Source: Candidatus Hydrothermarchaeota archaeon
Lineage (GTDB): Archaea > CAYFZR01
NCBI GenBank assembly: GCA_046760505.1
Contig: JBHIEG010000006.1
Span: 1 to 64,000, forward strand
Direction: 5' to 3'
DNA length: 64,000 bases
The position numbers were made by a program, and so were the translations under genes. Under the pieces are notes generated by a model. It was given only the letters and a program-made list of their open reading frames with translations, was not told the DNA's origin and ran no database searches. This document shows positions 1 through 64,000 of this stretch, piece after piece. The stretch's first letter is position 1. Each line of letters starts with the position of its first letter.

Positions 1-37
1 AAATATATCAAATAGAAATACTTGATGATTCGCTGCT

Positions 38-661
38 ATGAGCAACAAGCAATACTTTAACGAAGTCGCGCATCGATGGGATGAGATGCGGGGAACTTTC
101 TTCTCTGAAGCAGTAAGAGAAAAGGCTATTTCTATCGCAAGTGTCCAACATGGTAAGATCGCTGCTGACATCGGAGCCGGAACAGGTTTTATTACCGAGG
201 GACTTATTCAAAGAGGTTTAAGGGTAATTGCCATGGATCAGTCCGAAGCGATGATCAGAGAGATGAAAAAGAAATTTAAAAATATTGAAACAGTTGATTA
301 CCGCATAGGCGAGGCAGAAAAACTTCCAATCGAGGATGAGGTCGTTGACTATGTGTTTGCCAATATGTTTCTGCACCATGTAGAGATACCTGAAATTGCA
401 ATCAAAGAGATGGCAAGAATCTTAAAGCCTGGTGACATTCTCGTGATAACCGATCTGGATGAGCACAATTTCGAATTCCTGAAAAAGGAGCACCATGATC
501 GCTGGATGGGTTTCAAGAGAGAAAATATCAAACGCTGGATCATGGAAGCGGGACTTAAAAACGTGAGGGTTGAGTGTTTAGGTGAGAGTTGTTGCGCTCA
601 ATCTAATGGTAAAGATGAATATGCAAGCATCAGCATATTCGTGGCTTTGGGTGAGAAATAG
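38..661 (+). CDS. Class I SAM-dependent methyltransferase (UbiE/ArsM-like) with C-terminal CC motif
   Basis: SAM motif I ADIGAGTG, motif II VIAMDQS, post-II ANMFLHH, ILKPGD; C-terminal CLGESCC. Confidence 0.85.
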   Translation: MSNKQYFNEVAHRWDEMRGTFFSEAVREKAISIASVQHGKIAADIGAGTGFITEGLIQRGLRVIAMDQSEAMIREMKKKFKNIETVDYRIGEAEKLPIEDEVVDYVFANMFLHHVEIPEIAIKEMARILKPGDILVITDLDEHNFEFLKKEHHDRWMGFKRENIKRWIMEAGLKNVRVECLGESCCAQSNGKDEYASISIFVALGEK

Positions 662-1005
662 GGAACACAAAGGTAATCGAGATGCTTTTGTACCTGTTCG
701 ATTTTTTAAAGAGATTCGTTTTTTCATCTAACAGCATTTGCGAAATTTTTGCTACGTAACCAAAAATATAAATACTTTGAAAAGGGCAGAGTAAACGCTC
801 AGGGAGGGTGGATAACATTTTTTTAATTTAAATGTGAATGCCAAAACAGTGCACGGCATGGGTGAGATTCTCAGAATAGTTGTGAAGGTTAAAGCAGCAA
901 CAGAAGATTAAGCATGCGAGTCTCTTTTACCGGTAGACCCATAAGTACTTTCCAATTAATTAAACCCGTGCTTGCAACCTCGGGTCACTCAGTGAGGTGA
1001 AAATC

Positions 1006-1208
1006 ATGGTTAAATAGATCGCTACATGCAACTACGTACCGGGAAAAAAGAAAGATTACAAAAAGCGGGTAAAGGATAGAGTTCGATGATGTCGTTTCAT
1101 GGGAAAAATACCCTAGGAGACCAGAGATTCAAAAGAATCCTAGGTGAGTGGCACGATATGGGTTCAGATCACCAAGCAGTACCGGTAGAGTTGATATACT
1201 CTGAGTAA
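1006..1208 (+). pseudogene. Degraded small dimeric alpha/beta-barrel-like gene
   Basis: SD GAGGTGA + ATG GTT AAA TAG; protein-like fragments in shifting frames (IATCNYVPGKKKDY / IEFDDVVSWEKY..PEIQK / ILGEWHDMGSDHQ..IYSE*). Confidence 0.4.
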
Positions 1209-1244
1209 ATTTCTTTTTCCCTTTTTATGATTCAGCACTGAGGA

Positions 1245-1283
1245 GGCGCGATGACGAAAATACCCGATTAAAAGGAGGTGAAA
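1245..1283 (+). repeat. 39-bp direct repeat, copy 1 (contains SD AAGGAGGTGA)
   Basis: GGCGCGATGACGAAAATACCCGATTAAAAGGAGGTGAAA; one mismatch to 1592-1630. Confidence 0.95.
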
Positions 1284-1285
1284 CT

Positions 1286-1579
1286 ATGCACGCAAGAGTG
1301 GTGACTGTCCAGATTCAGCCTGGCAAGATGGAGGAGACGATTAGTCTCTATCGGGATTCTGTGGTGCCGGCCGCCAAGCAGCAGCAAGGGTTCAAAGGCG
1401 CACTTCTCTTAACAGACTCCAACACGGGCAAAGCTCTCTCGATCGTTCTGTGGGAGACGGAAGCCGATATGAAGGTGACCGAGGCCAGTGGCTATTTCCA
1501 AGAGCAGATTGCCAAGTTTGCGGCTTTATTTGCGGCGCCGCCTGTCACGGAACACTATGAGGTTCGTGTCCAGGTGTAA
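1286..1579 (+). CDS. Antibiotic biosynthesis monooxygenase (ABM)-like dimeric barrel protein
   Basis: 97 aa, ARVVTVQIQPGK...QQGFKG...LWET...EHYEV pattern; strong SD; visibly GC-richer than flanks. Confidence 0.75.
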   Translation: MHARVVTVQIQPGKMEETISLYRDSVVPAAKQQQGFKGALLLTDSNTGKALSIVLWETEADMKVTEASGYFQEQIAKFAALFAAPPVTEHYEVRVQV

Positions 1580-1591
1580 GCCCACACCGAG

Positions 1592-1630
1592 GGCGCGATG
1601 ACGAAAATACCCAATTAAAAGGAGGTGAAA
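1592..1630 (+). repeat. 39-bp direct repeat, copy 2
   Basis: GGCGCGATGACGAAAATACCCAATTAAAAGGAGGTGAAA. Confidence 0.95.
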
Positions 1631-1633
1631 AAT

Positions 1634-1803
1634 ATCTCATAGATAAAAACAAGGCTATTGTTCGTCGGTTTGCCCCTACCGGCAAGCAGGTGACGTGGAC
1701 GGGGATGGCCATCTACCACCTTGCTGGCGGCAAGATCGAGTATATCTGGGGCTTGAATGATGCGTTGGGCATAATGCAACAGATCGGCTTCATCTCCCGA
1801 TGA
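1634..1803 (+). pseudogene. Ester cyclase/SnoaL-like pseudogene with large internal deletion and no start codon
   Basis: Frame reads IDKNKAIVRRF|APTGKQVTWTGMAIYHLAGGKIEYIWGLNDALGIMQQIG*: the typical N-terminal and C-terminal motifs are joined directly; ATC rather than ATG follows the SD. Confidence 0.75.
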
Positions 1804-1909
1804 GTAAGGGAGGGAACCTAAATTTGAAGGCCAAGAAATAGAGTTAGTGGGTAAACCGATAAATGGAAGCTTAAATAGTGTAATCTTAACAAGTAGAGGT
1901 GGAAGGAAG

Positions 1910-2326
1910 ATGAAAGAGCAAGAAAATGTGCAGTTAGTGAAAAAACATTTTGCGGCCTTTGAGCAGGGCAATCTACCTGCCGCCTTAAACATGTTGGCAG
2001 AGGATATTGATTTTCAGTCGCCAGTAACCCGTAACCCGTCAGTAGAAATCTCTTGGGCTAGACCGCGTCATGGCCGTGAGGAGGTTGCTGCTTTTTTCAA
2101 AGAACTCCTTGATAAGGTGCAGCCCGAACGGATGGAAATGATGGAGTTTACCGCCCAAGGAGACCGGGTAATCGTCGAGGGAAGAAACCGTGGTACCGTG
2201 AAATCTACCGGGCGCGCCTATGAGCACGATTGGGTGATGGTTTTCACTCTAAGCAGGGGTAAAATCGTCAGGTTCCGGCATTACTACGACACCGCTGATA
2301 TACTAGTGGCTTTTCGCGGCGAGTGA
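1910..2326 (+). CDS. NTF2/SnoaL-like family protein
   Basis: ENVQLVKKHFAAF..G, HGREEV..FF, GDRVIVEG, GKIVRFRHYYDT; ATG at 1910 after GAGGTGG. Confidence 0.85.
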   Translation: MKEQENVQLVKKHFAAFEQGNLPAALNMLAEDIDFQSPVTRNPSVEISWARPRHGREEVAAFFKELLDKVQPERMEMMEFTAQGDRVIVEGRNRGTVKSTGRAYEHDWVMVFTLSRGKIVRFRHYYDTADILVAFRGE

Positions 2327-2459
2327 ATCGCATCTCCAGTATTATGAAAATTTGATTGATAATCAGAAGTAGAAATTGATGGGTTAGGCATCGCATCAGA
2401 GCATCCCATATCATTTAAATAGCCAGATATTCACGGAAAAAATTGAAGAGTTTCAAAAA

Positions 2460-3116
2460 ATGAGCACGTATATATTGATGAAAATACTTGAATCCGCACC
2501 GAGTAGATACGATAAAGGCATTCGCATCCTGACACTTGGAAGATTGGATAGTGTCTACGACCGTTTGACGTCTCATATAAAAAAGGATCAAAAGGTTCTT
2601 GACATAGGATGTGGAACCGGGTCATTGAGTATTAGAGCCGCTAGGAGAGATGCAAAGGTTAAGGGGATTGATATCAATCCACAAATGTTAGAAATTGCAA
2701 AAAAACGGATAAATGAAGAAGGACTGACGGAAAACATAGAGTTGTGCGAAATGGGAGTTGCAGAGCTTGGAAGCGAAGAGTCAGCATGTTATGACGTGGT
2801 AATGAGTGGTCTTTGTTTCTCTGAGTTAACTGATGATGAGCTGAGCTATGCTTTGAAGGAAATAAAAAGAATATTGAAGCCGGGCGGTCTTTTACTCATT
2901 GCAGATGAAGTTGTACCCAAAAGCATTCCAAAAAGAGTACTTAACTGGATGATAAGATTTCCTCTCGTAACTATTACGTATCTAATTACCCAAACTAAGA
3001 CAAATGCAGTTAAGGATTTACCAGAAAAATTGAAAGAAGCTGGTTTTCTGGTAGAGAGAGTTAGATTGAGTAAGACAGAGAATTTTATCGAGTTAGTTGG
3101 AAGAAATCCTTTATGA
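2460..3116 (+). CDS. cpaM: Corrinoid protein-associated SAM methyltransferase (CpaM-like)
   Basis: N-terminus MSTYILMKILESAPSRYDKGI, VLDIGCGTG, SGLCFSEL; lies directly upstream of the HgcAB-like fusion. Confidence 0.75.
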   Translation: MSTYILMKILESAPSRYDKGIRILTLGRLDSVYDRLTSHIKKDQKVLDIGCGTGSLSIRAARRDAKVKGIDINPQMLEIAKKRINEEGLTENIELCEMGVAELGSEESACYDVVMSGLCFSELTDDELSYALKEIKRILKPGGLLLIADEVVPKSIPKRVLNWMIRFPLVTITYLITQTKTNAVKDLPEKLKEAGFLVERVRLSKTENFIELVGRNPL

Positions 3117-3125
3117 GGAGATTAA

Positions 3126-4268
3126 ATGAATTCGATAAAGTATATCGCTGTGAATATCGTTGAAACCTTGCTTAGGGTTCTTCCGTTTCCATGCAAAACA
3201 GGTTTGATCAAAATTGGAAATCCAAGTAGAGATTCACCGGTTTTTCTTACCTGCAATTATCATCTCACTGTAGAAAGGGTAAAAAGAGCATTGAAGGGTA
3301 TGAATGCTTATCTTCTTGTTGCTAACAGCAGGGGAATTAACGTATGGTGTGCATCTACGGGAGGGCATTTCACCAATCATGATGTTATTTCTGCTTTGAA
3401 AACCAGCGGAATCGAAGAACTTGTTAGCCATAGAAATGTGATAATGCCTCAACTCGCTGCAACAGGCGTTGAGGCTAAAATTATAAAGAAAAAGACAGGG
3501 TGGAACGTTATATGGGGCCCGGTATATGCGAAGGATATTCCTGCTTTTATTGAAAAAAATAACAAGAAAACTCCGAAAATGCGAGAAGTGGATTTTCCCT
3601 GGACTCAACGTATGGAGATGGCTTTTTCTTGGGCATTTCCTGTTTCTTTCATTCTCTCTCTCATATTGATTCCCATCTGGCGTGAAGCCATTTTTCCTCT
3701 TGTTTTCTTGGTTTGGGGCCTTTCTCTCCTGATCTTCATATCTTTTCCTATTTACAGTAACTTGCTAAGTATTGAGAAGAGGATTGCCCTCATTTTCTTC
3801 AATTTTGGAGGATTCCAGCTTGTCTTGTGGGTGATTACCATCTTTGGAATTGTTTTTTACTCCTTTTTAACTGGAGATTTCAATTGGAAATTCATTTTTC
3901 GATGGATTTTTATCTCATTCGTTGTCGTTGTCATGTTAAGCATTGATTTATTGGGAAGCACTCCTGTATACAAGAGTAGCTTGCACGACGATAGATATTT
4001 TAGAGTAATTATCGATGAGAATAAATGTAAGGGCACTGGTATCTGCGAGCAGGTTTGTCCGAGGAATTGCTACGAGTTGAATGGGGAGCAGCATGTTATA
4101 AGAATGCCACGAGCAGATAAATGCGTGAAATGTGGAGCATGCATCGTTCAATGTCCGTTCGATGCGTTGTACTTCAAAACTTTGAAAGAGGAGATAATAC
4201 CTCCTGAGACAATCAGAAAATTCAAGCTAAATCTGATGGGCAAGCGGACTGTTGAAGTCAGCGGTTGA
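3126..4268 (+). CDS. Fused HgcAB-like corrinoid/membrane/ferredoxin protein
   Basis: CdhE/HgcA-like domain (SPVFLTCNY..T, GINVWCASTGGHF, MPQLAA.G, WGPV), about 4-5 TM helices, C-terminal ferredoxin (CKGTGICEQVCP, CVKCGACIVQCP). Confidence 0.85.
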   Translation: MNSIKYIAVNIVETLLRVLPFPCKTGLIKIGNPSRDSPVFLTCNYHLTVERVKRALKGMNAYLLVANSRGINVWCASTGGHFTNHDVISALKTSGIEELVSHRNVIMPQLAATGVEAKIIKKKTGWNVIWGPVYAKDIPAFIEKNNKKTPKMREVDFPWTQRMEMAFSWAFPVSFILSLILIPIWREAIFPLVFLVWGLSLLIFISFPIYSNLLSIEKRIALIFFNFGGFQLVLWVITIFGIVFYSFLTGDFNWKFIFRWIFISFVVVVMLSIDLLGSTPVYKSSLHDDRYFRVIIDENKCKGTGICEQVCPRNCYELNGEQHVIRMPRADKCVKCGACIVQCPFDALYFKTLKEEIIPPETIRKFKLNLMGKRTVEVSG

Positions 4269-4400
4269 TACTCTGGAATAGATAAGACTGAATTTTCGAA
4301 TTGTGAGGAAAACAAGAGAAATTAAACCAATAAATTTACCCCGGGAAATGGGATTCAAGGGAAAAATCCCAATCACATACAGATGTTAAACTATAATTGG

Positions 4401-4835
4401 TCACCACAAAGATAACAATATCAATATATTTCCATTTCTAGTTGATATCGGTTTTCTTACGGTCACAACATCCTTAAATACAGGAATTTCAGATCCTTCT
4501 TCTAAAAATAGTTTACCTTCTCCAATTATTTTTAAATTAAACTGCATATCTAGGGGAAAATTATCTAATGCATATTCTAATGCAAGCTTTGCTGTGTTTC
4601 TGTCTGTGTTCTCGTAGGAAATGACGATTGTATCTATCAAGGTTTCATCCGGGATAGATAGATCTTTTTTTAATTCTAACGGGGTAGAAATATAGCCTAA
4701 AGCATCTAACGTAGAGTATCCGAGGTCCTGTCTATAGAGATACGGATACTTGGAGGTATATAGGGAAGAATAAAGCATTATGGAAAAAGAAACTACGAGT
4801 ATAAAGAGCAATCCTATCACTTGAAAGGCCCTCAT
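4401..4835 (-). CDS. Pilin-like protein (N-terminal hydrophobic helix)
   Basis: MRAFQ + ~20-aa hydrophobic helix followed by a beta-rich domain; last gene of the T4P-like operon. Confidence 0.5.
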   Translation of the reverse strand: MRAFQVIGLLFILVVSFSIMLYSSLYTSKYPYLYRQDLGYSTLDALGYISTPLELKKDLSIPDETLIDTIVISYENTDRNTAKLALEYALDNFPLDMQFNLKIIGEGKLFLEEGSEIPVFKDVVTVRKPISTRNGNILILLSLW

Positions 4836-5221
4836 AAGATCACCGTTAATCTCCCAGGCAAAAACCTAGAATCTCCTGTGTGAATACAAACTAGCCAAGA
4901 AAGTTTGATTCCTTCTTTATTTTCCCCCCATCTTTGAGTAATTCTCTTGCCGTCTAGGTAATACTCTAGGATAATTGATTTTCCTTTTACCCTAGATTTA
5001 TCCTCCAACTTGCAGGATTCAAGTATAATAGAACGGCTGGAATTGTACCCAGAATCGCTGTAGGCCTTTAAAAAATCACTTTTTATCTCTACAATCCTAT
5101 CGTATTCGCTCCGGATTTTCTCTCTCTGGAGCTCGATCTTGACTACATTTACCGCTACCGCAATCAGCATGATTACAACAACTACAAGTATTATATTACC
5201 GTAGACATCTTCAATATCCAT
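4832..5221 (-). CDS. Pilin-like protein
   Basis: MDIED + hydrophobic helix; overlaps both neighbours. Confidence 0.5.
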   Translation of the reverse strand: MDIEDVYGNIILVVVVIMLIAVAVNVVKIELQREKIRSEYDRIVEIKSDFLKAYSDSGYNSSRSIILESCKLEDKSRVKGKSIILEYYLDGKRITQRWGENKEGIKLSWLVCIHTGDSRFLPGRLTVIL

Positions 5222-5618
5222 CGGAAACTACCTCAAATTTATCGTATCTCTTCTTTATCTTTATTCTTGAATTACTCTTTATTTTACTGCAATTAACATG
5301 ATAGGAGATTGGAATGTTTACTGTATCACCATTGCTTAGGTATATGGAAACTAATGAATGAGAAGTGTTTTTGGGAACTATTTCTAATTCATAAGTGTAT
5401 CTGAAGGCTTTTTCTGGCAATTCGTATGATACCTCCACGTCAGATGGAGCGACATTCATGCTCGTGAGTATGTCTTCCAGCGAATTGGTGATGGAATAGC
5501 ACGCCTCATAACTTCTCCAAAGGATGTATCTGCTCCCTCCCTCCAAGGCGAATGTAAACAAAAGCAGTGTTACTGCGACCACAAACACAGTTCTTATACC
5601 AATCTCCATTGGTATCAC
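5211..5618 (-). CDS. Pilin-like protein
   Basis: MIPMEIGIR + hydrophobic helix; YELP..Y.Y.L.I pattern as in archaeal minor pilins; GTGA start/stop overlap. Confidence 0.55.
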   Translation of the reverse strand: MIPMEIGIRTVFVVAVTLLLFTFALEGGSRYILWRSYEACYSITNSLEDILTSMNVAPSDVEVSYELPEKAFRYTYELEIVPKNTSHSLVSIYLSNGDTVNIPISYHVNCSKIKSNSRIKIKKRYDKFEVVSDGY

Positions 5619-5764
5619 TTGCCTATCACAAAGGATGCGTTCCTCAAAGCCTCTTTTCCCACTTCAACGGTTTCAGCCCCTAAAGTTCTAATCACGTAAA
5701 TCACAAAGGCTAAAACGACTACTCCAATCACTATGGTTATTCCAACTCTGACACCAGCCTCCAT
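5615..5764 (-). CDS. Small (49 aa) Flp-like pilin candidate, absent from the ORF track
   Basis: MEAGVRVGITIVIGVVVLAFVIYVIRTLGAETVEVGKEALRNASFVIGK*; SD GGGGTGA; TAATG overlap with the upstream gene; fills the gap exactly. Confidence 0.7.
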   Translation of the reverse strand: MEAGVRVGITIVIGVVVLAFVIYVIRTLGAETVEVGKEALRNASFVIGK

Positions 5765-7479
5765 TAGATCACCCCCTTTATCAGTAGATAAATTAAAATC
5801 GGAAGCGAAAACATCGTTTGCGTTATAGAATTATATTTTCCAAGCGCTACTTGTAAGGTAATTCTATCTCCTTCCTCCAGTTCATTTATAACCCATACAA
5901 TAATCGTGGAAACAAAAAATAAAGTTATACATAAAATAACAAACATGAAAATTGGATCAGGAATCGAAAAATAAATTAAACTCCTCTCTCTCAAAACCGA
6001 GTTCAGATGGAAGAACATTCCCACAAACAACAACATTAAAAAAGATAGTACGGGGTTTATTATTTTTAAGAATGTTAAATTGCTCGTGGTTTCTAACTTC
6101 AACTCTCTTGAAAGATGATCAATGGACTTAAATGTTTCATGTAATCTTTTCATCGAATTACTGGCAGATACAGAATCTAATTCAATCAACAAGTCTGCAG
6201 TATCAGATATCATCTTGGCACTCTTTGAGTCTCTCAGTTCGGGAGATGCCGTAAAGAGTGCCTTGGTAAAAGTCATATTAAGGTTTTTTAAATTAAATAA
6301 AGTCTGTAAAAATATTTTTTGAATGAATTTATCCGTGAAAATATTTTTTACCTGCTCCAAACCTTTCGTCACGGTCCCATGACCTGACAAAGACTGGGCA
6401 AGTATCAAAGGCATGAGCTGTAAGTTTTGTTCTAACTCTTCGATCCTCCTTTTACTTTTTAACTGACCTTTAGAAGGCAAATATAACAAAAAAATGGATA
6501 TCAAAATCAGAAACAGTGGAACTACAAAAAATGTTCTTACATAAAAGTATGTAAGCGAGCAAAACAAAGTTATCGCCAAAAAAACAAGGAGTCTGGAAAT
6601 TTTGTAATCTTCCCTTTCAATGTATCCGTACGATAGGAGCAGAGGTTTATATCTGAGGAGATAAATGCCGTAGAGAAATATTATTGATGGCAAACCCATC
6701 AAAAAAAGAAAAATGTAAGCAGGAACTGAGAGTTCTCCCCCTATTACACTAAACATCAACGGTCCTATCATCAAAATTACTACGGGGGTTAAAACACCCA
6801 GATAAATATAATTTGTCAAATTATCGGAGAGTATTTTAACTTTTCTTCGATTTTCAAGGCGAATGTCCTTAGTATAATCTTCTATGGCACTTTCAAGCAT
6901 GAAATTCCTCTCATCTTTTTCTTTTACGTTTAATGCAATCAACAATCTTTCTGCAAATCTCCTAGCAGGGGCTGAAATTTTTTCAATTTCGTTGGCAAAA
7001 TCCAGAAGGGCCTCCTCAAAGGTATAGTAGTATCCTTGATTAATTCTAGAAATCGATAACTTTGCACTTTTCTCTAACGGTCCTGAGGAGTATCTTGTCG
7101 CGAATATGAATGCGTTGTATAGGTGGGGATTGATCTTTAGGTATGTCACCATGTCCAAGAAAAATCTTAGAATAACTGGAGAAATATCCGTTTTCTTCTT
7201 TTCTATCATGGATTTCAGGAAAAAAGTAATTATATCAGGTATAAAAATACCTGAAATCCCTAGTGCTCCCAGAATGAGCATGAAAGAGCCTATTAAACAT
7301 CCTGAGAGATCTCTAAATATAAAATAACTAATGGAGGCGAATAGGGTTCCTAAGATTAAAAGAGAGGTTGAGAGGAGAAAGACTAACTTAAAGAAGTATT
7401 TCCTTTCGATTCCAATGCTATCCATTTCCTCAAAAATCTCTCTCCTCCGGGTATTTTTGTAGAATTTCTCAGACAGCAT
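5764..7479 (-). CDS. TadC/ArlJ-like membrane platform protein (two T2SS-F-like repeats)
   Basis: Multi-TM with two cytoplasmic helical domains (..NPHLYNAF.FA...SGPL; ..GTVTKGL..V); directly downstream of the secretion ATPase; start uncertain (7479 or 7533). Confidence 0.7.
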   Translation of the reverse strand: MLSEKFYKNTRRREIFEEMDSIGIERKYFFKLVFLLSTSLLILGTLFASISYFIFRDLSGCLIGSFMLILGALGISGIFIPDIITFFLKSMIEKKKTDISPVILRFFLDMVTYLKINPHLYNAFIFATRYSSGPLEKSAKLSISRINQGYYYTFEEALLDFANEIEKISAPARRFAERLLIALNVKEKDERNFMLESAIEDYTKDIRLENRRKVKILSDNLTNYIYLGVLTPVVILMIGPLMFSVIGGELSVPAYIFLFLMGLPSIIFLYGIYLLRYKPLLLSYGYIEREDYKISRLLVFLAITLFCSLTYFYVRTFFVVPLFLILISIFLLYLPSKGQLKSKRRIEELEQNLQLMPLILAQSLSGHGTVTKGLEQVKNIFTDKFIQKIFLQTLFNLKNLNMTFTKALFTASPELRDSKSAKMISDTADLLIELDSVSASNSMKRLHETFKSIDHLSRELKLETTSNLTFLKIINPVLSFLMLLFVGMFFHLNSVLRERSLIYFSIPDPIFMFVILCITLFFVSTIIVWVINELEEGDRITLQVALGKYNSITQTMFSLPILIYLLIKGVI

Positions 7480-9532
7480 TGAGTATCCAGTCCTCCCATT
7501 TCTCATAGACCTCACTGAATAAGGGCTTTCCAAACTCTTCCTTACTATTTTTCATCAGAACTCTCCAAATTTTATTCGATCTTACCACGAAATCTAGCTC
7601 TAATATAGAATTTTTCTTGTTTTCCAGTTTTATCATTGTTTCGAAGGATTTAGATCGCCATTTCATATAATTAATAGCATCATAAGTCTCTATGTTCAGT
7701 TCATCACATCTTTTCTCTAAGATTCCATTCTTTCTCAGTAGAACATCTTTATTTGGGACCAAATTGCCGTCCTTAATAAAAAATAAAGGCAAAAACCAAT
7801 TTTCTCTTGGAAGTTCCTCTATACCTTTTAACCAATCTTTGTTTATCTCTGATATGCTCAGTACCTTTCTTGTTCTCTTTTCTGTTCCAAAAATTCGGTC
7901 TTTTTTTGTTTGCACAACGAAATCCAGTGATTTGAAAGATTGGGGAGATGCTCCCAAATCTATTACCGTGCGAGTATAAAGCTCCGGTACATCCATCGCG
8001 TGAATGGTAAAGCCTACCTGCCTTGATGCTTCAAGTTTAATGGCCTCAAACACAGGTCTTGCATCTAAGCTCGTCCTGATTTCTGAGTAATATAACTTTG
8101 CATCGCCGGATCTAATTGTGCTCCAGATCGCTTTGTCAGGCAAAATATCGTACCCTTCTCCGCCTAGATTCAAGGCATCAGAAACGTTTTCCTTCACAAT
8201 TCCTTTAAAGTGCTTTGAAAATTGATCGTAGGGAAATTCATTCGTGTCCTCTATGTATATTATCCTCTCAGTGGGGAAGGATTGTCCAACAATACTGATC
8301 AAAAGCGATGTTTTGCCAGAATCTTTTGATCCCAAGATGGCGAACTTCAAATCCACGTAATTCGCGAAATCTAAGAAACTAGCAGCCCAAGGAGACAAAT
8401 AACCCCTTTTTATGAATAAAGGCAGTGTCCAAGGCTTAAATCTGAAGTTTCTGATAGATATGGTAGTTTTTTCCGTAAAAGGGCTTCTTGTAACCATTAT
8501 TCTTGAATCGTTTATCTTTCCATCTAAGATAGGGTGAGAAAGATCTAATGGCCTTCCAATATCATTCTTAAATCTTTCAGATAATCTTATTACTTCATTC
8601 TCTTCCAAATATACGTTCGTTTCCATTGTTCCATAGTCATCGATCTCGACGATAATTGGATTCGAGTAAGGAGGATTTATGTAACAATTCTGGATTACCT
8701 TTAAACTCATTATGGGTTCCAGAATCGAGTATTGGATCCCATTCGTATAGAAATCAGATATTTTTTGAATTCTAGTTTCTCTGTCTATATTTTCCTTATC
8801 TTTTTTTACGCTATTGGATATCAGATCAAATATGTATTTTTTTAAATGATCCTTGCTGAAAATGACTTCTTCCCTAACATTGGTGCATAGTTCTTTGTGA
8901 ACTTTCTTCAACAATTCTATTTCTTCATAAGAAATGTTTAAATCACTTAAAAATATATAGACATAGTGTTCTTGATTTTTTTTAGAGAAATAAATGTTTA
9001 GAGAACCTCCATTAAAGGAAAATTTGTCAACCAAAATGAAATCTTTAGGAACCCTCAGATCAAGGAAAAAATTCGAAAAATAAGGGGTAATATAAAAGGA
9101 AAATTCTTTTGTCTCCATTTTTTCCAGTTCTTCTAGTATATCCTTGAGAATATTCGTATATTTCTTATTGCAGCTTTCGCATAGTTCTGAGGATTTTCTG
9201 ACTGATTTTATATTTAGAGTTTCCCTAATCGCGAATGCTCCCTTCTTGTGGTTCTCCAATATCTCTTCAAACGTCTTTTCTAGAAAGTATTTTCTCTCTT
9301 CATAGCATATATCACAGTCTCCGGTTGTTTTTTCTCTCAAAAATGATTCAATTTTCTTTGAGATATTATCTAGTTTTTTCAAAAAATTTAAATTAAAATA
9401 CTTCTTTTTGTAGTTCTTTTCCAAAATTATGCTATCTTTGTCAAAATTTTCTCTTAAATATTTTAAAGCACACTTCTTGCATTCTTTCTCACTTAAAAGG
9501 GCTGAATTTTCACAACTTTCACAGCGAAACAT
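7469..9532 (-). CDS. Diverged VirB11/CpaF-type type IV pilus assembly ATPase with Cys-rich N-terminus
   Basis: Walker A GSKDSGKTS, Asp box IEDTNEF, Walker B-like LYYSEIR, His box TIHA; N-terminal CESC, CKKC, CDIC, CESC. Confidence 0.85.
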   Translation of the reverse strand: MFRCESCENSALLSEKECKKCALKYLRENFDKDSIILEKNYKKKYFNLNFLKKLDNISKKIESFLREKTTGDCDICYEERKYFLEKTFEEILENHKKGAFAIRETLNIKSVRKSSELCESCNKKYTNILKDILEELEKMETKEFSFYITPYFSNFFLDLRVPKDFILVDKFSFNGGSLNIYFSKKNQEHYVYIFLSDLNISYEEIELLKKVHKELCTNVREEVIFSKDHLKKYIFDLISNSVKKDKENIDRETRIQKISDFYTNGIQYSILEPIMSLKVIQNCYINPPYSNPIIVEIDDYGTMETNVYLEENEVIRLSERFKNDIGRPLDLSHPILDGKINDSRIMVTRSPFTEKTTISIRNFRFKPWTLPLFIKRGYLSPWAASFLDFANYVDLKFAILGSKDSGKTSLLISIVGQSFPTERIIYIEDTNEFPYDQFSKHFKGIVKENVSDALNLGGEGYDILPDKAIWSTIRSGDAKLYYSEIRTSLDARPVFEAIKLEASRQVGFTIHAMDVPELYTRTVIDLGASPQSFKSLDFVVQTKKDRIFGTEKRTRKVLSISEINKDWLKGIEELPRENWFLPLFFIKDGNLVPNKDVLLRKNGILEKRCDELNIETYDAINYMKWRSKSFETMIKLENKKNSILELDFVVRSNKIWRVLMKNSKEEFGKPLFSEVYEKWEDWILNAV

Positions 9533-10058
9533 TACATATACCCCAAATAATGTAGTTAAGGATCGCTAGGAGAGAGAAAGAAAGCAAAATTAATTGGAGT
9601 ATCTGTTTTTTATATTTTCCATTTCTATTTCCGCAGAGCATTCTCTCAAATGTGTAGTGATAAAAAGTAATACCTGTTAAAAGACCTAGTGCAGCCAGAG
9701 ATATTACTGAAACATCGATCAAAACCGGGATCGTTTTTTGTAAAGAAGTTTCCACAAAAAAATCTATTGTCATTAAACTTTCTAGGAGATATCTGTCTTT
9801 CATCAGGGTTGTATAGCAGATGCATGCAAAAATGAAGAGGGAAAACAAAGGTATTGTACCGAAAAAACAGGAGATTATGTAAACCTTAAGAAAATATAAG
9901 ATTAGGGAAGAAGGTGGCTCTAGAATGTTTTGATTTAATATATTGGCTTTTTCTCCTGCAATTATCATTTTCCCAACCAAAAAGAACGTTAGCAGAATCA
10001 GAGCAGGGTATATTTCATTCAAAAAGAAATTGTTTATATCAGCAACCAAATTCCTCAT
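9519..10058 (-). CDS. Hypothetical membrane protein (about 4 TM)
   Basis: Hydrophobic segments; overlaps neighbours in the operon. Confidence 0.6.
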   Translation of the reverse strand: MRNLVADINNFFLNEIYPALILLTFFLVGKMIIAGEKANILNQNILEPPSSLILYFLKVYIISCFFGTIPLFSLFIFACICYTTLMKDRYLLESLMTIDFFVETSLQKTIPVLIDVSVISLAALGLLTGITFYHYTFERMLCGNRNGKYKKQILQLILLSFSLLAILNYIIWGICNVSL

Positions 10059-10449
10059 CTAGTTCCTCCAATTTCTTTTTTATGATGTTTTTGATGTCAT
10101 CATTACCTAAGTCTGATTTTTTCCTGATTAATTGATTGTATCTTTGGAAACCATTTAGTTCTGGAAAAGAAATATGATATGAAATGAAATCTATCTTCAC
10201 CCTGCCTAATTTGAGAAACCTTAAATAAAGGCATGAAATTGTAATTATTAAAAAGTACGAGGTTGAAATTAGGAATAAATCATAAAATAAGGATAATATA
10301 ACTAAAAAAGTACCCAAAAACAAACTTACTATTGTTGAATATATTATCTGGATTTTTTTATCGAGGAAGAGAAATCTGGGATGCTGTGAAAGGATAAAAT
10401 ATGTGATCGATGGAAATCCAATGAGGGGTAAAATACATTTATATTCCAT
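10039..10449 (-). CDS. Hypothetical membrane protein (about 3 TM), first gene of the T4P-like operon
   Basis: ATG at 10449 about 20 nt below a TATA-like TTATATAA; TM helices. Confidence 0.55.
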   Translation of the reverse strand: MEYKCILPLIGFPSITYFILSQHPRFLFLDKKIQIIYSTIVSLFLGTFLVILSLFYDLFLISTSYFLIITISCLYLRFLKLGRVKIDFISYHISFPELNGFQRYNQLIRKKSDLGNDDIKNIIKKKLEELDEEFGC

Positions 10450-10469
10450 GTGGGTGAAACTTACGCCCA

Positions 10470-10500
10470 CTTATATAACACTTTGGTTTGAGTCTGACAA
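10470..10500. promoter_or_regulatory. Divergent promoter region: TATA-like box and GTCTGACAA motif
   Basis: CTTATATAAC at 10470-10479; GTCTGACAA at 10492-10500 is the reverse complement of the TTGTCAGAC seen at 59920. Confidence 0.45.
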
Positions 10501-10510
10501 AGGTGTTGAG

Positions 10511-11320
10511 ATGGCATCTTATCTGATAGCATCATCCAAAGGCGGGAGTGGAAAAAGTACCTTTGCCTGTGAATTCGCATATTATTGCTCAAATATTCTG
10601 AAAAAAAGGACTGTCTTGGTTGATGCAGATATTAAGGCATCCTGTATCAGGATGCTCTTGGGGGAAGTGTTTGATCCTTCAAGGACGCTGACTCATCTCC
10701 TAAGAGAAGATTTAAAAAACATAGAAGATATCCTGTATACATCTAAATACGCGAATTTATCCTTAATAATGCCTTCAGAGAGAGCAGACCTCAAATTTTT
10801 TTCTAAAAATAAAAAGATGATCGATCTCCTGTACTGCCTTAAGGATATTTATGACGTGGTTATAACCGATGCACCACCGGATTTAGAACAAGTTTATAGG
10901 CTCTCTATTCCGGTAGATTCTTTAATAGGCATTATAAGACCTGATTTACAATCAATACTTCATGCACCCCAACTTGCTAGCATTCCGATCACTTTAAAAC
11001 AGGTTTATAGAAGCGAATATACGGTAAGCACTGTATTTGAAGGATTTGTTGTCTCTATGTATGATTCTTCAATAAAAGAACAAAATGAGATACTTAAACT
11101 CTTGGAAGATCGTGGATATAGCTTTTTGGGGAAGATATCATTTGACAAAAACGTACAAAAGGCTCAACTAAAGAGCAAAACTCTATTAGAAATGAGGAGG
11201 AAGAGCAAAGCCGCTAAGGAGCTGGAGAGAATATTCATTGATCTTCTAAAAATAAGACCTGAAAGAAAAAAAACAATAAAAAAACTCTTCAGGAGGGAAA
11301 AAATTGATAGAAAAAGTTAG
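10511..11320 (+). CDS. MinD/ParA (TadZ-like) ATPase
   Basis: Deviant Walker A SSKGGSGKST, VLVDAD, YDVVITDAPP, LGKISFD..V..A. Confidence 0.85.
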   Translation: MASYLIASSKGGSGKSTFACEFAYYCSNILKKRTVLVDADIKASCIRMLLGEVFDPSRTLTHLLREDLKNIEDILYTSKYANLSLIMPSERADLKFFSKNKKMIDLLYCLKDIYDVVITDAPPDLEQVYRLSIPVDSLIGIIRPDLQSILHAPQLASIPITLKQVYRSEYTVSTVFEGFVVSMYDSSIKEQNEILKLLEDRGYSFLGKISFDKNVQKAQLKSKTLLEMRRKSKAAKELERIFIDLLKIRPERKKTIKKLFRREKIDRKS

Positions 11321-11720
11321 GAGATTGAAAGATGCAGGGTTTACAGATGATCAGATTAGTATCATACTCAAAGAGGATGGGCTCGATGAAAAAAATATCA
11401 TCAGTTTATTGAACGAGGAGAGAAGAATAAGAAGTGAAAAGAGACAAGAAAGAGAATTTGAGGAGTTACTTGAATACGCGATGGAGATTGATCCTTCATC
11501 GATCTATGTTCCATTAAACGAGAATGAAAGCCTCGATAAAGCGGTAATAAAACAAATGATAAGAAAAGAATTAGAAATCGAACTTGAAAATAAAATTAAA
11601 TCTATTTGCAAGGAGGAATCAGAGATACAAGCCTCAAAGCTTTGGGAAGAAAAGATCAGACCTGCTTTAACTGAAATAATTGAAAAACTGGAGGTTGATG
11701 GCCTTGGAGGAAAAGATTAG
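11304..11720 (+). CDS. Hypothetical helical/coiled-coil protein
   Basis: N-terminal L..AGF.D..I...L...GL motif, charged helices; overlaps the MinD gene. Confidence 0.65.
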   Translation: MIEKVRRLKDAGFTDDQISIILKEDGLDEKNIISLLNEERRIRSEKRQEREFEELLEYAMEIDPSSIYVPLNENESLDKAVIKQMIRKELEIELENKIKSICKEESEIQASKLWEEKIRPALTEIIEKLEVDGLGGKD

Positions 11721-11826
11721 GGAAGAACTGGCAAACCATCTTAAGTTAATAGAGTCTCTGATATCAAGGATTGATGCTCTAGAGAATACGGTTGTGGAAC
11801 TGAGGAAAAAAATCGAGGAGAAATAA
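11698..11826 (+). CDS. Small 42-aa coiled-coil protein, absent from the ORF track
   Basis: SD GGAGGT + MALEEKIREELANHLKLIESLISRIDALENTVVELRKKIEEK*; heptad pattern; TAATG overlap with the next gene. Confidence 0.6.
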   Translation: MALEEKIREELANHLKLIESLISRIDALENTVVELRKKIEEK

Positions 11827-12245
11827 TGGAAGGAATAGTTCCAAAGGTAATAATTGCCGGTATTGTTCTGATATTTGCTTTTCAAGGCTTATTTTTGGTT
11901 TCTAGTGAGTATAAAGCGAAAAAGAATGAACAGAAAGTCTTCGAAGATTTTTCTTTTAAACTGAACATGATTTTTATGGGGGATAAGAATTCTACGGCCT
12001 TTGTTGATATAGAAATGTATGAAGGATGGAAAGATTTAAAAATAAGAGGGAATGAAATGATTTTCTTGTATCCAGATCATGTCTCAATTTATGATCTTTC
12101 ATATAAAGTTTGTACCCCAGTAACGATCTCAGGAGGCATGTACAGGATAACAAATGAAGGAAATTGTTTTTCTGTAAAAAGTGGAGAAGATATCGGTGAC
12201 CAGCCCGAAGATTTACATAAAGATGTTAATGTTAATTATATTTAA
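11826..12245 (+). CDS. Pilin-like protein
   Basis: MEGIVPK + hydrophobic helix, then beta-rich domain. Confidence 0.5.
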   Translation: MEGIVPKVIIAGIVLIFAFQGLFLVSSEYKAKKNEQKVFEDFSFKLNMIFMGDKNSTAFVDIEMYEGWKDLKIRGNEMIFLYPDHVSIYDLSYKVCTPVTISGGMYRITNEGNCFSVKSGEDIGDQPEDLHKDVNVNYI

Positions 12246-12361
12246 AGCTTTTGTTTCATAAATATTTAAAAATTTAGGGAAAATTAATGGAAAATAATAA
12301 TATTTTTAGCATTTTTTATTTAAACAAAAAATATTTCCAAAATGGTTTTAACATAAATATG

Positions 12362-13525
12362 TTAAACTATTTCCCTGATCAGCTTTAGGAGATCCGGGTG
12401 TCTTATAACCGTTTTTATTATTTCCTTCTTGCTTTTTGGAAGATCTTTTTCTGAAAGGGCTTCAGCAATAATATTTAGCCCTTCGTCGGATAACTTCTCG
12501 ATCGACTGCTTTATTCTCAAGGATCTCTCCATGTTTTTTCCTATAGTTTTATACCATTCCTCTTGGTATCTTGAGAGAAATTTCTCGGAAGTATCGTTAT
12601 TTTCTATTGCCTCAGAGGCAACTTTTCCCGCTATTTTACCGCAAGTCATAGAAGAGTAAATTCCTCCCCCTGTTAGGGGATCTATTTGTCCTGCTGCGTC
12701 TCCAACTATCAAAGCTCTCTCTGTATAGGTCTTTTCTAAAGGACCTGAAACAGGGGTTCCTCCAACGTTTAACTCTATTGGAACTCCTTTTTTTAGATTT
12801 TCATGGGAATCAATAAATCTCCTTAAATAATTCAGTGCAATCGTATTACTCTTTCTTACACCGAGCCCTACGTTAGCAACATCGTTTCCCTTTGGGAATA
12901 TCCATGCATATCCTCCCGGGGCAATTTTATTTCCAAAGTAGAAGTATAAGATGTTTGGATCTTCTAAATCTACTCCTACCATCTCAAATTGTACATTAGA
13001 TGTCATATCTCGAAGTTTGCTTGTGTCAATACCCAGCCATCTAGCAACCTTAGATTCAACGCCGTCTGCTCCGATTACCATCTTGGTCTCTATTTCTAGG
13101 GGCTCTCCGAAATGAGAGGCTTTCACTCTCAGGCAGTTGTTTTTATATTCTATTCCCAGAGCGGCTGTTTTTACCATTAATTCAGATCCCGCTCTCACCG
13201 CGAGGCTTGCAAGATATTTGTCGAATATTTTTCTCTCCAAGACGAAACCCTGTGTCTCCTTCCATACTCTGCTTATTCTTTTTCCGTTCGGCGCGTGTAG
13301 ATAAAATCCTTTAATTTCCGAGCAGATCCATCTTTTTTCTATTGGTATCTCTAATCTTCTGAATGTGTTTATGCTTGTTCCTTCTGCGCATCTTTTTGGA
13401 GCGCCAATTTCCTGCCTTTTTTCCATTAGCAGTACGTTTAATCCCTGTTCTGCAATCGTCTTGGCAGAGATAGAGCCCCCAGGACCCGCACCGATTACTA
13501 CTACGTCATATTCTCTATTTTCCAT
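12362..13525 (-). CDS. Digeranylgeranylglycerophospholipid reductase (GGR)
   Basis: YDVVVIGAGPGG, KRCAEG, PGGYAWIFPKG, VGDAAGQIDPLTGGG; start reassigned to MENREYD. Confidence 0.9.
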   Translation of the reverse strand: MENREYDVVVIGAGPGGSISAKTIAEQGLNVLLMEKRQEIGAPKRCAEGTSINTFRRLEIPIEKRWICSEIKGFYLHAPNGKRISRVWKETQGFVLERKIFDKYLASLAVRAGSELMVKTAALGIEYKNNCLRVKASHFGEPLEIETKMVIGADGVESKVARWLGIDTSKLRDMTSNVQFEMVGVDLEDPNILYFYFGNKIAPGGYAWIFPKGNDVANVGLGVRKSNTIALNYLRRFIDSHENLKKGVPIELNVGGTPVSGPLEKTYTERALIVGDAAGQIDPLTGGGIYSSMTCGKIAGKVASEAIENNDTSEKFLSRYQEEWYKTIGKNMERSLRIKQSIEKLSDEGLNIIAEALSEKDLPKSKKEIIKTVIRHPDLLKLIREIV

Positions 13526-13529
13526 GCGA

Positions 13530-13697
13530 TTACCCCAGAGATATTGCTCCGACAGGACAGATTTTTTCGCATATAGCACATTCTTTACAATCTTCTTCAT
13601 CGACAACCACGAAGGTTTCTACCAACTCAAGAGCAAGATATGGGCATACTCCTACGCATGCTCCACAGTAACAGCATTTTCTCCTGTTAACATTCAC
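13530..13697 (-). CDS. 2[4Fe-4S] ferredoxin, absent from the ORF track
   Basis: GTG start; CCYCGACVGVCP and CKECAICEKICPVGAI; immediately upstream of GGR. Confidence 0.9.
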   Translation of the reverse strand: MNVNRRKCCYCGACVGVCPYLALELVETFVVVDEEDCKECAICEKICPVGAISLG

Positions 13698-13707
13698 CTC
13701 TAACACC

Positions 13708-14229
13708 TCAGAATGTTCTGATGAATACCATAGAGAATATATTTGTGGTTGCGTGCGCCACTATTGGAGTAACTATGTTCTTTTTCCACTCAAAGAGTAA
13801 ACCAAGTATCAAACCTAAAAAAGTTGCGCCTATAACTTGAGGAACGTTAAAGTACCCGAACCAATGTACCAATCCAAAGAGCAATGAGGCTGGAAACAGC
13901 CCGATCTTGGGCTGTAAAAACCCCCTGAATAAGAGCTCTTCTGAGGGAGCTACCACAAAAATATTGAGGAAAAATATATCCATCAATCCCAGTTTCTTAG
14001 ATAGCTCAACCGCGATTTGGTTCCTGAATCCTACTTTATCCAGAGATATGGAAAGTAAAGCAAGAGGTATTCCTGCGGCTAGGCCCAAAATAATACAGGA
14101 AAGCATATTCTCCCTTGTTATTCCGATTAATCTTGGATTTTTCGTGTAAAGAATATATATAATCGGCGGAACCAGAAGAATAGCAGCCTGTAGTATCAGT
14201 GCTTGGACTATCACTTCTCTTGAGAGCAT
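13708..14229 (-). CDS. CPBP (CAAX/Abi) intramembrane metalloprotease
   Basis: EELLFRG, FGLVH, AHATTN motifs. Confidence 0.85.
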   Translation of the reverse strand: MLSREVIVQALILQAAILLVPPIIYILYTKNPRLIGITRENMLSCIILGLAAGIPLALLSISLDKVGFRNQIAVELSKKLGLMDIFFLNIFVVAPSEELLFRGFLQPKIGLFPASLLFGLVHWFGYFNVPQVIGATFLGLILGLLFEWKKNIVTPIVAHATTNIFSMVFIRTF

Positions 14230-15455
14230 TACTCAAACTCCATCAAACTCTTCTGAGCCTCACCGTAGAACTGGACATCAACTACCTGATTGAAAAATAT
14301 CTTACCGTACTCTCCTCCCCCTCCAGGGTAGATAGAGAATTTGCCTGTCCTAAAAGCCTCTATACATTCTCCTATTCTTTCATCTGTGACCTTCTTCAAT
14401 TCTTCTATCGGAACGTCTATCAAAACAGAGATTTCGGTTTGAAATGTTTCTATGAGTAGTCTCCACTGCCTTTGAACTTCATTCACATAGGGATTAGAGT
14501 ATCCTAGTGCTATTTGGATTACTTCCGCAAGAGGAGGTATGTAGTGGTAGGGTGGCCTATCTGGAGGATGCTTGGGTTCAAACCAATCTGCCAACTCATT
14601 TATTCTGTCTTCCACACCTTTTTTTATTAAGCCTTTGCACTTTGGGCACTTCATATTAAATTTTAAAGCGTCTTTAAGCCTAAATCTTTGTTTACACCTT
14701 GAACAAGCCGTCAAATGATACTTGCCCAAACGAGGATCGAATCCATAGTTGGCGAGAATCCCCTTACCGCTCCTTAAAATTTTTCTAATGGAATCGAATG
14801 AATACTCTTTCAGGTTAAATCTATTGAATTCTCTTCCTATTCTATGTGGCCAGGGGCTGTGAGCATCTGAGTTTGTCAAAAAAACCTTATTTTGCAATTC
14901 TTTTAATCTATCCGCCATTTTTGTATCGGCTGAAAGACCCAACTCTATGAAGTGCACATTCTTCAAGCCTTCTCCATAACAGTGAGATATAGAATTAAAT
15001 TCTTTATAGATAGATGTCCATGGTGTGAAGGCATGGCAAGGTCCAACAATTCCGTCTACGGCTTTTACAATGTCAACTAGGTCTTCTGCATTGATATTTA
15101 TTCGTGGTCTACCATCGTGATCCAAGCTGTTACAGTATTTAGTCAGAATGGACCGCAGTTCATCAACAGAATTGAGATCTGGGAGCAATATTAAATGATG
15201 TACTCTGTTGATGTCTTCAATTTCTACCGTTAATATGAATTTGGTTTTATACCTGGGATGCTGGTATATTCCATTTCCTACGGGAAAGAGAGTTTCTTTG
15301 AATTCGCTGAGCCAGGAACTGTGTAATATATCTCCGCTACCCAAGAGATCGAGACCTTTTAATTCAGCCTGCTCTGCTAGATTGACAAAATTCATTTCCT
15401 TAGAGGTGGCACCCGAGAATTTACCATGAATGTGAAGATCTGCGTTTACTCTCAT
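14229..15455 (-). CDS. Endonuclease Q-like PHP-domain protein (TIGR00375 family)
   Basis: ADLHIHGKFS, HAFTPW, ELGLSAD, NSDAHS, GKYHLTACSRC..CPKC, PGGGGEYG. Confidence 0.85.
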   Translation of the reverse strand: MRVNADLHIHGKFSGATSKEMNFVNLAEQAELKGLDLLGSGDILHSSWLSEFKETLFPVGNGIYQHPRYKTKFILTVEIEDINRVHHLILLPDLNSVDELRSILTKYCNSLDHDGRPRININAEDLVDIVKAVDGIVGPCHAFTPWTSIYKEFNSISHCYGEGLKNVHFIELGLSADTKMADRLKELQNKVFLTNSDAHSPWPHRIGREFNRFNLKEYSFDSIRKILRSGKGILANYGFDPRLGKYHLTACSRCKQRFRLKDALKFNMKCPKCKGLIKKGVEDRINELADWFEPKHPPDRPPYHYIPPLAEVIQIALGYSNPYVNEVQRQWRLLIETFQTEISVLIDVPIEELKKVTDERIGECIEAFRTGKFSIYPGGGGEYGKIFFNQVVDVQFYGEAQKSLMEFE

Positions 15456-15459
15456 CGAT

Positions 15460-16239
15460 TCACCCAATGTAACGGAGATCTTCGTCGGTCTCTATTTCTT
15501 TGTGTGCGGCTTCGAGTGCCTTTTTTTGCATCTCGTATATTCGAGATAGTGTTTTTTCAGCCTCTCTTGCCCTGTTTTCGAGTTCTTCCAGACCTATCTC
15601 TATATTAAGGATTTTGGTCAGTACCTCTAAAACTGCTTTAGCAGACTTTGCATCTACCAAGTAGCCAGATGTCTCGCCCATCAAGCATACGCCATTCATT
15701 CCTCTAAGTTTGCCAATGCCAAGAAGGAGGCCAGAAGCCCCTACTATACCGCCTCTTTCGTCCTCACTTTTGAAGTTGATACCGTATTTTTCCATCTCCG
15801 CTATCAAAGAGAGATCTGTTGCGGCGCCAAATACCCTTGGCTTTTTTACAATCCTCCCTGTACCATAGCCTCCTAGAGTGAATATTTGCTTTGTATTATA
15901 TTTTTCAACTAGATCTAGAATCTTGGTTACGATATCATATTGGCCCTGAGGGGTAAGTCCTTGAGTATTTCCAACGACGAAGATAAGATCTGGATGGCTA
16001 CCTCCTCCTTGGTAGTAGTAGAATTCATTGGACATCATTTCTATGGTGCCATCTTCCTTCACCAGAACTTGAGGCGGAAAATCTGGCGAAAAGAGTTCTG
16101 CAAACTTCTTTGCTTTGATTTCGTTTATCATGTGTTCTGCAGCTAGTTTTCCAACGTGTCCTATTCCGGGCAAACCCTCTATCAATATTGGATCTTTCAA
16201 CTTTGGTTCGTAATATACCTTAATTATTGCCTCTTTCAT
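15460..16239 (-). CDS. Proteasome assembly chaperone PAC2 family
   Basis: [36 protein letters not shown]. Confidence 0.9.
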
Positions 16240-16399
16240 ACCAATCGCTTTCCTTTTTTAGTCTTCTTCTATACTTCCCATACGGGTCCTCTGGTGAGAA
16301 TCTTGGAGGATGGGGGTTAGATGTTTCTTGGTTGCAGACAGGACATTTTTCCATTAGTGTATATGTATTACACCTCTTACACTTCTTTAGCAACTTCAT
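16220..16399 (-). CDS. nop10: H/ACA RNP protein Nop10, absent from the ORF track
   Basis: [22 protein letters not shown]...[16 protein letters not shown]; canonical position after aIF2-alpha. Confidence 0.95.
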
Positions 16400-16402
16400 A
16401 CT

Positions 16403-17200
16403 TTAATCCTTCTCTCTCAAAAATTCTCCCTTTCCACCAAGACTTTCTATTATATTTATTGCCTCCTTTGCTACACTGCTCAACGAATTCTCGGCTATTT
16501 TATAATCGGGCGCTGTTATCACTATTTTATACTTTGGTGCCCCTACATAGTATATATCTACATTTACTTCCTCATCATTGTATTTGTCTCTGGCATGGAT
16601 CAATGCCTCTTTGATGTCATCGATTCCTCTTGGCCTAGGAGAGGAGAGCTTCAGAGTGCCAGATATCTTTACATGAGGGGGCTCGATATTCTCTCTGGCA
16701 ATCTTTACTAGATTGTCCTTCCAATCTTTTGATATTTTGAGGTTTAAGAAGGCGTCATAACCAGAAATCGCTATTTCTTCCAATGCAGTATAAAGGTCAT
16801 CATATTCATTCATCAGCGGATATCCTACTTCTCTGTAACCTGTTTCTAAATCCTTTCCAAGAAGATTAGCAACGTATTCCAGCAGTTTTTCAGCTTTCTG
16901 TTCTCTTTTCCATTCTTGAATCTTTTCCTGCCTCTGTCTTTCTGTTATCCTCTTCAGAGAGAGATCTATGTGGCCTTTTGAAGGATCTACGTTGAGAACT
17001 TGGGCCACAACTTTTTGCCCTTCCCTTACGTGATCCCTGATATTCTTTACCCAGCCTGATGAAACTTCTGAAATATGAATTAGCCCGGACTTTCTTTCGT
17101 ATTCATCCAGTTCTACAAAAGCTCCGAAGTTTGCTACTCTAGTTACGGTTGCGATTACTAATTCACCTTCTTCTGGCCATTTGTACTTTTTTCTAACCAT
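16403..17200 (-). CDS. eif2a: Translation initiation factor 2 alpha
   Basis: PEEGELVIATV, S1 domain GLIHISEVSSGWVKNI, YYVGAPKY. Confidence 0.95.
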   Translation of the reverse strand: MVRKKYKWPEEGELVIATVTRVANFGAFVELDEYERKSGLIHISEVSSGWVKNIRDHVREGQKVVAQVLNVDPSKGHIDLSLKRITERQRQEKIQEWKREQKAEKLLEYVANLLGKDLETGYREVGYPLMNEYDDLYTALEEIAISGYDAFLNLKISKDWKDNLVKIARENIEPPHVKISGTLKLSSPRPRGIDDIKEALIHARDKYNDEEVNVDIYYVGAPKYKIVITAPDYKIAENSLSSVAKEAINIIESLGGKGEFLREKD

Positions 17201-17204
17201 GTTT

Positions 17205-17390
17205 TCACTCCAATATTTCAATGACCTTGGTTTTTACCTCTGCTTTTCCTCCCGTGGGTTCAGCCAATACCTTGTTGCAGATTATGCACCTTATCAGGGT
17301 GCTGGCGCAACCGAATATTACCTGCTCATTACCACAGTCCATGCACTTTACCCTTAAGAACCTGCTCTTCGGTTTTGGTATGACCTCCAT
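17205..17390 (-). CDS. rps27e: 30S ribosomal protein S27e
   Basis: [20 protein letters not shown]...[13 protein letters not shown]. Confidence 0.95.
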
Positions 17391-17400
17391 CTTTGACACC

Positions 17401-17679
17401 TTAGTCCACGAGTTCCAGTCTCTTTGTCCTGAACCCCTCCCTCGTATGGGCTTTTCCACATTCCTTGCACCTGTACCTCAAACTAACTTTTTTCGTTGGT
17501 TTTTCTCCAGATGGCAAGGCTCTCGGAAATCCTCCATATCCGCTCATCACTCTTCTGAACTGCCTTTGGCCCCACTTTAATTCACTTGCCTTTCTCTTCT
17601 TTACCTGTTCAATTTCATGAATTGTGTGTTTTTTACAGTAGGGACAGTGTGTACGTCTTGATTTCGGCATCTTAACCAT
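17401..17679 (-). CDS. rpl44e: 50S ribosomal protein L44e
   Basis: [31 protein letters not shown]. Confidence 0.97.
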
Positions 17680-17683
17680 GTTT

Positions 17684-18304
17684 TCACCTCAACTTTATCT
17701 CTTCTGCTAAGCCTCTTTTGATGAGGGGTTCTGCATTAGATAATGGTAATATTGCTATGTCCTCTGGTTTAAACTCCCCGTACGTTTTGCCATCTATACC
17801 CACTATTTGAGGTATGTATTCAAGCACACGAATCGCGACCTTTGGGATAGCAGATAAATTTTCGTTTTCTTCCTTTAAATCTTTCTCTGAGCTTTCTTCT
17901 TTTATTTCCTCAGGTTTTGTATACCCTTCGAAGATTTTCCTGCGGTGAATTTTTAGGTTTTTAACAATCTCCCTATATATCTCCTTTTCTTCCGGAGTCA
18001 TGCTGGATACATCGGATTCTTCGACTCCACCCCTCACATCTGCTAGTGCCTTGAAGAGTATCTTACGTTCTCTTTGCTCATATATATCTTTTATTATTTT
18101 TTTTGCGTTTCTGAGTTCGTCCTCTAGCATCTCGGTTTCTACTGTTAGATTTCCTTCCTTTATCCTTTTAGAATATTCATCAGACAAATTTTTTATGTAC
18201 TCCATAGCGAGCCTATAAAATTCCGGTGGTAAGGTGTATAGCCTTCTGGATTCTTTTTCCCTAGTTTTCAACTCCCTTAGCTTAATTATTTCCATTTTTT
18301 TCAT
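17684..18304 (-). CDS. DNA replication GINS subunit (Gins51-type)
   Basis: EK....L..LP..FY, R.RKI, C-terminal [22 protein letters not shown]; next to priS. Confidence 0.85.
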
Positions 18305-19502
18305 TTATTCTTGCATCTCCCCTGCAAATCAAGAAAATGGCGGCATACGAAGGTAAAACTGCCTCTTCCTCCTCAAATGGTCCAAATGATTCTTCTTTCA
18401 GATTGAACTCGGGTGCCCTTCTTATCCAGACTTTAATCGGTTTATCATCGAATACAACAGCGTTAGAGAACGGATCAAAGTCTGGGAGTTCTTCTAGACT
18501 TAATTTCTTCGCTAACAAGCCTGTTTTTCCATGCAAAGATTCTGGAAGTCTAATAAGTCTTTTTATGTCTGTTGTTACTAATTGATCAATTTCTGATCCA
18601 AGGTTAACGGAAACGATGCTCTTTAGGTAATCGAATACCTTGGTATCGATCATTATTTGCCAGTATCCCTTTTTTATTCCTGTTATCAGTTCATCTCTGT
18701 ACTCATTTATTCTCTTCAATGTTTTATCGTCTAGGTCGATATTAAATTTTTCTGGATCTTCAAGAAATTCGATCATACCTTCGGCTATTCTTCCATACCA
18801 TCCAGCATCAGATGGTTTAGGTCCTATTAGAATTTCCTTTCCTCTTTTTGTGCTTGTATTTAAATTGCGCTTAGATTTAAGTATACTTTGGAGCTCTAAG
18901 CCTTCTCCCATGATGTACTCAACAATTTCCCTTCTTTCTCTTTGTCCGATATGAAATATATTTGGATTCAAAACATGTACATGATAGCCTCTCTGCCCAG
19001 AAAAGTTTATGTTTATATCTTCATCTGAAAAGCCAAAATCTCCAATCAGAAATTCATTTACAAGATTTATGGTTTCATTTTTAACCTTTTCCATGCATTC
19101 TTCACATAACCATTTTTTTTCTATCATTTTTCCGCCGCATCTTTTGCAGATTTCTTTTTTTCGTGACATGTATCCGCATTTACACTCGAAGTAGTCATGT
19201 TTTTCCTTGCATCTTGTTTTTATGTGATCAGCATCCAGATCAAACACAAGTTCTGCCCCATTCCAAAATTTGTCCTCCATTTTTTGAGCATCCGGATATT
19301 TATAGAATGCTGTGGAGTAATATAAGTCCCTTGGACACTCTTTCTTTAGAAAATTTAAAAAGTATGAGGCTTTTTTAAATGCTAGATGTCTTTTCATTAT
19401 GCCATCGAAGGAAACGAATGCCCATTCTCTCTCGCTATAAGATAATGGCAATTTGGGAGGGTTTTTTTTGTAGTATTCACAGAATTTTTTTCTCGGAAGC
19501 AT
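18282..19502 (-). CDS. priS: DNA primase small (catalytic) subunit
   Basis: REWAF, ELVFDLDAD, FSGQRGYHVHV, RLIRLPESLHGKTGL; extended Zn-ribbon insertion. Confidence 0.95.
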   Translation of the reverse strand: MLPRKKFCEYYKKNPPKLPLSYSEREWAFVSFDGIMKRHLAFKKASYFLNFLKKECPRDLYYSTAFYKYPDAQKMEDKFWNGAELVFDLDADHIKTRCKEKHDYFECKCGYMSRKKEICKRCGGKMIEKKWLCEECMEKVKNETINLVNEFLIGDFGFSDEDININFSGQRGYHVHVLNPNIFHIGQRERREIVEYIMGEGLELQSILKSKRNLNTSTKRGKEILIGPKPSDAGWYGRIAEGMIEFLEDPEKFNIDLDDKTLKRINEYRDELITGIKKGYWQIMIDTKVFDYLKSIVSVNLGSEIDQLVTTDIKRLIRLPESLHGKTGLLAKKLSLEELPDFDPFSNAVVFDDKPIKVWIRRAPEFNLKEESFGPFEEEEAVLPSYAAIFLICRGDARINEKNGNN

Positions 19503-20484
19503 CCATACGCCTCTTGTAGTACGTTAGCGGATGTTTCACTCCCTTACAAAAATCATTTTCCATACAAAGTTGAAAGGTCTTGAGGGTACTGCAAGCAGGA
19601 GGAGAATAAACAGTTCCAGAGCCTCTCATTCCTGAGATGTGTTCTACCTGATACACTGTTTTTTTCTCCTCAAAATCAAGTGATTTTGTAAATATGCTTA
19701 TGATATCTTCTTTTTTCATTCCTATATTTAAAAGGAACGTTACCAGGGCAAATCTACCCATATGTGAGATGTTCTCTCCTGCATTTATTCCGGACATCAG
19801 GGACTTGATGCAAGGGGGGAACCCGTACGGAGAAACTTTCCCATATATTTCTTTTTCGAACTTTTTCTTGTTTTTTGATATTATTTTCTTAATAGGAAGT
19901 GCATACTTCTCTAATTCTCCAGATATCTGTTCTGGAATCGGAATCGGTAGTTTCGATTGAATGTAAAATCTTATCTTTTCCTGTAATATTCTACAGAATT
20001 CAAATTTTGATAGCTCAATGTATCCTTTTTTCATTTTATGTGCTATCAATTTATACTTTGGATCGTTTCTCAGGATGTTGGTAAGTTCCAGAAAATCCAC
20101 AAAGTATAGCAGAAAGTCTTGATTCAAACGTGCATTTACTCTTAAAGAGGATGCTATTTCAATTAGTTTTTCTTTATTCAGGCTTTTCAAATAAATGTGC
20201 GCCTGTTTAGCCTCAAAGAGAGCATATCTTCTTATAAGATACTCATCGTTTATATGCGAGACCAGTAGATTAGAAAAAATATATGAAAGTAATTTGTTGA
20301 GATCTAAGGGTTCTTTTTCAATCCTTTCCCTTTCTAATGCTCTTATTAATCTAATTTGAGCATTTCTCCTAATTCCTTCGTAAGCTCTTGAAGTTATAAG
20401 TGAATCCAAAGGGATATCTAATCTTTCTATGTATCTCTTTGCCTCTGGAATAAAGGGAAATCTATAGAGGTGTCTTTCGTCCAT
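19477..20484 (-). CDS. priL: DNA primase large subunit
   Basis: RFPF, FPPCI, HMGRF, YQVEHI, YSPPAC.TL...LC...C..HPL.YY (4Fe-4S domain). Confidence 0.95.
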   Translation of the reverse strand: MDERHLYRFPFIPEAKRYIERLDIPLDSLITSRAYEGIRRNAQIRLIRALERERIEKEPLDLNKLLSYIFSNLLVSHINDEYLIRRYALFEAKQAHIYLKSLNKEKLIEIASSLRVNARLNQDFLLYFVDFLELTNILRNDPKYKLIAHKMKKGYIELSKFEFCRILQEKIRFYIQSKLPIPIPEQISGELEKYALPIKKIISKNKKKFEKEIYGKVSPYGFPPCIKSLMSGINAGENISHMGRFALVTFLLNIGMKKEDIISIFTKSLDFEEKKTVYQVEHISGMRGSGTVYSPPACSTLKTFQLCMENDFCKGVKHPLTYYKRRMDASEKKIL

Positions 20485-20485
20485 T

Positions 20486-21235
20486 TTATCCAGATTCTAC
20501 CCTTGGAGCTAAGAGGTAGGTAATGTTGCCGTTTGGTATATCAAACCTGAGTTCAAGCGGCAAATCTGTTCCAAGACTGAGCTTTACCGTATCCGTAGTT
20601 GGAACAGGTACCATCATGTTTTGGAGGTAGTCCACGTTGAACATGGATTTGGCGTTTTTCTTGACATCTAGGTCTATCAGACCCTCAGATTCTCTATCCA
20701 ATTCTATATCCAGCTCTCCTAAGTCGCCCCAAGATCTCATCGATAGTTTCTCAGAATCTACCTCGAAAACCAAGAGATCCCCCACAATTCTTGCATCGTT
20801 TATTGCATTTTTGAGAACTTCTGATCTGATTTCAACGAAAGCATCGAACTCTAGGTTTGGAACCTTGAATTCTGATTCAGGCATATCAAGGAGAGGAAGC
20901 GTAAAACTTCTTCTCGAGGCTCCCTCAAATGTGAGTGTGAAAAGATTTTTTTTCTCGTCAGATTCAATTTTCAAGAGGTCTTCTGGCTGAGCTCTTCTTA
21001 GAATTGTCTTTAGTCTCTCTAAATCCAGACCAATGACCCTTTCTTCGTCGATTTCGTATTTATCAAAGGCTTCTTTGTGCAGGTCTAGCATTATCATTGC
21101 CACGTGAGGGGGATCCATGGCGCGTACCTTAATTCCTTCTTCAGTTATGTGGAATGCACCTTCATCAATTATCTGCGAAATAGCGTCTATTACAAGTCTA
21201 AACGTCTTTATATCATTAATATCTATTCTAAACAA
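20486..21235 (-). CDS. pcn: PCNA sliding clamp
   Basis: AMDPPHVAM, C-terminal YLLAPRVE; TTG start. Confidence 0.95.
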   Translation of the reverse strand: MFRIDINDIKTFRLVIDAISQIIDEGAFHITEEGIKVRAMDPPHVAMIMLDLHKEAFDKYEIDEERVIGLDLERLKTILRRAQPEDLLKIESDEKKNLFTLTFEGASRRSFTLPLLDMPESEFKVPNLEFDAFVEIRSEVLKNAINDARIVGDLLVFEVDSEKLSMRSWGDLGELDIELDRESEGLIDLDVKKNAKSMFNVDYLQNMMVPVPTTDTVKLSLGTDLPLELRFDIPNGNITYLLAPRVESG

Positions 21236-21571
21236 TTAATTACCTCCCATTGCTTTCTTGAAAATTTCTACTGCGCGTTTATAGAGATCAAAATCTAAAT
21301 TTTCCATTAATTGTATAGCTTCACCCCTTATTTCTACTTTTTCCCCTATCAAAGGTGTTCCAAAAACCCTGACAAAATCTTTTACATTCACTTCGGGAGA
21401 GAAATCAAACCTCACTAGAACAGAGCCGCTTCCATCATCTAGTAAGATTGAATTTGTCTCTTCTTCTTTGTAGAGAACTACACCAAACAACATAACCCTA
21501 GAGTCATCCTCTATTTCATTTATCTTAATCATTTTGGCAGGCAGTTTCCAGTCTTTAAAAGATTTTGACAC
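21236..21571 (-). CDS. Small OB-fold protein, RPA small subunit-like
   Basis: PA..I.I.EI...RV.L.G.V, LDDGSG.V.V, VRVFG, D..LY; GTG start overlaps the tfs stop. Confidence 0.7.
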   Translation of the reverse strand: MSKSFKDWKLPAKMIKINEIEDDSRVMLFGVVLYKEEETNSILLDDGSGSVLVRFDFSPEVNVKDFVRVFGTPLIGEKVEIRGEAIQLMENLDFDLYKRAVEIFKKAMGGN

Positions 21572-21903
21572 TAGTATTCCCTCCAAGTATAATGACACTT
21601 GCTACATCTATAAAATCTTGTCTCTGGCTCATCGCTAGATCTAGTTTGCCTAATCCACCAGTAAGCAGTGTCGTTTCCACATTCCTTGCATGGGATCTTT
21701 GTACTTGGCAGCGCGGGGACTTCTTCGATTACTGGAATCTTTTCTTCTCTTCCCAATTTGTTGTCTTCAGACCTGTATTCTTTCCGTATGTGCGCATATT
21801 TATTTGAGATTTCTCGTGAGTCACATCTGCGACAATAAAGTATTACTTTCTCCTCTTCTTTTGTAATCTCCATCAATGTTCCGCATTGTTTGCAGAATTC
21901 CAT
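21571..21903 (-). CDS. tfs: Transcription factor S
   Basis: MEFCKQCG; QTRSSDEPETRFYRC..C..TWREY. Confidence 0.95.
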   Translation of the reverse strand: MEFCKQCGTLMEITKEEEKVILYCRRCDSREISNKYAHIRKEYRSEDNKLGREEKIPVIEEVPALPSTKIPCKECGNDTAYWWIRQTRSSDEPETRFYRCSKCHYTWREY

Positions 21904-22322
21904 CTAAACACCTTAAAATCCTCTACAATTTTGCCGTGGTCAAACGCTAATTCAGGGAGATCTTCTATGTTGAACCATTTTGCCTCACTTGCATCTGTAG
22001 TTGGTAAAAATTCTTGAGTAATTGGCTCGAGCACATAAACAATGGAGACCATATGTCCCCTGGGATCCCTCTTTGGATCAGAGTAGACCCCAAATAGCAT
22101 GTCTATTTTGCAATCCAAGCCAGTCTCTTCCTTGACTTCTCTTAAAACTGCTTTCTCTACACTTTCTCCGCATTCTACAAATCCGCCGGGAAGTGCCCAG
22201 GATCCTTTGTAGGGTTCTTTTTTCCGTTTTATTAGTACTATCTCGTTTTCCTTTAAGACAATTCCATCTACTGTTAGGGCAGGAGCCTTAAATTTGCCGC
22301 AAACACATGGACATTTAATCAT
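21873..22322 (-). CDS. NUDIX hydrolase (ADP-ribose pyrophosphatase-like)
   Basis: Nudix box GGFVECGESVEKAVLREVKEETGL; RDPRGH, LAFDH. Confidence 0.9.
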   Translation of the reverse strand: MIKCPCVCGKFKAPALTVDGIVLKENEIVLIKRKKEPYKGSWALPGGFVECGESVEKAVLREVKEETGLDCKIDMLFGVYSDPKRDPRGHMVSIVYVLEPITQEFLPTTDASEAKWFNIEDLPELAFDHGKIVEDFKVFRWNSANNAEH

Positions 22323-22750
22323 GGAATTAACCTCTTTACCTTAAGCAAGATGAGTTTCAAATAACCGACTTTTGGGATGGATATTATTACTTTCCCTATT
22401 ATCCAGTCCGGCTTAACCTTCCATGGATCTGCTTGCTTATTGTGGTCCCCCCTCGTCCTAAGGGTATTGTCAGGGTAAATTTTGGTGACGCGATGCACTA
22501 TTGGTATAGAGAATCCAGGCGGTCTAAAAACTATGATGTCTCCCTCTTTTATGGTTGTAATGTTCGCTCCTTTGACAATAAGTAGATCTCCCGGATAGTA
22601 GACTGGAATCATACTGTCACTTGCTACAGCAACCATTGGCGTTTCTGTATTGAGTGCATATGAAAGCCCTTGGTTGAAAAAGAAGCCTACTAGTATGCCT
22701 ATTATTGCATATAACAAAATCTCCTTTACAGTACCCTTCTTATTTTCCAT
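22319..22750 (-). CDS. Signal peptidase I (archaeal Sec11 type)
   Basis: VASDSMIP, GDLL, IVHRV, TRGDHN..D. Confidence 0.9.
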   Translation of the reverse strand: MENKKGTVKEILLYAIIGILVGFFFNQGLSYALNTETPMVAVASDSMIPVYYPGDLLIVKGANITTIKEGDIIVFRPPGFSIPIVHRVTKIYPDNTLRTRGDHNKQADPWKVKPDWIIGKVIISIPKVGYLKLILLKVKRLIP

Positions 22751-23341
22751 TTATGCTCGCCCCATGGATTCTCCAAGCGTGACTCCTCTCGCTATTATAT
22801 GTGCTAGCCTTATAGGCTCTGGAACGACCCCTCTGTAAAGGGAAAGTTTAACCAGATTTATGGCTGCTTCTTTAGATACGCCGTAAGATTGGAGGTATAT
22901 CTTGCTTCTTTTGTAGTTAAATATAAATATGTTCCCGGCTCTCTTTACTCTATCCCATCTTTTCTTTGCATCATCAAACTGCTCTAGAGCCTTCTTCATA
23001 GATTCCATGTCTGGTTTCTTCCTCATAACTACAATAATTGGTAATTCCGTCTTTTCACCAAGTTCTGTGATGTCTACTATGTTAAATCCTCCTAAAGTGA
23101 TTCCTTTGAGCATTATTACTCTAATCTGTTCGTAGTGTCTCGAATTTAGGACAAGGGAAGTAAGTCTTTCTGTTGCATCATCTCCATCTACTGTAACTTT
23201 TGTGCTTATGACTCCATCCAAGTGATGTTTTCTCGTTACCGCTCCCACAACGAGAACTTCTTTGTCATCAAATGTGAATGGCGCATCATCGAATCCCAAC
23301 ATCCTTATTTCTTCTTTTATATGGGAAAAATCAGTTGTCAT
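22751..23341 (-). CDS. DUF99 / UPF0215 family protein
   Basis: GFDDAPF, VDGDDAT, GITLGGFNIVD, PEPIRLAHIIA. Confidence 0.85.
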   Translation of the reverse strand: MTTDFSHIKEEIRMLGFDDAPFTFDDKEVLVVGAVTRKHHLDGVISTKVTVDGDDATERLTSLVLNSRHYEQIRVIMLKGITLGGFNIVDITELGEKTELPIIVVMRKKPDMESMKKALEQFDDAKKRWDRVKRAGNIFIFNYKRSKIYLQSYGVSKEAAINLVKLSLYRGVVPEPIRLAHIIARGVTLGESMGRA

Positions 23342-24029
23342 TTTTTTCAATAGCCTCCTTGATGGCTTTTTCGATCGCATTCATGTGAAACTTTCCAGCA
23401 AGATGTATTGGACTTTCCCCCTTAACTATATCCATGCCTCTTTTTGACCTACATGGATAGTACTGAGTGTATAATCCGGCAAGTCTTGGTGCCTGACTTA
23501 CATCTTTTCCCACTAAATTTTCAGCTACGAACCATGATGCCCCACATGGAGATCCTTTAATCACTGTTATTTCTTTGATGGTATCATCTTCTAACTTTAT
23601 CTTGTACTTTGGGAAGCCAAATTCCTTTGCGAATCTATCGTATTCTTTTATTCCTTTGGGAACGAGACTGCAGCATGTAAGAGGTACTATTATGCTAAGG
23701 TCTTTCCTCTTATTTTTAAGGTAGAGCGCGGATTCATCTTCCTTTGGTATCAAAAATGTTTTAACTCCCTGTTTTGATCCGATGTCTACTATGTATGATG
23801 TAAGGTCAGGGTGTAGAGAATAGGTGAAAACCATGTCCACATCTTTGAAGTAATCGGGAAAATCCTCAGGAAAATATTCCTCTGGATGCTCTATAAAGGA
23901 GGGAACTTCTTTGGGAAGTGAGAACTTTTTAACAACCGAGACATTTCTTCCATATTTATTTATGGTCTCTTCAACTCTTTCTCCGTACTTGCCACGCAAA
24001 ATAAGAAGTATTTTTAATTTATCCACCAA
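23331..24029 (-). CDS. DUF166 family protein
   Basis: G.YG.R, LHPDL, P..CCSL, FGFP, GSPCGASWFVA, YPC, IH.AG..H. Confidence 0.75.
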   Translation of the reverse strand: MVDKLKILLILRGKYGERVEETINKYGRNVSVVKKFSLPKEVPSFIEHPEEYFPEDFPDYFKDVDMVFTYSLHPDLTSYIVDIGSKQGVKTFLIPKEDESALYLKNKRKDLSIIVPLTCCSLVPKGIKEYDRFAKEFGFPKYKIKLEDDTIKEITVIKGSPCGASWFVAENLVGKDVSQAPRLAGLYTQYYPCRSKRGMDIVKGESPIHLAGKFHMNAIEKAIKEAIEKNDN

Positions 24030-24765
24030 TAGACCTCAGTATAGCCTTTATCGACTCAACTGAGATGGAATTTTTATTTAGATCGTATGGAGACTTTCCT
24101 TGGATATCAGCATTTACAATGTTCTCATCGTAGGGAATCGATCCTAGGAGAGGCATATCAATAGAACTTTTTATGAATTCGATCTGCTCATCGTGAGTTA
24201 TTTTGTTTGCTACCGCTGCAATATTTTTTATTCCGATCCCTTTGGACAATTCTTTTATCCTGTTTGCCGTGTCTATGGATCTTTGTCCAGGCTCAACTAT
24301 CACTACCATCAAATCAACATTTTCAGCTGTTCTTCTTCCCAGATGCTCTATGCCTGCTTCCATGTCCAGGATCACCCAGTCTTCCTCCTTCAGTATTAGA
24401 TGTCTAAGTAATGCGCGTAGAAATGTACTTTCTGGACATACACACCCTGATCCACCGGTTTCAACCGTACCCATAACAAGAAGCCTTATTTTGTTCTTTT
24501 TTATGCTAAAATTATCCAAGACATCATTTACCTTTGGATTCAGCCTGTATAGACCAGATCCCATCACGGTTCTTTCTTCTATCAACTCTTTTAGCTTTGA
24601 GACCGGGGTTGGTAATTCTGAGATTCCAAGGCTTGTGTGCAAGTTCATATCCGGATCTGCATCTATTGCTATTACATTCTTTCCTTCTTCGTCAAGTATT
24701 CTTGCAAGTATTCCGGAAAAGGTTGTTTTGCCGGTCCCCCCTTTACCGGCGACTGCAATTTTCAA
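24019..24765 (-). CDS. cooC: CODH nickel-insertion ATPase CooC
   Basis: GKGGTGKTT, IDADP, GSGCVCPE, DMEAGIEHLGR. Confidence 0.92.
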   Translation of the reverse strand: MKIAVAGKGGTGKTTFSGILARILDEEGKNVIAIDADPDMNLHTSLGISELPTPVSKLKELIEERTVMGSGLYRLNPKVNDVLDNFSIKKNKIRLLVMGTVETGGSGCVCPESTFLRALLRHLILKEEDWVILDMEAGIEHLGRRTAENVDLMVVIVEPGQRSIDTANRIKELSKGIGIKNIAAVANKITHDEQIEFIKSSIDMPLLGSIPYDENIVNADIQGKSPYDLNKNSISVESIKAILRSIGG

Positions 24766-24793
24766 AAGATCACCTAAATTTAATAAAAAAAGG

Positions 24794-26194
24794 TTACTTC
24801 AGTTCCAAAGTCGATACAAGCTTTGGTATTCCGCTAGAATCCCTTGGACCTACCACTACTTTCCAACCGGATATGTCTTCAAGTTCTCCCGTTATACGCG
24901 CGGCCATTCCAGGTATTACAATAGTCCTGTGTTTTACCTTCTCCTCTATTTTTGTCTCGTCCATTGTCTCCTTAACCCTTGACGCATTTAATTGCCCCCC
25001 TGCAACCGCAGATTCTACGCCAATTCCCTCTGTATCTACAACAAGGAGCCAACAGTCTATGTTTCCAGATTCTATATCACTTGCTACCGTGTAGTAAGTG
25101 AGCGCAAAGTTCGTGGTGAACATGACCGGAGACATATCTGTTGGCGATCCTATTTCCTTCAATCCAGGTTCTACGGATACGGGTCTTCTGGGGTCTGTGT
25201 ATAGGTTCTCCCTAAGCGTTATCAACGGTATGATCATCCAAGGCTCGATGCAATGGAGTATCATGAGATCACTAAAGTTTACTAAACAAATATTAGATAC
25301 AATAGCCTCTAAATTTGCTTTTGTAATATCATCTCCTTCCGTTAACCATGCAACTGCTGGAACTGTCATTAGTGGAAATCCTAAGTCTTTTTGTCCTTCC
25401 TCTATGGCTGCTCTTCTTAGCATTACCAGATTGTTTACCGTGGTGCTTATTCCTTCTCCTTGAGGGTATGTTCCGGGATCCAATACGATTTCTTCAATTC
25501 CCATTGCTAGTAAGGCTCTCGTAATAGATCTCATTAATTCAAGGTCATTTGGAGCGAATACCGCCAAAGGCACGTTGTATTTTAGCGCTAACTTGCCGAC
25601 TTCCTCCCAATTTTCCCTTGTTGCAGCGTATATCAAAGGCCTTCTATCCTTAACAACTTCTAAGCCCGCTTCTAAGATTTTGGGATCGAATGAACAGAGT
25701 ATTAGCGGTATTTTCACATTATCTGCAACTGTTTTCACTGCCTTCTTGAATTTTTCTGCATCTTTGCTCACGCTTCTTATGGCAACCATTTCTAACTTCA
25801 ATATCATCCCTATGTATTCCTTTGTAAAGTCCTGAGCAAACTTGGAACGCTTTATTATCTCATCTTCTTTCATTTCATCCGTAACTTCTATTGCTATGGC
25901 TGTTTTGTTATAATATGTTAATTCATGTCTGTAGAGTACTTCTTCTCCTCCTATGAGAACCTGATTATCACCAACTCCTACTCTCACTAACGAAACAAGA
26001 GGTGCAAGGTAATCCTTTAGTTTCTCAAGTTTTTCCTTATATTTTGGCTCCTTCATGTATGGACAGTCTTCTATATCCTTTGTGCGTTCAATCAATTGGG
26101 CTGCGAATGCCATACATGTGTTGAATCCGCAATCTCCACAGTTTGTTTGAGGAAGAAACTGATATGCTTCCAGAGGGCTTTTTACCTTAACCAT
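24794..26194 (-). CDS. cdhE: ACDS gamma subunit (corrinoid FeS protein large subunit)
   Basis: LPQTNCGDCGFNTCMAFA, GGEEVLYRHE, YTDPRRP, TTNFALTY, VGPRDSS. Confidence 0.97.
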   Translation of the reverse strand: MVKVKSPLEAYQFLPQTNCGDCGFNTCMAFAAQLIERTKDIEDCPYMKEPKYKEKLEKLKDYLAPLVSLVRVGVGDNQVLIGGEEVLYRHELTYYNKTAIAIEVTDEMKEDEIIKRSKFAQDFTKEYIGMILKLEMVAIRSVSKDAEKFKKAVKTVADNVKIPLILCSFDPKILEAGLEVVKDRRPLIYAATRENWEEVGKLALKYNVPLAVFAPNDLELMRSITRALLAMGIEEIVLDPGTYPQGEGISTTVNNLVMLRRAAIEEGQKDLGFPLMTVPAVAWLTEGDDITKANLEAIVSNICLVNFSDLMILHCIEPWMIIPLITLRENLYTDPRRPVSVEPGLKEIGSPTDMSPVMFTTNFALTYYTVASDIESGNIDCWLLVVDTEGIGVESAVAGGQLNASRVKETMDETKIEEKVKHRTIVIPGMAARITGELEDISGWKVVVGPRDSSGIPKLVSTLELK

Positions 26195-26206
26195 CCTTGA
26201 TACCTC

Positions 26207-27505
26207 CTAAAACCGGGCTGATACCCAGTCTGTTATCTCTGGATATTCCTTCTCCAGCATTCCTGCTAGTTGAAGGCAGGTCTCTTTCAGGGTTTTGACT
26301 GCAAACGGATGCATCATCATGAATAGATCCCCCCCTGCCAAAGCGAGGGTCAGTCCTGTTACAACTTCCCACAGAGGACCTCTCAGTTCTCTTGGCCCCC
26401 ATTCCTCTCCTTCAACGGGAGATTGTTTCATCCAAGCCTCTCTTGCTCCCCAGGCATTTGTAGTTCCGCTGGACATCGGGAAGTTTAGGTCTCTATCCCC
26501 CTTCAAACCGCTTATTCTTATCCTTTGCATGTTTGTAAAGGCATAATCCAATCCATAACCCAGAGCTGCTGTAGTAGGGTCCATAATTATCTGGTCTCTT
26601 GGAACTCCCTCTCTAAACAAGTATCTGTTTAGCGTTTTTTGATTGTTTATATCTAGCTGCGTCCATGATAAAACGACGTGCCCATAGTCTATTGCTGCCT
26701 TGGCAACTCTCTTATAATCTAGATTTAGGCTTGCAGATGCTAATAGAACTCTTTCTCCTTCCGCAACTTTTGCTGCTTCTTCTAAAACTTCTGGATCTTT
26801 CTCCGGAACTCCAGATCCCCCTACCACGATTGGCACCTTAACCGCTTGTAGTATATCTTCAACAACCTTTGCAGCCTCTTTAGAAGGCGTATCTTTTATA
26901 GCGGGATCTGTGGAGATAAGGTGTATCGTTACCATATCGGCGCCAAATTCCTTTACACACTTCTTTGCCCAATCAGATGGGTCTTCCATCACATCCTCTA
27001 TGGTTGCCTTAACAGGTCCTGCTAAGGGAATGGGCATATCAAAAACGTCTACTGTTACTACCGGAACGTTAGGATTTTTTGCCTCGAAGTTGTAAAATGG
27101 CAGAGTTTTATGACCTCCTACCTTAATTACATAGTCTCTTGTTCCGCCATCTGATTTTGTCGCGCCAAGTGTTATCTCTTCTATCTCCTGTAGCCATTTT
27201 ACCTTTGGAATCTCAAATGTGGCTGGCTCTAAGGTAACCTTAGGTACTTCAGGAACGGCTTCAGGAGCAGTAGGAACGGTTGGAATGGTTATACTTACTC
27301 CTGTGAGTTCCTGCAAACTTTGAGCCAGTAGTTGTGCGTAATAAGCTACTTTATAGAGTGCAGGTGGAATCTGCATCTGGCCTGGCTCAATTTCAATGAC
27401 CATCTCGCCATCTTCTCCTAGTTCTATGGTCACATCTTCTAGTTCTTCAATATTAAATGTCTCTAAGATTTTTAAAAGCTCTGAGAGGTCGATTTTTTCC
27501 TCCAA
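26207..27505 (-). CDS. cdhD: ACDS delta subunit (corrinoid FeS protein small subunit)
   Basis: HLISTDP, MDPTTAALGYGLDY, SSGTTNAWGAREAW, MMMHP. Confidence 0.97.
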   Translation of the reverse strand: MEEKIDLSELLKILETFNIEELEDVTIELGEDGEMVIEIEPGQMQIPPALYKVAYYAQLLAQSLQELTGVSITIPTVPTAPEAVPEVPKVTLEPATFEIPKVKWLQEIEEITLGATKSDGGTRDYVIKVGGHKTLPFYNFEAKNPNVPVVTVDVFDMPIPLAGPVKATIEDVMEDPSDWAKKCVKEFGADMVTIHLISTDPAIKDTPSKEAAKVVEDILQAVKVPIVVGGSGVPEKDPEVLEEAAKVAEGERVLLASASLNLDYKRVAKAAIDYGHVVLSWTQLDINNQKTLNRYLFREGVPRDQIIMDPTTAALGYGLDYAFTNMQRIRISGLKGDRDLNFPMSSGTTNAWGAREAWMKQSPVEGEEWGPRELRGPLWEVVTGLTLALAGGDLFMMMHPFAVKTLKETCLQLAGMLEKEYPEITDWVSARF

Positions 27506-28270
27506 CTAATATACCTCCTCAAGTTTATTCAGTATATCTTTAATCGCCAACATAGAGGGTGAATCTTCAGGCAATTCAACCACAGGTTTTCCTTCAAGAT
27601 CATAAAGGGAAACATTCTTGTCTTCCGGTATTACTCCAATAACCTCCAATCCAAGTTCATTTGCTTTTTTTCTTAAACTCTCTTCCATCCCCGGCAGTAC
27701 TCGATTTAGAATTACCGCCATATAATCAAACTTTATTTCAAGTTCTTTCGCTAGCTCTTTAATTCTTTCTGCTGTTTTTAAGCCTTTAACTGTAGGATCT
27801 GTAACTACCAGCAGGATATCAACGTCTCTTGTTGTTCTTCTACTCATGTGTTCGAGTCCAGCTTCAGTATCTATTACAGTGATATCGTAGTGTCTGGCGA
27901 ATTTGTCTATTATGTCTCTCAGCATATGATTTACAAGACAATAGCATCCAGGACCTTCTGGTCTTCCCATTACCAAGAGATCAAATTTTGGCCCCTCAAC
28001 AACTATCTCCATTATTTTTCCTTCTAGTAGGACGTCTTTTGAAGTTCCTGGTGGAAGCGATCGAAAGTCATCGGAGATTTTTTCTCTTATATCACCCACA
28101 GTTTTCTCAAATTCAATACCCAATGCCTCTGGCAAGTTGGAGTCAGCGTCGGCATCAACTGCCAAGATAGATTTGGAATTTTTACTCAGTAAATGAATTA
28201 AACTAGCCGAAACGAATGTTTTTCCGGTACCTCCTTTACCAGAGACGGCTATTACTGTACCTTTCTTCAA
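27506..28270 (-). CDS. cooC: CooC/AcsF-type maturation ATPase
   Basis: GKGGTGKT, MGRPEGPGCYC, DTEAGLEHMSR. Confidence 0.9.
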   Translation of the reverse strand: MKKGTVIAVSGKGGTGKTFVSASLIHLLSKNSKSILAVDADADSNLPEALGIEFEKTVGDIREKISDDFRSLPPGTSKDVLLEGKIMEIVVEGPKFDLLVMGRPEGPGCYCLVNHMLRDIIDKFARHYDITVIDTEAGLEHMSRRTTRDVDILLVVTDPTVKGLKTAERIKELAKELEIKFDYMAVILNRVLPGMEESLRKKANELGLEVIGVIPEDKNVSLYDLEGKPVVELPEDSPSMLAIKDILNKLEEVY

Positions 28271-28298
28271 GATGTTTCCCCTGGAAATTTGAGAGACC

Positions 28299-29744
28299 TT
28301 ACTTGGTCTCTCTCTTTACAATTACTTTGTCTATGTGTATTTTTGCGCCTTTCAGTACCAGTCTTATTGTTCCCCCTGCAATAGGCATTCCTGCTGGAAC
28401 CGTTGGCATGCTCGGGGCTGTAACCTGCATTTCCGGCATTGGAGTTACCCCCGGTGTAGGAGTTGGAGGCGCCTCAGGTGCTGGAGCTTCTTCTGGAGGA
28501 ACCTCTTCAGGAACTTCCTCTACCCAGGAAGCCACTACTGGATGACCTCTTTCCTTGAGGAATGCCTTTAGTTCCTCTATATCCTTCACATCTTCTTCTG
28601 TAGCGATCTTATCTACAAGATCTTCAGGTATCGCATCCTGTACTCTGTCTTTAAGAGCTTTTGGGAGCCAAACCGTTTTACTCCAACCACCATCTGCCAT
28701 AAGGAATTTTGGCGATCTGAAGTATTCTATTCCTATTCCTAGGAAGCCTGGAACCTGTTTTCCCCCTCCTGTTTGACCAGCCATCGTTGAGAAAGGCAGG
28801 CCATTTACGGTTACTCCCTTGAAGTCTCTGTGAACCCAGCCGAATCCATCTACTTCTGGTATGTAGAAACCTATAACTTCAAAACATCCGCAAGATGTAT
28901 GAGGATATTGCATAAAGCTGTGGAGCCATATTCTATCATATTCTCCTCCGGAAAGGGTTACAGCGGCCTCATTTACCCCGGAGTATTCACCTACTTCTGC
29001 ATTCAGTAGCTCTCCTTTTGGTATTACCTTCATAGGTCCTTCTGGATCTACTTTGGCAGCGGCTCTTCCGTCAAACCATGTCATGGCTCCGCAAAGAGAA
29101 ACCCTGTCTGGCGTAATCACGCATACATTCGTTGGAGCAAAAGATTGACAGAGAGTACATCCATAAAATGTATCCACGTCCTCCTCGCTTAACTCCCTAG
29201 TTCTTGCGTCCCTCTCCTCATATGCCTTCATGGCTTCTGGCATTCTCTTTTCCACTTCATCCTTGTCGGTAATGTATATGGCTTCTATCTTTTCTATGAA
29301 GGGCAACTCTTGTTTAAACAGAAACATTGTGGCTTGAGCAATCTGTTTTAAGGACTTGAGTCCTTTTTTGATCGCGTCTTTACTTATCCTTATCCAGATA
29401 TCATATCTTTGGTTTAAATGCATGTAACCTTGGATGAAGTTCTGAAACTCGTGATTTCTTCTCTCAATTACGGATTCAAGGTCTTTTTCAACCATTTCCC
29501 CTGCTACCTTGTATATCATGGCAAAAGGATATCTTCCGCCTTCTTCCATATCTTCCAAATCTGGTCCGATTAGGGTAACCCTGTAGTCTTCTATCTCATC
29601 CATCGAAGCAGCTTGAACAAGTTCAAAACCTATTCCTTTAGGACCTGCTAATTCCACGTACATGTCTTCCCCTCTGATTCTCTCCCCCTCGTACATAGGG
29701 CTCATATCAAACGGGAAAACGTCCGCAGTAATTTCTTCAGCCAT
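28299..29744 (-). CDS. cdhC: ACDS beta subunit (acetyl-CoA synthase)
   Basis: YEGERIR, GCTLCQSFAPTNVC, SLCGA, HTSCGCFE, GGGKQ.PGF.G. Confidence 0.97.
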   Translation of the reverse strand: MAEEITADVFPFDMSPMYEGERIRGEDMYVELAGPKGIGFELVQAASMDEIEDYRVTLIGPDLEDMEEGGRYPFAMIYKVAGEMVEKDLESVIERRNHEFQNFIQGYMHLNQRYDIWIRISKDAIKKGLKSLKQIAQATMFLFKQELPFIEKIEAIYITDKDEVEKRMPEAMKAYEERDARTRELSEEDVDTFYGCTLCQSFAPTNVCVITPDRVSLCGAMTWFDGRAAAKVDPEGPMKVIPKGELLNAEVGEYSGVNEAAVTLSGGEYDRIWLHSFMQYPHTSCGCFEVIGFYIPEVDGFGWVHRDFKGVTVNGLPFSTMAGQTGGGKQVPGFLGIGIEYFRSPKFLMADGGWSKTVWLPKALKDRVQDAIPEDLVDKIATEEDVKDIEELKAFLKERGHPVVASWVEEVPEEVPPEEAPAPEAPPTPTPGVTPMPEMQVTAPSMPTVPAGMPIAGGTIRLVLKGAKIHIDKVIVKRETK

Positions 29745-29756
29745 TTTTACGCCTCC

Positions 29757-30284
29757 TTAGAGGTTTTCTATCACCTCTTTTAATTCTTTTTCCCAATCTT
29801 CATCGCTCATATTGCCGAAAGACATCGTAGCGTTGGGATGGTAGTACTTATCAAGGGTTAAGGTTCTCATCTTCCCGAAGTGTTTTAGACACTGCAACAT
29901 GAGCGATTGTTGATAGTATAACCCCCCCACGTAGGCTACTACGTCGTATGGTCCGTTGCCATCTAAACCTTGCCATTCATCATCTCTGAGTAAATTTGTT
30001 ATTTCTAGAATTCCCATAGATTTTGCATTCACTCCCCTATCCTTAAATTCCCTTACCATGTGAGCAGTTGCTATGATTGGAATGTTTTTTTTCTTCGCTA
30101 TTTCGATTATGTAATCTATCAGTTTCTTTTCATTCAATTCGTACAGTATTTGAGATCCTGCTACGATCAACGGTCTTTTTGCCTTGGAAAGTAATTTGCC
30201 TAGGGTCTTTCCATCCGTGGCTCTCGCTGTAACCGGACCTACTATGTTTGCTCTCTCCCAAGGGGTAGCATCTATTTTTGCCAT
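29757..30284 (-). CDS. cdhB: ACDS epsilon subunit
   Basis: KAKRPL, W.GLDG.GPYD, YYHPNA.MSF.N. Confidence 0.95.
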   Translation of the reverse strand: MAKIDATPWERANIVGPVTARATDGKTLGKLLSKAKRPLIVAGSQILYELNEKKLIDYIIEIAKKKNIPIIATAHMVREFKDRGVNAKSMGILEITNLLRDDEWQGLDGNGPYDVVAYVGGLYYQQSLMLQCLKHFGKMRTLTLDKYYHPNATMSFGNMSDEDWEKELKEVIENL

Positions 30285-30287
30285 ATG

Positions 30288-32663
30288 TTACACCCTCCTC
30301 TTTCTTATTAATCTCTCCAGGTTCGTGGGATCGAATCTTGGATCATATGCTCTTACCTGTCCGCCTTTAATTTTCTTATCTTTTACTTCGAATCCATGTT
30401 CTTTCTCCAAAACTTCCAGTAACTCTGATCTTCTTGCAATAGGAAGATCTGTTTCGCTTCTTACGAAGAGATACCAATCCTCTGGATACTCTCCGAAGTA
30501 CTTCTTTGATAGATCTAGGTAATGAGTTAATTTTATCGATCTTCCCGGAGCAGTATCGTTTGGTCTCATTACCATGCGAGCTGTTTGCACTATTGCCTCT
30601 TCTTTGGTCTCTGCTGTATAAATCAAATGCTCAGGTCCGGGCTCGAAGTAATGGAAGGAGCCATCTTTTGCATCTATGATCTGCCATTCCTCTTTTTTGT
30701 CCTTTCTTCCAAGATACATTCTCCTGTATTTAGATCCGTGGGGACCAACTATAACTGGAACTCCAAGTCTGTTACATCCGGTAGCAATAGATGCTGCCTT
30801 TTGAGAATATGCTCCCCATGCTACTCCTACCGCGCCAACTCTGTTGAGTATATAATCCGCTATCTCCTCGAAGTTTGCTCTAAGGTTTCTCATCGCAAAT
30901 ATGTTTGCTACCTTTATGGCTGCTCCAGCAATATGGGCGTTAGATACGCAAGAGCCCGTATTACATATATTTCCTGCATCAAAAGCTCCGGGATATCTCT
31001 CCCATATGGTCTTTCCTTCCTCATCCTTATAGAATGACACATCCATTGCCGCGCATCCTGAGGTTACAACAATGTAATTTCTAGATGCAAATTCGTTGGC
31101 CATTTCAAAAAGATCTTTTCTTGATCCAGGATAGTTTGAGCAACCCACGTAGGCTATTACCCCGGGTATTGTTCCTAAGACAATGGGAGCGCCAACGTTT
31201 CTTATCTCCACGTCTGAGACTGCTCCTCTTCCGGATCTCATGACAGATTTTTCAGTCTTTATCTGCGCCTCTGACGCTGCCTCGATTAAGTTCAACGGCT
31301 CAATACCCTGAGGACATTCTATAGCGCATTTTCCACATCCTATACATCTTTCATGCAATTCCACAAGTAATGAGAAATCTCCTTTAGATGCTGTCTCGTT
31401 TGCTGTGTGAATAGGTAAGTTACTGGGACAAACACGCCTACATTTCTCACAGGAAGTACAAGTTGATGCGATTTCCTGAACTTTGCTCAGATCAGGGATT
31501 ATTTTAAATTTCTTCCTCTTTGGAGCAATTGCTTGAGCAACCTTGACTGCCACTTCCCCTACCTTATAGGGGTCTGATATGAATGCTCCGGGCAACTTCC
31601 CCTCGACAAGATCTTTCACAATTCCATCCGCCGGATCATTGGTCCTATTTGGCAATCCATAAAGGATCTTATCCATGGTTGTGATAACCGGTGCCTTAAT
31701 CTTCTGGGCTTCTTGTAAAATATCTGCCCTCACGCATTGTTCGTCCACAACTATAACGTCTGGAACGCCAGATCTTATGAATTTAAGTTGTTGAGATATC
31801 GGTCCTATTACCTTTGCTTTTGTGTAGTACCTTGTCATGTCATGAGCAGTGCAACATATCGCACAAACTTCGACCTCGTCTTCTAATCCGTGATCCACCA
31901 TGTAGTCGATGATTCCTACGCCAGGCAGTACGTTATGTCCTATACCTAGGATTACGGGTTTTTCTTTATCTATTGCTCCCATTCCTATCTCTACCAAAGG
32001 CGCATCGGGATCTGCCTTTGGGAATCCTAGACAAGATATCTGAGCGACATCTGCCACTTCCATGGCGAGAAGATCAAGCATACCCGTGTGGAGTGCTTTA
32101 GACTCAAAATCTAAGTAAGATCCTTCCTGCCCCGTATGTACTGCAGCAAGGCAGTGAGTTATCTGTTCTTCAACGTAGTCCAAAACCTCCTCCAAATCAC
32201 CTAATGTAGTTGGCCTCATTCCCACGATTAATCTTGTCAGAGGAGCCTCTACATTTATGACATCCTTACCAACATCTATCGGATGATCTCGTCCAAACCT
32301 ATCTATCAATTGATGAAGCATGTGTCTTGTGTGAGCAGTATGGGCCGCACAACCTATTAAGCAAGCAGCAAGAACTATTCTTCCTGTCTGATTTGAGATG
32401 TCTATTCCACAAGCTCCCCTTCTCTCTCCAGAAAGATCACATTTCCCCATAGTACACAAACAGCACATATCGCAGTACGGCGCATAGAAAGGATGGTATC
32501 TTCTCAGCAAGGTGAAATCCCAGTCTCTTAGATCTATTATGCTTGGTTTTGGCGTTGGACCCATTGGCTCTTCCCAAATTTCAGCTTCTTCTATGATCCT
32601 TCCTATGGTAATGGTAACTCCTTCCAGACCTTCCACAGCGATCCTTTCTGGGTTTTTGGCCAT
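30288..32663 (-). CDS. cdhA: ACDS alpha subunit (Ni-CO dehydrogenase)
   Basis: MGPTPKP, CDMCCLCTMGKC, GHNV, ICCT, two extra ferredoxin motifs, GSCVSNAH, WGAYSQKA. Confidence 0.98.
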   Translation of the reverse strand: MAKNPERIAVEGLEGVTITIGRIIEEAEIWEEPMGPTPKPSIIDLRDWDFTLLRRYHPFYAPYCDMCCLCTMGKCDLSGERRGACGIDISNQTGRIVLAACLIGCAAHTAHTRHMLHQLIDRFGRDHPIDVGKDVINVEAPLTRLIVGMRPTTLGDLEEVLDYVEEQITHCLAAVHTGQEGSYLDFESKALHTGMLDLLAMEVADVAQISCLGFPKADPDAPLVEIGMGAIDKEKPVILGIGHNVLPGVGIIDYMVDHGLEDEVEVCAICCTAHDMTRYYTKAKVIGPISQQLKFIRSGVPDVIVVDEQCVRADILQEAQKIKAPVITTMDKILYGLPNRTNDPADGIVKDLVEGKLPGAFISDPYKVGEVAVKVAQAIAPKRKKFKIIPDLSKVQEIASTCTSCEKCRRVCPSNLPIHTANETASKGDFSLLVELHERCIGCGKCAIECPQGIEPLNLIEAASEAQIKTEKSVMRSGRGAVSDVEIRNVGAPIVLGTIPGVIAYVGCSNYPGSRKDLFEMANEFASRNYIVVTSGCAAMDVSFYKDEEGKTIWERYPGAFDAGNICNTGSCVSNAHIAGAAIKVANIFAMRNLRANFEEIADYILNRVGAVGVAWGAYSQKAASIATGCNRLGVPVIVGPHGSKYRRMYLGRKDKKEEWQIIDAKDGSFHYFEPGPEHLIYTAETKEEAIVQTARMVMRPNDTAPGRSIKLTHYLDLSKKYFGEYPEDWYLFVRSETDLPIARRSELLEVLEKEHGFEVKDKKIKGGQVRAYDPRFDPTNLERLIRKRRV

Positions 32664-32909
32664 AATCTTACCTCCTGATTTCTCTCTTTCCTGATTACTA
32701 TCACCAGATAATGAAGCATATATAAAGTTATCTTGCCTACTTAATGAGATACTCGGCCATGAATTTTATATTACTTAGTTATTTTTCTCTGAGAAGCCGG
32801 ATCGCAGAATTTTTTCGTTTTAAGGAGTTCCTTGGATCAAAGGAAAAATGCCCAAAAGTTTATGATACTTACAGAACAAATTATACTTAAGAATAAAACA
32901 GGATGGCTT

Positions 32910-33662
32910 ATGGAAGGGAAGGGGATAGGCGAAGGAGAACTCAGAATAATATCTGAGTTCGCGAATTGTTATGATGTAGTTGAAAACATGCCTAAGTTCA
33001 TATATTCTCCTAGGATAATAAGAGACTTTTCATCGAAATTAAAGGAGATTGAGAAAGATCTGATGGAGTTTCTTTCAAAGAAGATAAATAAAAAATATGT
33101 TGAGAGGCTGTTAAAAGATAACATAGAGATAGTCAAGAAGAAGAGAATGAATTTTGGACGTTATGAGGTAATCCCGTATTTCAGAAGGAGAGAAATAGAG
33201 CATTTAACAAAACTGCACCGACAGACCTTGGATGTCGCTATCTTGGATGTCCTGTCGAGGGAAGGCATTATAAATTTACCTCTAGAAGAGCGCGAAACCA
33301 TAAAAAATAGAATCTGGCTTGGTCTTGAATTAAAGACTTTTGCTATGCTGGGCGGATTACATATACCCGATGAAACCACGTTTTCAGATGAGATCATAGA
33401 AAAAATCTCGGAGGAATGTGTGGAAAATCTTTACAGAAAAATAGTTGAAGAAAGAAAGAAATACTTAAAGCATATAATAACCGTGCTTGATTTCAGGTAT
33501 AAAATAGAAAAATACGATCTGGACCCAGATCTCTGGCAATATTTTACAGTTATAGAAGCAGTCAGACTTTTAGGATTGACTGGAGAATTTGTCTACGACT
33601 TCATAAAACTATCAGAGCTCATTCAGAAAATGGAGGGAATAGAATACAAGATCGAGGAGTAA
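32910..33662 (+). CDS. Hypothetical helical protein
   Basis: Long ORF with host-like composition, 1 nt from the next gene; no motif recognised. Confidence 0.6.
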   Translation: MEGKGIGEGELRIISEFANCYDVVENMPKFIYSPRIIRDFSSKLKEIEKDLMEFLSKKINKKYVERLLKDNIEIVKKKRMNFGRYEVIPYFRRREIEHLTKLHRQTLDVAILDVLSREGIINLPLEERETIKNRIWLGLELKTFAMLGGLHIPDETTFSDEIIEKISEECVENLYRKIVEERKKYLKHIITVLDFRYKIEKYDLDPDLWQYFTVIEAVRLLGLTGEFVYDFIKLSELIQKMEGIEYKIEE

Positions 33663-33663
33663 T

Positions 33664-34335
33664 ATGCGGGTGGCATGTTTATTCTCAGGTGGAAAAGATT
33701 CTAATCTTGCGTTATTTCGCGCAATAAATCAAGGATTAGATGTCAGATATCTTGTGACAGTTTTTCCAAGATCTAGGGAAAGTTACATGTATCACTACCC
33801 ATGCATACGTATTACGGAACTTCAGGCAAAATGTATTGGACTACCTTTAATAAGCAAAGAGAGCATTCCTGAAAAGGAGAGAGAATTAGAAGACTTGAAG
33901 GAAACCCTATCAAAATTAGATATAGATGGAGTAGTTTCAGGAGCACTGGCATCTGAATATCAAAAGAGAAGAATTGAGAGAATATGTGGAGAACTTAAAA
34001 TAGAGTCAATCACTCCTTTATGGCAAGACGATCCAGTATCGGTGTTGAGAGAAGTAAGTGAAAAATTTCACGTAATCATATCAGGCGTGAGCGCTCAGGG
34101 ACTTAAAAAAGACTTGATTGGAAGAGATCTGGATAGGGAATGTGTAGAAAAATTAATGGATCTCAACAGAAAGTACAAGATACATTTAACAGGAGAGGGA
34201 GGAGAATTCGAGACCTTAGTTCTAGATGCTCCATTTTTCAGAAAAAGAATAGAAATCTTGGAAAAAGAAGTTATTTGGGAAGGAGACAGCGGATATCTAG
34301 ATATAAAAAAAGCCACATTGATTGATAAACATTAA
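33664..34335 (+). CDS. Diphthine--ammonia ligase family (Dph6 / TIGR00289-like)
   Basis: LFSGGKDS, SYMYH, GALASEYQ, PLW, GEGGEFET.VLD.P.F. Confidence 0.9.
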   Translation: MRVACLFSGGKDSNLALFRAINQGLDVRYLVTVFPRSRESYMYHYPCIRITELQAKCIGLPLISKESIPEKERELEDLKETLSKLDIDGVVSGALASEYQKRRIERICGELKIESITPLWQDDPVSVLREVSEKFHVIISGVSAQGLKKDLIGRDLDRECVEKLMDLNRKYKIHLTGEGGEFETLVLDAPFFRKRIEILEKEVIWEGDSGYLDIKKATLIDKH

Positions 34336-34390
34336 AATCGAGATTTCAAACCATTTAATTTTAATAACCATGGTTGAAAAGTGGATAGAC

Positions 34391-35467
34391 ATGTTGCACA
34401 GCGAGTTAAAGACAACAGTGGTTGGGAGTTTTCCTCTAAAGCCATTTCATGATGTAGACTATGAGTACGCTCCTTATTTTAATAGAGAAAAAATATTTTC
34501 TGAAAAAGAGCCTGTAGTTACCCATCCATACATACCGAGTATGGCAAAAGCCTTGGAGATTCAGGTAAGGGCAGGAATTGATTATCCTTGTTATGGACAG
34601 CTACAAGACATGAATCTGATGTTTTTGGGCCCCCTAGCGAGAAAGAAATGTGGAATAAAAATCATAAACAATAAAGCATACGTTGTCGAAGATCTTAAGC
34701 CGCCCAAAACAAGTATTGCTCAGGATGTGTTGCTCTGGGCGAACAGATACAGGAGATATTTTGAGGGGGTAAAAATCCCTTTGACCGGGCCGATAACATT
34801 AGCCTCTGTCTCCAGTGTAGGCGATAAATCCGTCTTGAATTATCCGGAGCTTATCAGGGATCTTTCGGAAATAGTAGCCAAGATAGCAAGAGACTACGAT
34901 AAAAACGGAGCAGGTATAATAACTCTAGATGAACCAAGTCTGCCATACGCTACTTATATAGGAATAGACAGCGATTTAATTATAGATTGTTTAAACAAAG
35001 TGATAAAAGAAATAAAAAAAGCCATCCCCGCGATTCATGTATGTGGGAAGTTGGATAGCACTACTACAGAGATTTTACTGGAAACAGATGCTTTATTAGT
35101 GGATCATGAGTTTGCTTCCATACCAGAAAACTTAGATGCTTATTCAAAATCAGATCTAGATAAATACGATAAAATCATTGGTTTAGGTTGCGTTGTAAGT
35201 AACATTGATCCAGAAAAGTTGATAGAAATCTCAAAAGGACAAAATTGGAATTCTGTTGTTGAAACAAAGGAAGAAATATCTGATTTCATAAAAAAAGCAG
35301 CCAATAAATTTGGAATCGAAAGACTTGTCTTGGATCCTGATTGCGGGTTCGGTGGATTGAAACACTACATCAAGGGAGAACTTACCGAAAATGTACTGCT
35401 GAAAATATGTTACCAAAAAATGAAGAACATGGTTGATGTTGCGAGAGATTTGAGAAAATTAACCTAG
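34391..35467 (+). CDS. Core (single-barrel) cobalamin-independent methionine synthase, MetE/MesA-like
   Basis: TTVVGSFP, Q..AGID...GQ, TGPITLA, DEP, Zn ligands HVC / HEF / PDCGF; no N-terminal folate barrel; start uncertain. Confidence 0.8.
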   Translation: MLHSELKTTVVGSFPLKPFHDVDYEYAPYFNREKIFSEKEPVVTHPYIPSMAKALEIQVRAGIDYPCYGQLQDMNLMFLGPLARKKCGIKIINNKAYVVEDLKPPKTSIAQDVLLWANRYRRYFEGVKIPLTGPITLASVSSVGDKSVLNYPELIRDLSEIVAKIARDYDKNGAGIITLDEPSLPYATYIGIDSDLIIDCLNKVIKEIKKAIPAIHVCGKLDSTTTEILLETDALLVDHEFASIPENLDAYSKSDLDKYDKIIGLGCVVSNIDPEKLIEISKGQNWNSVVETKEEISDFIKKAANKFGIERLVLDPDCGFGGLKHYIKGELTENVLLKICYQKMKNMVDVARDLRKLT

Positions 35468-35964
35468 AATATATAATTTATGCTCGATTTATCGAAATCA
35501 TCTACCATTTCTATATCCAAGTTTCTTGGGAAGTACTCCACGGTAGGATAAACTAGGTTGGGAAAGAACCCGCCCATGTCTTTAGCCATTTTAGTGACCA
35601 AGTGACCTTCACCAAATATCTCTTTAGAAATCCAGTAAACTAATTTTCTCGTTTTACTCTCGTCTAAATAACCTAAAGAATGAATGTACTCGTGCAACAA
35701 AATGTTAAAGGCGTATGCGTTGAACAAACCAGGATCCGTTTGGAGTATCCTCCTTATGGGTGTTTTGTTCATCACGATTATATTGGAACCTACCGGATAA
35801 AATGCTCCAATCCAGAAGTCCTTGCTACTGCCTAATTCAGCTAATCCCAGTGTTAGACCTGCTCTTCCTGTACCCATCGTTTTCCAAACTACTTCTTTTA
35901 CAATCTCGAATATGTCTCCTATGGTCTTTGCTTCCTCTAATTTTTGAGCATGGGATTTAGGCAT
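35464..35964 (-). CDS. Putative zincin-like metallopeptidase (HExxH)
   Basis: IGAFYPVGSN.I.MN, LLHEYIHSLG..DE. Confidence 0.65.
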   Translation of the reverse strand: MPKSHAQKLEEAKTIGDIFEIVKEVVWKTMGTGRAGLTLGLAELGSSKDFWIGAFYPVGSNIIVMNKTPIRRILQTDPGLFNAYAFNILLHEYIHSLGYLDESKTRKLVYWISKEIFGEGHLVTKMAKDMGGFFPNLVYPTVEYFPRNLDIEMVDDFDKSSINYIF

Positions 35965-35975
35965 AAACTTCCTCC

Positions 35976-36716
35976 CTATTTTTGAGCCTTAACAGTGATG
36001 GAGTATCCGTCCAAACTAAATTTCTCAATCGAAAAGAGTTTAATTTTCTCTAAGATTTGGATTTCTGAGAATCCCGCCTTTTTTATGGTTTCTAAATACT
36101 CATTTTCTGGTAAAGCTCCCGCTATACAAGATATCCAGAGATTAAGGTCTTCTCTTATATGATCAGGCACGGGTTTTTCCGTCACAATATCTGATACAAC
36201 AATCTTGCCGCCCTTCTTTAAAACTCGGTACGCTTCCCTGAAAACCTTCTCTTTGTCTGTTGCGAGATTTATCACACAGTTACTAATTATTGTATCAACT
36301 GAATTACTTTCTATGGGCATATTTTCCATATCCCCATGTTTGAATTCCACATTATTGAGTTTTAGCTTTTTTGCATTGTTCGTCGCCTTTTTAATCATTT
36401 CCTTTGATAGATCCAGACCAATTACCTTTCCGGTATCTCTAACCTTTTTTGCTGCAATAAAAACATCTAATCCTCTTCCCGAGCCTATATCCAATACAGT
36501 GAGGCCTTCATTTATTTCTGAAAAAAGGATGGGATTTCCACAGCCCAAAGAAAGATCGGATATTTCTGGAAATTCTTCGGGAAATTCATCTGTTAGGTTC
36601 TGATAGTATCTGCGAAGTAGTGAAAGTGATGTTTCAGGAGGACAGCATTCTTTTAAACAAGACAGGTTCTTTCTTGCTATCTCATCGTACTTTTTTACAA
36701 TTTCTTCTTTTTTCAT
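35976..36716 (-). CDS. arsM: Arsenite methyltransferase
   Basis: N-terminal C..CC, SLGCGNP, VLDIGSGRGLD, ISNCVINL, W..CIAGAL. Confidence 0.88.
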   Translation of the reverse strand: MKKEEIVKKYDEIARKNLSCLKECCPPETSLSLLRRYYQNLTDEFPEEFPEISDLSLGCGNPILFSEINEGLTVLDIGSGRGLDVFIAAKKVRDTGKVIGLDLSKEMIKKATNNAKKLKLNNVEFKHGDMENMPIESNSVDTIISNCVINLATDKEKVFREAYRVLKKGGKIVVSDIVTEKPVPDHIREDLNLWISCIAGALPENEYLETIKKAGFSEIQILEKIKLFSIEKFSLDGYSITVKAQK

Positions 36717-36743
36717 GTTGATCCCTCTATTTTGAATTTATAA

Positions 36744-36753
36744 TGGACGTCCA
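36744..36753. promoter_or_regulatory. Palindromic operator 1
   Basis: Perfect TGGACGTCCA within ATAATGGACGTCCAATAT, upstream of arsM. Confidence 0.65.
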
Positions 36754-36783
36754 ATATTAAGAATATATGCTAATACTTAAATA

Positions 36784-36799
36784 TATTGGTCGACCAATA
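36784..36799. promoter_or_regulatory. Palindromic operator 2
   Basis: Perfect 16-bp TATTGGTCGACCAATA just upstream of the PadR ATG. Confidence 0.7.
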
Positions 36800-36805
36800 A
36801 TATCC

Positions 36806-37126
36806 ATGAGAGATGTTATATGCCCCCCGAACTGCTGCGATATGAGGGGTTTACTTTCATTTATCATTCTTTGGTGCCTGAGGAAAAGACCAATGTACGG
36901 ACAGGAGATAGCAGAGGAGTTGGCTCGAAGAAGAGGTGAAAAACCAAATCCAGGCACCCTATATCCCGCGTTGAAACAACTAGAGGAGAGGGGACTAGTA
37001 GTGTATCGTATTCATGGAAGAAGAAAGATATACACCCTTACCGAGAAAGGTCAACTCGAGATAGAAAAAGCCTGTAGATATTTCTGCCAAGTATTTGGCG
37101 ATATCTTAGAAGAATTTAAAGAGTAA
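36806..37126 (+). CDS. PadR-family transcription regulator with N-terminal CPPNCC
   Basis: RG.L...IL..L, MYGQEI, PGTLYPAL..LE..GLV, RKIY.LTEKG. Confidence 0.9.
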   Translation: MRDVICPPNCCDMRGLLSFIILWCLRKRPMYGQEIAEELARRRGEKPNPGTLYPALKQLEERGLVVYRIHGRRKIYTLTEKGQLEIEKACRYFCQVFGDILEEFKE

Positions 37127-37132
37127 AATGGA

Positions 37133-37163
37133 GCGTGGCTCGCCACGCAACGTGGCTCGTTGC
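37133..37163. repeat. Tandem GC-rich hairpins (REP-like or terminator)
   Basis: GCGTGGC-TC-GCCACGC and GCAACG-TGGCT-CGTTGC; both contain CGTGGCTCG. Confidence 0.5.
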
Positions 37164-37302
37164 ATCCGCAATTCTATAAAAAATTATTTTATTACTGATA
37201 CAATAGATGCGTTTTTCTACTCTGAATATTGTATGGGGGTTTAGAAAGGGGGCGATAAGGTAGTATAGGATAAATTCAGTATAGATTACTTAAAAACCCC
37301 TT

Positions 37303-37683
37303 CTATTTCATCATTTCTGTCAGGATCTTCAAGATTTCTGCCTCATCTATGGGCACGTACATGACTTTACTCTTGTTTTTTGATTGAATTAGCAATGCTG
37401 GCAATTCTTTGATACCGTATTTCCATCTGAGCAACGTCAATTTGAAGCCCAGATAGAGCCTGTATGGTTTGCTTGTTTGGAAGGTTGAGTTTGGGTTTAT
37501 CTCGCCAAAAACATCAACTTGGATGTCAGTACCTCTCACAATTTTTCTTACAGTCTTTTCCAATTTTTTGCTTTCTTCAGTCTGGACTACCTGAGTTGCC
37601 CATCCTGGAGCGCTTCCACCAGCTCCACCAACACCAACCAACTTCGTTACTGCTTTTTTAAAAATCGTTATTCTCAGTGACAT
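37303..37683 (-). CDS. Hypothetical protein, possibly thioredoxin-like fold without Cys
   Basis: KYGIKELPALLI resembles the cis-Pro region of Trx-fold proteins; Gly-rich N-terminal loop. Confidence 0.45.
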   Translation of the reverse strand: MSLRITIFKKAVTKLVGVGGAGGSAPGWATQVVQTEESKKLEKTVRKIVRGTDIQVDVFGEINPNSTFQTSKPYRLYLGFKLTLLRWKYGIKELPALLIQSKNKSKVMYVPIDEAEILKILTEMMK

Positions 37684-37775
37684 AGTTATCTTCAAATTCT
37701 ATTAGATCCTATAGTTGATCTATTTTTATCTTATATTCGTCTTTTCATCTTATATTCATCAACTTATATTAATTC

Positions 37776-39329
37776 TCAGTGGGAGAGGTGTCTTACTCCC
37801 GTAAAAACCATAGAGATCTCATGTTCATTCACTGCTCTTATTACCTCTTCATCTCTTATGGATCCCCCAGGCTGAATTATCGCGGTTATGCCTGCCTCAG
37901 CTGCAACATCGATTCCGTCTCTAAAGGGAAAGAAGGCGTCTGACGCGAGAACACTTCCCTCTGTAGAAAAACCGGCCATTCTAGCCTTTTCAACTGCTAT
38001 CCTCACCGAATCGACCCTGCTCGTTTGACCTGCCCCTATCCCTATCACTTGGTTAGGGATTGCGAGGACTATTGCGTTTGATCTCACGTTTCTTATGAAC
38101 TTCCATGCAAACATCATTGCATCTATTTCTTCTTCAGTGGGTTTTTTATGGCTTACAACCTTTAAATCCTCCCTTTTTAATTTGATTTGATCGTAACTCT
38201 GGCACAATAAACCTCCGATTATTCCTCTGATCTCTTTTCCTCCATAAATGTCGAGGTTCCAAATTTCAGAAATGTCGATCAGCCTTATATTCTTCTTTTG
38301 TTTCAGTACATTTAAGGCATCATCGCTGAATCCTGGAGCAGAGACCACTTCTATGAATTGTTTATTTATTTCTATAGCGGTTTCTTCATCTACTTCTCTG
38401 CTCAAAGCAACAATTCCTCCAAAGGCGGATACAGGATCCGTTGAGAGAGCTTTTCTATATGCATCGCTCAGTTTTTTTCCTTTTGCGCCGCCACATGGAT
38501 TTAGGTGTTTTACAATGACGCAGGCGATATCATCTCTAAATTCGTATATTAACCTTAGTGAGGCATCTATGTCAAGAATATTGTTGTAGGAAAGCTTTTT
38601 TCCATGAATTTTCTTTATCTTGGAAAAGTTCACCTCGGCATTCTTATCAATGAATAAAGAAGCTGTTTGATGGGGATTTTCACCGTACCTTAACTCTTCT
38701 TTTTTTTCGTATGTGAGTATCAATCTATCCGGGTAATCATCCCTTAGGAAATAATTGTATATCTGTGCATCATATTCCGCGGTTCTTTGAAATGCCTCCA
38801 CGAACAATTCATATCTTGTATCTCTACTGATCGTTCCATTTTCCCTGAGTTCTTTCAGTATTCTATCATATTTAGAGGGATTCACCAGAACAACCACGTT
38901 TTCAAAATTTTTTGCTGCAGCCCTAATTAGAGCAGGCCCTCCAATATCGATGTTTTCTAGTATATCCTCCAAAGAATCCTTTTTCTTAATTTTCTCTTCA
39001 AATGGATAGAGATTTACAACTACCATATCTATAGAAGGTATGTTATACTTAATAATCGTCTCTTCATCTTCTCTTCTATTTCTCCTCCATAGTATGCCGG
39101 CGTGTACTTTTGGATGGAGCGTTTTAACTCTTCCGTTTAATATCTCAGGAAAGCCTGTGTAATCTGAAACTTCCGTTACAGGTATTCCTGATTTTTTCAA
39201 AAGTTTTGCAGTTCCTCCCGTAGATAAAATTTCTATACCTAATTCAGTTAATCCTTTAGAAAATTCAACTATGCCTGTTTTGTCGTAAACGCTTATCAGG
39301 GCTTTTTTCACAGGAAGCTCGCTCCTCAA
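37776..39329 (-). CDS. purH: Bifunctional AICAR transformylase/IMP cyclohydrolase
   Basis: ALISVYDKTG, GRVKTLHP, DIGGPALIRAAAKN, LRYGENPHQ, SAFGG, ASDAFFPF. Confidence 0.97.
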   Translation of the reverse strand: MRSELPVKKALISVYDKTGIVEFSKGLTELGIEILSTGGTAKLLKKSGIPVTEVSDYTGFPEILNGRVKTLHPKVHAGILWRRNRREDEETIIKYNIPSIDMVVVNLYPFEEKIKKKDSLEDILENIDIGGPALIRAAAKNFENVVVLVNPSKYDRILKELRENGTISRDTRYELFVEAFQRTAEYDAQIYNYFLRDDYPDRLILTYEKKEELRYGENPHQTASLFIDKNAEVNFSKIKKIHGKKLSYNNILDIDASLRLIYEFRDDIACVIVKHLNPCGGAKGKKLSDAYRKALSTDPVSAFGGIVALSREVDEETAIEINKQFIEVVSAPGFSDDALNVLKQKKNIRLIDISEIWNLDIYGGKEIRGIIGGLLCQSYDQIKLKREDLKVVSHKKPTEEEIDAMMFAWKFIRNVRSNAIVLAIPNQVIGIGAGQTSRVDSVRIAVEKARMAGFSTEGSVLASDAFFPFRDGIDVAAEAGITAIIQPGGSIRDEEVIRAVNEHEISMVFTGVRHLSH

Positions 39330-39339
39330 ATGATCACCC

Positions 39340-40401
39340 CTAGCTGATTAAATCTTCCAATCTATCCATCTCTATGGCCTTTTTGATCTCCATTGCTATT
39401 CTCCTACCCATGCTGACATTCTCTCCATAAAGAAGGTAGGAATAGGGTGAGCCACCTACATAAAGATTTGTGCCAGCCACTATTCTGGCAGAAATTTCGA
39501 ACGTTATAAATTCCATTTTTTCAGTGCAAACCGTTTCAATGCAAAATGGTCCTATTATTCCTGGAGGACAAAGTTCCTTAGAGGCTTCAACGACCCTGTC
39601 ACCCATCTCAAATACCTGCTGAAGCAATGCCTCTCTAACAACTATAGGCGAATTACCCACCACAATGTATGTTGGATCTAAGTCAAGTTCTAACTGGTTT
39701 TTAGCAGGAATTCTAGTTAATCCATCTACATTGGTCTCGTATCTGACATCTATGCCGAATAATTCGACCTCATCCCTTAAGGGAGAGTAGAAGTATGAAA
39801 GGTAAAAATTTACCCCAGGAATGTATTCCTGAATTGTAACGTCTTTGAAGTCTTCTTCTGTTATTAATCCCATTTTGACCATTTCTTCTGCTTTCTTATG
39901 AAACGAGTCAGGACCTTTTAGCAAGAAGTATCCCTCACCGCCTCTTGCACCTGGAAACTTAACGATTGCTAGGTTTTCTACTTCCTTCGGATGATTGTAT
40001 TCTTTTGGAATCTTAAGATTTGATTTTTCCAGCCATTTCCTCTCTAGTTTTCTATCTGCTTCCCAGCGCAATATTTTCCTATTTCCAAACATTGGTACCT
40101 GAAGTTCTTCTTCTACACATTTTATGCCCAAATAAGCAACAAAGGATCCGTGTGGTATGATTATTGCATTTAAATCTAGTAACTTCTCTTGGACCTCTGC
40201 ATCTGTTATGTTTTTGAAACTTTCTAAAACAATAGTCTCATCACATACCCTAAAACGTTTATAGGGCGTTTCTCTTCCTCTTTCAACTATAGCCAATGTC
40301 TTGAAACCTTCTTCTTTTGCACCCTTCAATATTTGCAGTGCAGAATGACTTCCTAAAGTTGCGATAACCATATCTTTTTCTTTCTTCATGATCTCACGCA
40401 T
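39340..40401 (-). CDS. purP: Formate-dependent FAICAR synthetase PurP (or PurP-like paralog)
   Basis: IATLGSHSALQI..GAK.EGF, IPHGSF, GG.GYF, FEISARIVAGTN, MGRRIA. Confidence 0.88.
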   Translation of the reverse strand: MREIMKKEKDMVIATLGSHSALQILKGAKEEGFKTLAIVERGRETPYKRFRVCDETIVLESFKNITDAEVQEKLLDLNAIIIPHGSFVAYLGIKCVEEELQVPMFGNRKILRWEADRKLERKWLEKSNLKIPKEYNHPKEVENLAIVKFPGARGGEGYFLLKGPDSFHKKAEEMVKMGLITEEDFKDVTIQEYIPGVNFYLSYFYSPLRDEVELFGIDVRYETNVDGLTRIPAKNQLELDLDPTYIVVGNSPIVVREALLQQVFEMGDRVVEASKELCPPGIIGPFCIETVCTEKMEFITFEISARIVAGTNLYVGGSPYSYLLYGENVSMGRRIAMEIKKAIEMDRLEDLIS

Positions 40402-40517
40402 TTTATATTTTTAAAACTATTTTCTTCCACTATCACTCCACAATCCCTTCTTGAGGTACTCTCCATGGCCATATGTCACCTCTAAATCACTATTATATCC
40501 GGTCCTATTACATTCAC

Positions 40518-41444
40518 TTACATAATATCTATCAATACATTTCCAGCCTTTTTGGTGCCATCTCTGTCGCTTCCTGCCACCAATATGATATCTTTGCCCT
40601 TTCCAAACGGATTTTTAATATACTGGAGGGTACCTTTTCCCCACCCGGGATTTGCATTACTCACAATTACAGGCATTTTATTTAAAATGGAGACGCTTAT
40701 TTTGTTTACAACAGGACCTCCCACCACTATCATGTGATACTTTGAGTAAGTTTCTTCAGTAACTGACGTATCATTTATTATCTGAGGGAGACGTTCCAGT
40801 GCATATTTCTTATCTTCAGAGATTTTTCTAGCAGTTTCACGATCTAATTCTGGAGCATTCTCTCCCACCACTATGACAAACGTTGGATTTCGCCCTTTTC
40901 TGTAGTCAAACCTTGAGATACTAAATGGGTCTGATACAACTACGTCTTTCGGTTTTACGTGATATTCAAGCATCTTAATCTCGTATGCTGGTAGTTTGCT
41001 ATCCTTGTATATCGTTACGCAATCGTTTTCTGGATTGTATTCCTTCCATCCAATTGTAATTGAGAGTTCGTTGTCTCCTTTTTTGAGTATTCTTCCATAT
41101 CCGGAGAAGCCTTTCCAGCCACTTCCTACCCTACTCGCTGTAGATCCTATTGTTTGCCCGTTTAGATGAACGGTTACTAGTTGGTTTCCTATTTCCTCAT
41201 TTTCCCACTCTAAATGAAGATAAACGCTTACATGCTTCAAGGGCTCTATAACTGGGTAGCCACCGTACTCGGGTATCCTAAATCTATAAACTATTTTTTT
41301 CGAGGATTTATCGTGGGTACAAATCTCTTTATCCCCGTATCCCATATCCGAAAAGGATAGGCTCACGGTTTTAACGGTTACGAGTTGAGCGAAAGATACA
41401 GAGATTAAAAATAGAGTTAAAAATATCACCTTTTTCATGATCAC
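40518..41444 (-). CDS. Secreted protein with C-terminal S-layer-like domain
   Basis: Signal peptide; IVVGE.A...D, IVVGGPVVN, ILVAGSDR.GT..A. Confidence 0.75.
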   Translation of the reverse strand: MIMKKVIFLTLFLISVSFAQLVTVKTVSLSFSDMGYGDKEICTHDKSSKKIVYRFRIPEYGGYPVIEPLKHVSVYLHLEWENEEIGNQLVTVHLNGQTIGSTASRVGSGWKGFSGYGRILKKGDNELSITIGWKEYNPENDCVTIYKDSKLPAYEIKMLEYHVKPKDVVVSDPFSISRFDYRKGRNPTFVIVVGENAPELDRETARKISEDKKYALERLPQIINDTSVTEETYSKYHMIVVGGPVVNKISVSILNKMPVIVSNANPGWGKGTLQYIKNPFGKGKDIILVAGSDRDGTKKAGNVLIDIM

Positions 41445-41465
41445 ACACCTTTAAATGAAGATGAG

Positions 41466-41480
41466 AAAAGATATATAAAA
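41466..41480 (+). promoter_or_regulatory. BRE/TATA upstream of tRNA-Gln
   Basis: AAAAG-ATATATAAA about 27-35 nt upstream of the tRNA. Confidence 0.55.
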
Positions 41481-41506
41481 GGTATCCGATTCAACTATTT
41501 GAGAGT

Positions 41507-41579
41507 AGCCCGGTAGGGTAGTGGTCAATCCTGCCGGCCTTTGGAGCCGGCGACGGCGGTTCGAACCCGCCCCGGGCTA
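41507..41579 (+). tRNA. tRNA-Gln (anticodon TTG), no intron, CCA not encoded
   Basis: Acceptor AGCCCGG/CCGGGCT-A, anticodon arm CCGGC-CTTTGGA-GCCGG, T arm GGCGG-TTCGAAC-CCGCC. Confidence 0.97.
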
Positions 41580-41637
41580 TTAGATTCAGCCCTCTTATAT
41601 ATCTACTCCATGACCGGTAAAAAACAATTATCCTCTT

Positions 41638-42348
41638 TTATTTACCTAGAAACTTCATAGAATCCAAATCAACAACCTTTGCGCGAACATAATAATCAGA
41701 AAATCTCAAATATTTTTTTCCTCGAAAAATTAGTAGTCCTGCTAGCAGGTCTAATGGTAGCAAAAATACCTTTCCTATATTTCTTAGCGAACTCTCGACT
41801 AAATTGAGTTTTCTGCCATTCTCCTTTAGTACCTTAATTCCTATTAGGTACTTGCCAATTGTTTGACCGTTGTAGGTTTCCATTAGTACCAGAACTATGA
41901 GATCAAAAGCGACCAAGCCTTGAGCGTAGATTATAATCTCGATAATATTTATCCCGTGCTTAAGAATTGGAACCCACATACCTACAAGTACTATGAGTGA
42001 TACCGGGAGAACCACCAGTATCATAAAATCTATAATTGTGGCTGCAAATCTGTTTAAAATAGATGTTTGCGGCTCGATTATAACTTGCTCATCGCTGATT
42101 TTTTTAATTTCTTTTATTACGTTGTAAGCAATCTTTCCTTTGTCCGTCAATATGTACGTTCCTTGTCCTGTTGTCTTGCACAGTCCCCTCATTTTCCTAA
42201 GGTGGAAATTGAGTTGTCCCGTATCTATTTTTAGGGTGCTCAACATCTCAGTATAGGATAGTTCGGTGTTCTCGTGGAGCAACTCGATTATACTTCTTCT
42301 AATTGGATGAGAAAGGGTTTTGAATATATCATCTTCCTCCTTAGCCAC
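41638..42348 (-). CDS. ArsR-like wHTH fused to an RDD membrane domain
   Basis: IFKTLSHPIRRSII..L, LNFHL..M; RFAATIID, GQTIGK..GIKV, S.LRN; GTG start after GAGGTGA. Confidence 0.8.
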   Translation of the reverse strand: MAKEEDDIFKTLSHPIRRSIIELLHENTELSYTEMLSTLKIDTGQLNFHLRKMRGLCKTTGQGTYILTDKGKIAYNVIKEIKKISDEQVIIEPQTSILNRFAATIIDFMILVVLPVSLIVLVGMWVPILKHGINIIEIIIYAQGLVAFDLIVLVLMETYNGQTIGKYLIGIKVLKENGRKLNLVESSLRNIGKVFLLPLDLLAGLLIFRGKKYLRFSDYYVRAKVVDLDSMKFLGK

Positions 42349-42609
42349 GATTTCACCTCTATTTTGACAACAATCTATTTTAATCAAGTTATTGATACCA
42401 AGAAATTTTTCATAAGAGTATTTTCCGTTTATTATGATATAAAAATAGTATTGTTTATTCAAAAGTGTGTGAGAAACTCAAGGTTTCCTTGAAAAATATT
42501 CCTCATTCGTTGGGAAACATTATTCTCAAAAAACCTTATAACCAAGTTATATGTTATAGTTTAAAATATAATAGTGCCGAAGAAAACCTGAAAAAAGATG
42601 GGGGAGAAA

Positions 42610-43758
42610 ATGAAGGCAACCAAATACCTACTGTTTTTGGCTCTACTGACATTACTTCCTTTAGCAGTAGCCTCTCCAGAGGAATATGTTGGCGCTGAGA
42701 AATGTAAGATGTGTCACAAAGATGTCTATGAAGAATGGAAAGAATCTGGCCATCCATACATCATAAGAACAGCGGAAGAAGCCAAAGAAGCAGGACTTCC
42801 TTTACCGCCTGGCTACACATGGGATGATATATCTCATGTTATTGGAGGTTACAAGTGGAAGGCCCGGTATTTAGATAAAAACGGATACTTCATCACAAAA
42901 ACAAAAGCAGGTAAGAATGGATCCAACCAATACAATCTAGAAACCAAAACATGGTCTGATTACCATCCAGGAGAAATCAAAAAATATAACTGCGGAAAGT
43001 GCCACACCACGGGATACTCTCCAGAAGGACATATGCACGGTATGGAAGGAATAGTTGGCACATGGGTTTATCATGGAGTTCAGTGCGAGGTGTGTCATGG
43101 ACCGGGAAGCGAGCACATCGCAAAAGGAGGAGATAAAACCTTAATTATCAAAGATACATCATCGGCCCTCTGTGGAAAATGCCATATCAGAGGAGACAAG
43201 AATACAATTCCAGCAAAAGGAGGATTCATAAGACACCATGAGCAGTACAATGAATTATTAGCGAGTCCCAAAAAGGACTTTGAATGCGTAGCGTGTCATG
43301 ATCCGCATAAGAAATCGGAGCTCTCTATAAAAGTTGGTTGTGCTTCCTGTCATGCAGAGGAAGGCAATGAGTTCAACGGAAGCCTCATGCAAAAAGCAGG
43401 CGTAAAATGCATAGACTGTCACATGGCTGAGGCTGCAAAATCTGCTATCGCTCGCTCAACGTTCCAAGGGGACGTTAAAACTCATCTCTTCAAAATAAAC
43501 ATTGATCCTGACGCAAAGATGTTTACAGAAGACGGAAAGTTTGCGTTAGGATATTTAACCGTGGAATACGCTTGCTTGAAGTGCCATACTGACAAGGACA
43601 AGAGTTGGGCATTAAAATACGCTGAAGGCATTCATGCATTAAAAGAAGTTCCTAAGCCACCTGCTCCGCCTGCAGCCAAGCCGACTTGCGGACCCACGTT
43701 GCTGCTGCTATTGGCTTCGCTAACAGCGTTGCTAATTGGACTAAAAAGAAGGAAATAA
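42610..43758 (+). CDS. Secreted octaheme cytochrome c with CGP-CTERM anchor
   Basis: Signal peptide; 8 CxxCH (CKMCH, CGKCH, CEVCH, CGKCH, CVACH, CASCH, CIDCH, CLKCH); Pro-rich linker + CGP + TM + KRRK. Confidence 0.92.
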   Translation: MKATKYLLFLALLTLLPLAVASPEEYVGAEKCKMCHKDVYEEWKESGHPYIIRTAEEAKEAGLPLPPGYTWDDISHVIGGYKWKARYLDKNGYFITKTKAGKNGSNQYNLETKTWSDYHPGEIKKYNCGKCHTTGYSPEGHMHGMEGIVGTWVYHGVQCEVCHGPGSEHIAKGGDKTLIIKDTSSALCGKCHIRGDKNTIPAKGGFIRHHEQYNELLASPKKDFECVACHDPHKKSELSIKVGCASCHAEEGNEFNGSLMQKAGVKCIDCHMAEAAKSAIARSTFQGDVKTHLFKINIDPDAKMFTEDGKFALGYLTVEYACLKCHTDKDKSWALKYAEGIHALKEVPKPPAPPAAKPTCGPTLLLLLASLTALLIGLKRRK

Positions 43759-43769
43759 GCCTTCTTTTT

Positions 43770-44621
43770 TTATTTTTTATTTATAGGTTGCAATCTCCCT
43801 TTTTCGTTGATTTTAAAGACGTATAAACCAACAATAAGCCAGTAAATTAAGTAGGAAAAAGCCTCCAACAGAGAGGGATCCCCGTTGTATCCGAATAGAG
43901 ATTTCATTGTCGAGCCTATTATACCTTTCTCATGCATCGGAGGATAGCTTCCGTCTGGATTTAATGCTGGATTGATGTCCCAAAGGTGCTCAACAAAAAC
44001 TGGCAGTACGTTAGCCTCTTGGAGTTCGTGAACTCCTTGCGCAGTAAGTCCAGAGGCAAAGAATATCAATATTGTGCTTGTATAAATGAAGAACTTCCTG
44101 TAATCAAGTCTATATGTTCCCTTTAATAATAAAACACCCAGTACGATAACAGAAACAAGACCTCCAAAAAAACCTATGAGAGTATCAGCCGGAGAGATCA
44201 TTGCCAAGGTACCCAAAAAGAGAACTGTTTCAACTCCTTCTCTGAAAACAGATAGGAATGCTATGCTTGCTATCCCAAATAAATGCCTAGATGAAATAGC
44301 AAAATCTATCTTCTCCTGCAACTCTCCTTTTATTAAATAAGCCTGCCTTGACATCCAAAATATCATATAAGTTAGTACAGTTGCTGCAAAGAGCATTACT
44401 ACGCCTTCAAAGAGTTTTTCTGCCTTCCCTTCAAAACCACCGTAAAGTCCTTTAAAAATAAAAGCAACCACAATGCTTGCTATTAAAGCAGAGGCAGTTC
44501 CTATGTATAGAAACTTGTTTAAATCTCTCCTTCCTATCTTTGCTAAATAGGCTGCAATTATTCCTATAATGAGCGCTGCTTCCATTCCTTCTCTTAAAGT
44601 AATTATGAAACTCACGAGCAT
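43770..44621 (-). CDS. FTR1-family iron permease
   Basis: Two REGxE motifs (LREGMEA, FREGVET); multi-TM. Confidence 0.92.
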   Translation of the reverse strand: MLVSFIITLREGMEAALIIGIIAAYLAKIGRRDLNKFLYIGTASALIASIVVAFIFKGLYGGFEGKAEKLFEGVVMLFAATVLTYMIFWMSRQAYLIKGELQEKIDFAISSRHLFGIASIAFLSVFREGVETVLFLGTLAMISPADTLIGFFGGLVSVIVLGVLLLKGTYRLDYRKFFIYTSTILIFFASGLTAQGVHELQEANVLPVFVEHLWDINPALNPDGSYPPMHEKGIIGSTMKSLFGYNGDPSLLEAFSYLIYWLIVGLYVFKINEKGRLQPINKK

Positions 44622-44634
44622 AATTTCATATATT

Positions 44635-44650
44635 TTTAGGGTAACCTAAA
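44635..44650. promoter_or_regulatory. DtxR/IdeR-like iron box
   Basis: TTTAGG-GTAA-CCTAAA palindrome between a TATA-like element and the FTR1 start. Confidence 0.7.
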
Positions 44651-44707
44651 TTATATACGTTTCGATTTTTAAACAGTAAAAATAACTAGAGGAGATTTTT
44701 TGAATCG

Positions 44708-45826
44708 CTAATCAATTTCTATTATTTCATATTCATCAGAGCCAAGATTATGATTCTTAGCGGCTTGTAATTGATAGTCCGAGTGAGTCCAATTGAATAT
44801 GGACCCAAACTTCTCTCCGGATATTCCCTGAGCCATAGAATTCGGTAAACAGGGACTTTCATTTACAAAGTCTATGGAAGCCTTTTCTATCGCAAGTATA
44901 TCTTCAGAGGCTAAAATACCGACGTCAGGCACGATTGGATTATCTGAATAAGGACAGCAATCGCAGTGGGGTGTTATATCGAGTAAAAAATTGAAGAAGA
45001 CGAAGTTTTCTTTTCCTACAAGTTTAAAAACTGCTTTTGCACAGTCTATAATTCTTTCTGATAGATCTTTTCCGGTTATCCATTTTAATACTATCGCATT
45101 TTCCCTACATACTTCAAAGCATCCGTTGCACTTAAGGCACAATGAATCAACTACCTTGTATTCTTGAATGGCATTCCCAGGACATATATCCACGCATTTA
45201 TCGCATCTTGTACATAGATTCTCATCAATTACAGGGAGTTCGTATAGATGGATATCGAACTTAGATGGTTTTGCAATACATCCAACACCTATGTTTTTTA
45301 GTGCTCCTCCAAAGGCTCCTCTGAAATGTCCCTTGAAGTGCGCTAGAGATATTACCTTGTCTACTTCATCAAAGATTTTGGCGACATATACTTTCTTTAG
45401 GTGAAAACCATCCACTTCAACCTCTATGTAATCAAATCCCTTCAATCCATCCGCTATTATTATGGGTGCGCTTAAAGTTTGAGATGTATATCCGTTTTCC
45501 TCAGCAATCTTCATCCTTCCTAGGGCAAAACTTCTGTCATCTGTAAAGCCTAATCCTGTTGTCTCCGTTACAAAAGGTTCACCGCCCTTTTCTTTCACAA
45601 TTTGTGCAATCTTTCTGATATATACGGATCTAAGGGGTTTTGTGGTTCCGTGCACGCCGAAGTGTGTCTTTAAAGCGACAACATCTCCTCTTTCGATAAA
45701 GTCTAATATTCCACTTTTTCTTATTAGCCTCTCTAACTTATTTACCATGCTCAAATGCGGCTGATACCATCTTTCAGGCGTTTCTACGGGAGCACGAGAG
45801 TTTGCAAAGAAGACTTTGGCTCCTAT
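44708..45826 (-). CDS. DUF362-domain Fe-S protein with ferredoxin insert
   Basis: VALKTHFG, IIADG, AHFKGH, GGALKNIG.GC, two CxxCxxCxxxC, CDC; frame open upstream to ATA at 45826 (GAKVFF..R). Confidence 0.85.
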   Translation of the reverse strand: MGAKVFFANSRAPVETPERWYQPHLSMVNKLERLIRKSGILDFIERGDVVALKTHFGVHGTTKPLRSVYIRKIAQIVKEKGGEPFVTETTGLGFTDDRSFALGRMKIAEENGYTSQTLSAPIIIADGLKGFDYIEVEVDGFHLKKVYVAKIFDEVDKVISLAHFKGHFRGAFGGALKNIGVGCIAKPSKFDIHLYELPVIDENLCTRCDKCVDICPGNAIQEYKVVDSLCLKCNGCFEVCRENAIVLKWITGKDLSERIIDCAKAVFKLVGKENFVFFNFLLDITPHCDCCPYSDNPIVPDVGILASEDILAIEKASIDFVNESPCLPNSMAQGISGEKFGSIFNWTHSDYQLQAAKNHNLGSDEYEIIEID

Positions 45827-46944
45827 CTTTTTCCCCTCCTTACGTGTAGAAATGTGAGTATAAATGCAATCAAGAATATAAATGAAATACTGATCAGCAT
45901 CAGATAAAACTTCTTTTTTTCCCTCTCTCTTTCTTTTTCCTCTTGAATTCTCTTCTCCTCTACTTCAGATATTTTTTCCTCGAGTTTTTTCTGTTCTTCT
46001 TTAAATTTTTGGATTTCTTCTTTGGTTACTTTCTGCAGGTAAAGCAATGCTGATGTTTTTAGTTTCGTAGCATTTTTCTCTATTTTATTTGCAATTGATT
46101 TGGCTTTAAGCGAATAATTTAAGGCTAAGTCGTATTTTTTAGATTCCTTTAATTCCTCTGCCTTCATTATGAGCTCTTCCGTGGTCCAGTAACTTTCGTT
46201 TAATTCTTCAAGTGTTTTATAGTAAGTGCTAGAGTTGGTTAGGTTTCTATGAATGGTTGAAATTACAGATCGAGCCTCTTCAAGGCTGATTCTTGCCTCT
46301 TCTAGGCTATCTTTAGCCTCTTTAATTCTTTTGTTGGAGAGTTCAAGAAACTTGCCATATTCTATGTAGAATTCAAGTTTATCTAAGGGGGTAACCTTTT
46401 CATCATAAAAGTAAAGCGATAGCCTACTGTCCTTTATTTCCACCATATCGGGCTCTGGTTTGACCCTACCAATTTGCATATTTTCAGGGATCGTTACCTT
46501 GTAAGAAACTCTGAGTATGTATAAAGGGGAGAATATACTGTCCCTTATGATATAACCCCTTTCTGTCTTGGCTATAAAATCAGATCTTTTATAGTCGATT
46601 TCTATGGTCTTAAATTTTTTTGGCGGAATTGAGGTAATTCTAACGGAGATGCAATTGCCTGTTTCATCCTTGGTGAACGTAACATTGAGTGGAGAGTATC
46701 TGCCTGTTAAATTGTGCACGTATGCCGATGCATTGTACATGGAACCCATACAGTAGATGAAAGGCGGCGCTAGATGTGTGTAGTTACCGTAAGAATAATT
46801 TCCAGTGTTGATATAATTCCAGAATTGATTCACATTGGCCTCATCAGGTTCTGCTATATCGATTACATAAACGAAGTTATCTACTATCAATTGAGCGGTT
46901 GATACCGATATAGCGAACAACAATGCCAAGAACTTAAACCTCAT
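45823..46944 (-). CDS. Membrane-anchored secreted protein with coiled-coil stalk
   Basis: Signal peptide, beta domain, helical repeats, C-terminal TM + RRGKR. Confidence 0.7.
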   Translation of the reverse strand: MRFKFLALLFAISVSTAQLIVDNFVYVIDIAEPDEANVNQFWNYINTGNYSYGNYTHLAPPFIYCMGSMYNASAYVHNLTGRYSPLNVTFTKDETGNCISVRITSIPPKKFKTIEIDYKRSDFIAKTERGYIIRDSIFSPLYILRVSYKVTIPENMQIGRVKPEPDMVEIKDSRLSLYFYDEKVTPLDKLEFYIEYGKFLELSNKRIKEAKDSLEEARISLEEARSVISTIHRNLTNSSTYYKTLEELNESYWTTEELIMKAEELKESKKYDLALNYSLKAKSIANKIEKNATKLKTSALLYLQKVTKEEIQKFKEEQKKLEEKISEVEEKRIQEEKEREREKKKFYLMLISISFIFLIAFILTFLHVRRGKR

Positions 46945-47048
46945 AAAACCATCTTCTTTTTCTCATACAACATATTTTTTATCCTAGTGCAAAAGATTTT
47001 TATATCCTTTTGCCAATCGCACTCTTCAGAGATTGAGGGGGAATAAAA

Positions 47049-48680
47049 ATGCAAACAACTGAGGGACAACCTATCTTGATATTACCAGAGGGTTCTGAAA
47101 GGTATATGGGAAGAGAAGCTCAAAGGATGAATATTCTTGCAGCCAGAATTATAGCAGAGGCAATAAGAACTACGTTGGGTCCAAAAGGTATGGACAAAAT
47201 GTTGGTAGACTCTACGGGAGACATAACGATAACAAACGATGGAGCCACGATTTTAAAAGAAATAGATGTAGAACATCCAGTTGCGAAGATGATAATCGAA
47301 GTTGCCGAGACCATGGATAATGAAGTCGGGGACGGTACAACAAGCGCGGTGATACTCACTGGGGAGTTACTTAAAAAAACCGAAGAATTGTTAAACCTTG
47401 GCATTCATCCCGCAACCATTGCAAAGGGATTCAGAATGGCATCTGAAAAAGCAAGTGAAATACTCGATGAAGTATCAAAAACTATATCGATAGAAGACGT
47501 TGATGTACTCAGAAACATCGTCATGACATCAATGAGTGGCAGATTGGCAGATGAAATAAAGGAAGACCTTTCAAAAATAATTATTGATGCTATAAAGACG
47601 ATTTCAGAAGAAAAAGATGGGAAATACAAGGTAGATTTGGATAATATCAAGATTCAAAAATTTGAGAGCAGTAGTATATCTGAAACCAAACTCGTAGATG
47701 GTATCGTACTTGATAAAAAGAAAGCCCATCCCATGATGCCGAAATTGGTTAGGGATGCTAAAATTGCCCTTATAAGGTCTAGAATGAAGGTTAGAGAAAC
47801 CGAAATGAAGGCCAAGTTTAGAATAACTGATCCAAAAGAGCTTAAAAGATTCTCGGATGAAGAACGCAACATTTTGATGAGCATGTTAAGTAAGATAAAG
47901 GAATCTGGAGCAAACGTCGTCTTATGCAAAAGAGACATAGATGAAAACTTCCAAGACCTTCTCGCGAGAGAGGGCATTTTTGCTGTAGAGAGAGTTCCAA
48001 CTTCAGATATAAAGAGACTTATCCTTGCTACGGGTGCAGAACTTGTTACAAATTTGGAAGATTTATCTAAAGATAATTTAGGACATGCAGACCTAGTTAG
48101 AGAAGAAAAAATTGGAGAAAAAGAAATTGTATTCATAGAAGGGTGCAGAAATCCAAAGGCGCTAACAATACTGGTAAGGGGCAGCACGGGACATATCGTA
48201 GACGAAATAGAGAGAGATGTGAGCAATGGACTGCACGGAGTAAAGGTTTCCATCGAAGACGGAGGCGTTGTTCCAGGTGGGGGCTCTATAGAAGTTGCAA
48301 TCTCAAGTCAACTCAGAAATTTTGCCAAGAAGATAGGAGGTAGGGAGCAGTTAGCCATCAATTCATTCGCCGAGGCACTTGAAATTATACCCAAAACCTT
48401 AGCCGAGAACGCGGGACTGGATTCTGTGGATGTACTTCTAAGGTTGAAAGCAACCCAGGAGAAGGGGAAAATTAACTACGGGATCGACGTGTTCACAGGC
48501 GAAATAAAGGACATGTTCGATGAAAATGTACTAGAGCCAAAAAGGGTTAAGTTGCAGGCAATTAAAACCGCAACCGATACCTCAATCATGATATTGAGGA
48601 TAGATGACGTAATAGCCATAGCCCCCATAGAGATAGAAGATACAGGATATCCTGGGCCTATGCCTGAAATGGAGTTGTAG
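47049..48680 (+). CDS. Thermosome (group II chaperonin) subunit, divergent
   Basis: [47 protein letters not shown]. Confidence 0.95.
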
Positions 48681-48691
48681 GGGGAAGTTAC

Positions 48692-48922
48692 ACGTTCCCT
48701 GCAAATAGATTAACTCGTTTTGAACGTGCGAGAATAATCGGAGCCAGAGCATTACAAATTTCAATGGGAGCACCGGTACTGATCGATATACCAGAAAATC
48801 TAGTAGATCCACTTGAAATAGCAAAGCTTGAGTTCAAAAAGGGCGCCGTACCTCTAACCGTTAGGAGAAAGTTACCAGGAGGAGAGTACGTATTAGTAAA
48901 GATGACAGATCTGGCATTGTAA
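48692..48922 (+). CDS. rpoK: RNA polymerase subunit Rpo6/K, absent from the ORF track; no ATG/GTG/TTG before the conserved core
   Basis: (ACG)[31 protein letters not shown]...[26 protein letters not shown]; in-frame TGA at 48665. Confidence 0.9.
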
Positions 48923-48930
48923 AAAAAGAC

Positions 48931-49185
48931 TTGAGTAAGGAAGAATCAAAACCATACATCGTAGAAACTTTTTCTTTGGAGGAAAGCGGTATATGCGACG
49001 AGTGCGGTCATAAGGGAGTGGTCCTTTTTTGTACTCCTTGTGACAGATATTTATGTGAGGTCTGCTACCACAACCATTCTGTGAGCGATGAAGAAATGCA
49101 CTGGAAATGGAAGAACAATACTATATGCTGGTCATCTAATGATGAACCTATTGAAAAGTTAAAAGAGGAAGAGAAAGAGGAATAA
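48931..49185 (+). CDS. Small B-box-like zinc-finger protein
   Basis: CDECG..CTPCDRYLCEVCYHNH; TTG start. Confidence 0.6.
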   Translation: MSKEESKPYIVETFSLEESGICDECGHKGVVLFCTPCDRYLCEVCYHNHSVSDEEMHWKWKNNTICWSSNDEPIEKLKEEEKEE

Positions 49186-49186
49186 C

Positions 49187-50089
49187 TTAGACCGCCACTT
49201 CTAAATCCAATTTTTCAACGAGTTCCTTGTATCTGTTTCTTACAGTTACCTCTGATGTTCCAGCTACACCAGCAACTTCTTTCTGAGCTCTTCTCTCGCC
49301 TTGTAGAACGCTGGCAATGTATATTGCGGCTGCTGCAATTCCAGTTGGGTCTCTACCCGCAATCATTTCTTTTTCTATTGCCAGTTTTATTATGTCAATT
49401 GCCTTTGATTGAACTTCTCCAGAAAGACCTAATTCGCTGGAAAATCTGGCTACATATTCAATAGGACTTGTTGGCATGAGTTTTAATCCCAATTTCCTAC
49501 CCAGTAGCCTATAGATCTTACCGAGTCTCTTCTTATCTATTCTGGCTGCCTCAGCAATTTCACCCATGCTTCTCGGTACCTTATGCTGTCTGCATGCAGC
49601 GCAGAGAGCTGCTGCTACCACACTCTCTATGGATCTTCCTCTAATTAAATCACTTTTTACCGCTTTTCTGTAGGTTAGAGCAGCGGTTTCCTTTACATGT
49701 CTTGGAAGATTCAATTGCGATGAGATGGATTCCAGTTCTGAGAGGGCGAAAGCAAGATTTCTCTCCGTTGCATCGGATAATCTAACCCTCTGCTGCCACT
49801 TCCTCAACCTGTATAGTTTGGCTCTCTGACCTGGCGCGAGCTCGTTACCTCTTCCATCCTTTGTACTGAGGTCTATTGTAGTAGAGAGGCCTTTATCGTG
49901 CATCACATAGGTCATGGGGGCTCCTACTCTACTCTTAACAACCCATTGATGATGGTCGTGAGCCCTCCATTCTGGACCCGTATCAATCATATCGTGTTCA
50001 AGAACAAGCCCGCAGGATTTACAGATTAGTTCCCCTCTTTTCTCGTCCTTCGCTACCTTAGGACTCCCACACTCCGGGCATTTTTCCGT
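49187..50089 (-). CDS. tfb: Transcription initiation factor IIB (TFB); Zn ribbon lies upstream of the ORF-track start
   Basis: In-frame upstream EKCPECGS...[14 protein letters not shown], then [34 protein letters not shown]; ACG at 50089 after SD GGAGGTG. Confidence 0.93.
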
Positions 50090-50295
50090 TTTCTACACCT
50101 CCATCTTATTATTAATGTGTTTGTACTTCTTTATAAAACTTATGTTTCTCCTATACCCCAACGTGATTGTAATATATAAGTCTTTCGGTATAGATATAGA
50201 TAGATAACCTGCAGAGAATTTTTGTATAACAAATTTTGCATGATGAATGAAATATAGGGGAATAAAAAACAAATGAAACAAGATTGATTTGATAA

Positions 50296-50324
50296 TTTTA
50301 TATAACTTTTATATAACTTTATAT
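50296..50324 (+). promoter_or_regulatory. Tandem TATA-like repeat upstream of polB
   Basis: TTTTATATAAC x2 + TTTATAT. Confidence 0.5.
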
Positions 50325-50335
50325 GGATGATCTGA

Positions 50336-52783
50336 ATGGATGAAACGATTACTGAAAAATTTTATCCACTCGATGTGGATTATTTCACAGAAAATGGAAA
50401 ACCAGTGATTCGAATATACGGAAAAACTCTAGAAGGAAAAAGGATAGTTGTTTTGGATAAACAATTCGAGCCCTACTTTTACGTTATTCCAGAGGAAGAT
50501 TCGGATACTGATGAATTAATCAACAGGATTATGGAAGTTAAGGTAGAAAATGCAGAGATTGTAAGGTGTAGCCCAAGGATAATGAAGGAACTAGGCAAAG
50601 ACGTTCGAGTTATAAAAGTCCTTGTGAGCCATCCTCAAGATGTGCCTAGGTTGAGAGAAATCGTCTCTGATGTAGAAGGAGTAAAGGAAGTGAGAGAACA
50701 CGATATACCATTTCATAGAAGATATTTAATAGATTCAGGCATCAAACCCATAGAAAAAACTGAAATAAGAGGCACGAAGCTGAAAAAAGATTATAGAGCA
50801 GATGTTATTTTGGAAAAGGTGGTAAATGAAATAGGTAAAGATAGATTAAATAAAAATAACGATGGGGATTTTCTATCTCATTTACACCTTTTAAGTTTTG
50901 ATATTGAAGTTTACAATCCTTTTCTCTCTCCCCGTAGCAAAAAAGATCCCATTATAATGATTAGTCTAGCAGACAATCTTGGCTACTCTTCCGTCCTGAC
51001 TTACAAAGACGAAACAAGAAACGAATACGTTGAAGTTCTATCCAATGAAAAAGAGATAATAAAACGTTTCGTAGAAATCATAAACGAAAGAAATCCCGAT
51101 ATTCTGGTAGGATACAACACAGATTTGTTTGATTTCGGCTATTTAAGAGACAGGGCTGAAAAATACAAGGCAAAACTTGATTTGGGGATAGATGGAAGTG
51201 ATTTAAAGTTTGAGAGAGGGGGTTATGGTTCCAAGGCAAAAATAAGGGGAAGACCGCACATAGATCTGTATCCTGTTATAAGAAGATCGTTTAGGCTTAG
51301 TAAATACACCCTAGAAGATGTTGCTGAAGAACTGCTTGGTAGAGAGAAAACAAAAATCTCAGTAAAGGAAATATTCAGATGCTGGGATGAGGGCGGAGAG
51401 AAACTCAAAGAACTGATTCAGTACTCTTTAGAAGATGCCCTAGTTACGCTTGAAATAGGAGAAAACATCATTCCATTGCAGCTCGAGTTGTGTAAGATAG
51501 TTGGTCAAACACCCTTTGATATTGCAAGAATGACTTCGGGTCAGTTGGTTGAATGGCTACTCATAAAAAAAGCTCACGAATACAATGAAGTCGTACCAAA
51601 CAGACCTAGAGGCAGAGATTTAATCGAGAGAGAGGCTGAGAGCATAGTAGGAGGTTACGTAAGGCAACCAGAGAAAGGTTTGCACGAAGATATCGTTCTC
51701 TTTGATTTTAGAGCACTTTATCCAAGCATAATCGTTACCCACAACATAGATCCATCAACCCTTAATTGCGAGTGCTGTGAAAATGAAAATGTCGCTCCAA
51801 AATTAGGCTATAGATTCTGTTTAAAAGAAAAAGGCTTCATACCAAGGATACTTGAAGACCTCATAAAGAAGAGAGTGGAAATAAAGAATTCCATCAAAAA
51901 AGAGGAAGATCCTACCAAAAGAAGAATCCTAGATATACAGCAACAGGCACTAAAAATACTGGCAAACTCTTTTTACGGCTATATGGGCTACCCTAGGGCG
52001 AGATGGTACTGTAAGGAAGCTGCAGAGAGCGTTACTGCATGGGGGAGGTATTACATTCAGGAGACCATAAAGACGGCTGAAAAATTCGGGTTGAAGGTTG
52101 TTTATGGAGATACTGACTCTCTGTTCTGCAAAGCTAATGGTATGAGTTCTGAAAAAATAAATGACTTTGTAAGGCAAATCAATTCTAATCTTCCTGGAAT
52201 TATAGAACTTGAATACGAAGGAAGATATAGAAGGGGGATTTTTGTAACGAAAAAGAGATATGCAATGGTAGATGACCAAGGAAAGATGATTGTTCGTGGC
52301 CTAGAACTCGTAAGAAGGGATTGGGCAGAGATTGCAAAAGAGACACAGAAAAAGGTTCTTGGAGCAATTCTAAGAGAAGGATCACCAGAAAAGGCTGCTG
52401 AGATTATAAGAAACGAAATAAAGAGAATAAAAGAAAAAAATGTGGACGTTGAAGATCTGATAATATATACTCAGTTAACAAAAGATATTTCAGAGTACAA
52501 AACTGATGCACCGCACGTGACTATCGCGAAGAGAGCCAGGAAAATGGGAATGGATATCTCACGAGGCTCCATAATAGGTTATGTCGTAGCAAGAGGAGAC
52601 GGAAAAATAGGCGATAGAGCTCTTTTAGTAGATGAAATCGAAAAATTCGATTACGACCCAGATTACTACATTGATAATCAGCTTCTTCCAGCCGTCCTGA
52701 GGATAATGGAGGCAGTGGGATACACCGAGAAAGACTTGAAGACGGATAAGGTACAATTCAGCCTAGATATGTTTAGTGATTGA
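50336..52783 (+). CDS. polB: Family B DNA polymerase (PolB3-type), no intein
   Basis: ExoI SFDIEV, ExoII GYNTDLFD, DFRALYPSII, KILANSFYGY, YGDTDS, KKRY, RGLELVRRDW; C-terminal PIP box QFSLDMF. Confidence 0.97.
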   Translation: MDETITEKFYPLDVDYFTENGKPVIRIYGKTLEGKRIVVLDKQFEPYFYVIPEEDSDTDELINRIMEVKVENAEIVRCSPRIMKELGKDVRVIKVLVSHPQDVPRLREIVSDVEGVKEVREHDIPFHRRYLIDSGIKPIEKTEIRGTKLKKDYRADVILEKVVNEIGKDRLNKNNDGDFLSHLHLLSFDIEVYNPFLSPRSKKDPIIMISLADNLGYSSVLTYKDETRNEYVEVLSNEKEIIKRFVEIINERNPDILVGYNTDLFDFGYLRDRAEKYKAKLDLGIDGSDLKFERGGYGSKAKIRGRPHIDLYPVIRRSFRLSKYTLEDVAEELLGREKTKISVKEIFRCWDEGGEKLKELIQYSLEDALVTLEIGENIIPLQLELCKIVGQTPFDIARMTSGQLVEWLLIKKAHEYNEVVPNRPRGRDLIEREAESIVGGYVRQPEKGLHEDIVLFDFRALYPSIIVTHNIDPSTLNCECCENENVAPKLGYRFCLKEKGFIPRILEDLIKKRVEIKNSIKKEEDPTKRRILDIQQQALKILANSFYGYMGYPRARWYCKEAAESVTAWGRYYIQETIKTAEKFGLKVVYGDTDSLFCKANGMSSEKINDFVRQINSNLPGIIELEYEGRYRRGIFVTKKRYAMVDDQGKMIVRGLELVRRDWAEIAKETQKKVLGAILREGSPEKAAEIIRNEIKRIKEKNVDVEDLIIYTQLTKDISEYKTDAPHVTIAKRARKMGMDISRGSIIGYVVARGDGKIGDRALLVDEIEKFDYDPDYYIDNQLLPAVLRIMEAVGYTEKDLKTDKVQFSLDMFSD

Positions 52784-53477
52784 AATGATAAAATGCGTTT
52801 TTTTCGATGTAGATGATACTTTATTCGATAGTACTGGACTCACTGAAAAGGCTAGAAGAGCAGCAATAGAAGCCATGATCGAAGCCGGACTTCCTCTCAG
52901 CCTCGAAGAGGGATACGAGTTACTCATGGAGATCGTTAAGAAATATGGCAGCAACTATGGAAAGCACTTTGATGCCCTATTAGATGATTTAAAGATCGGT
53001 TGGAATCCAAAGATCATAGCAGCAGGAGTTTATGCGTATCATAGAATCAAATTCGCCTACCTGAAGCCTTTTCCCGATGTTATTCCGACGCTCATAGAAT
53101 TGAAGAAGAGGGACCTAAAACTTGGTATAATCTCTGACGGCAATCCTGTGAAGCAATGGGATAAAATAATCCGTCTCGGCCTTCAAAATTTCTTTGATGT
53201 AGTAATAACATCTGAGGAGGCTGGAGCAGAGAAGCCTGATTTAAAAATTTATGAAGTAGCATTGGAAAAATCTAAATGTGAGCCAAAAAACAGTGTTATG
53301 GTAGGCGATAGGATAAGGAAGGATATACTTGGAGCCAAAAGAACAGGTATGCTTACCGTTAGATTTTTACACGGAAAATACAAGGATGAAAAGCCTTTTT
53401 CAGAAGAAGAGAGGCCTGATTTTCAAATAAAAAGTTTTAGGGATCTTATTGATATAATAGATAAATTAAACCGATAA
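52776..53477 (+). CDS. HAD-superfamily hydrolase (TIGR02253-like)
   Basis: FFDVDDTL, ISDG..VKQW.K, KPD, MVGDR..DI.GA. Confidence 0.9.
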   Translation: MIEMIKCVFFDVDDTLFDSTGLTEKARRAAIEAMIEAGLPLSLEEGYELLMEIVKKYGSNYGKHFDALLDDLKIGWNPKIIAAGVYAYHRIKFAYLKPFPDVIPTLIELKKRDLKLGIISDGNPVKQWDKIIRLGLQNFFDVVITSEEAGAEKPDLKIYEVALEKSKCEPKNSVMVGDRIRKDILGAKRTGMLTVRFLHGKYKDEKPFSEEERPDFQIKSFRDLIDIIDKLNR

Positions 53478-53579
53478 AAACAAATACGCAAATTTTCCAA
53501 CAATTTTGTTTAAGAAATATTTATCTTTTCTTTCGGCCAGATCCTTTTTCATAACTAAAAAAATTGCGGCTGGATTCGT

Positions 53580-53969
53580 ATGCCCGTTAAAAAAGTAAAA
53601 GATATTATGTCGAGAGATATTGTTTTTGTCTCATCGAACGCGGATATAAAGGAGATAATCAGAACCATGATAGAAAAAAATATACACAGCGTCGTAGTAA
53701 GAGAAGGATTATACTTCAAGGGATTCGTAACCGATGATGACGTCTTTGATGCACTGAGAACTCTTATATTAGATGGCTTTTTGCCCAAAAGAACTGCAGA
53801 TTCTTTGATATCATCTCCCACAATAAAAATAGACCAAGAGAACACTGTTGAGGAAGCCATACTTACTATGGCGAGAAACAACGTCAAATATCTTCTAGTG
53901 GAAAAAGAAGGAAATGTAGTAGGATTGGTCTCAGTCACAGATCTCCTAAAAATGTACATAGAAGAATAA
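53580..53969 (+). CDS. CBS-domain pair protein
   Basis: VKDIMS, G.VT..D, VVGLVSVTDLL. Confidence 0.85.
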   Translation: MPVKKVKDIMSRDIVFVSSNADIKEIIRTMIEKNIHSVVVREGLYFKGFVTDDDVFDALRTLILDGFLPKRTADSLISSPTIKIDQENTVEEAILTMARNNVKYLLVEKEGNVVGLVSVTDLLKMYIEE

Positions 53970-54689
53970 TTACCCTTCAATTAGCCTCAATATGTTTCCT
54001 GAAAGAATTTTTTCAAACTCTTTTCTTTTTAAATCGAGATCTAATATTTTCTTTAATTCATATTCCTGAGATCCGTATGGAAAATCCGATCCGAATAAAA
54101 TTCTATCTACTCCAACGAGTTTTATAGCATAGTTTATTATTCCCCTACTTGCCAAGGAAGTATCAAAGTAGACGTTCTTCTTTCTTTTAAAAGCCTCTAA
54201 TACTCTGATATGGCCTCCATTCAACATCCCTATGTGAGGAATTATTACGTTTAAATCGGCATTTTCCTCTATAAAGGATACGGTATTCTCATATTCCTCC
54301 TCTAAGTTAACAGGAAGACCTAATTCTTTTATTTTTTCAAGCATCTTTTTACAAGATTTGCTTTCGTAGTCGTATTCTGGCTCGTTTAGGTGTCTGTGCC
54401 ACTTTATTCCCTTGTAGTCTTCTAGATTGGGCGGAATTATGTAGTCTCTCCAGACGAAATAAAAAGGATATATATGCCTTTTAATTCTAGATTTCTCAAG
54501 TACGTATCTGTTGGATTCTATTCTTGACTTAGGAGTATCCAAGATTCTATACTGGTCTTCAGGAAAAGGAAATATGACAGCACCATCTATGTTTAACCTG
54601 TCTAAGTTTTCTATAATCCTCTCTATTGGATAATGAATTGTCTTACTACCACAGTGAACATGCGCATCTATTATGAGGGGATTGGACAT
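53970..54689 (-). CDS. Amidohydrolase-family metal-dependent hydrolase
   Basis: IIDAHVH, GIKWH, IIPHIG, NVYFDTS, ILFGSDFP. Confidence 0.85.
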   Translation of the reverse strand: MSNPLIIDAHVHCGSKTIHYPIERIIENLDRLNIDGAVIFPFPEDQYRILDTPKSRIESNRYVLEKSRIKRHIYPFYFVWRDYIIPPNLEDYKGIKWHRHLNEPEYDYESKSCKKMLEKIKELGLPVNLEEEYENTVSFIEENADLNVIIPHIGMLNGGHIRVLEAFKRKKNVYFDTSLASRGIINYAIKLVGVDRILFGSDFPYGSQEYELKKILDLDLKRKEFEKILSGNILRLIEG

Positions 54690-54741
54690 TGCCCTACATT
54701 TAACCTGAGTATATTTTTATATTCTTTTTAAAAAGATAACC

Positions 54742-55461
54742 TTGATGGCTGATAAATTACTTGAGGTAAATAAAATTAACGTCTTTTATAATGGGTTGCA
54801 GGTGTTATGGGATATTTCATTAAATGTGGAGGAAGAAGAAATTGTTTCTCTCGTTGGTCCAAATGGAGCGGGCAAGACAACTGTTCTTAAAACGATTCAG
54901 GGTCTTATTCATCCATCAAATGGAGAGATCAAATTTCTCGGAAAGAGAATTGAGCACTTATCATGCCATGAGAGGGTTGATATGGGAATAACATATGTCC
55001 CCGAGAAGGGGGGAATATTCTTAGACATGACGGTCAGAGAAAATCTTGAACTGGGCGCGTATTCGCCTGCTTCTAGAGAAAAAAGGGATGAAACTCTCGA
55101 ATACGTCTACGAACTCTTTCCCATGCTCAAAGAGAAAGAGAGCAAAATTGCAGGATCTTTAAGTGGAGGCATGCAGAGGATGCTTGCCATTGGAAAAGGT
55201 CTAATGTCAAGGGCCAAGATTTTACTTTTAGATGATCCCTTCTTGGGACTTGCCCCAAAATTGATCCTAAAACTTTATGGAACCATAATGGATATCAACG
55301 AAGCCGGAGTTGCAATCTTGCTGGTTGGACAACACGTCTCTCTCATCTTAAATTTATCAGATAGGGCATATTTGATGGAAGCAGGAAGAATCACGTTAGA
55401 AGGCAGGGGAGAGGAACTCTTGAATGATGAACACTTAAGGAGAACTATGTTTGGCGTTTGA
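54742..55461 (+). CDS. LivF-like ABC ATPase (orphan, degenerate Walker B and switch)
   Basis: GPNGAGKTT, LSGGMQRMLAI, LLLDDP, LVGQH. Confidence 0.85.
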   Translation: MMADKLLEVNKINVFYNGLQVLWDISLNVEEEEIVSLVGPNGAGKTTVLKTIQGLIHPSNGEIKFLGKRIEHLSCHERVDMGITYVPEKGGIFLDMTVRENLELGAYSPASREKRDETLEYVYELFPMLKEKESKIAGSLSGGMQRMLAIGKGLMSRAKILLLDDPFLGLAPKLILKLYGTIMDINEAGVAILLVGQHVSLILNLSDRAYLMEAGRITLEGRGEELLNDEHLRRTMFGV

Positions 55462-55494
55462 TACTTTATTAAAAATTAAAAGGAGGTATTTTTT

Positions 55495-55956
55495 GTGACT
55501 AAAAAACCAAGTGCGACTGAAATATTTAAGAACGCTTGCCTTGCATGGGCTTACGGAATGCAATTTACGCTATCAAATTATCCTGAGACTAAAAGGATTT
55601 TACTCTCTAAAAGCGGTGATATCTGGTTAAAATTTCAGAGTGAGACATCCAACATAGAAATTCAAAAGGGCTCGCCAATAGAAGTAGCAAAAAAATACGT
55701 AGAAGACTGTACAAGAGCAGGATACAACAAACCGGAGGACTTCAAGATATACGGAAACGATGAAAAGATAGAGGTAGAGATTTACGATTGCTTCTATAGC
55801 CCCATATGTAATTTGTTGAAAGAAAAGGATGTACCGGTAACTTGTCCCCGTACCAATATACTAGAGGGAGTTATTCATAGAGGGAGCGAGAAAAAGTACA
55901 TTTCCATAATAAAGGTGGGTAAAAAGTGCTGTAAGGGAACTCTATTTAGATGGTAG
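55495..55956 (+). CDS. Hypothetical Cys-containing protein (V4R-like ligand-binding fold possible)
   Basis: SD AAGGAGGT + GTG; IYDCFY..IC, TCPR, CC near the C-terminus. Confidence 0.55.
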   Translation: MTKKPSATEIFKNACLAWAYGMQFTLSNYPETKRILLSKSGDIWLKFQSETSNIEIQKGSPIEVAKKYVEDCTRAGYNKPEDFKIYGNDEKIEVEIYDCFYSPICNLLKEKDVPVTCPRTNILEGVIHRGSEKKYISIIKVGKKCCKGTLFRW

Positions 55957-55958
55957 AT

Positions 55959-57053
55959 TTAGGTTATCAGTTGTTTGAATACATTTATGAGGCTTCTGAG
56001 CCATCTTATCACGGCTGAACTAGGTTCCTTTTCGGGGGTTTCAGGTTTTTTAGTTTCTTTCACTTTAGGTATAGTTTTTTTCTCTAAAGGCTTCTCTTTA
56101 GTTTCAACTTCTTTAAATGAACCTACGGTAAAATTCAAGTAACTCGTTTTCAGCGTGTGCTTAAGGCCTTTTTCATCCCAGTAAGTTATTGTGGCTGGTT
56201 TTAATGAATATGTTCCGTTTTTAGATGCTTTAATATAATAAAAGAAGTATTTTTTCTGCTTAGATTTCAAAAAACCAGACCATGCTATTTTACCCCTTAC
56301 AACCTCTAAGTTATCAGGCGGATAGTTGTCTTGAGCGTATACAAAGGCGCTTCCATTACCTACATTATTTATTTCAAAATGAACATAGATCAATTTATCT
56401 TTTCTCGGGTTTTTCGGGAATATAGTTCTGTTAAACTCCAATTTCACATTCGTTGGTTTTCTAAATACGACCATTAGATCTTTCTTGGTTGGAAACAACT
56501 CTCCTCTATCTAGCTTGGTTTCGTAGATTAAATCCGTATAACTTTCGTTCCAGATTACTTTGTTCGGCTCAGGATACAAATCATAGATACCTGCCCAATC
56601 TGGTAATCTTACAGTTATTTTTAAATTATCGATCGAGTACCCAAAAGCCTTAAATCTTGTATAAAATAAAACATTTTCTTCCCCTAAAGAGACCAGATCC
56701 GGAGTTCGGTACATTATATGGATTTTGCGAGTATCTCCAAAGGTAAGGGGGTATCTCGGATATTTATTGTAAAGTAATTTTAGAACCGTAAAATTGCCCA
56801 TGTGATAGATTACAGGATCCATTTTACCTTTATTATCTGAACAGTTGTAGATAAATGCAGAGGGACTTGGTAGTGTTAGATAGATAAAATCTAAAGACGC
56901 ATTAAGTTCCTTTATTTTAACCGTGGTATTGATCTCTACCTTAGTTATACATGTCTTTCCGTTCGGCTCGAGCAGAATATTGTAGTCATAAAATACCTTT
57001 CCACAAGTAATTCCAACCATTAGAAGAACCAATAGGAATGGTAAGTACTTCAT
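55959..57053 (-). CDS. Secreted Ig-like (DUF11/BatD-like) pilus-associated protein
   Basis: Signal peptide; V.F.I.NVG...A....D..P, W.G.L, Y.L..A.I.Y; end of the pilin operon. Confidence 0.6.
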   Translation of the reverse strand: MKYLPFLLVLLMVGITCGKVFYDYNILLEPNGKTCITKVEINTTVKIKELNASLDFIYLTLPSPSAFIYNCSDNKGKMDPVIYHMGNFTVLKLLYNKYPRYPLTFGDTRKIHIMYRTPDLVSLGEENVLFYTRFKAFGYSIDNLKITVRLPDWAGIYDLYPEPNKVIWNESYTDLIYETKLDRGELFPTKKDLMVVFRKPTNVKLEFNRTIFPKNPRKDKLIYVHFEINNVGNGSAFVYAQDNYPPDNLEVVRGKIAWSGFLKSKQKKYFFYYIKASKNGTYSLKPATITYWDEKGLKHTLKTSYLNFTVGSFKEVETKEKPLEKKTIPKVKETKKPETPEKEPSSAVIRWLRSLINVFKQLIT

Positions 57054-57058
57054 CTTAC

Positions 57059-57490
57059 CTACCTTACCGTATAACTAGCGGTAGAACCTTCTTTGCATGA
57101 TACAACTATGAGATCTCCCTCTGATAGCGTAGTTGTTTTATTTGTGCCTATTTCTCCAGGTGTTAGTATGCCTCTTGTTTGGGCGTTTATAAGAGCCCCT
57201 CCAACGCCGTTTATGTATACCTTTACATCGGTTGCATTCTTCGTTCCGGAATTTTTTACCATTATTATGTTGTTCTTCGAGTTGTAATCGAGTATCATTA
57301 AAGTTATATCAGTAATCTTTGACTGGGTTTCAGTATTATCCTGAATACCTGATTGGATATTAGTAGTATAAGAGGTGAGCCAAACATGAAAAACTCCTGC
57401 TATCGCTACAGTGATACCTATAACCAGTATAGCCGCTACTATAGGGCTTACTCCCCTTTCTTCTCTTATTATTTTAACTTTACATTTCAT
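57059..57490 (-). CDS. Archaeal type IV pilin
   Basis: Class III signal ERG|VSPIVAAILVIGITV. Confidence 0.9.
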   Translation of the reverse strand: MKCKVKIIREERGVSPIVAAILVIGITVAIAGVFHVWLTSYTTNIQSGIQDNTETQSKITDITLMILDYNSKNNIIMVKNSGTKNATDVKVYINGVGGALINAQTRGILTPGEIGTNKTTTLSEGDLIVVSCKEGSTASYTVR

Positions 57491-57499
57491 TTTACCACC

Positions 57500-58399
57500 C
57501 TAAAAGATATAGGAGAAGGAAATAGGTCTTACCGTAACTTCATTGTTTTCAAGATTTGATGGATCGTTTAAATCTATGTTTAGCGTAAATCCTCCGTAAG
57601 GTCCTATGGAAGGAGAGTCAGAGTATTCTATACCGTAAAGGGTAGGTCTCCACGTTACCGAATTTGTATTTGGATCTACATTGAATGTTATCTGCGTTAT
57701 TGTTATACCTGCTACGGCATCCGTTACGGTAATGGTAAAGGATCCGGAGTTGCTCGGAGTTGCTAGAGTATACTCGAAAACCCATTCTGTATAGGCGGTA
57801 ACGGTTTCTCCATCGTTTAAAGTAGTAGATTTAGTCATTGCAAAATCAAAATCATGATCATCTGGATTAGGAGTCTTTATTGTCCATTGAGTATCCACAT
57901 CTGTCTTTCCGGTCCTCCTTACGTCAGATAGGAATTTCTTCGTAACAACGGTTTCCTTGGAACTCACTATTATGGAATCGCCTTTGACTGGATAAAATAC
58001 GGTGGTAACATTCCCCAATTCTATAAAACCTGATTCTCCTTCTGCTAAGGTTGTTATTGTATTTCTATTTACGTCTTTTATGGGCAATTCTTTCGTTCCA
58101 TCGCTCGTCACAAGAACTGATGTAAGGTTAGTCAACGTAATGGTGCCCTGATTGTATACGGTTACGATAGGGTAGGCGCCATCTTGAACAAGATCAGGCA
58201 ACTTTAAGTCTATATCTGCTAGAGTAGTAATTTCCTGTCTCTCGATATCTTGCTGAATGCTTGCTTGCGTAGAGGTCTGTACCATTGATATCCATACAAA
58301 TGCAATTCCTATGAGTGCTACAGTTATCATTAGCAATAAGAGAGTCGCTACTATGGGACTTACTCCCTTTTCGTCTTTTAACAGGTTTATTTTTTTCAT
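57500..58399 (-). CDS. Archaeal type IV pilin (large, minor)
   Basis: Class III signal EKG|VSPIVATLLLLMITV; start reassigned to MKKINLL. Confidence 0.88.
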   Translation of the reverse strand: MKKINLLKDEKGVSPIVATLLLLMITVALIGIAFVWISMVQTSTQASIQQDIERQEITTLADIDLKLPDLVQDGAYPIVTVYNQGTITLTNLTSVLVTSDGTKELPIKDVNRNTITTLAEGESGFIELGNVTTVFYPVKGDSIIVSSKETVVTKKFLSDVRRTGKTDVDTQWTIKTPNPDDHDFDFAMTKSTTLNDGETVTAYTEWVFEYTLATPSNSGSFTITVTDAVAGITITQITFNVDPNTNSVTWRPTLYGIEYSDSPSIGPYGGFTLNIDLNDPSNLENNEVTVRPISFSYIF

Positions 58400-58410
58400 G
58401 TGATCACTTG

Positions 58411-59274
58411 TTATGGTGGATAATACTTCAGGCAGATTCTGACGAGATCCCAACTGATATCATCAAGATTTCCTTCTTGGTTGACACCGATAGTAAGGTT
58501 ATTATTCACCTGAGGAGTTGGCCATGTGTTTAAACTCGTGCTGTTGAACCAGTATGTCACATTACTTATGGTGTTTCCGGCAAAACTCTTATTTTCATTT
58601 ATAACCTCGTCAGAGTCCATGGCATAAATGGAGTCTCGTCTGCCGTTTTTTTGCCAAGAAACTATGTGGAGTTCTACGTCAACCTCGGTAATGTTTGCAC
58701 CGTTTGGAATGTTAAGGAAGTATACGTATGTTTTGGACAGGTTGCCACCGGTGGTATTGAATATTCCGGATTCAAGATCTCCGCTACACCAGATCGATAG
58801 TGCCGCGGATGGAGGAGAAGGCACGACCACTGCTCTTACTTGAGGAGAGACATCCATGCGCCAGTCATCTTCCATACTGAACACGTAGATCATATCTCCT
58901 AGCGAAATGTTCCTGCTAAATTTTACATTTATTTCGTTTCCTACATATAATGCATCAAAATGAGCATCTTCATGGGAGAACCATTTAAAACTTGTCCAGT
59001 AGCAGTGTATAACAGATACATCATGTAGGGTAACGGATCCGGTATTCTTTATACTTATGCTCTTGTTTCCGGGATAGACAGATGTGAATTCTATATCAGC
59101 GCTCCTTTCCATCTCCATTTTTTCGTTGTATCTTTTGCTCACCTCGCTTAATCTATAAGAGACATTTGAAATTTGTGTTACAGAAAATAAAACGGCAATC
59201 ATAAGTAAGCCAAATATTATTACGAATATGATCGGCTGATAAACCCCCTTCTCTTCGTAAAGCATTTTTTCCAC
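58411..59274 (-). CDS. Minor pilin-like protein
   Basis: EKG|VYQPIIFVIIF, I.IKNTGSV.L. Confidence 0.75.
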   Translation of the reverse strand: MEKMLYEEKGVYQPIIFVIIFGLLMIAVLFSVTQISNVSYRLSEVSKRYNEKMEMERSADIEFTSVYPGNKSISIKNTGSVTLHDVSVIHCYWTSFKWFSHEDAHFDALYVGNEINVKFSRNISLGDMIYVFSMEDDWRMDVSPQVRAVVVPSPPSAALSIWCSGDLESGIFNTTGGNLSKTYVYFLNIPNGANITEVDVELHIVSWQKNGRRDSIYAMDSDEVINENKSFAGNTISNVTYWFNSTSLNTWPTPQVNNNLTIGVNQEGNLDDISWDLVRICLKYYPP

Positions 59275-59428
59275 TGTAGGTTATCTCAGGAATGTTTTAT
59301 ATGTTTTTGTGGGCAGGATGATGCTGGCAGAATGAAAATACCTTTTCTCTTCGAATTCAATTATTAAGTGATGGAAGATTATTTCAAGCGCTCTGCATTA
59401 GTTTTAAATAATAAAAAGGAGAAAATGG

Positions 59429-59842
59429 TTACTTTACTTCTGCAGAAGCCATTGCACCTTCTTTACATGTTACGTCTACGACATCACCTGATTGTAACGT
59501 GTATCCAGCAGTCGGCATCTTGCCTATTCTGCTAGCATTCAAAGTGTCGAATTTGTAAGTAAAATTCCCATTTACATAAAGCCTCACATCGCTTGCGTTG
59601 GCGCTTCCTGTATTCATTACTTTAACGTAGTTTTTATTTTTCTTTGCCTCTAAGATGAGTAAGTTCACATCGAATTGCGCAGTGGCTCCGCTCACCTTAG
59701 CAGTTGTTCCCGTGGTAAAACTTGTCACCCAGACATAGGCTATTCCCGCTGCTACTACTGCTATAGCTATCAATAGGATTACTGCTATTACTGGCGAGAC
59801 ACCTTTCTCCTCCTTCCTTATCCCTTGGAACGTTTTTTTCAC
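59429..59842 (-). CDS. Archaeal type IV pilin (probable major pilin)
   Basis: Class III signal EKG|VSPVIAVILLIAIAV; has its own upstream promoter. Confidence 0.92.
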   Translation of the reverse strand: MKKTFQGIRKEEKGVSPVIAVILLIAIAVVAAGIAYVWVTSFTTGTTAKVSGATAQFDVNLLILEAKKNKNYVKVMNTGSANASDVRLYVNGNFTYKFDTLNASRIGKMPTAGYTLQSGDVVDVTCKEGAMASAEVK

Positions 59843-59886
59843 CCCCAGTAAATATTCTATTTTAATCTGTTATAGTAGTACTCATA

Positions 59887-59954
59887 TTTTATAAGCGTTT
59901 TGTCAACAAAAACGATTTATTGTCAGACAAATTTGTGTCAGACGATTATCTGTC
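59887..59954 (-). promoter_or_regulatory. Pilin promoter with repeated TGTC(A/AG)AC boxes
   Basis: Minus-strand CTTATAAAA (59887-59895); TTGTCAACAA 59900-59909, TTGTCAGACAA 59920-59930, TGTCAGAC 59936-59943. Confidence 0.55.
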
Positions 59955-59985
59955 CTTTAAATCCATTAATATTTATGATAATTAA

Positions 59986-60426
59986 TTATATCTCAAGCAA
60001 TCCATGCAACTCGCAAAACTCCTTTGAGCCAAAAACATCGATCAGATTTTTGACCTTCAGGAATTCGGAATCGTTGGATATAACACATTCCGAACCAGAT
60101 TCTATTGCTGTTGCGGTTATTATTGCATATGGAAGTCTTATCTTCTGCTTTGCTCTAATCTCACCTGCTCTGTCAGCAATTCTTACATTTGGCGGAAAGA
60201 CTTCAAATTGAGGTGATGTAATTATGTATGAGAAAAAAGCATTCTTCTCCTGAATCAAACCTTGCTGATTATAACCAGCCGAGAGCTCTGTTAGTACGAT
60301 CGTGGACAATATCGCGGTGAGAGATCCACCATCTATTGCATCCAATATCTTAGAAGAATAAGCCATGAACTCTGGCTCTTTGTTGATAACATTCAAAAAT
60401 ATATTTGTATCTACTGTAACCTTCAT
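59986..60426 (-). CDS. vapC: PIN-domain toxin (VapC-like)
   Basis: VDTNIF, STIVLTEL, ISND..F; ATGA overlap with the antitoxin; the usual third Asp reads LPYA. Confidence 0.85.
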   Translation of the reverse strand: MKVTVDTNIFLNVINKEPEFMAYSSKILDAIDGGSLTAILSTIVLTELSAGYNQQGLIQEKNAFFSYIITSPQFEVFPPNVRIADRAGEIRAKQKIRLPYAIITATAIESGSECVISNDSEFLKVKNLIDVFGSKEFCELHGLLEI

Positions 60427-60656
60427 ATCCACTCTTCTCTAACCTTCTTTTGGAAATCTAGGCTACTCACACTCCATTTTTTTTGACTCATTAAAATACT
60501 CGATAGTTTTTCGGTGGTTTCTTTTCTTAACACTATTTTATCACCGTGTTTTTCAAATACTACTTTGTCTCCGGCCTTAAGTCCTAAGAGATCTCTCAGA
60601 TCTTTTGGTAGTGTTATCTGTCCCTTTTTTGATAATTTAGAAATTGCAACAATCAT
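60423..60656 (-). CDS. AbrB/MazE-type antitoxin (VapB-like)
   Basis: KLSKKGQITLPKDLRDLLGLKAGDKVVF. Confidence 0.9.
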   Translation of the reverse strand: MIVAISKLSKKGQITLPKDLRDLLGLKAGDKVVFEKHGDKIVLRKETTEKLSSILMSQKKWSVSSLDFQKKVREEWI

Positions 60657-60665
60657 CTAGGACAC

Positions 60666-60705
60666 CTTACAAAATGGTAAGAATTTCCTTACTTATTAAT
60701 CTTAC
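60666..60705. promoter_or_regulatory. Putative antitoxin operator
   Basis: CTTAC/GTAAG half-sites at 60666, 60677, 60688 and 60701. Confidence 0.45.
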
Positions 60706-60711
60706 TATTCT

Positions 60712-61524
60712 TTATACTAGAAACTGAAATACGAGATATCCTATCAAGGTTAAAATCACGGAATGTTTTAATCCCGCGAGAATAGACCCTTCACCAACTT
60801 CTCCACATACCAAGCCCCCGAATACGGCTTGAATGAGGGCAAGATGATAGAATAGCGTTCTATATCCTTCAGGTGATATGGGCATCCTTAAGAATGCAAA
60901 CGAGCCCATGCCCCCCATCGCTGGAACCATCGTTTTCTGAATAGCAACAACAATTGCGATGAATACAAAGAAGGTTAGATAAATAATGACTATGTATGGT
61001 CGCATAGCCCCTTTTCTCTCCTCCTCTATTTCCATTATCATCTGAGCATCCCTTGCCGCGGAGTCCAGTATATCAGATATGTCTCCTCCAGCTCTGTTGG
61101 CCTCTATTATTAGAGAGCATACGCGACTCACAATTCTGCTATTGCTCCTCTCAGAGAACTTCTCTAGCACCTCTTCAAATGGAACTCCCCAAGAAATTTG
61201 TGTGGCCATTTTCTTTACCTCGTCAGTTAAAGCGCCATAATCAGATTTTGCAAGTGTGTAGAAAGCCATTGAAAGGGGTACACCGGCACGGCTGGCTTCA
61301 ACCATATCTCTTAAAAAATCAGGAAATCTTTTTTCTATTTTTCTGGTCCTTATATCCTCAAGTAGTTTTGCTAACATTAGTGGAAATCCAGAGAAAACTA
61401 GTGCGAGCACAAATACGGTATCAAATGTCTTTGTATCCCCATATAACCTATAACCTCCACTGACCAGTGCAACAAATATTAACATTCCTATCGCAACGAA
61501 TGCGGCTATCTTTCTCCTTTTCAT
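60712..61524 (-). CDS. Type IV pilus membrane platform (TadC/T2SS-F)
   Basis: IEKRFPDFLRD, YGALT.EV, SWG..F, AGG.I.DIL, G.KH. Confidence 0.9.
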   Translation of the reverse strand: MKRRKIAAFVAIGMLIFVALVSGGYRLYGDTKTFDTVFVLALVFSGFPLMLAKLLEDIRTRKIEKRFPDFLRDMVEASRAGVPLSMAFYTLAKSDYGALTDEVKKMATQISWGVPFEEVLEKFSERSNSRIVSRVCSLIIEANRAGGDISDILDSAARDAQMIMEIEEERKGAMRPYIVIIYLTFFVFIAIVVAIQKTMVPAMGGMGSFAFLRMPISPEGYRTLFYHLALIQAVFGGLVCGEVGEGSILAGLKHSVILTLIGYLVFQFLV

Positions 61525-61526
61525 GG

Positions 61527-62390
61527 TTACACCTTGGGCTTAAGAGAATCTACTATTATCAGAAACATTATGCATGCAATCGGAATGAAGAGATAGATCA
61601 TCATCTGGAAAAATATATTCACCGGAATTTTTAAGGTCCAGCCACCCATCATAGTCATAACTGCTACCATAACTATGAGAAAAACCGGAGCAACAACAAA
61701 TAAGGTTATGTATATCTCGGTCATCAATCCAAGAGATTCCGTGAACTCTCTCTGTATTTTTCTATGCTCCCATGTGAGCTCTCTTGCAACTTCTCTTAAA
61801 AAAATCTTTAAATCACCACTAGATTTTATCGTGTTATTTATTCCCATCAGTATCTCCTTTAGTCGAGAAGATGGACTTCTCTTGCAGGCATTCTCTAGTG
61901 CTGTAGATAGATCCTCTCCAAATATCTCGATATCTCTTGTAATGGTCTTGGCTTCTTCTGATACCTCTCCATACAACTCAGATAGACCTAAAGCCTTTAA
62001 TATAACGGCTGGTGGCATTCCTGCACCAGCCATTATTGATATGTAGTTCACTGCATATGGTAAATTCATGTCAATGTCTAATCTTCTTTCATACGCCTTG
62101 AAAAATGGGTATATATAAACTAGACCAGATATAAACAAAGAGATAAGAAAAGAAGCGACTAAAGTAAATCCGAGAGGAAAGTAACCAAGTTTTATAATGG
62201 TAAGGCGATAAAAAAATGCAAAAGAAATTAAGAAAGGTATGAAGAATGATAGAAAGAGGATTCCAAGATAACTGCCCAGCGTGGTTTTAATGTTTGATTC
62301 ATGCAGAGATTCATGAAGTCCCTCAAAGAGATCATAAAAATGAGATTCAAAAAAGGAGCCAATTCTCCTGTACATTACATATACCGCCAA
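61527..62390 (-). CDS. Type IV pilus membrane platform (TadB/TadC/T2SS-F)
   Basis: ID.NLPYAV.Y..MAGAG, YGEVS.E, PS..L.E.L.G, E.Y. Confidence 0.9.
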   Translation of the reverse strand: MAVYVMYRRIGSFFESHFYDLFEGLHESLHESNIKTTLGSYLGILFLSFFIPFLISFAFFYRLTIIKLGYFPLGFTLVASFLISLFISGLVYIYPFFKAYERRLDIDMNLPYAVNYISIMAGAGMPPAVILKALGLSELYGEVSEEAKTITRDIEIFGEDLSTALENACKRSPSSRLKEILMGINNTIKSSGDLKIFLREVARELTWEHRKIQREFTESLGLMTEIYITLFVVAPVFLIVMVAVMTMMGGWTLKIPVNIFFQMMIYLFIPIACIMFLIIVDSLKPKV

Positions 62391-64000
62391 ACGTCTTCTA
62401 AAACTGTTTCAGGAGACTTATAATATGTTGCAACTACTCTGGCGACATCGGTAAATTTTCTTATTCCTCTATTCTTCATCCATTCTAGAATATTCTTCCT
62501 GTTTTCTAATTCTCTCCTCATCTCCTCCTCGCTTATGTTCATATCAGCCATGATTCTTTCCATCAGATACGATCTGCTCGAGACAAAGTGGTGTTTATCT
62601 GAGTGGGGATCCCATTTGAAGGTATCATTTGTAATGAGTTCTTGAGTGTTTGGATCCAACCCCACTATTTCGGTGGTTCCCTTTATTCTTCGCACATATT
62701 TTCCTTTTACTCTGCTTCTAACCTGCATTACTATTATATCTAGGTTTTGCAATAGTACTCTTGGAATATTTATGGGTGGAGACTCCAATCTGTGGATAAC
62801 TCCTTGGGGAGAATCTGCATGGATTGTGCTAAGCGCCAGATGCCCTGTTGCCATTGCCTGGAAGAGTGTATTCGCCTCAACGCCTCTTACTTCTCCGACA
62901 ATTATGTAATCAGGTCTTTGTCTTAAGGCAGTTTTCAGCAAATCGAACATATCTATTTCGCCGTATCTCCTTCCGTTGGTTAAGGCTGGTCCAAAGCCAC
63001 TTCTCGTTACCTGGGGGATCCAGTTTGAGTGAGGTAAACTCAGCTCCGGAGTATCCTCTATGGTAACGATCTTTAACTCTGGTGGAATAAATAGAGATAA
63101 AGCGTTTAGGGTAGTAGTCTTCCCAGCAGCAATTCCTCCCGCTACTAGCACGGAGGCATCGTGCTCTATAGCAAGCCATAAATAGGCGAGAAGCTCCGGA
63201 GAAGCGGTTCCGAGTTCTATTAGATCTGGGGGAGTCATTGGATCTCCCCTGAATTTCCTTATCGTAAATGTAGATCCCTTTCTAGAGATTTCCTTGCCAT
63301 ATGTTAACTGAACCCTGCTCCCGTCAGGAAGAGTTCCCTCAAGCAAAGGCTCAGCAACTGAGATATGCTTGCCACTTCTTTGTGCAATCTTGATGATGAA
63401 GGAATCCAACTCATCTGAGTCTGAAAACTGCAGGTTGGTTCTCATTGAGCCGAACATTCGATGATAAATGTAGATTGGAATGTTAGCGCCATCACAACTT
63501 ATATCCTCAATATTAACGTCGTTCATCAAAGGCTCTATGATTTCTAAGCCAGCGAAGTCTCTAATGATGTAATACTTTATTTTTTCTCTGGAATTTTCGC
63601 TCAATCTGATTCTGTGTTTCTTTACAACTTCATCTACCTTCTCGCATAGGTATTTGTCTAATTCTTCGACAGAAAAGAAATCCAGTTCCAGTTCGTCTAT
63701 CAATGTCTCTTTAATCTTCTTCAGAGCTTTTTCTTCATCTTCATTTAACTCGGGTTGTTTGACCTCGTATATCAATTCGTGAGACTCTCTGTCGTAATGT
63801 ATGTTTGCGAAGGCGTATGGTTCTATCAAGGGATAAGTGGTATCTATTTTTGTCATATAATTCTCATTTTTTGTTATTGCAGGTAAAACAGGCGCCTTCC
63901 TTTCCTTTTGTTCTTTTATTTGATTGAGAAGATTATTTAGTTTACTCTTGCTTAATTCAGTTTCTTTCTTTTTTATTTTTTCTAAAATTTCCTGGGCTCT
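62375..64000 (-). CDS. Type IV pilus assembly ATPase (PilB/ArlI-like); 5' end lies beyond the window
   Basis: IEDISCDG, TIRKF, GGIAAGKTT, IEDTPEL, LRQRPDYIIVGEVRG, STIHA; frame stays open to base 64000. Confidence 0.95.
   Translation of the reverse strand, partial: RAQEILEKIKKKETELSKSKLNNLLNQIKEQKERKAPVLPAITKNENYMTKIDTTYPLIEPYAFANIHYDRESHELIYEVKQPELNEDEEKALKKIKETLIDELELDFFSVEELDKYLCEKVDEVVKKHRIRLSENSREKIKYYIIRDFAGLEIIEPLMNDVNIEDISCDGANIPIYIYHRMFGSMRTNLQFSDSDELDSFIIKIAQRSGKHISVAEPLLEGTLPDGSRVQLTYGKEISRKGSTFTIRKFRGDPMTPPDLIELGTASPELLAYLWLAIEHDASVLVAGGIAAGKTTTLNALSLFIPPELKIVTIEDTPELSLPHSNWIPQVTRSGFGPALTNGRRYGEIDMFDLLKTALRQRPDYIIVGEVRGVEANTLFQAMATGHLALSTIHADSPQGVIHRLESPPINIPRVLLQNLDIIVMQVRSRVKGKYVRRIKGTTEIVGLDPNTQELITNDTFKWDPHSDKHHFVSSRSYLMERIMADMNISEEEMRRELENRKNILEWMKNRGIRKFTDVARVVATYYKSPETVLEDVWRYM

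Follow-up and report, generated by a model that had tools for sequence, protein, structure and literature searches.

A predicted, extremely diverged archaeal type IV filament cluster of known lineage with short, mostly non-basic N-termini on its small proteins

Between positions 4401 and 12245 of the window, by which we mean the whole 64-kb stretch of DNA analysed, 12 ORFs lie on two divergent strands (Table 1), encoding a 687-aa secretion ATPase, a fused 589-aa platform and a MinD/ParA-like ATPase. The remaining products are two polytopic membrane proteins, two helical proteins and five proteins with a single N-terminal helix. The two divergent gene sets of the original prediction were recovered at the positions it gave; profile matches and motifs agree with its naming of a secretion ATPase, a fused TadC-like platform and a MinD-like ATPase, and each of its five small proteins has exactly one hydrophobic segment, located at the N-terminus.

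Table 1. Genes and repeats of the locus (positions in the window; a slash in an N-terminal sequence, here and in the text, marks the boundary to the helix)
Feature	Position	Strand	Remarks
Left copy, 20-nt direct repeat	4375..4394	+	6 nt past the A144 stop
A144, one N-terminal helix	4401..4835	-	starts MRA/F; GGTGAT Shine-Dalgarno before start
B129, one N-terminal helix	4832..5221	-	starts MDIEDVYG/N
C135 (C132 from ATG 5609), one N-terminal helix	5211..5618	-	starts MEIG/IR
D49, helix and short tail, 49 aa	5615..5764	-	starts MEAG/VR
E589, fused double-T2SSF platform, TadC/PilC/FlaJ type	5764..7533	-	8 predicted hydrophobic segments
F687, secretion ATPase	7469..9532	-	four CxxC pairs in residues 1-121, then conserved catalytic motifs
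G179, membrane protein, 4 hydrophobic segments	9519..10058	-	GGAGG Shine-Dalgarno before start
H143, membrane protein, about 2-3 hydrophobic segments, charged C-terminal tail	10039..10470	-	start maybe ATG 10449
I305, MinD/ParA-like ATPase	10403..11320	+	likely start ATG 10511, giving 269 aa; basic amphipathic end
J138, acidic helical protein	11304..11720	+	residues 2-39 match a DPANN-locus family
K48, short heptad-like helical protein	11680..11826	+	probably 42 aa from ATG 11698; GGAGGT Shine-Dalgarno
L139, one N-terminal helix	11826..12245	+	starts MEG/IVPK
Right copy, 20-nt direct repeat	12351..12370	+	covers last two codons and stop of geranylgeranyl reductase gene

The locus has a GC content of 0.346 vs. 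0.3875 for the window, the minimum for any 7.8-kb stretch (1.8% of stretches of this length are as low); its earlier description as a strongly diverged filament locus is supported, as is, to a modest degree, its AT-richness. The GC3 of its genes overlaps that of the other window genes, and its dinucleotide signature is among the most atypical in the window. The two copies of the flanking repeat are identical at 18 of 20 positions; with up to 3 mismatches allowed, the right copy is the only further match anywhere in the 64 kb (chance expectation, 0.02). This repeat, together with the dinucleotide signature, supports acquisition by insertion, so that the suggestion of horizontal acquisition has gained ground. 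The adjoining geranylgeranyl reductase gene occupies positions 12362-13606 on the minus strand. Profile matches from Pfam, NCBIfam and PHROG included no integrase, relaxase, helicase, HerA or replication gene within 4395-12350, and a tRNA search found none near the locus. Against a decaying relic, none of the 12 ORFs is broken, and three of the products share 75-79% identity with their orthologues. The window also encodes CODH/ACS, purine synthesis and full replication genes, and its host is not DPANN-like.

The ATPase F687 is matched by the NCBIfam profiles TadA (9.1e-17) and FlaI (2.1e-15) and by the PDB entries GspE 2oap (2.8e-15) and CpaF (1.2e-13). It carries a Walker A motif (GSKDSGKT at 401), an Asp box (EDTNE at 428), EIR at 484 and TIH at 509, and a 21-sequence alignment that includes it shows no variation at the residues of the Walker A, Asp box, Walker B and His box motifs. 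A collection of 5.8 billion proteins yielded a single close relative (77%). The platform E589, the true start of which probably lies a few codons inside the maximal ORF, reaches only E=0.22 against Pfam T2SSF; it matches DPANN platform proteins at 1.1e-12, one of which passes Pfam T2SSF at 1.5e-7, and its halves align to the two canonical TadC genes of the window (E 4.8e-5 and 1.8e-3). It also matches the TadC of pHTUR04 (E=4.4e-10), labeled arCOG01814, subclade_4F, in the supplement of Makarova et al. (2016), where both platform and pilins of pHTUR04 are assigned to subclade_4F and its ATPase to Clade_4. Cys-rich N-terminal domains have been described as typical of 4F systems (PMC4858521).

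The ATPase tree, of 34 rows, has a bacterial CpaF as outgroup and takes its references from 4F, with the pHTUR04 ATPase as the one clade 4 reference, and from three haloarchaeal Clade-2-type ATPases. In it, F687 and its 77% relative join the DPANN/Thermoplasmata rows and the pHTUR04 ATPase in a single clade (support 100/100), apart from the window's second ATPase and the haloarchaeal ones. F687 and E589 lie on a very long branch adjoining a large DPANN/Thermoplasmata family, F687 being sister to the DPANN family and outside it. Among pattern matches in genome contigs, 523 of 607 encode such relatives, and in the best 80 loci, from which the neighbourhoods were taken, the fused platform follows the ATPase gene in 55. 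The motor module, as judged from its sequence, belongs with subclade 4F of Makarova et al. (2016), represented by its single reference ATPase, and with the DPANN/Thermoplasmata relatives. Neither the ATPase nor the platform is an orphan, and the grouping of both motor genes speaks against the view of the original prediction that the system is an undescribed one; by sequence, the locus is an intact archaeal type IV filament (T4F) cluster, extremely diverged and of known lineage, and not a new kind of machine.

Among the accessory genes, I305 matches Pfam CbiA (7.8e-14), with KGGSGKS at residue 46, and NCBIfam minD_arch at 3.5e-18, under the family cutoff; its best-scoring match is the phage/plasmid ParA-like family of PHROG (8.7e-25). 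In 40 of the 80 best related loci, the ATPase has a neighbour from a family whose N-terminal domain is matched by residues 2-39 of J138 (hhalign E=4.8e-5, probability 68%, top of 150 comparisons). K48 gave weak matches to coiled-coil families (E 0.002-0.09), and a crude heptad score on J138 and K48 did not discriminate. G179 matched no known family in Pfam or NCBIfam, and H143 none in Pfam.

The five small proteins have only 2-8 residues before the helix, with no upstream start possible. The residue directly before the helix is Gly in four and Ala in one, and pre-helix basic residues are absent in four of five, or placed after the Gly (VR, IR, IVPK). Only A144 has a basic -2 with Ala at -1, and it alone within the locus passes a scan for [KR][GAS] plus helix. 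Three of these proteins share ME-x(0,1)-G, which opens 2 of the window's 327 maximal ORFs with a length of 40 aa or more, both within the locus, with gene C as a third when read from ATG 5609. That ATG is the most likely start of C132 (MEIG), and the stored 132-aa protein and its orthologue begin alike. The motif is kept in both orthologues found, P0054 for C (79% identical; MELG/TR) and P0056 for L139 (75%; MEVG/IVPK); in the L139 pair, the spacing varies from MEG to MEVG before an invariant G/IVPKV, and P0058 is a partial relative (41%). D49 has a strong Shine-Dalgarno sequence (GGGGGTGAT), and its start overlaps the platform stop by 1 nt; Shine-Dalgarno sites and translational coupling recur among the subunit genes. 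The exact D49 protein is present in a public protein collection, a search of which returned only D49 itself, and ORFs of 38-60 aa occupy the equivalent position in DPANN loci. We conclude from these reading frames that the N-termini are genuinely short and mostly non-basic, yet not simply leaderless. The N-termini quoted in the original prediction were correct, except that gene C likely starts MEIG at ATG 5609 and that the MRA/F of A144 is a minimal basic leader; the claimed lack of a leader holds as regards shortness and charge, but not as regards the Gly/Ala before the helix in all five, including one R-A/F and one E-G/I.

As for processing, all four pilins at 57-60 kb carry E[KR]G/V, as had been stated, and Peptidase_A24 found no match in the locus, again as stated, nor among 74 scanned window ORFs. 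Since the window's canonical pilus locus is also devoid of a peptidase gene, the absence from our locus is uninformative. The review PMC4371748 indicates that one peptidase serves all substrates in most archaea, and its Table 1 lists acidic -2 residues for Haloferax PilA1-3, which are PibD substrates. In distant homologous DPANN loci, 130 of 205 single-helix proteins have a [KR][GA] leader; in related DPANN loci, comparable small proteins stand in arrays and have leaders of three residues, MKG/, haloarchaeal sets carry DRA/, ERA/ and NRG/, and the 4F pilin of pHTUR04 reads ..EG/LPIR. Small proteins that resemble pilins but have no class III signal already have precedents in FlaF (PMC4425475) and in 'System 2' loci (PMC13705601).

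In all five small proteins, K+R before the helix are fewer than in the 15 residues after it, with B129 (0 vs. 5) and L139 (1 vs. 4) as extremes; in a set of 104 pilin-like DPANN proteins whose leaders are canonical, just 19% share this bias, and only 4% of those carry at least 4 K+R post-helix. Given the positive-inside rule, this reversal casts doubt on an N-in/C-out topology. N-glycosylation sequons in A, B, C and L (4 in 544 residues) fall between those in cytoplasmic proteins (9 in 4011) and those in canonical pilins with a neighbour (26 in 1248). The five proteins showed no similarity in pairwise comparison with each other and with the window's canonical pilins (36 pairs), and no sequence match to 15 DPANN families, to five haloarchaeal DUF families (25 comparisons), or to the 4F pilin family, the Pfam, NCBIfam and PHROGs pilin families and PDB sequences. 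Below threshold in Pfam, B129 meets Tad (TadE/G-like; E=0.11) and C135 DUF7266 (E=0.22). ESM Atlas models of A144 (pLDDT 0.79) and B129 (pLDDT 0.80) resemble, for the former, archaeal hypothetical clusters and DUF7287/DUF7288 and, for the latter, a DUF7288 cluster (TM 0.67) and archaeal clusters (0.70-0.73); in one haloarchaeal T4F locus, genes of the DUF7287/7288 families come immediately after the platform gene.

We tentatively favor a complete, intact and very fast-evolving T4F cluster whose degenerate class III-type leaders would be cut by a peptidase encoded elsewhere, an explanation to which we give somewhat less than even weight. A hexameric F687 would dock on E589, and the ATP-driven platform would lift helix-anchored subunits from the membrane to form either a thin pilus or a short pseudopilus. 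D49 would be the likely bulk (candidate small major) subunit, with A144, C132, B129 and L139 as putative minor, priming or tip subunits, while the MinD-like protein and J138/K48 may position or regulate the machine. MRA/, MEG/, MEAG/, MEIG/ and ...YG/ would represent minimal degenerate class III-type leaders ending in Gly/Ala, removed by a PibD/FlaK-type peptidase from elsewhere in the genome, and the cassette was probably inserted beside the 3' end of the geranylgeranyl reductase gene. Counting against this explanation, cleavage after Gly in D49 and C132 would leave Arg at +2, which is unusual in a filament core.

Somewhat unlikely, in our view, is that the motor is of T4F type while A144, B129, C132 and L139, or at least some of them, do not serve as filament subunits, being instead unprocessed monotopic stator, alignment or scaffold parts like FlaF/FlaG or FlaX, some of which may have a cytoplasmic domain, with the true pilins supplied in trans. 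The reversed charge bias in all five, extreme in B129 and L139, leaves room for such a FlaF-like, non-filament role, as do the class III motif missing from four of five by simple scan and the precedent of FlaF, described in PMC4425475 as monotopic, pilin-like, devoid of a class III signal and not in the filament. Makarova et al. also reported ATPase/TadC modules using pilins encoded elsewhere (PMC4858521), and the window includes four genes for canonical pilins; those pilins, however, have their own adjoining ATPase and platform genes. Further against an accessory role are the Gly/Ala exactly before the helix in five of five, the conserved ME-x-G motif, the R-A/F of A144, gene positions right after the platform that mirror DPANN and haloarchaeal pilin arrays, and D49 itself, too small for a domain-bearing scaffold.

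We consider it improbable that these are genuine subunits made without a removable leader and inserted and polymerised independently of a prepilin peptidase, as the original prediction had it. The 2-8 pre-helix residues that allow no upstream extension, the want of basic residues before the Gly in four of five, the motif kept in orthologues and the A24 peptidase missing from the 74 scanned ORFs would fit this reading, but that search covers a window whose canonical pilus locus equally has no peptidase gene, and, according to the review PMC4371748, a single peptidase handles all substrates in most archaea. R-A/F, E-G/I and the acidic -2 of the PibD substrates PilA1-3 (Table 1 of PMC4371748) tell against it, the shift between MEG and MEVG ahead of an unchanging mature-like sequence has the look of a leader boundary, distant homologous loci have normal leaders (130/205; haloarchaeal DRA/, ERA/, NRG/), and a non-exhaustive literature search gave no precedent for assembled leaderless type IV pilins. 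Lastly, cargo of an integrated element, serving DNA transfer, DNA uptake or cell-cell mating rather than adhesion, or a silent relic, would accord with the flanking repeat at a gene's 3' end, the lowest GC of the window and atypical dinucleotides, the phage/plasmid ParA-like score of I305, a helicase, ParA and DUF87/HerA-like gene beside the pHTUR04 4F relative, DUF87 beside the ATPase in a Thermoplasmata locus and the one close relative among 5.8 billion proteins, but is very doubtful given the lack of integrase, relaxase, helicase, HerA or replication genes within 4395-12350 and of a nearby tRNA, a GC3 that is not distinct and, for the relic, 12 intact ORFs with three products 75-79% identical to orthologues.

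Among known systems, the archaellum resembles the locus in FlaF/FlaG (ArlF/ArlG), monotopic proteins with a pilin-like N-terminal helix, a small domain and, per PMC4425475, no class III signal; archaellins, FlaH and FlaCDE/X are missing from the locus, and no FlaF/FlaG or archaellin family is among its Pfam/NCBIfam matches. Bacterial Tad/Flp and the archaeal Epd pilus ('System 1') share a TadA/CpaF-type ATPase (PDB CpaF 1.2e-13), a platform, a MinD-like TadZ analogue, a headless subunit of about 50 aa and several larger pseudopilin-like proteins; their platform is split in two genes whereas that of the locus is fused, D49 has no Flp/EpdE motif or Pfam Flp match, and a dedicated TadV/EppA peptidase, secretin and other outer-membrane parts are absent from the locus. 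Haloarchaeal PilB4-type ('System 2') loci likewise have an extended ATPase, a single platform gene and about five small proteins with an N-terminal helix, in sets of DUF7287/DUF7288/DUF7266/DUF7289, of which C135 weakly matches DUF7266 (E 0.22); the Atlas look-alikes of A144 and B129 include DUF7287, DUF7288 and DUF7285, and DUF7288 starts MRA/Q, cf. MRA/F in A144. Unlike the locus, they have ATPases that join the window's second ATPase in the other clade, and their small proteins are without sequence similarity to ours and have canonical leaders after start-site correction.

Closer are the T4P-like loci of 'cluster 2' DPANN archaea, which, according to Hamm et al. (2024, PMC11291902), come with coiled-coil proteins. 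They share with the locus a CpaF-like ATPase adjoining TadC, divergently encoded helical proteins, the family matched by J138 residues 2-39 (40 of the 80 best loci), arrays of single-N-terminal-helix proteins and 38-60-aa ORFs after the platform gene; they differ in that F687 is sister to the family, the host is not DPANN-like, the locus has a MinD gene, and the DPANN subunits mostly have normal MKG/ or KRG/ leaders. Unlike the 4F system of Haloterrigena turkmenica pHTUR04 (Htur_5119-5122), the locus has no homologue of the pilin families arCOG02981 and arCOG10216 (arCOG02981 hhalign probability at most 1.2%; no Pfam DUF7382/DUF7311 match), has a MinD gene as well as a pair of polytopic membrane proteins and five small proteins, both sets private to it, and lies on a branch of about 2.4 substitutions per site. 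Both have a long ATPase with an extra N-terminal Cys-rich domain, matching at E 2.9e-35 and falling in the same clade of the 34-row tree, and one fused platform gene (604 aa there vs. 589 aa here, E 4.4e-10), and the pHTUR04 pilin ..EG/LPIR, acidic before Gly with Arg after it, echoes the ME-x-G-[VI]-R of the locus.

The 12-ORF cluster, put forward in the original prediction as the best candidate for an undescribed system, appears instead to be a type IV filament (T4F) locus of the described 4F/DPANN-type lineage, in an extreme private variant; what had been observed in it was largely right, and its interpretation was right in part only. It lies in a window of archaeal chromosome that harbors a CODH/ACS (cdh) operon and the genes of PCNA, both primase subunits, GINS, PolB, the thermosome, aIF2-alpha and TFIIB, and that contains a second, canonical T4F locus (table). 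All 12 ORFs were recovered where they had been placed, in two divergent sets. Calling the locus diverged was fair, because above the Pfam cut-offs only I305, a MinD/ParA-like protein, is seen, with the platform protein E589 reaching T2SSF at just E=0.22 and the secretion ATPase F687 having no T2SSE match at E<=1. Shine-Dalgarno sites lie upstream of three of the small proteins on the minus strand (D49, B129 and A144), of the membrane protein G179, of L139 and the helical J138, and of the ATG of the helical K48, and the D49 start and the platform gene stop share one base. The maximal ORFs of I305 and the membrane protein H143 overlap head to head by 68 nt, and their likely true starts leave about 60 nt between the divergent sets, with little room for two promoters. 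The gene adjoining the locus encodes an unusual membrane Fe-S protein, made up of a region like the C-terminus of CdhD (3.2e-18), an extended hydrophobic middle part and, at its own C-terminus, a 2x[4Fe-4S] ferredoxin domain. Elsewhere in the window, one gene encodes a multihaem cytochrome c that has a Sec-type signal and another an S-layer-like protein; taken with the cdh operon, these two hint that the host is Methanosarcinales- or ANME-like. The canonical pilus locus contains, with its pilin genes on one side and its two TadC genes on the other, a PIN-domain toxin paired with a MazE/AbrB-type antitoxin.

Features of the locus, of its window and of related loci, with coordinates in the window unless a related locus (L0xx) is named; a slash marks the point just before the helix
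Feature	Coordinates	Strand	Remarks
T4F locus under study	4.4-12.2 kb		two divergent gene sets
H143, G179, F687, E589, D49, C135, B129, A144		minus	first gene set
I305, J138, K48, L139		plus	second gene set
Maximal ORFs of H143/I305	10403-10511		head-to-head overlap
Likely true starts of H143 and I305	10449 and 10511
A144 N-terminus			MRA/F; only locus protein passing the [KR][GAS]-plus-helix scan
L139 N-terminus			MEG/I
D49 N-terminus			MEAG/V
C N-terminus			MEIG/I, reading from the ATG of the stored protein
B129 N-terminus			MDIEDVYG/N
20-nt direct repeat	4375-4394 and 12351-12370		18/20 identical; brackets the whole locus
Membrane Fe-S protein gene	3126-4268
S-layer-like protein	40518-41444
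Multihaem cytochrome c	42598-43758
Canonical T4F locus	55.9-63.9 kb		Pfam T2SSE 3.1e-36, two T2SSF genes, Pilin_N proteins
PIN toxin and MazE/AbrB-type antitoxin	59986-60656
E-[GMT]-[IL]-P-I-R motif proteins	L021 5974-6546, L041 6266-6481, L043 3661-4302, L081 7557-8084
45-56-aa DFFKN family	L040 7906-8070, L052 10457-10627, L060 13118-13288, L068 13320-13457, L078 13349-13489
DUF87 beside ATPase	L021 6574-7875		Thermoplasmata
4F-type ATPase/platform pair	L081 12501-18621		pHTUR04
DUF7287 protein	L082 12824-12973		Halobaculum

Against NCBIfam, F687 matched TadA (9.1e-17) and FlaI (2.1e-15) and, against PDB sequences, A. fulgidus GspE (2oap, 2.8e-15) and CpaF (1.2e-13). Its Walker A, Asp box, Walker B and His box motifs (residues 401, 428, 484 and 509) are invariant in a 21-sequence alignment, and F687 is predicted to be an ATPase of the PilB/GspE/FlaI/TadA type, catalytic motifs included. 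In E589, a single gene product with 8 predicted hydrophobic segments, two T2SSF-like halves are fused. It matched the platform proteins of related loci at up to 1.1e-12, this being the platform of L058, which itself passes Pfam T2SSF at 1.5e-7, and its halves align in order with the two canonical TadC genes of the window (E 4.8e-5 and 1.8e-3). The link is indirect but consistent, suggesting that E589 is a polytopic platform of the PilC/TadC/FlaJ (T2SSF) type.

A tblastn search of plasmids led to Haloterrigena turkmenica pHTUR04, which encodes a 648-aa ATPase (phmmer E 2.9e-35) and, next to it downstream, a 604-aa platform (4.4e-10). The pHTUR04 entries in the supplement of PMC4858521 list this platform as arCOG01814 "subclade_4F", the ATPase as "Clade_4" and two neighboring small genes as arCOG10216 and arCOG02981 "subclade_4F" pilins; section 12 of that paper describes a Cys-rich N-terminal domain as a 4F ATPase trait and places the 4F clade in nanoarchaea as well, where pilins were not found. 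The Cys-rich N-terminus is present in F687 (four CxxC pairs, at residues 4, 18, 73 and 118), and the 589-aa E589 would correspond to the single arCOG01814-type TadC, by its match to the pHTUR04 protein. The dedicated arCOG02981/arCOG10216 pilins appear to be absent from the locus: hhalign of the five small proteins with an arCOG02981-like set gave a probability of at most 1.2%, and none of the five matched Pfam DUF7382, DUF7311 or Pilin_N. In a 34-row tree rooted on bacterial CpaF, F687 and its 77% relative fell into one clade (support 100/100) with 25 DPANN/Thermoplasmata rows, P0003 and pHTUR04, the only 4F reference in a limited tree that has long branches and in which archaella, clades 1 and 3 and the other clade 4 subclades are not represented; a second clade (100/99) joins the window's other ATPase with three haloarchaeal Clade-2-type ATPases. 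The pHTUR04 ATPase/platform pair adjoins a DEAD/DEAH helicase, ParA and a DUF87/HerA-like gene, and DUF87 is also found beside the ATPase of a Thermoplasmata locus; these neighbors hint that some members of the family work in a DNA-handling setting.

The motor has relatives well beyond pHTUR04. Of the 7,999 candidates scored when a large protein collection was searched with F687, 52 matched at E<=1e-3, namely F687 itself, one relative at 77% identity and others that were all at no more than 32% (454-769 aa), some of them without a name and the rest from Thermoplasmata, Woesearchaeota, Aenigmarchaeota and Nanoarchaeia. In a tree of 87 ATPases, F687 and the 77% relative share a branch that is 2.35 substitutions per site long, and their sister group is the entire DPANN/Thermoplasmata crown group (82 rows). 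A profile-guided scan of species-representative genomes yielded 607 pattern matches, 523 of which encode an F687 relative; among the best 80 of these 523, 55 have a fused platform of 589-806 aa next after the ATPase (after clustering), coiled-coil-like proteins of about 131 and 224 aa occur in 41 and 40, respectively, and many loci carry arrays of small N-terminal-helix proteins with MKG/, MRG/ or KRG/ leaders. ORFs of 38-60 aa follow the platform gene in many related loci. This architecture is that of the cluster 2 DPANN T4P-like locus with its coiled-coil proteins set out by Hamm et al. 2024 (PMC11291902). T4F loci of Woese/Pacearchaeota also encode a conserved single-helix family of 45-56 aa that has no [KR]G leader and ends in a DFFKN-like motif, and this family may be the DPANN counterpart of D49.

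The five small proteins of the locus (A144, B129, C135, D49 and L139) each have a single N-terminal hydrophobic segment and are subunit-like, with N-termini that are minimal, mostly non-basic and end, in all five, in Gly or Ala immediately before the helix. Their sequon density is intermediate. When the five were compared with each other and with the four canonical pilins (36 pairs), only canonical-canonical pairs scored, and no similarity emerged between the five and five haloarchaeal DUF families (25 comparisons) or between them and the 4F pilin-like set, Pfam/NCBIfam, PHROGs or PDB sequences. The locus proteins compared with 15 DPANN locus families (150 comparisons) gave nothing beyond two weak positives, J138 with family 4 and D49 with family 14, the latter aligning over the helix only. 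A weak summed match of C132, the form of C135 starting at the ATG at 5609, to the CFA/I fimbrial subunit (E 5.5e-4, in a trimeric fusion) had no single stretch that passed and was treated as chance; a match of L139 to the highly repetitive 938-aa protein P0057 (E 1.7e-15 through 15 short stretches) was judged a low-complexity artefact and was not used. ESM Atlas models of A144 and B129 (pLDDT 0.79 and 0.80) have as their nearest clusters hypothetical proteins of archaea (133-175 aa; Hadarchaeota, Thermoplasmatota, Woesearchaeota and Nanobdellota), followed by DUF7287 (feature scores 0.86 and 0.90), DUF7288 (TM 0.67) and DUF7285 (TM 0.59); bacterial sensor-kinase periplasmic domains are among the neighbors as well. 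Since DUF7287 and DUF7288 are found directly after a platform gene, this likeness in predicted structure is a moderate, indirect pointer to a pilin-like class. The five genes after the platform in two haloarchaeal PilB4-type loci are DUF7287, DUF7288, a weak DUF7261, DUF7266 and DUF7289, with the leaders MRA/Q, ..ERA/Q, ..ERA/A, ..DRA/V, ..NRG/Q and MTDRA/ in these sets; a literature search on DUF7266, DUF7285, DUF7287 and DUF7288 found nothing.

The short N-termini singled out in the original prediction are real, because each of the five starts has an in-frame stop 3 to 22 codons before it and no ATG, GTG or TTG intervenes, which excludes an upstream extension. The four canonical pilins carry E[KR]G/V without exception, as had been claimed. 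The -2 residue is basic in A144 and acidic in L139, and the remaining three do not conform to a class III signal. A start of the form ME-x(0,1)-G occurs in two of the 327 maximal ORFs of the window, both within the locus. The orthologue of C begins MELG/T and that of L139 begins MEVG/I, followed by an identical IVPKVIIAG; variable spacing before the Gly and a fixed sequence after it are as expected at a leader boundary. According to the 2015 review by Pohlschroder and Esquivel (PMC4371748), G, A or S at -1 is general, a charged -2 matters in archaea, and the Haloferax PibD substrates PilA1 and PilA3 have D-A/V-S sites and PilA2 reads D-S-A-V; a 2012 review (PMC3387779) gives -2 as positive. 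The arCOG02981 pilin of pHTUR04 reads ..IEG/LPIR and three Thermoplasmata neighbors ..E[MT]IPIR, and both are similar to the E-x-G-[VI]-R that D49 and C carry. These proteins, whose genes diverge from the ATPase gene in three Thermoplasmata loci and in pHTUR04 (where the protein is the 4F pilin), share the N-terminal motif E-[GMT]-[IL]-P-I-R-[LM]-[IV]-I, with an acidic residue at the usual class III K/R position. The reported lack of a prepilin peptidase gene in the locus was borne out, no Peptidase_A24 match being present among the 74 window ORFs scanned; the canonical pilus locus is likewise without such a gene. G179 and H143 were considered as a split or diverged prepilin peptidase and rejected, as neither an A24 match at E<=1 nor a GxGD-type motif turned up. 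We favor the reading in which these N-termini are degenerate class III leaders that would be cut by a peptidase encoded elsewhere.

Charge distribution bears on how the small proteins may sit in the membrane, and it counts against reading them as pilins. Positive charges precede the helix in canonical pilins: the four of the window have 5, 5, 2 and 5 K+R there vs. 1, 1, 4 and 1 over the 15 residues that follow the helix, and 104 DPANN pilin-like proteins average 2.86 before and 1.91 after, with fewer before than after in 19% and at least 4 after in only 4%. All five small proteins of the locus show the reversed bias (before/after: A144 1/2, B129 0/5, C 0-1/2, D49 1/2, L139 1/4), so that, by the positive-inside rule, an N-in/C-out topology is uncertain, especially for B129 and L139. 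Several of the small proteins may, alternatively, have an accessory, unprocessed role, for which PMC4425475 offers two precedents: FlaF, a pilin-like locus protein without a class III signal that lies outside the filament, and FlaX, a membrane-anchored ring that is likewise not in the filament. The small proteins may also undergo true leaderless assembly. The suggestion that homologous loci might lack leaders too did not hold, as [KR][GA] precedes the helix in 130 of 205 single-N-terminal-helix proteins from the 80 loci, the rest having [DE][GA] in 8, another Gly in 8 and none in 59, many of these probably spurious ORFs. The one apparent exception, considered as a leaderless precedent, was a haloarchaeal DUF7287 with an "MDFG" start, that of Halobaculum; its annotated start is probably wrong, the frame being open upstream to ..SRA/QTT, which matches the Haloferax mediterranei orthologue. 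We consider it unlikely that the locus is a lineage-specific T4F machine with an N-terminal rule of its own (M-E-x-G-hydrophobic-R, with no basic leader and with positive charge after the Gly), whose subunits would be unprocessed leaderless pilins, or would in several cases have the opposite topology and build a cytoplasmic/membrane scaffold unseen in other T4F, all on a small repeat-bounded cassette.

How the locus came to its present place was also part of the original prediction. Sliding-window GC bore out AT-richness in that the locus has the lowest GC of any 7.8-kb stretch in the window (0.346 against a mean of 0.3875; 1.8% of windows are as low), but the GC3 of its genes (0.27-0.51) overlaps that of other genes (0.31-0.45). 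Its dinucleotide signature distance is 54 vs. a median of 33, a value reached by 4 of the 57 windows tested, three overlapping the locus and one near the other pilus locus. The left copy of the flanking direct repeat sits 6 nt past the A144 stop, and the right copy, 7,976 nt away, covers the last two codons and stop of a geranylgeranyl reductase gene, a position at a 3' end that is like an att-site duplication. When the two intergenic regions were shuffled 1,000 times, a match of 18/20 was reached twice, in a test chosen after the repeat was seen; with up to 3 mismatches allowed, the pattern matches nothing else in the window (0.02 expected). Horizontal acquisition is favored by the flanking repeat, the low GC and the atypical dinucleotides, but there is no integrase in the locus, no tRNA nearby (the single match of the Rfam scan was a tRNA) and the GC3 overlap; insertion as a cassette seems plausible, though not proven, from these compositional and repeat data.

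Every type IV filament system described so far is, to our knowledge, taught to depend on a class III leader and on a dedicated peptidase. A conserved subunit-like set with N-termini of 2-8 mostly acidic or neutral residues, in an otherwise complete machine, offers a clean test of how strict that rule is in archaea, and the locus is also suited to asking what a minimal leader is and how topology is set without positive charges. With it, the 4F/DPANN-type motor family reaches into an archaeon that is metabolically complete and methanogen-like, which may help to establish what the widespread, uncharacterised DPANN loci do. Should the subunits turn out to be ordinary PibD substrates, the locus is simply another fast-evolving archaeal pilus.

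Among known systems, the Thermoplasmatales CdiP pili (PMC12448462), considered as a match, are Aap-like with a split platform and hence of another family. The Tad/Flp or Epd type ("System 1") has two platform genes, an Flp/EpdE pilin motif and a dedicated peptidase, whereas the locus has a single fused platform, a D49 without an Flp match and no A24 gene, and it probably does not belong there. "System 2" of Sivabalasarma & Albers 2026 has an extended Clade 2-type ATPase, a single platform gene, MinD dependence and pilin-like proteins with or without SPIII; these descriptive traits fit the locus, but F687 falls in a different clade from the Clade-2-type ATPases of the window and of the three haloarchaea, which argues against membership. 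The DPANN cluster 2 T4P-like loci combine an adjacent CpaF-like ATPase and TadC with coiled-coil proteins; the locus shares the adjacency, and the N-terminal domain of J138, a candidate coiled-coil protein (its first 39 residues), matches their family 4, of about 224 aa (hhalign E 4.8e-5, the best of the 150 comparisons), but F687 lies outside their crown group.
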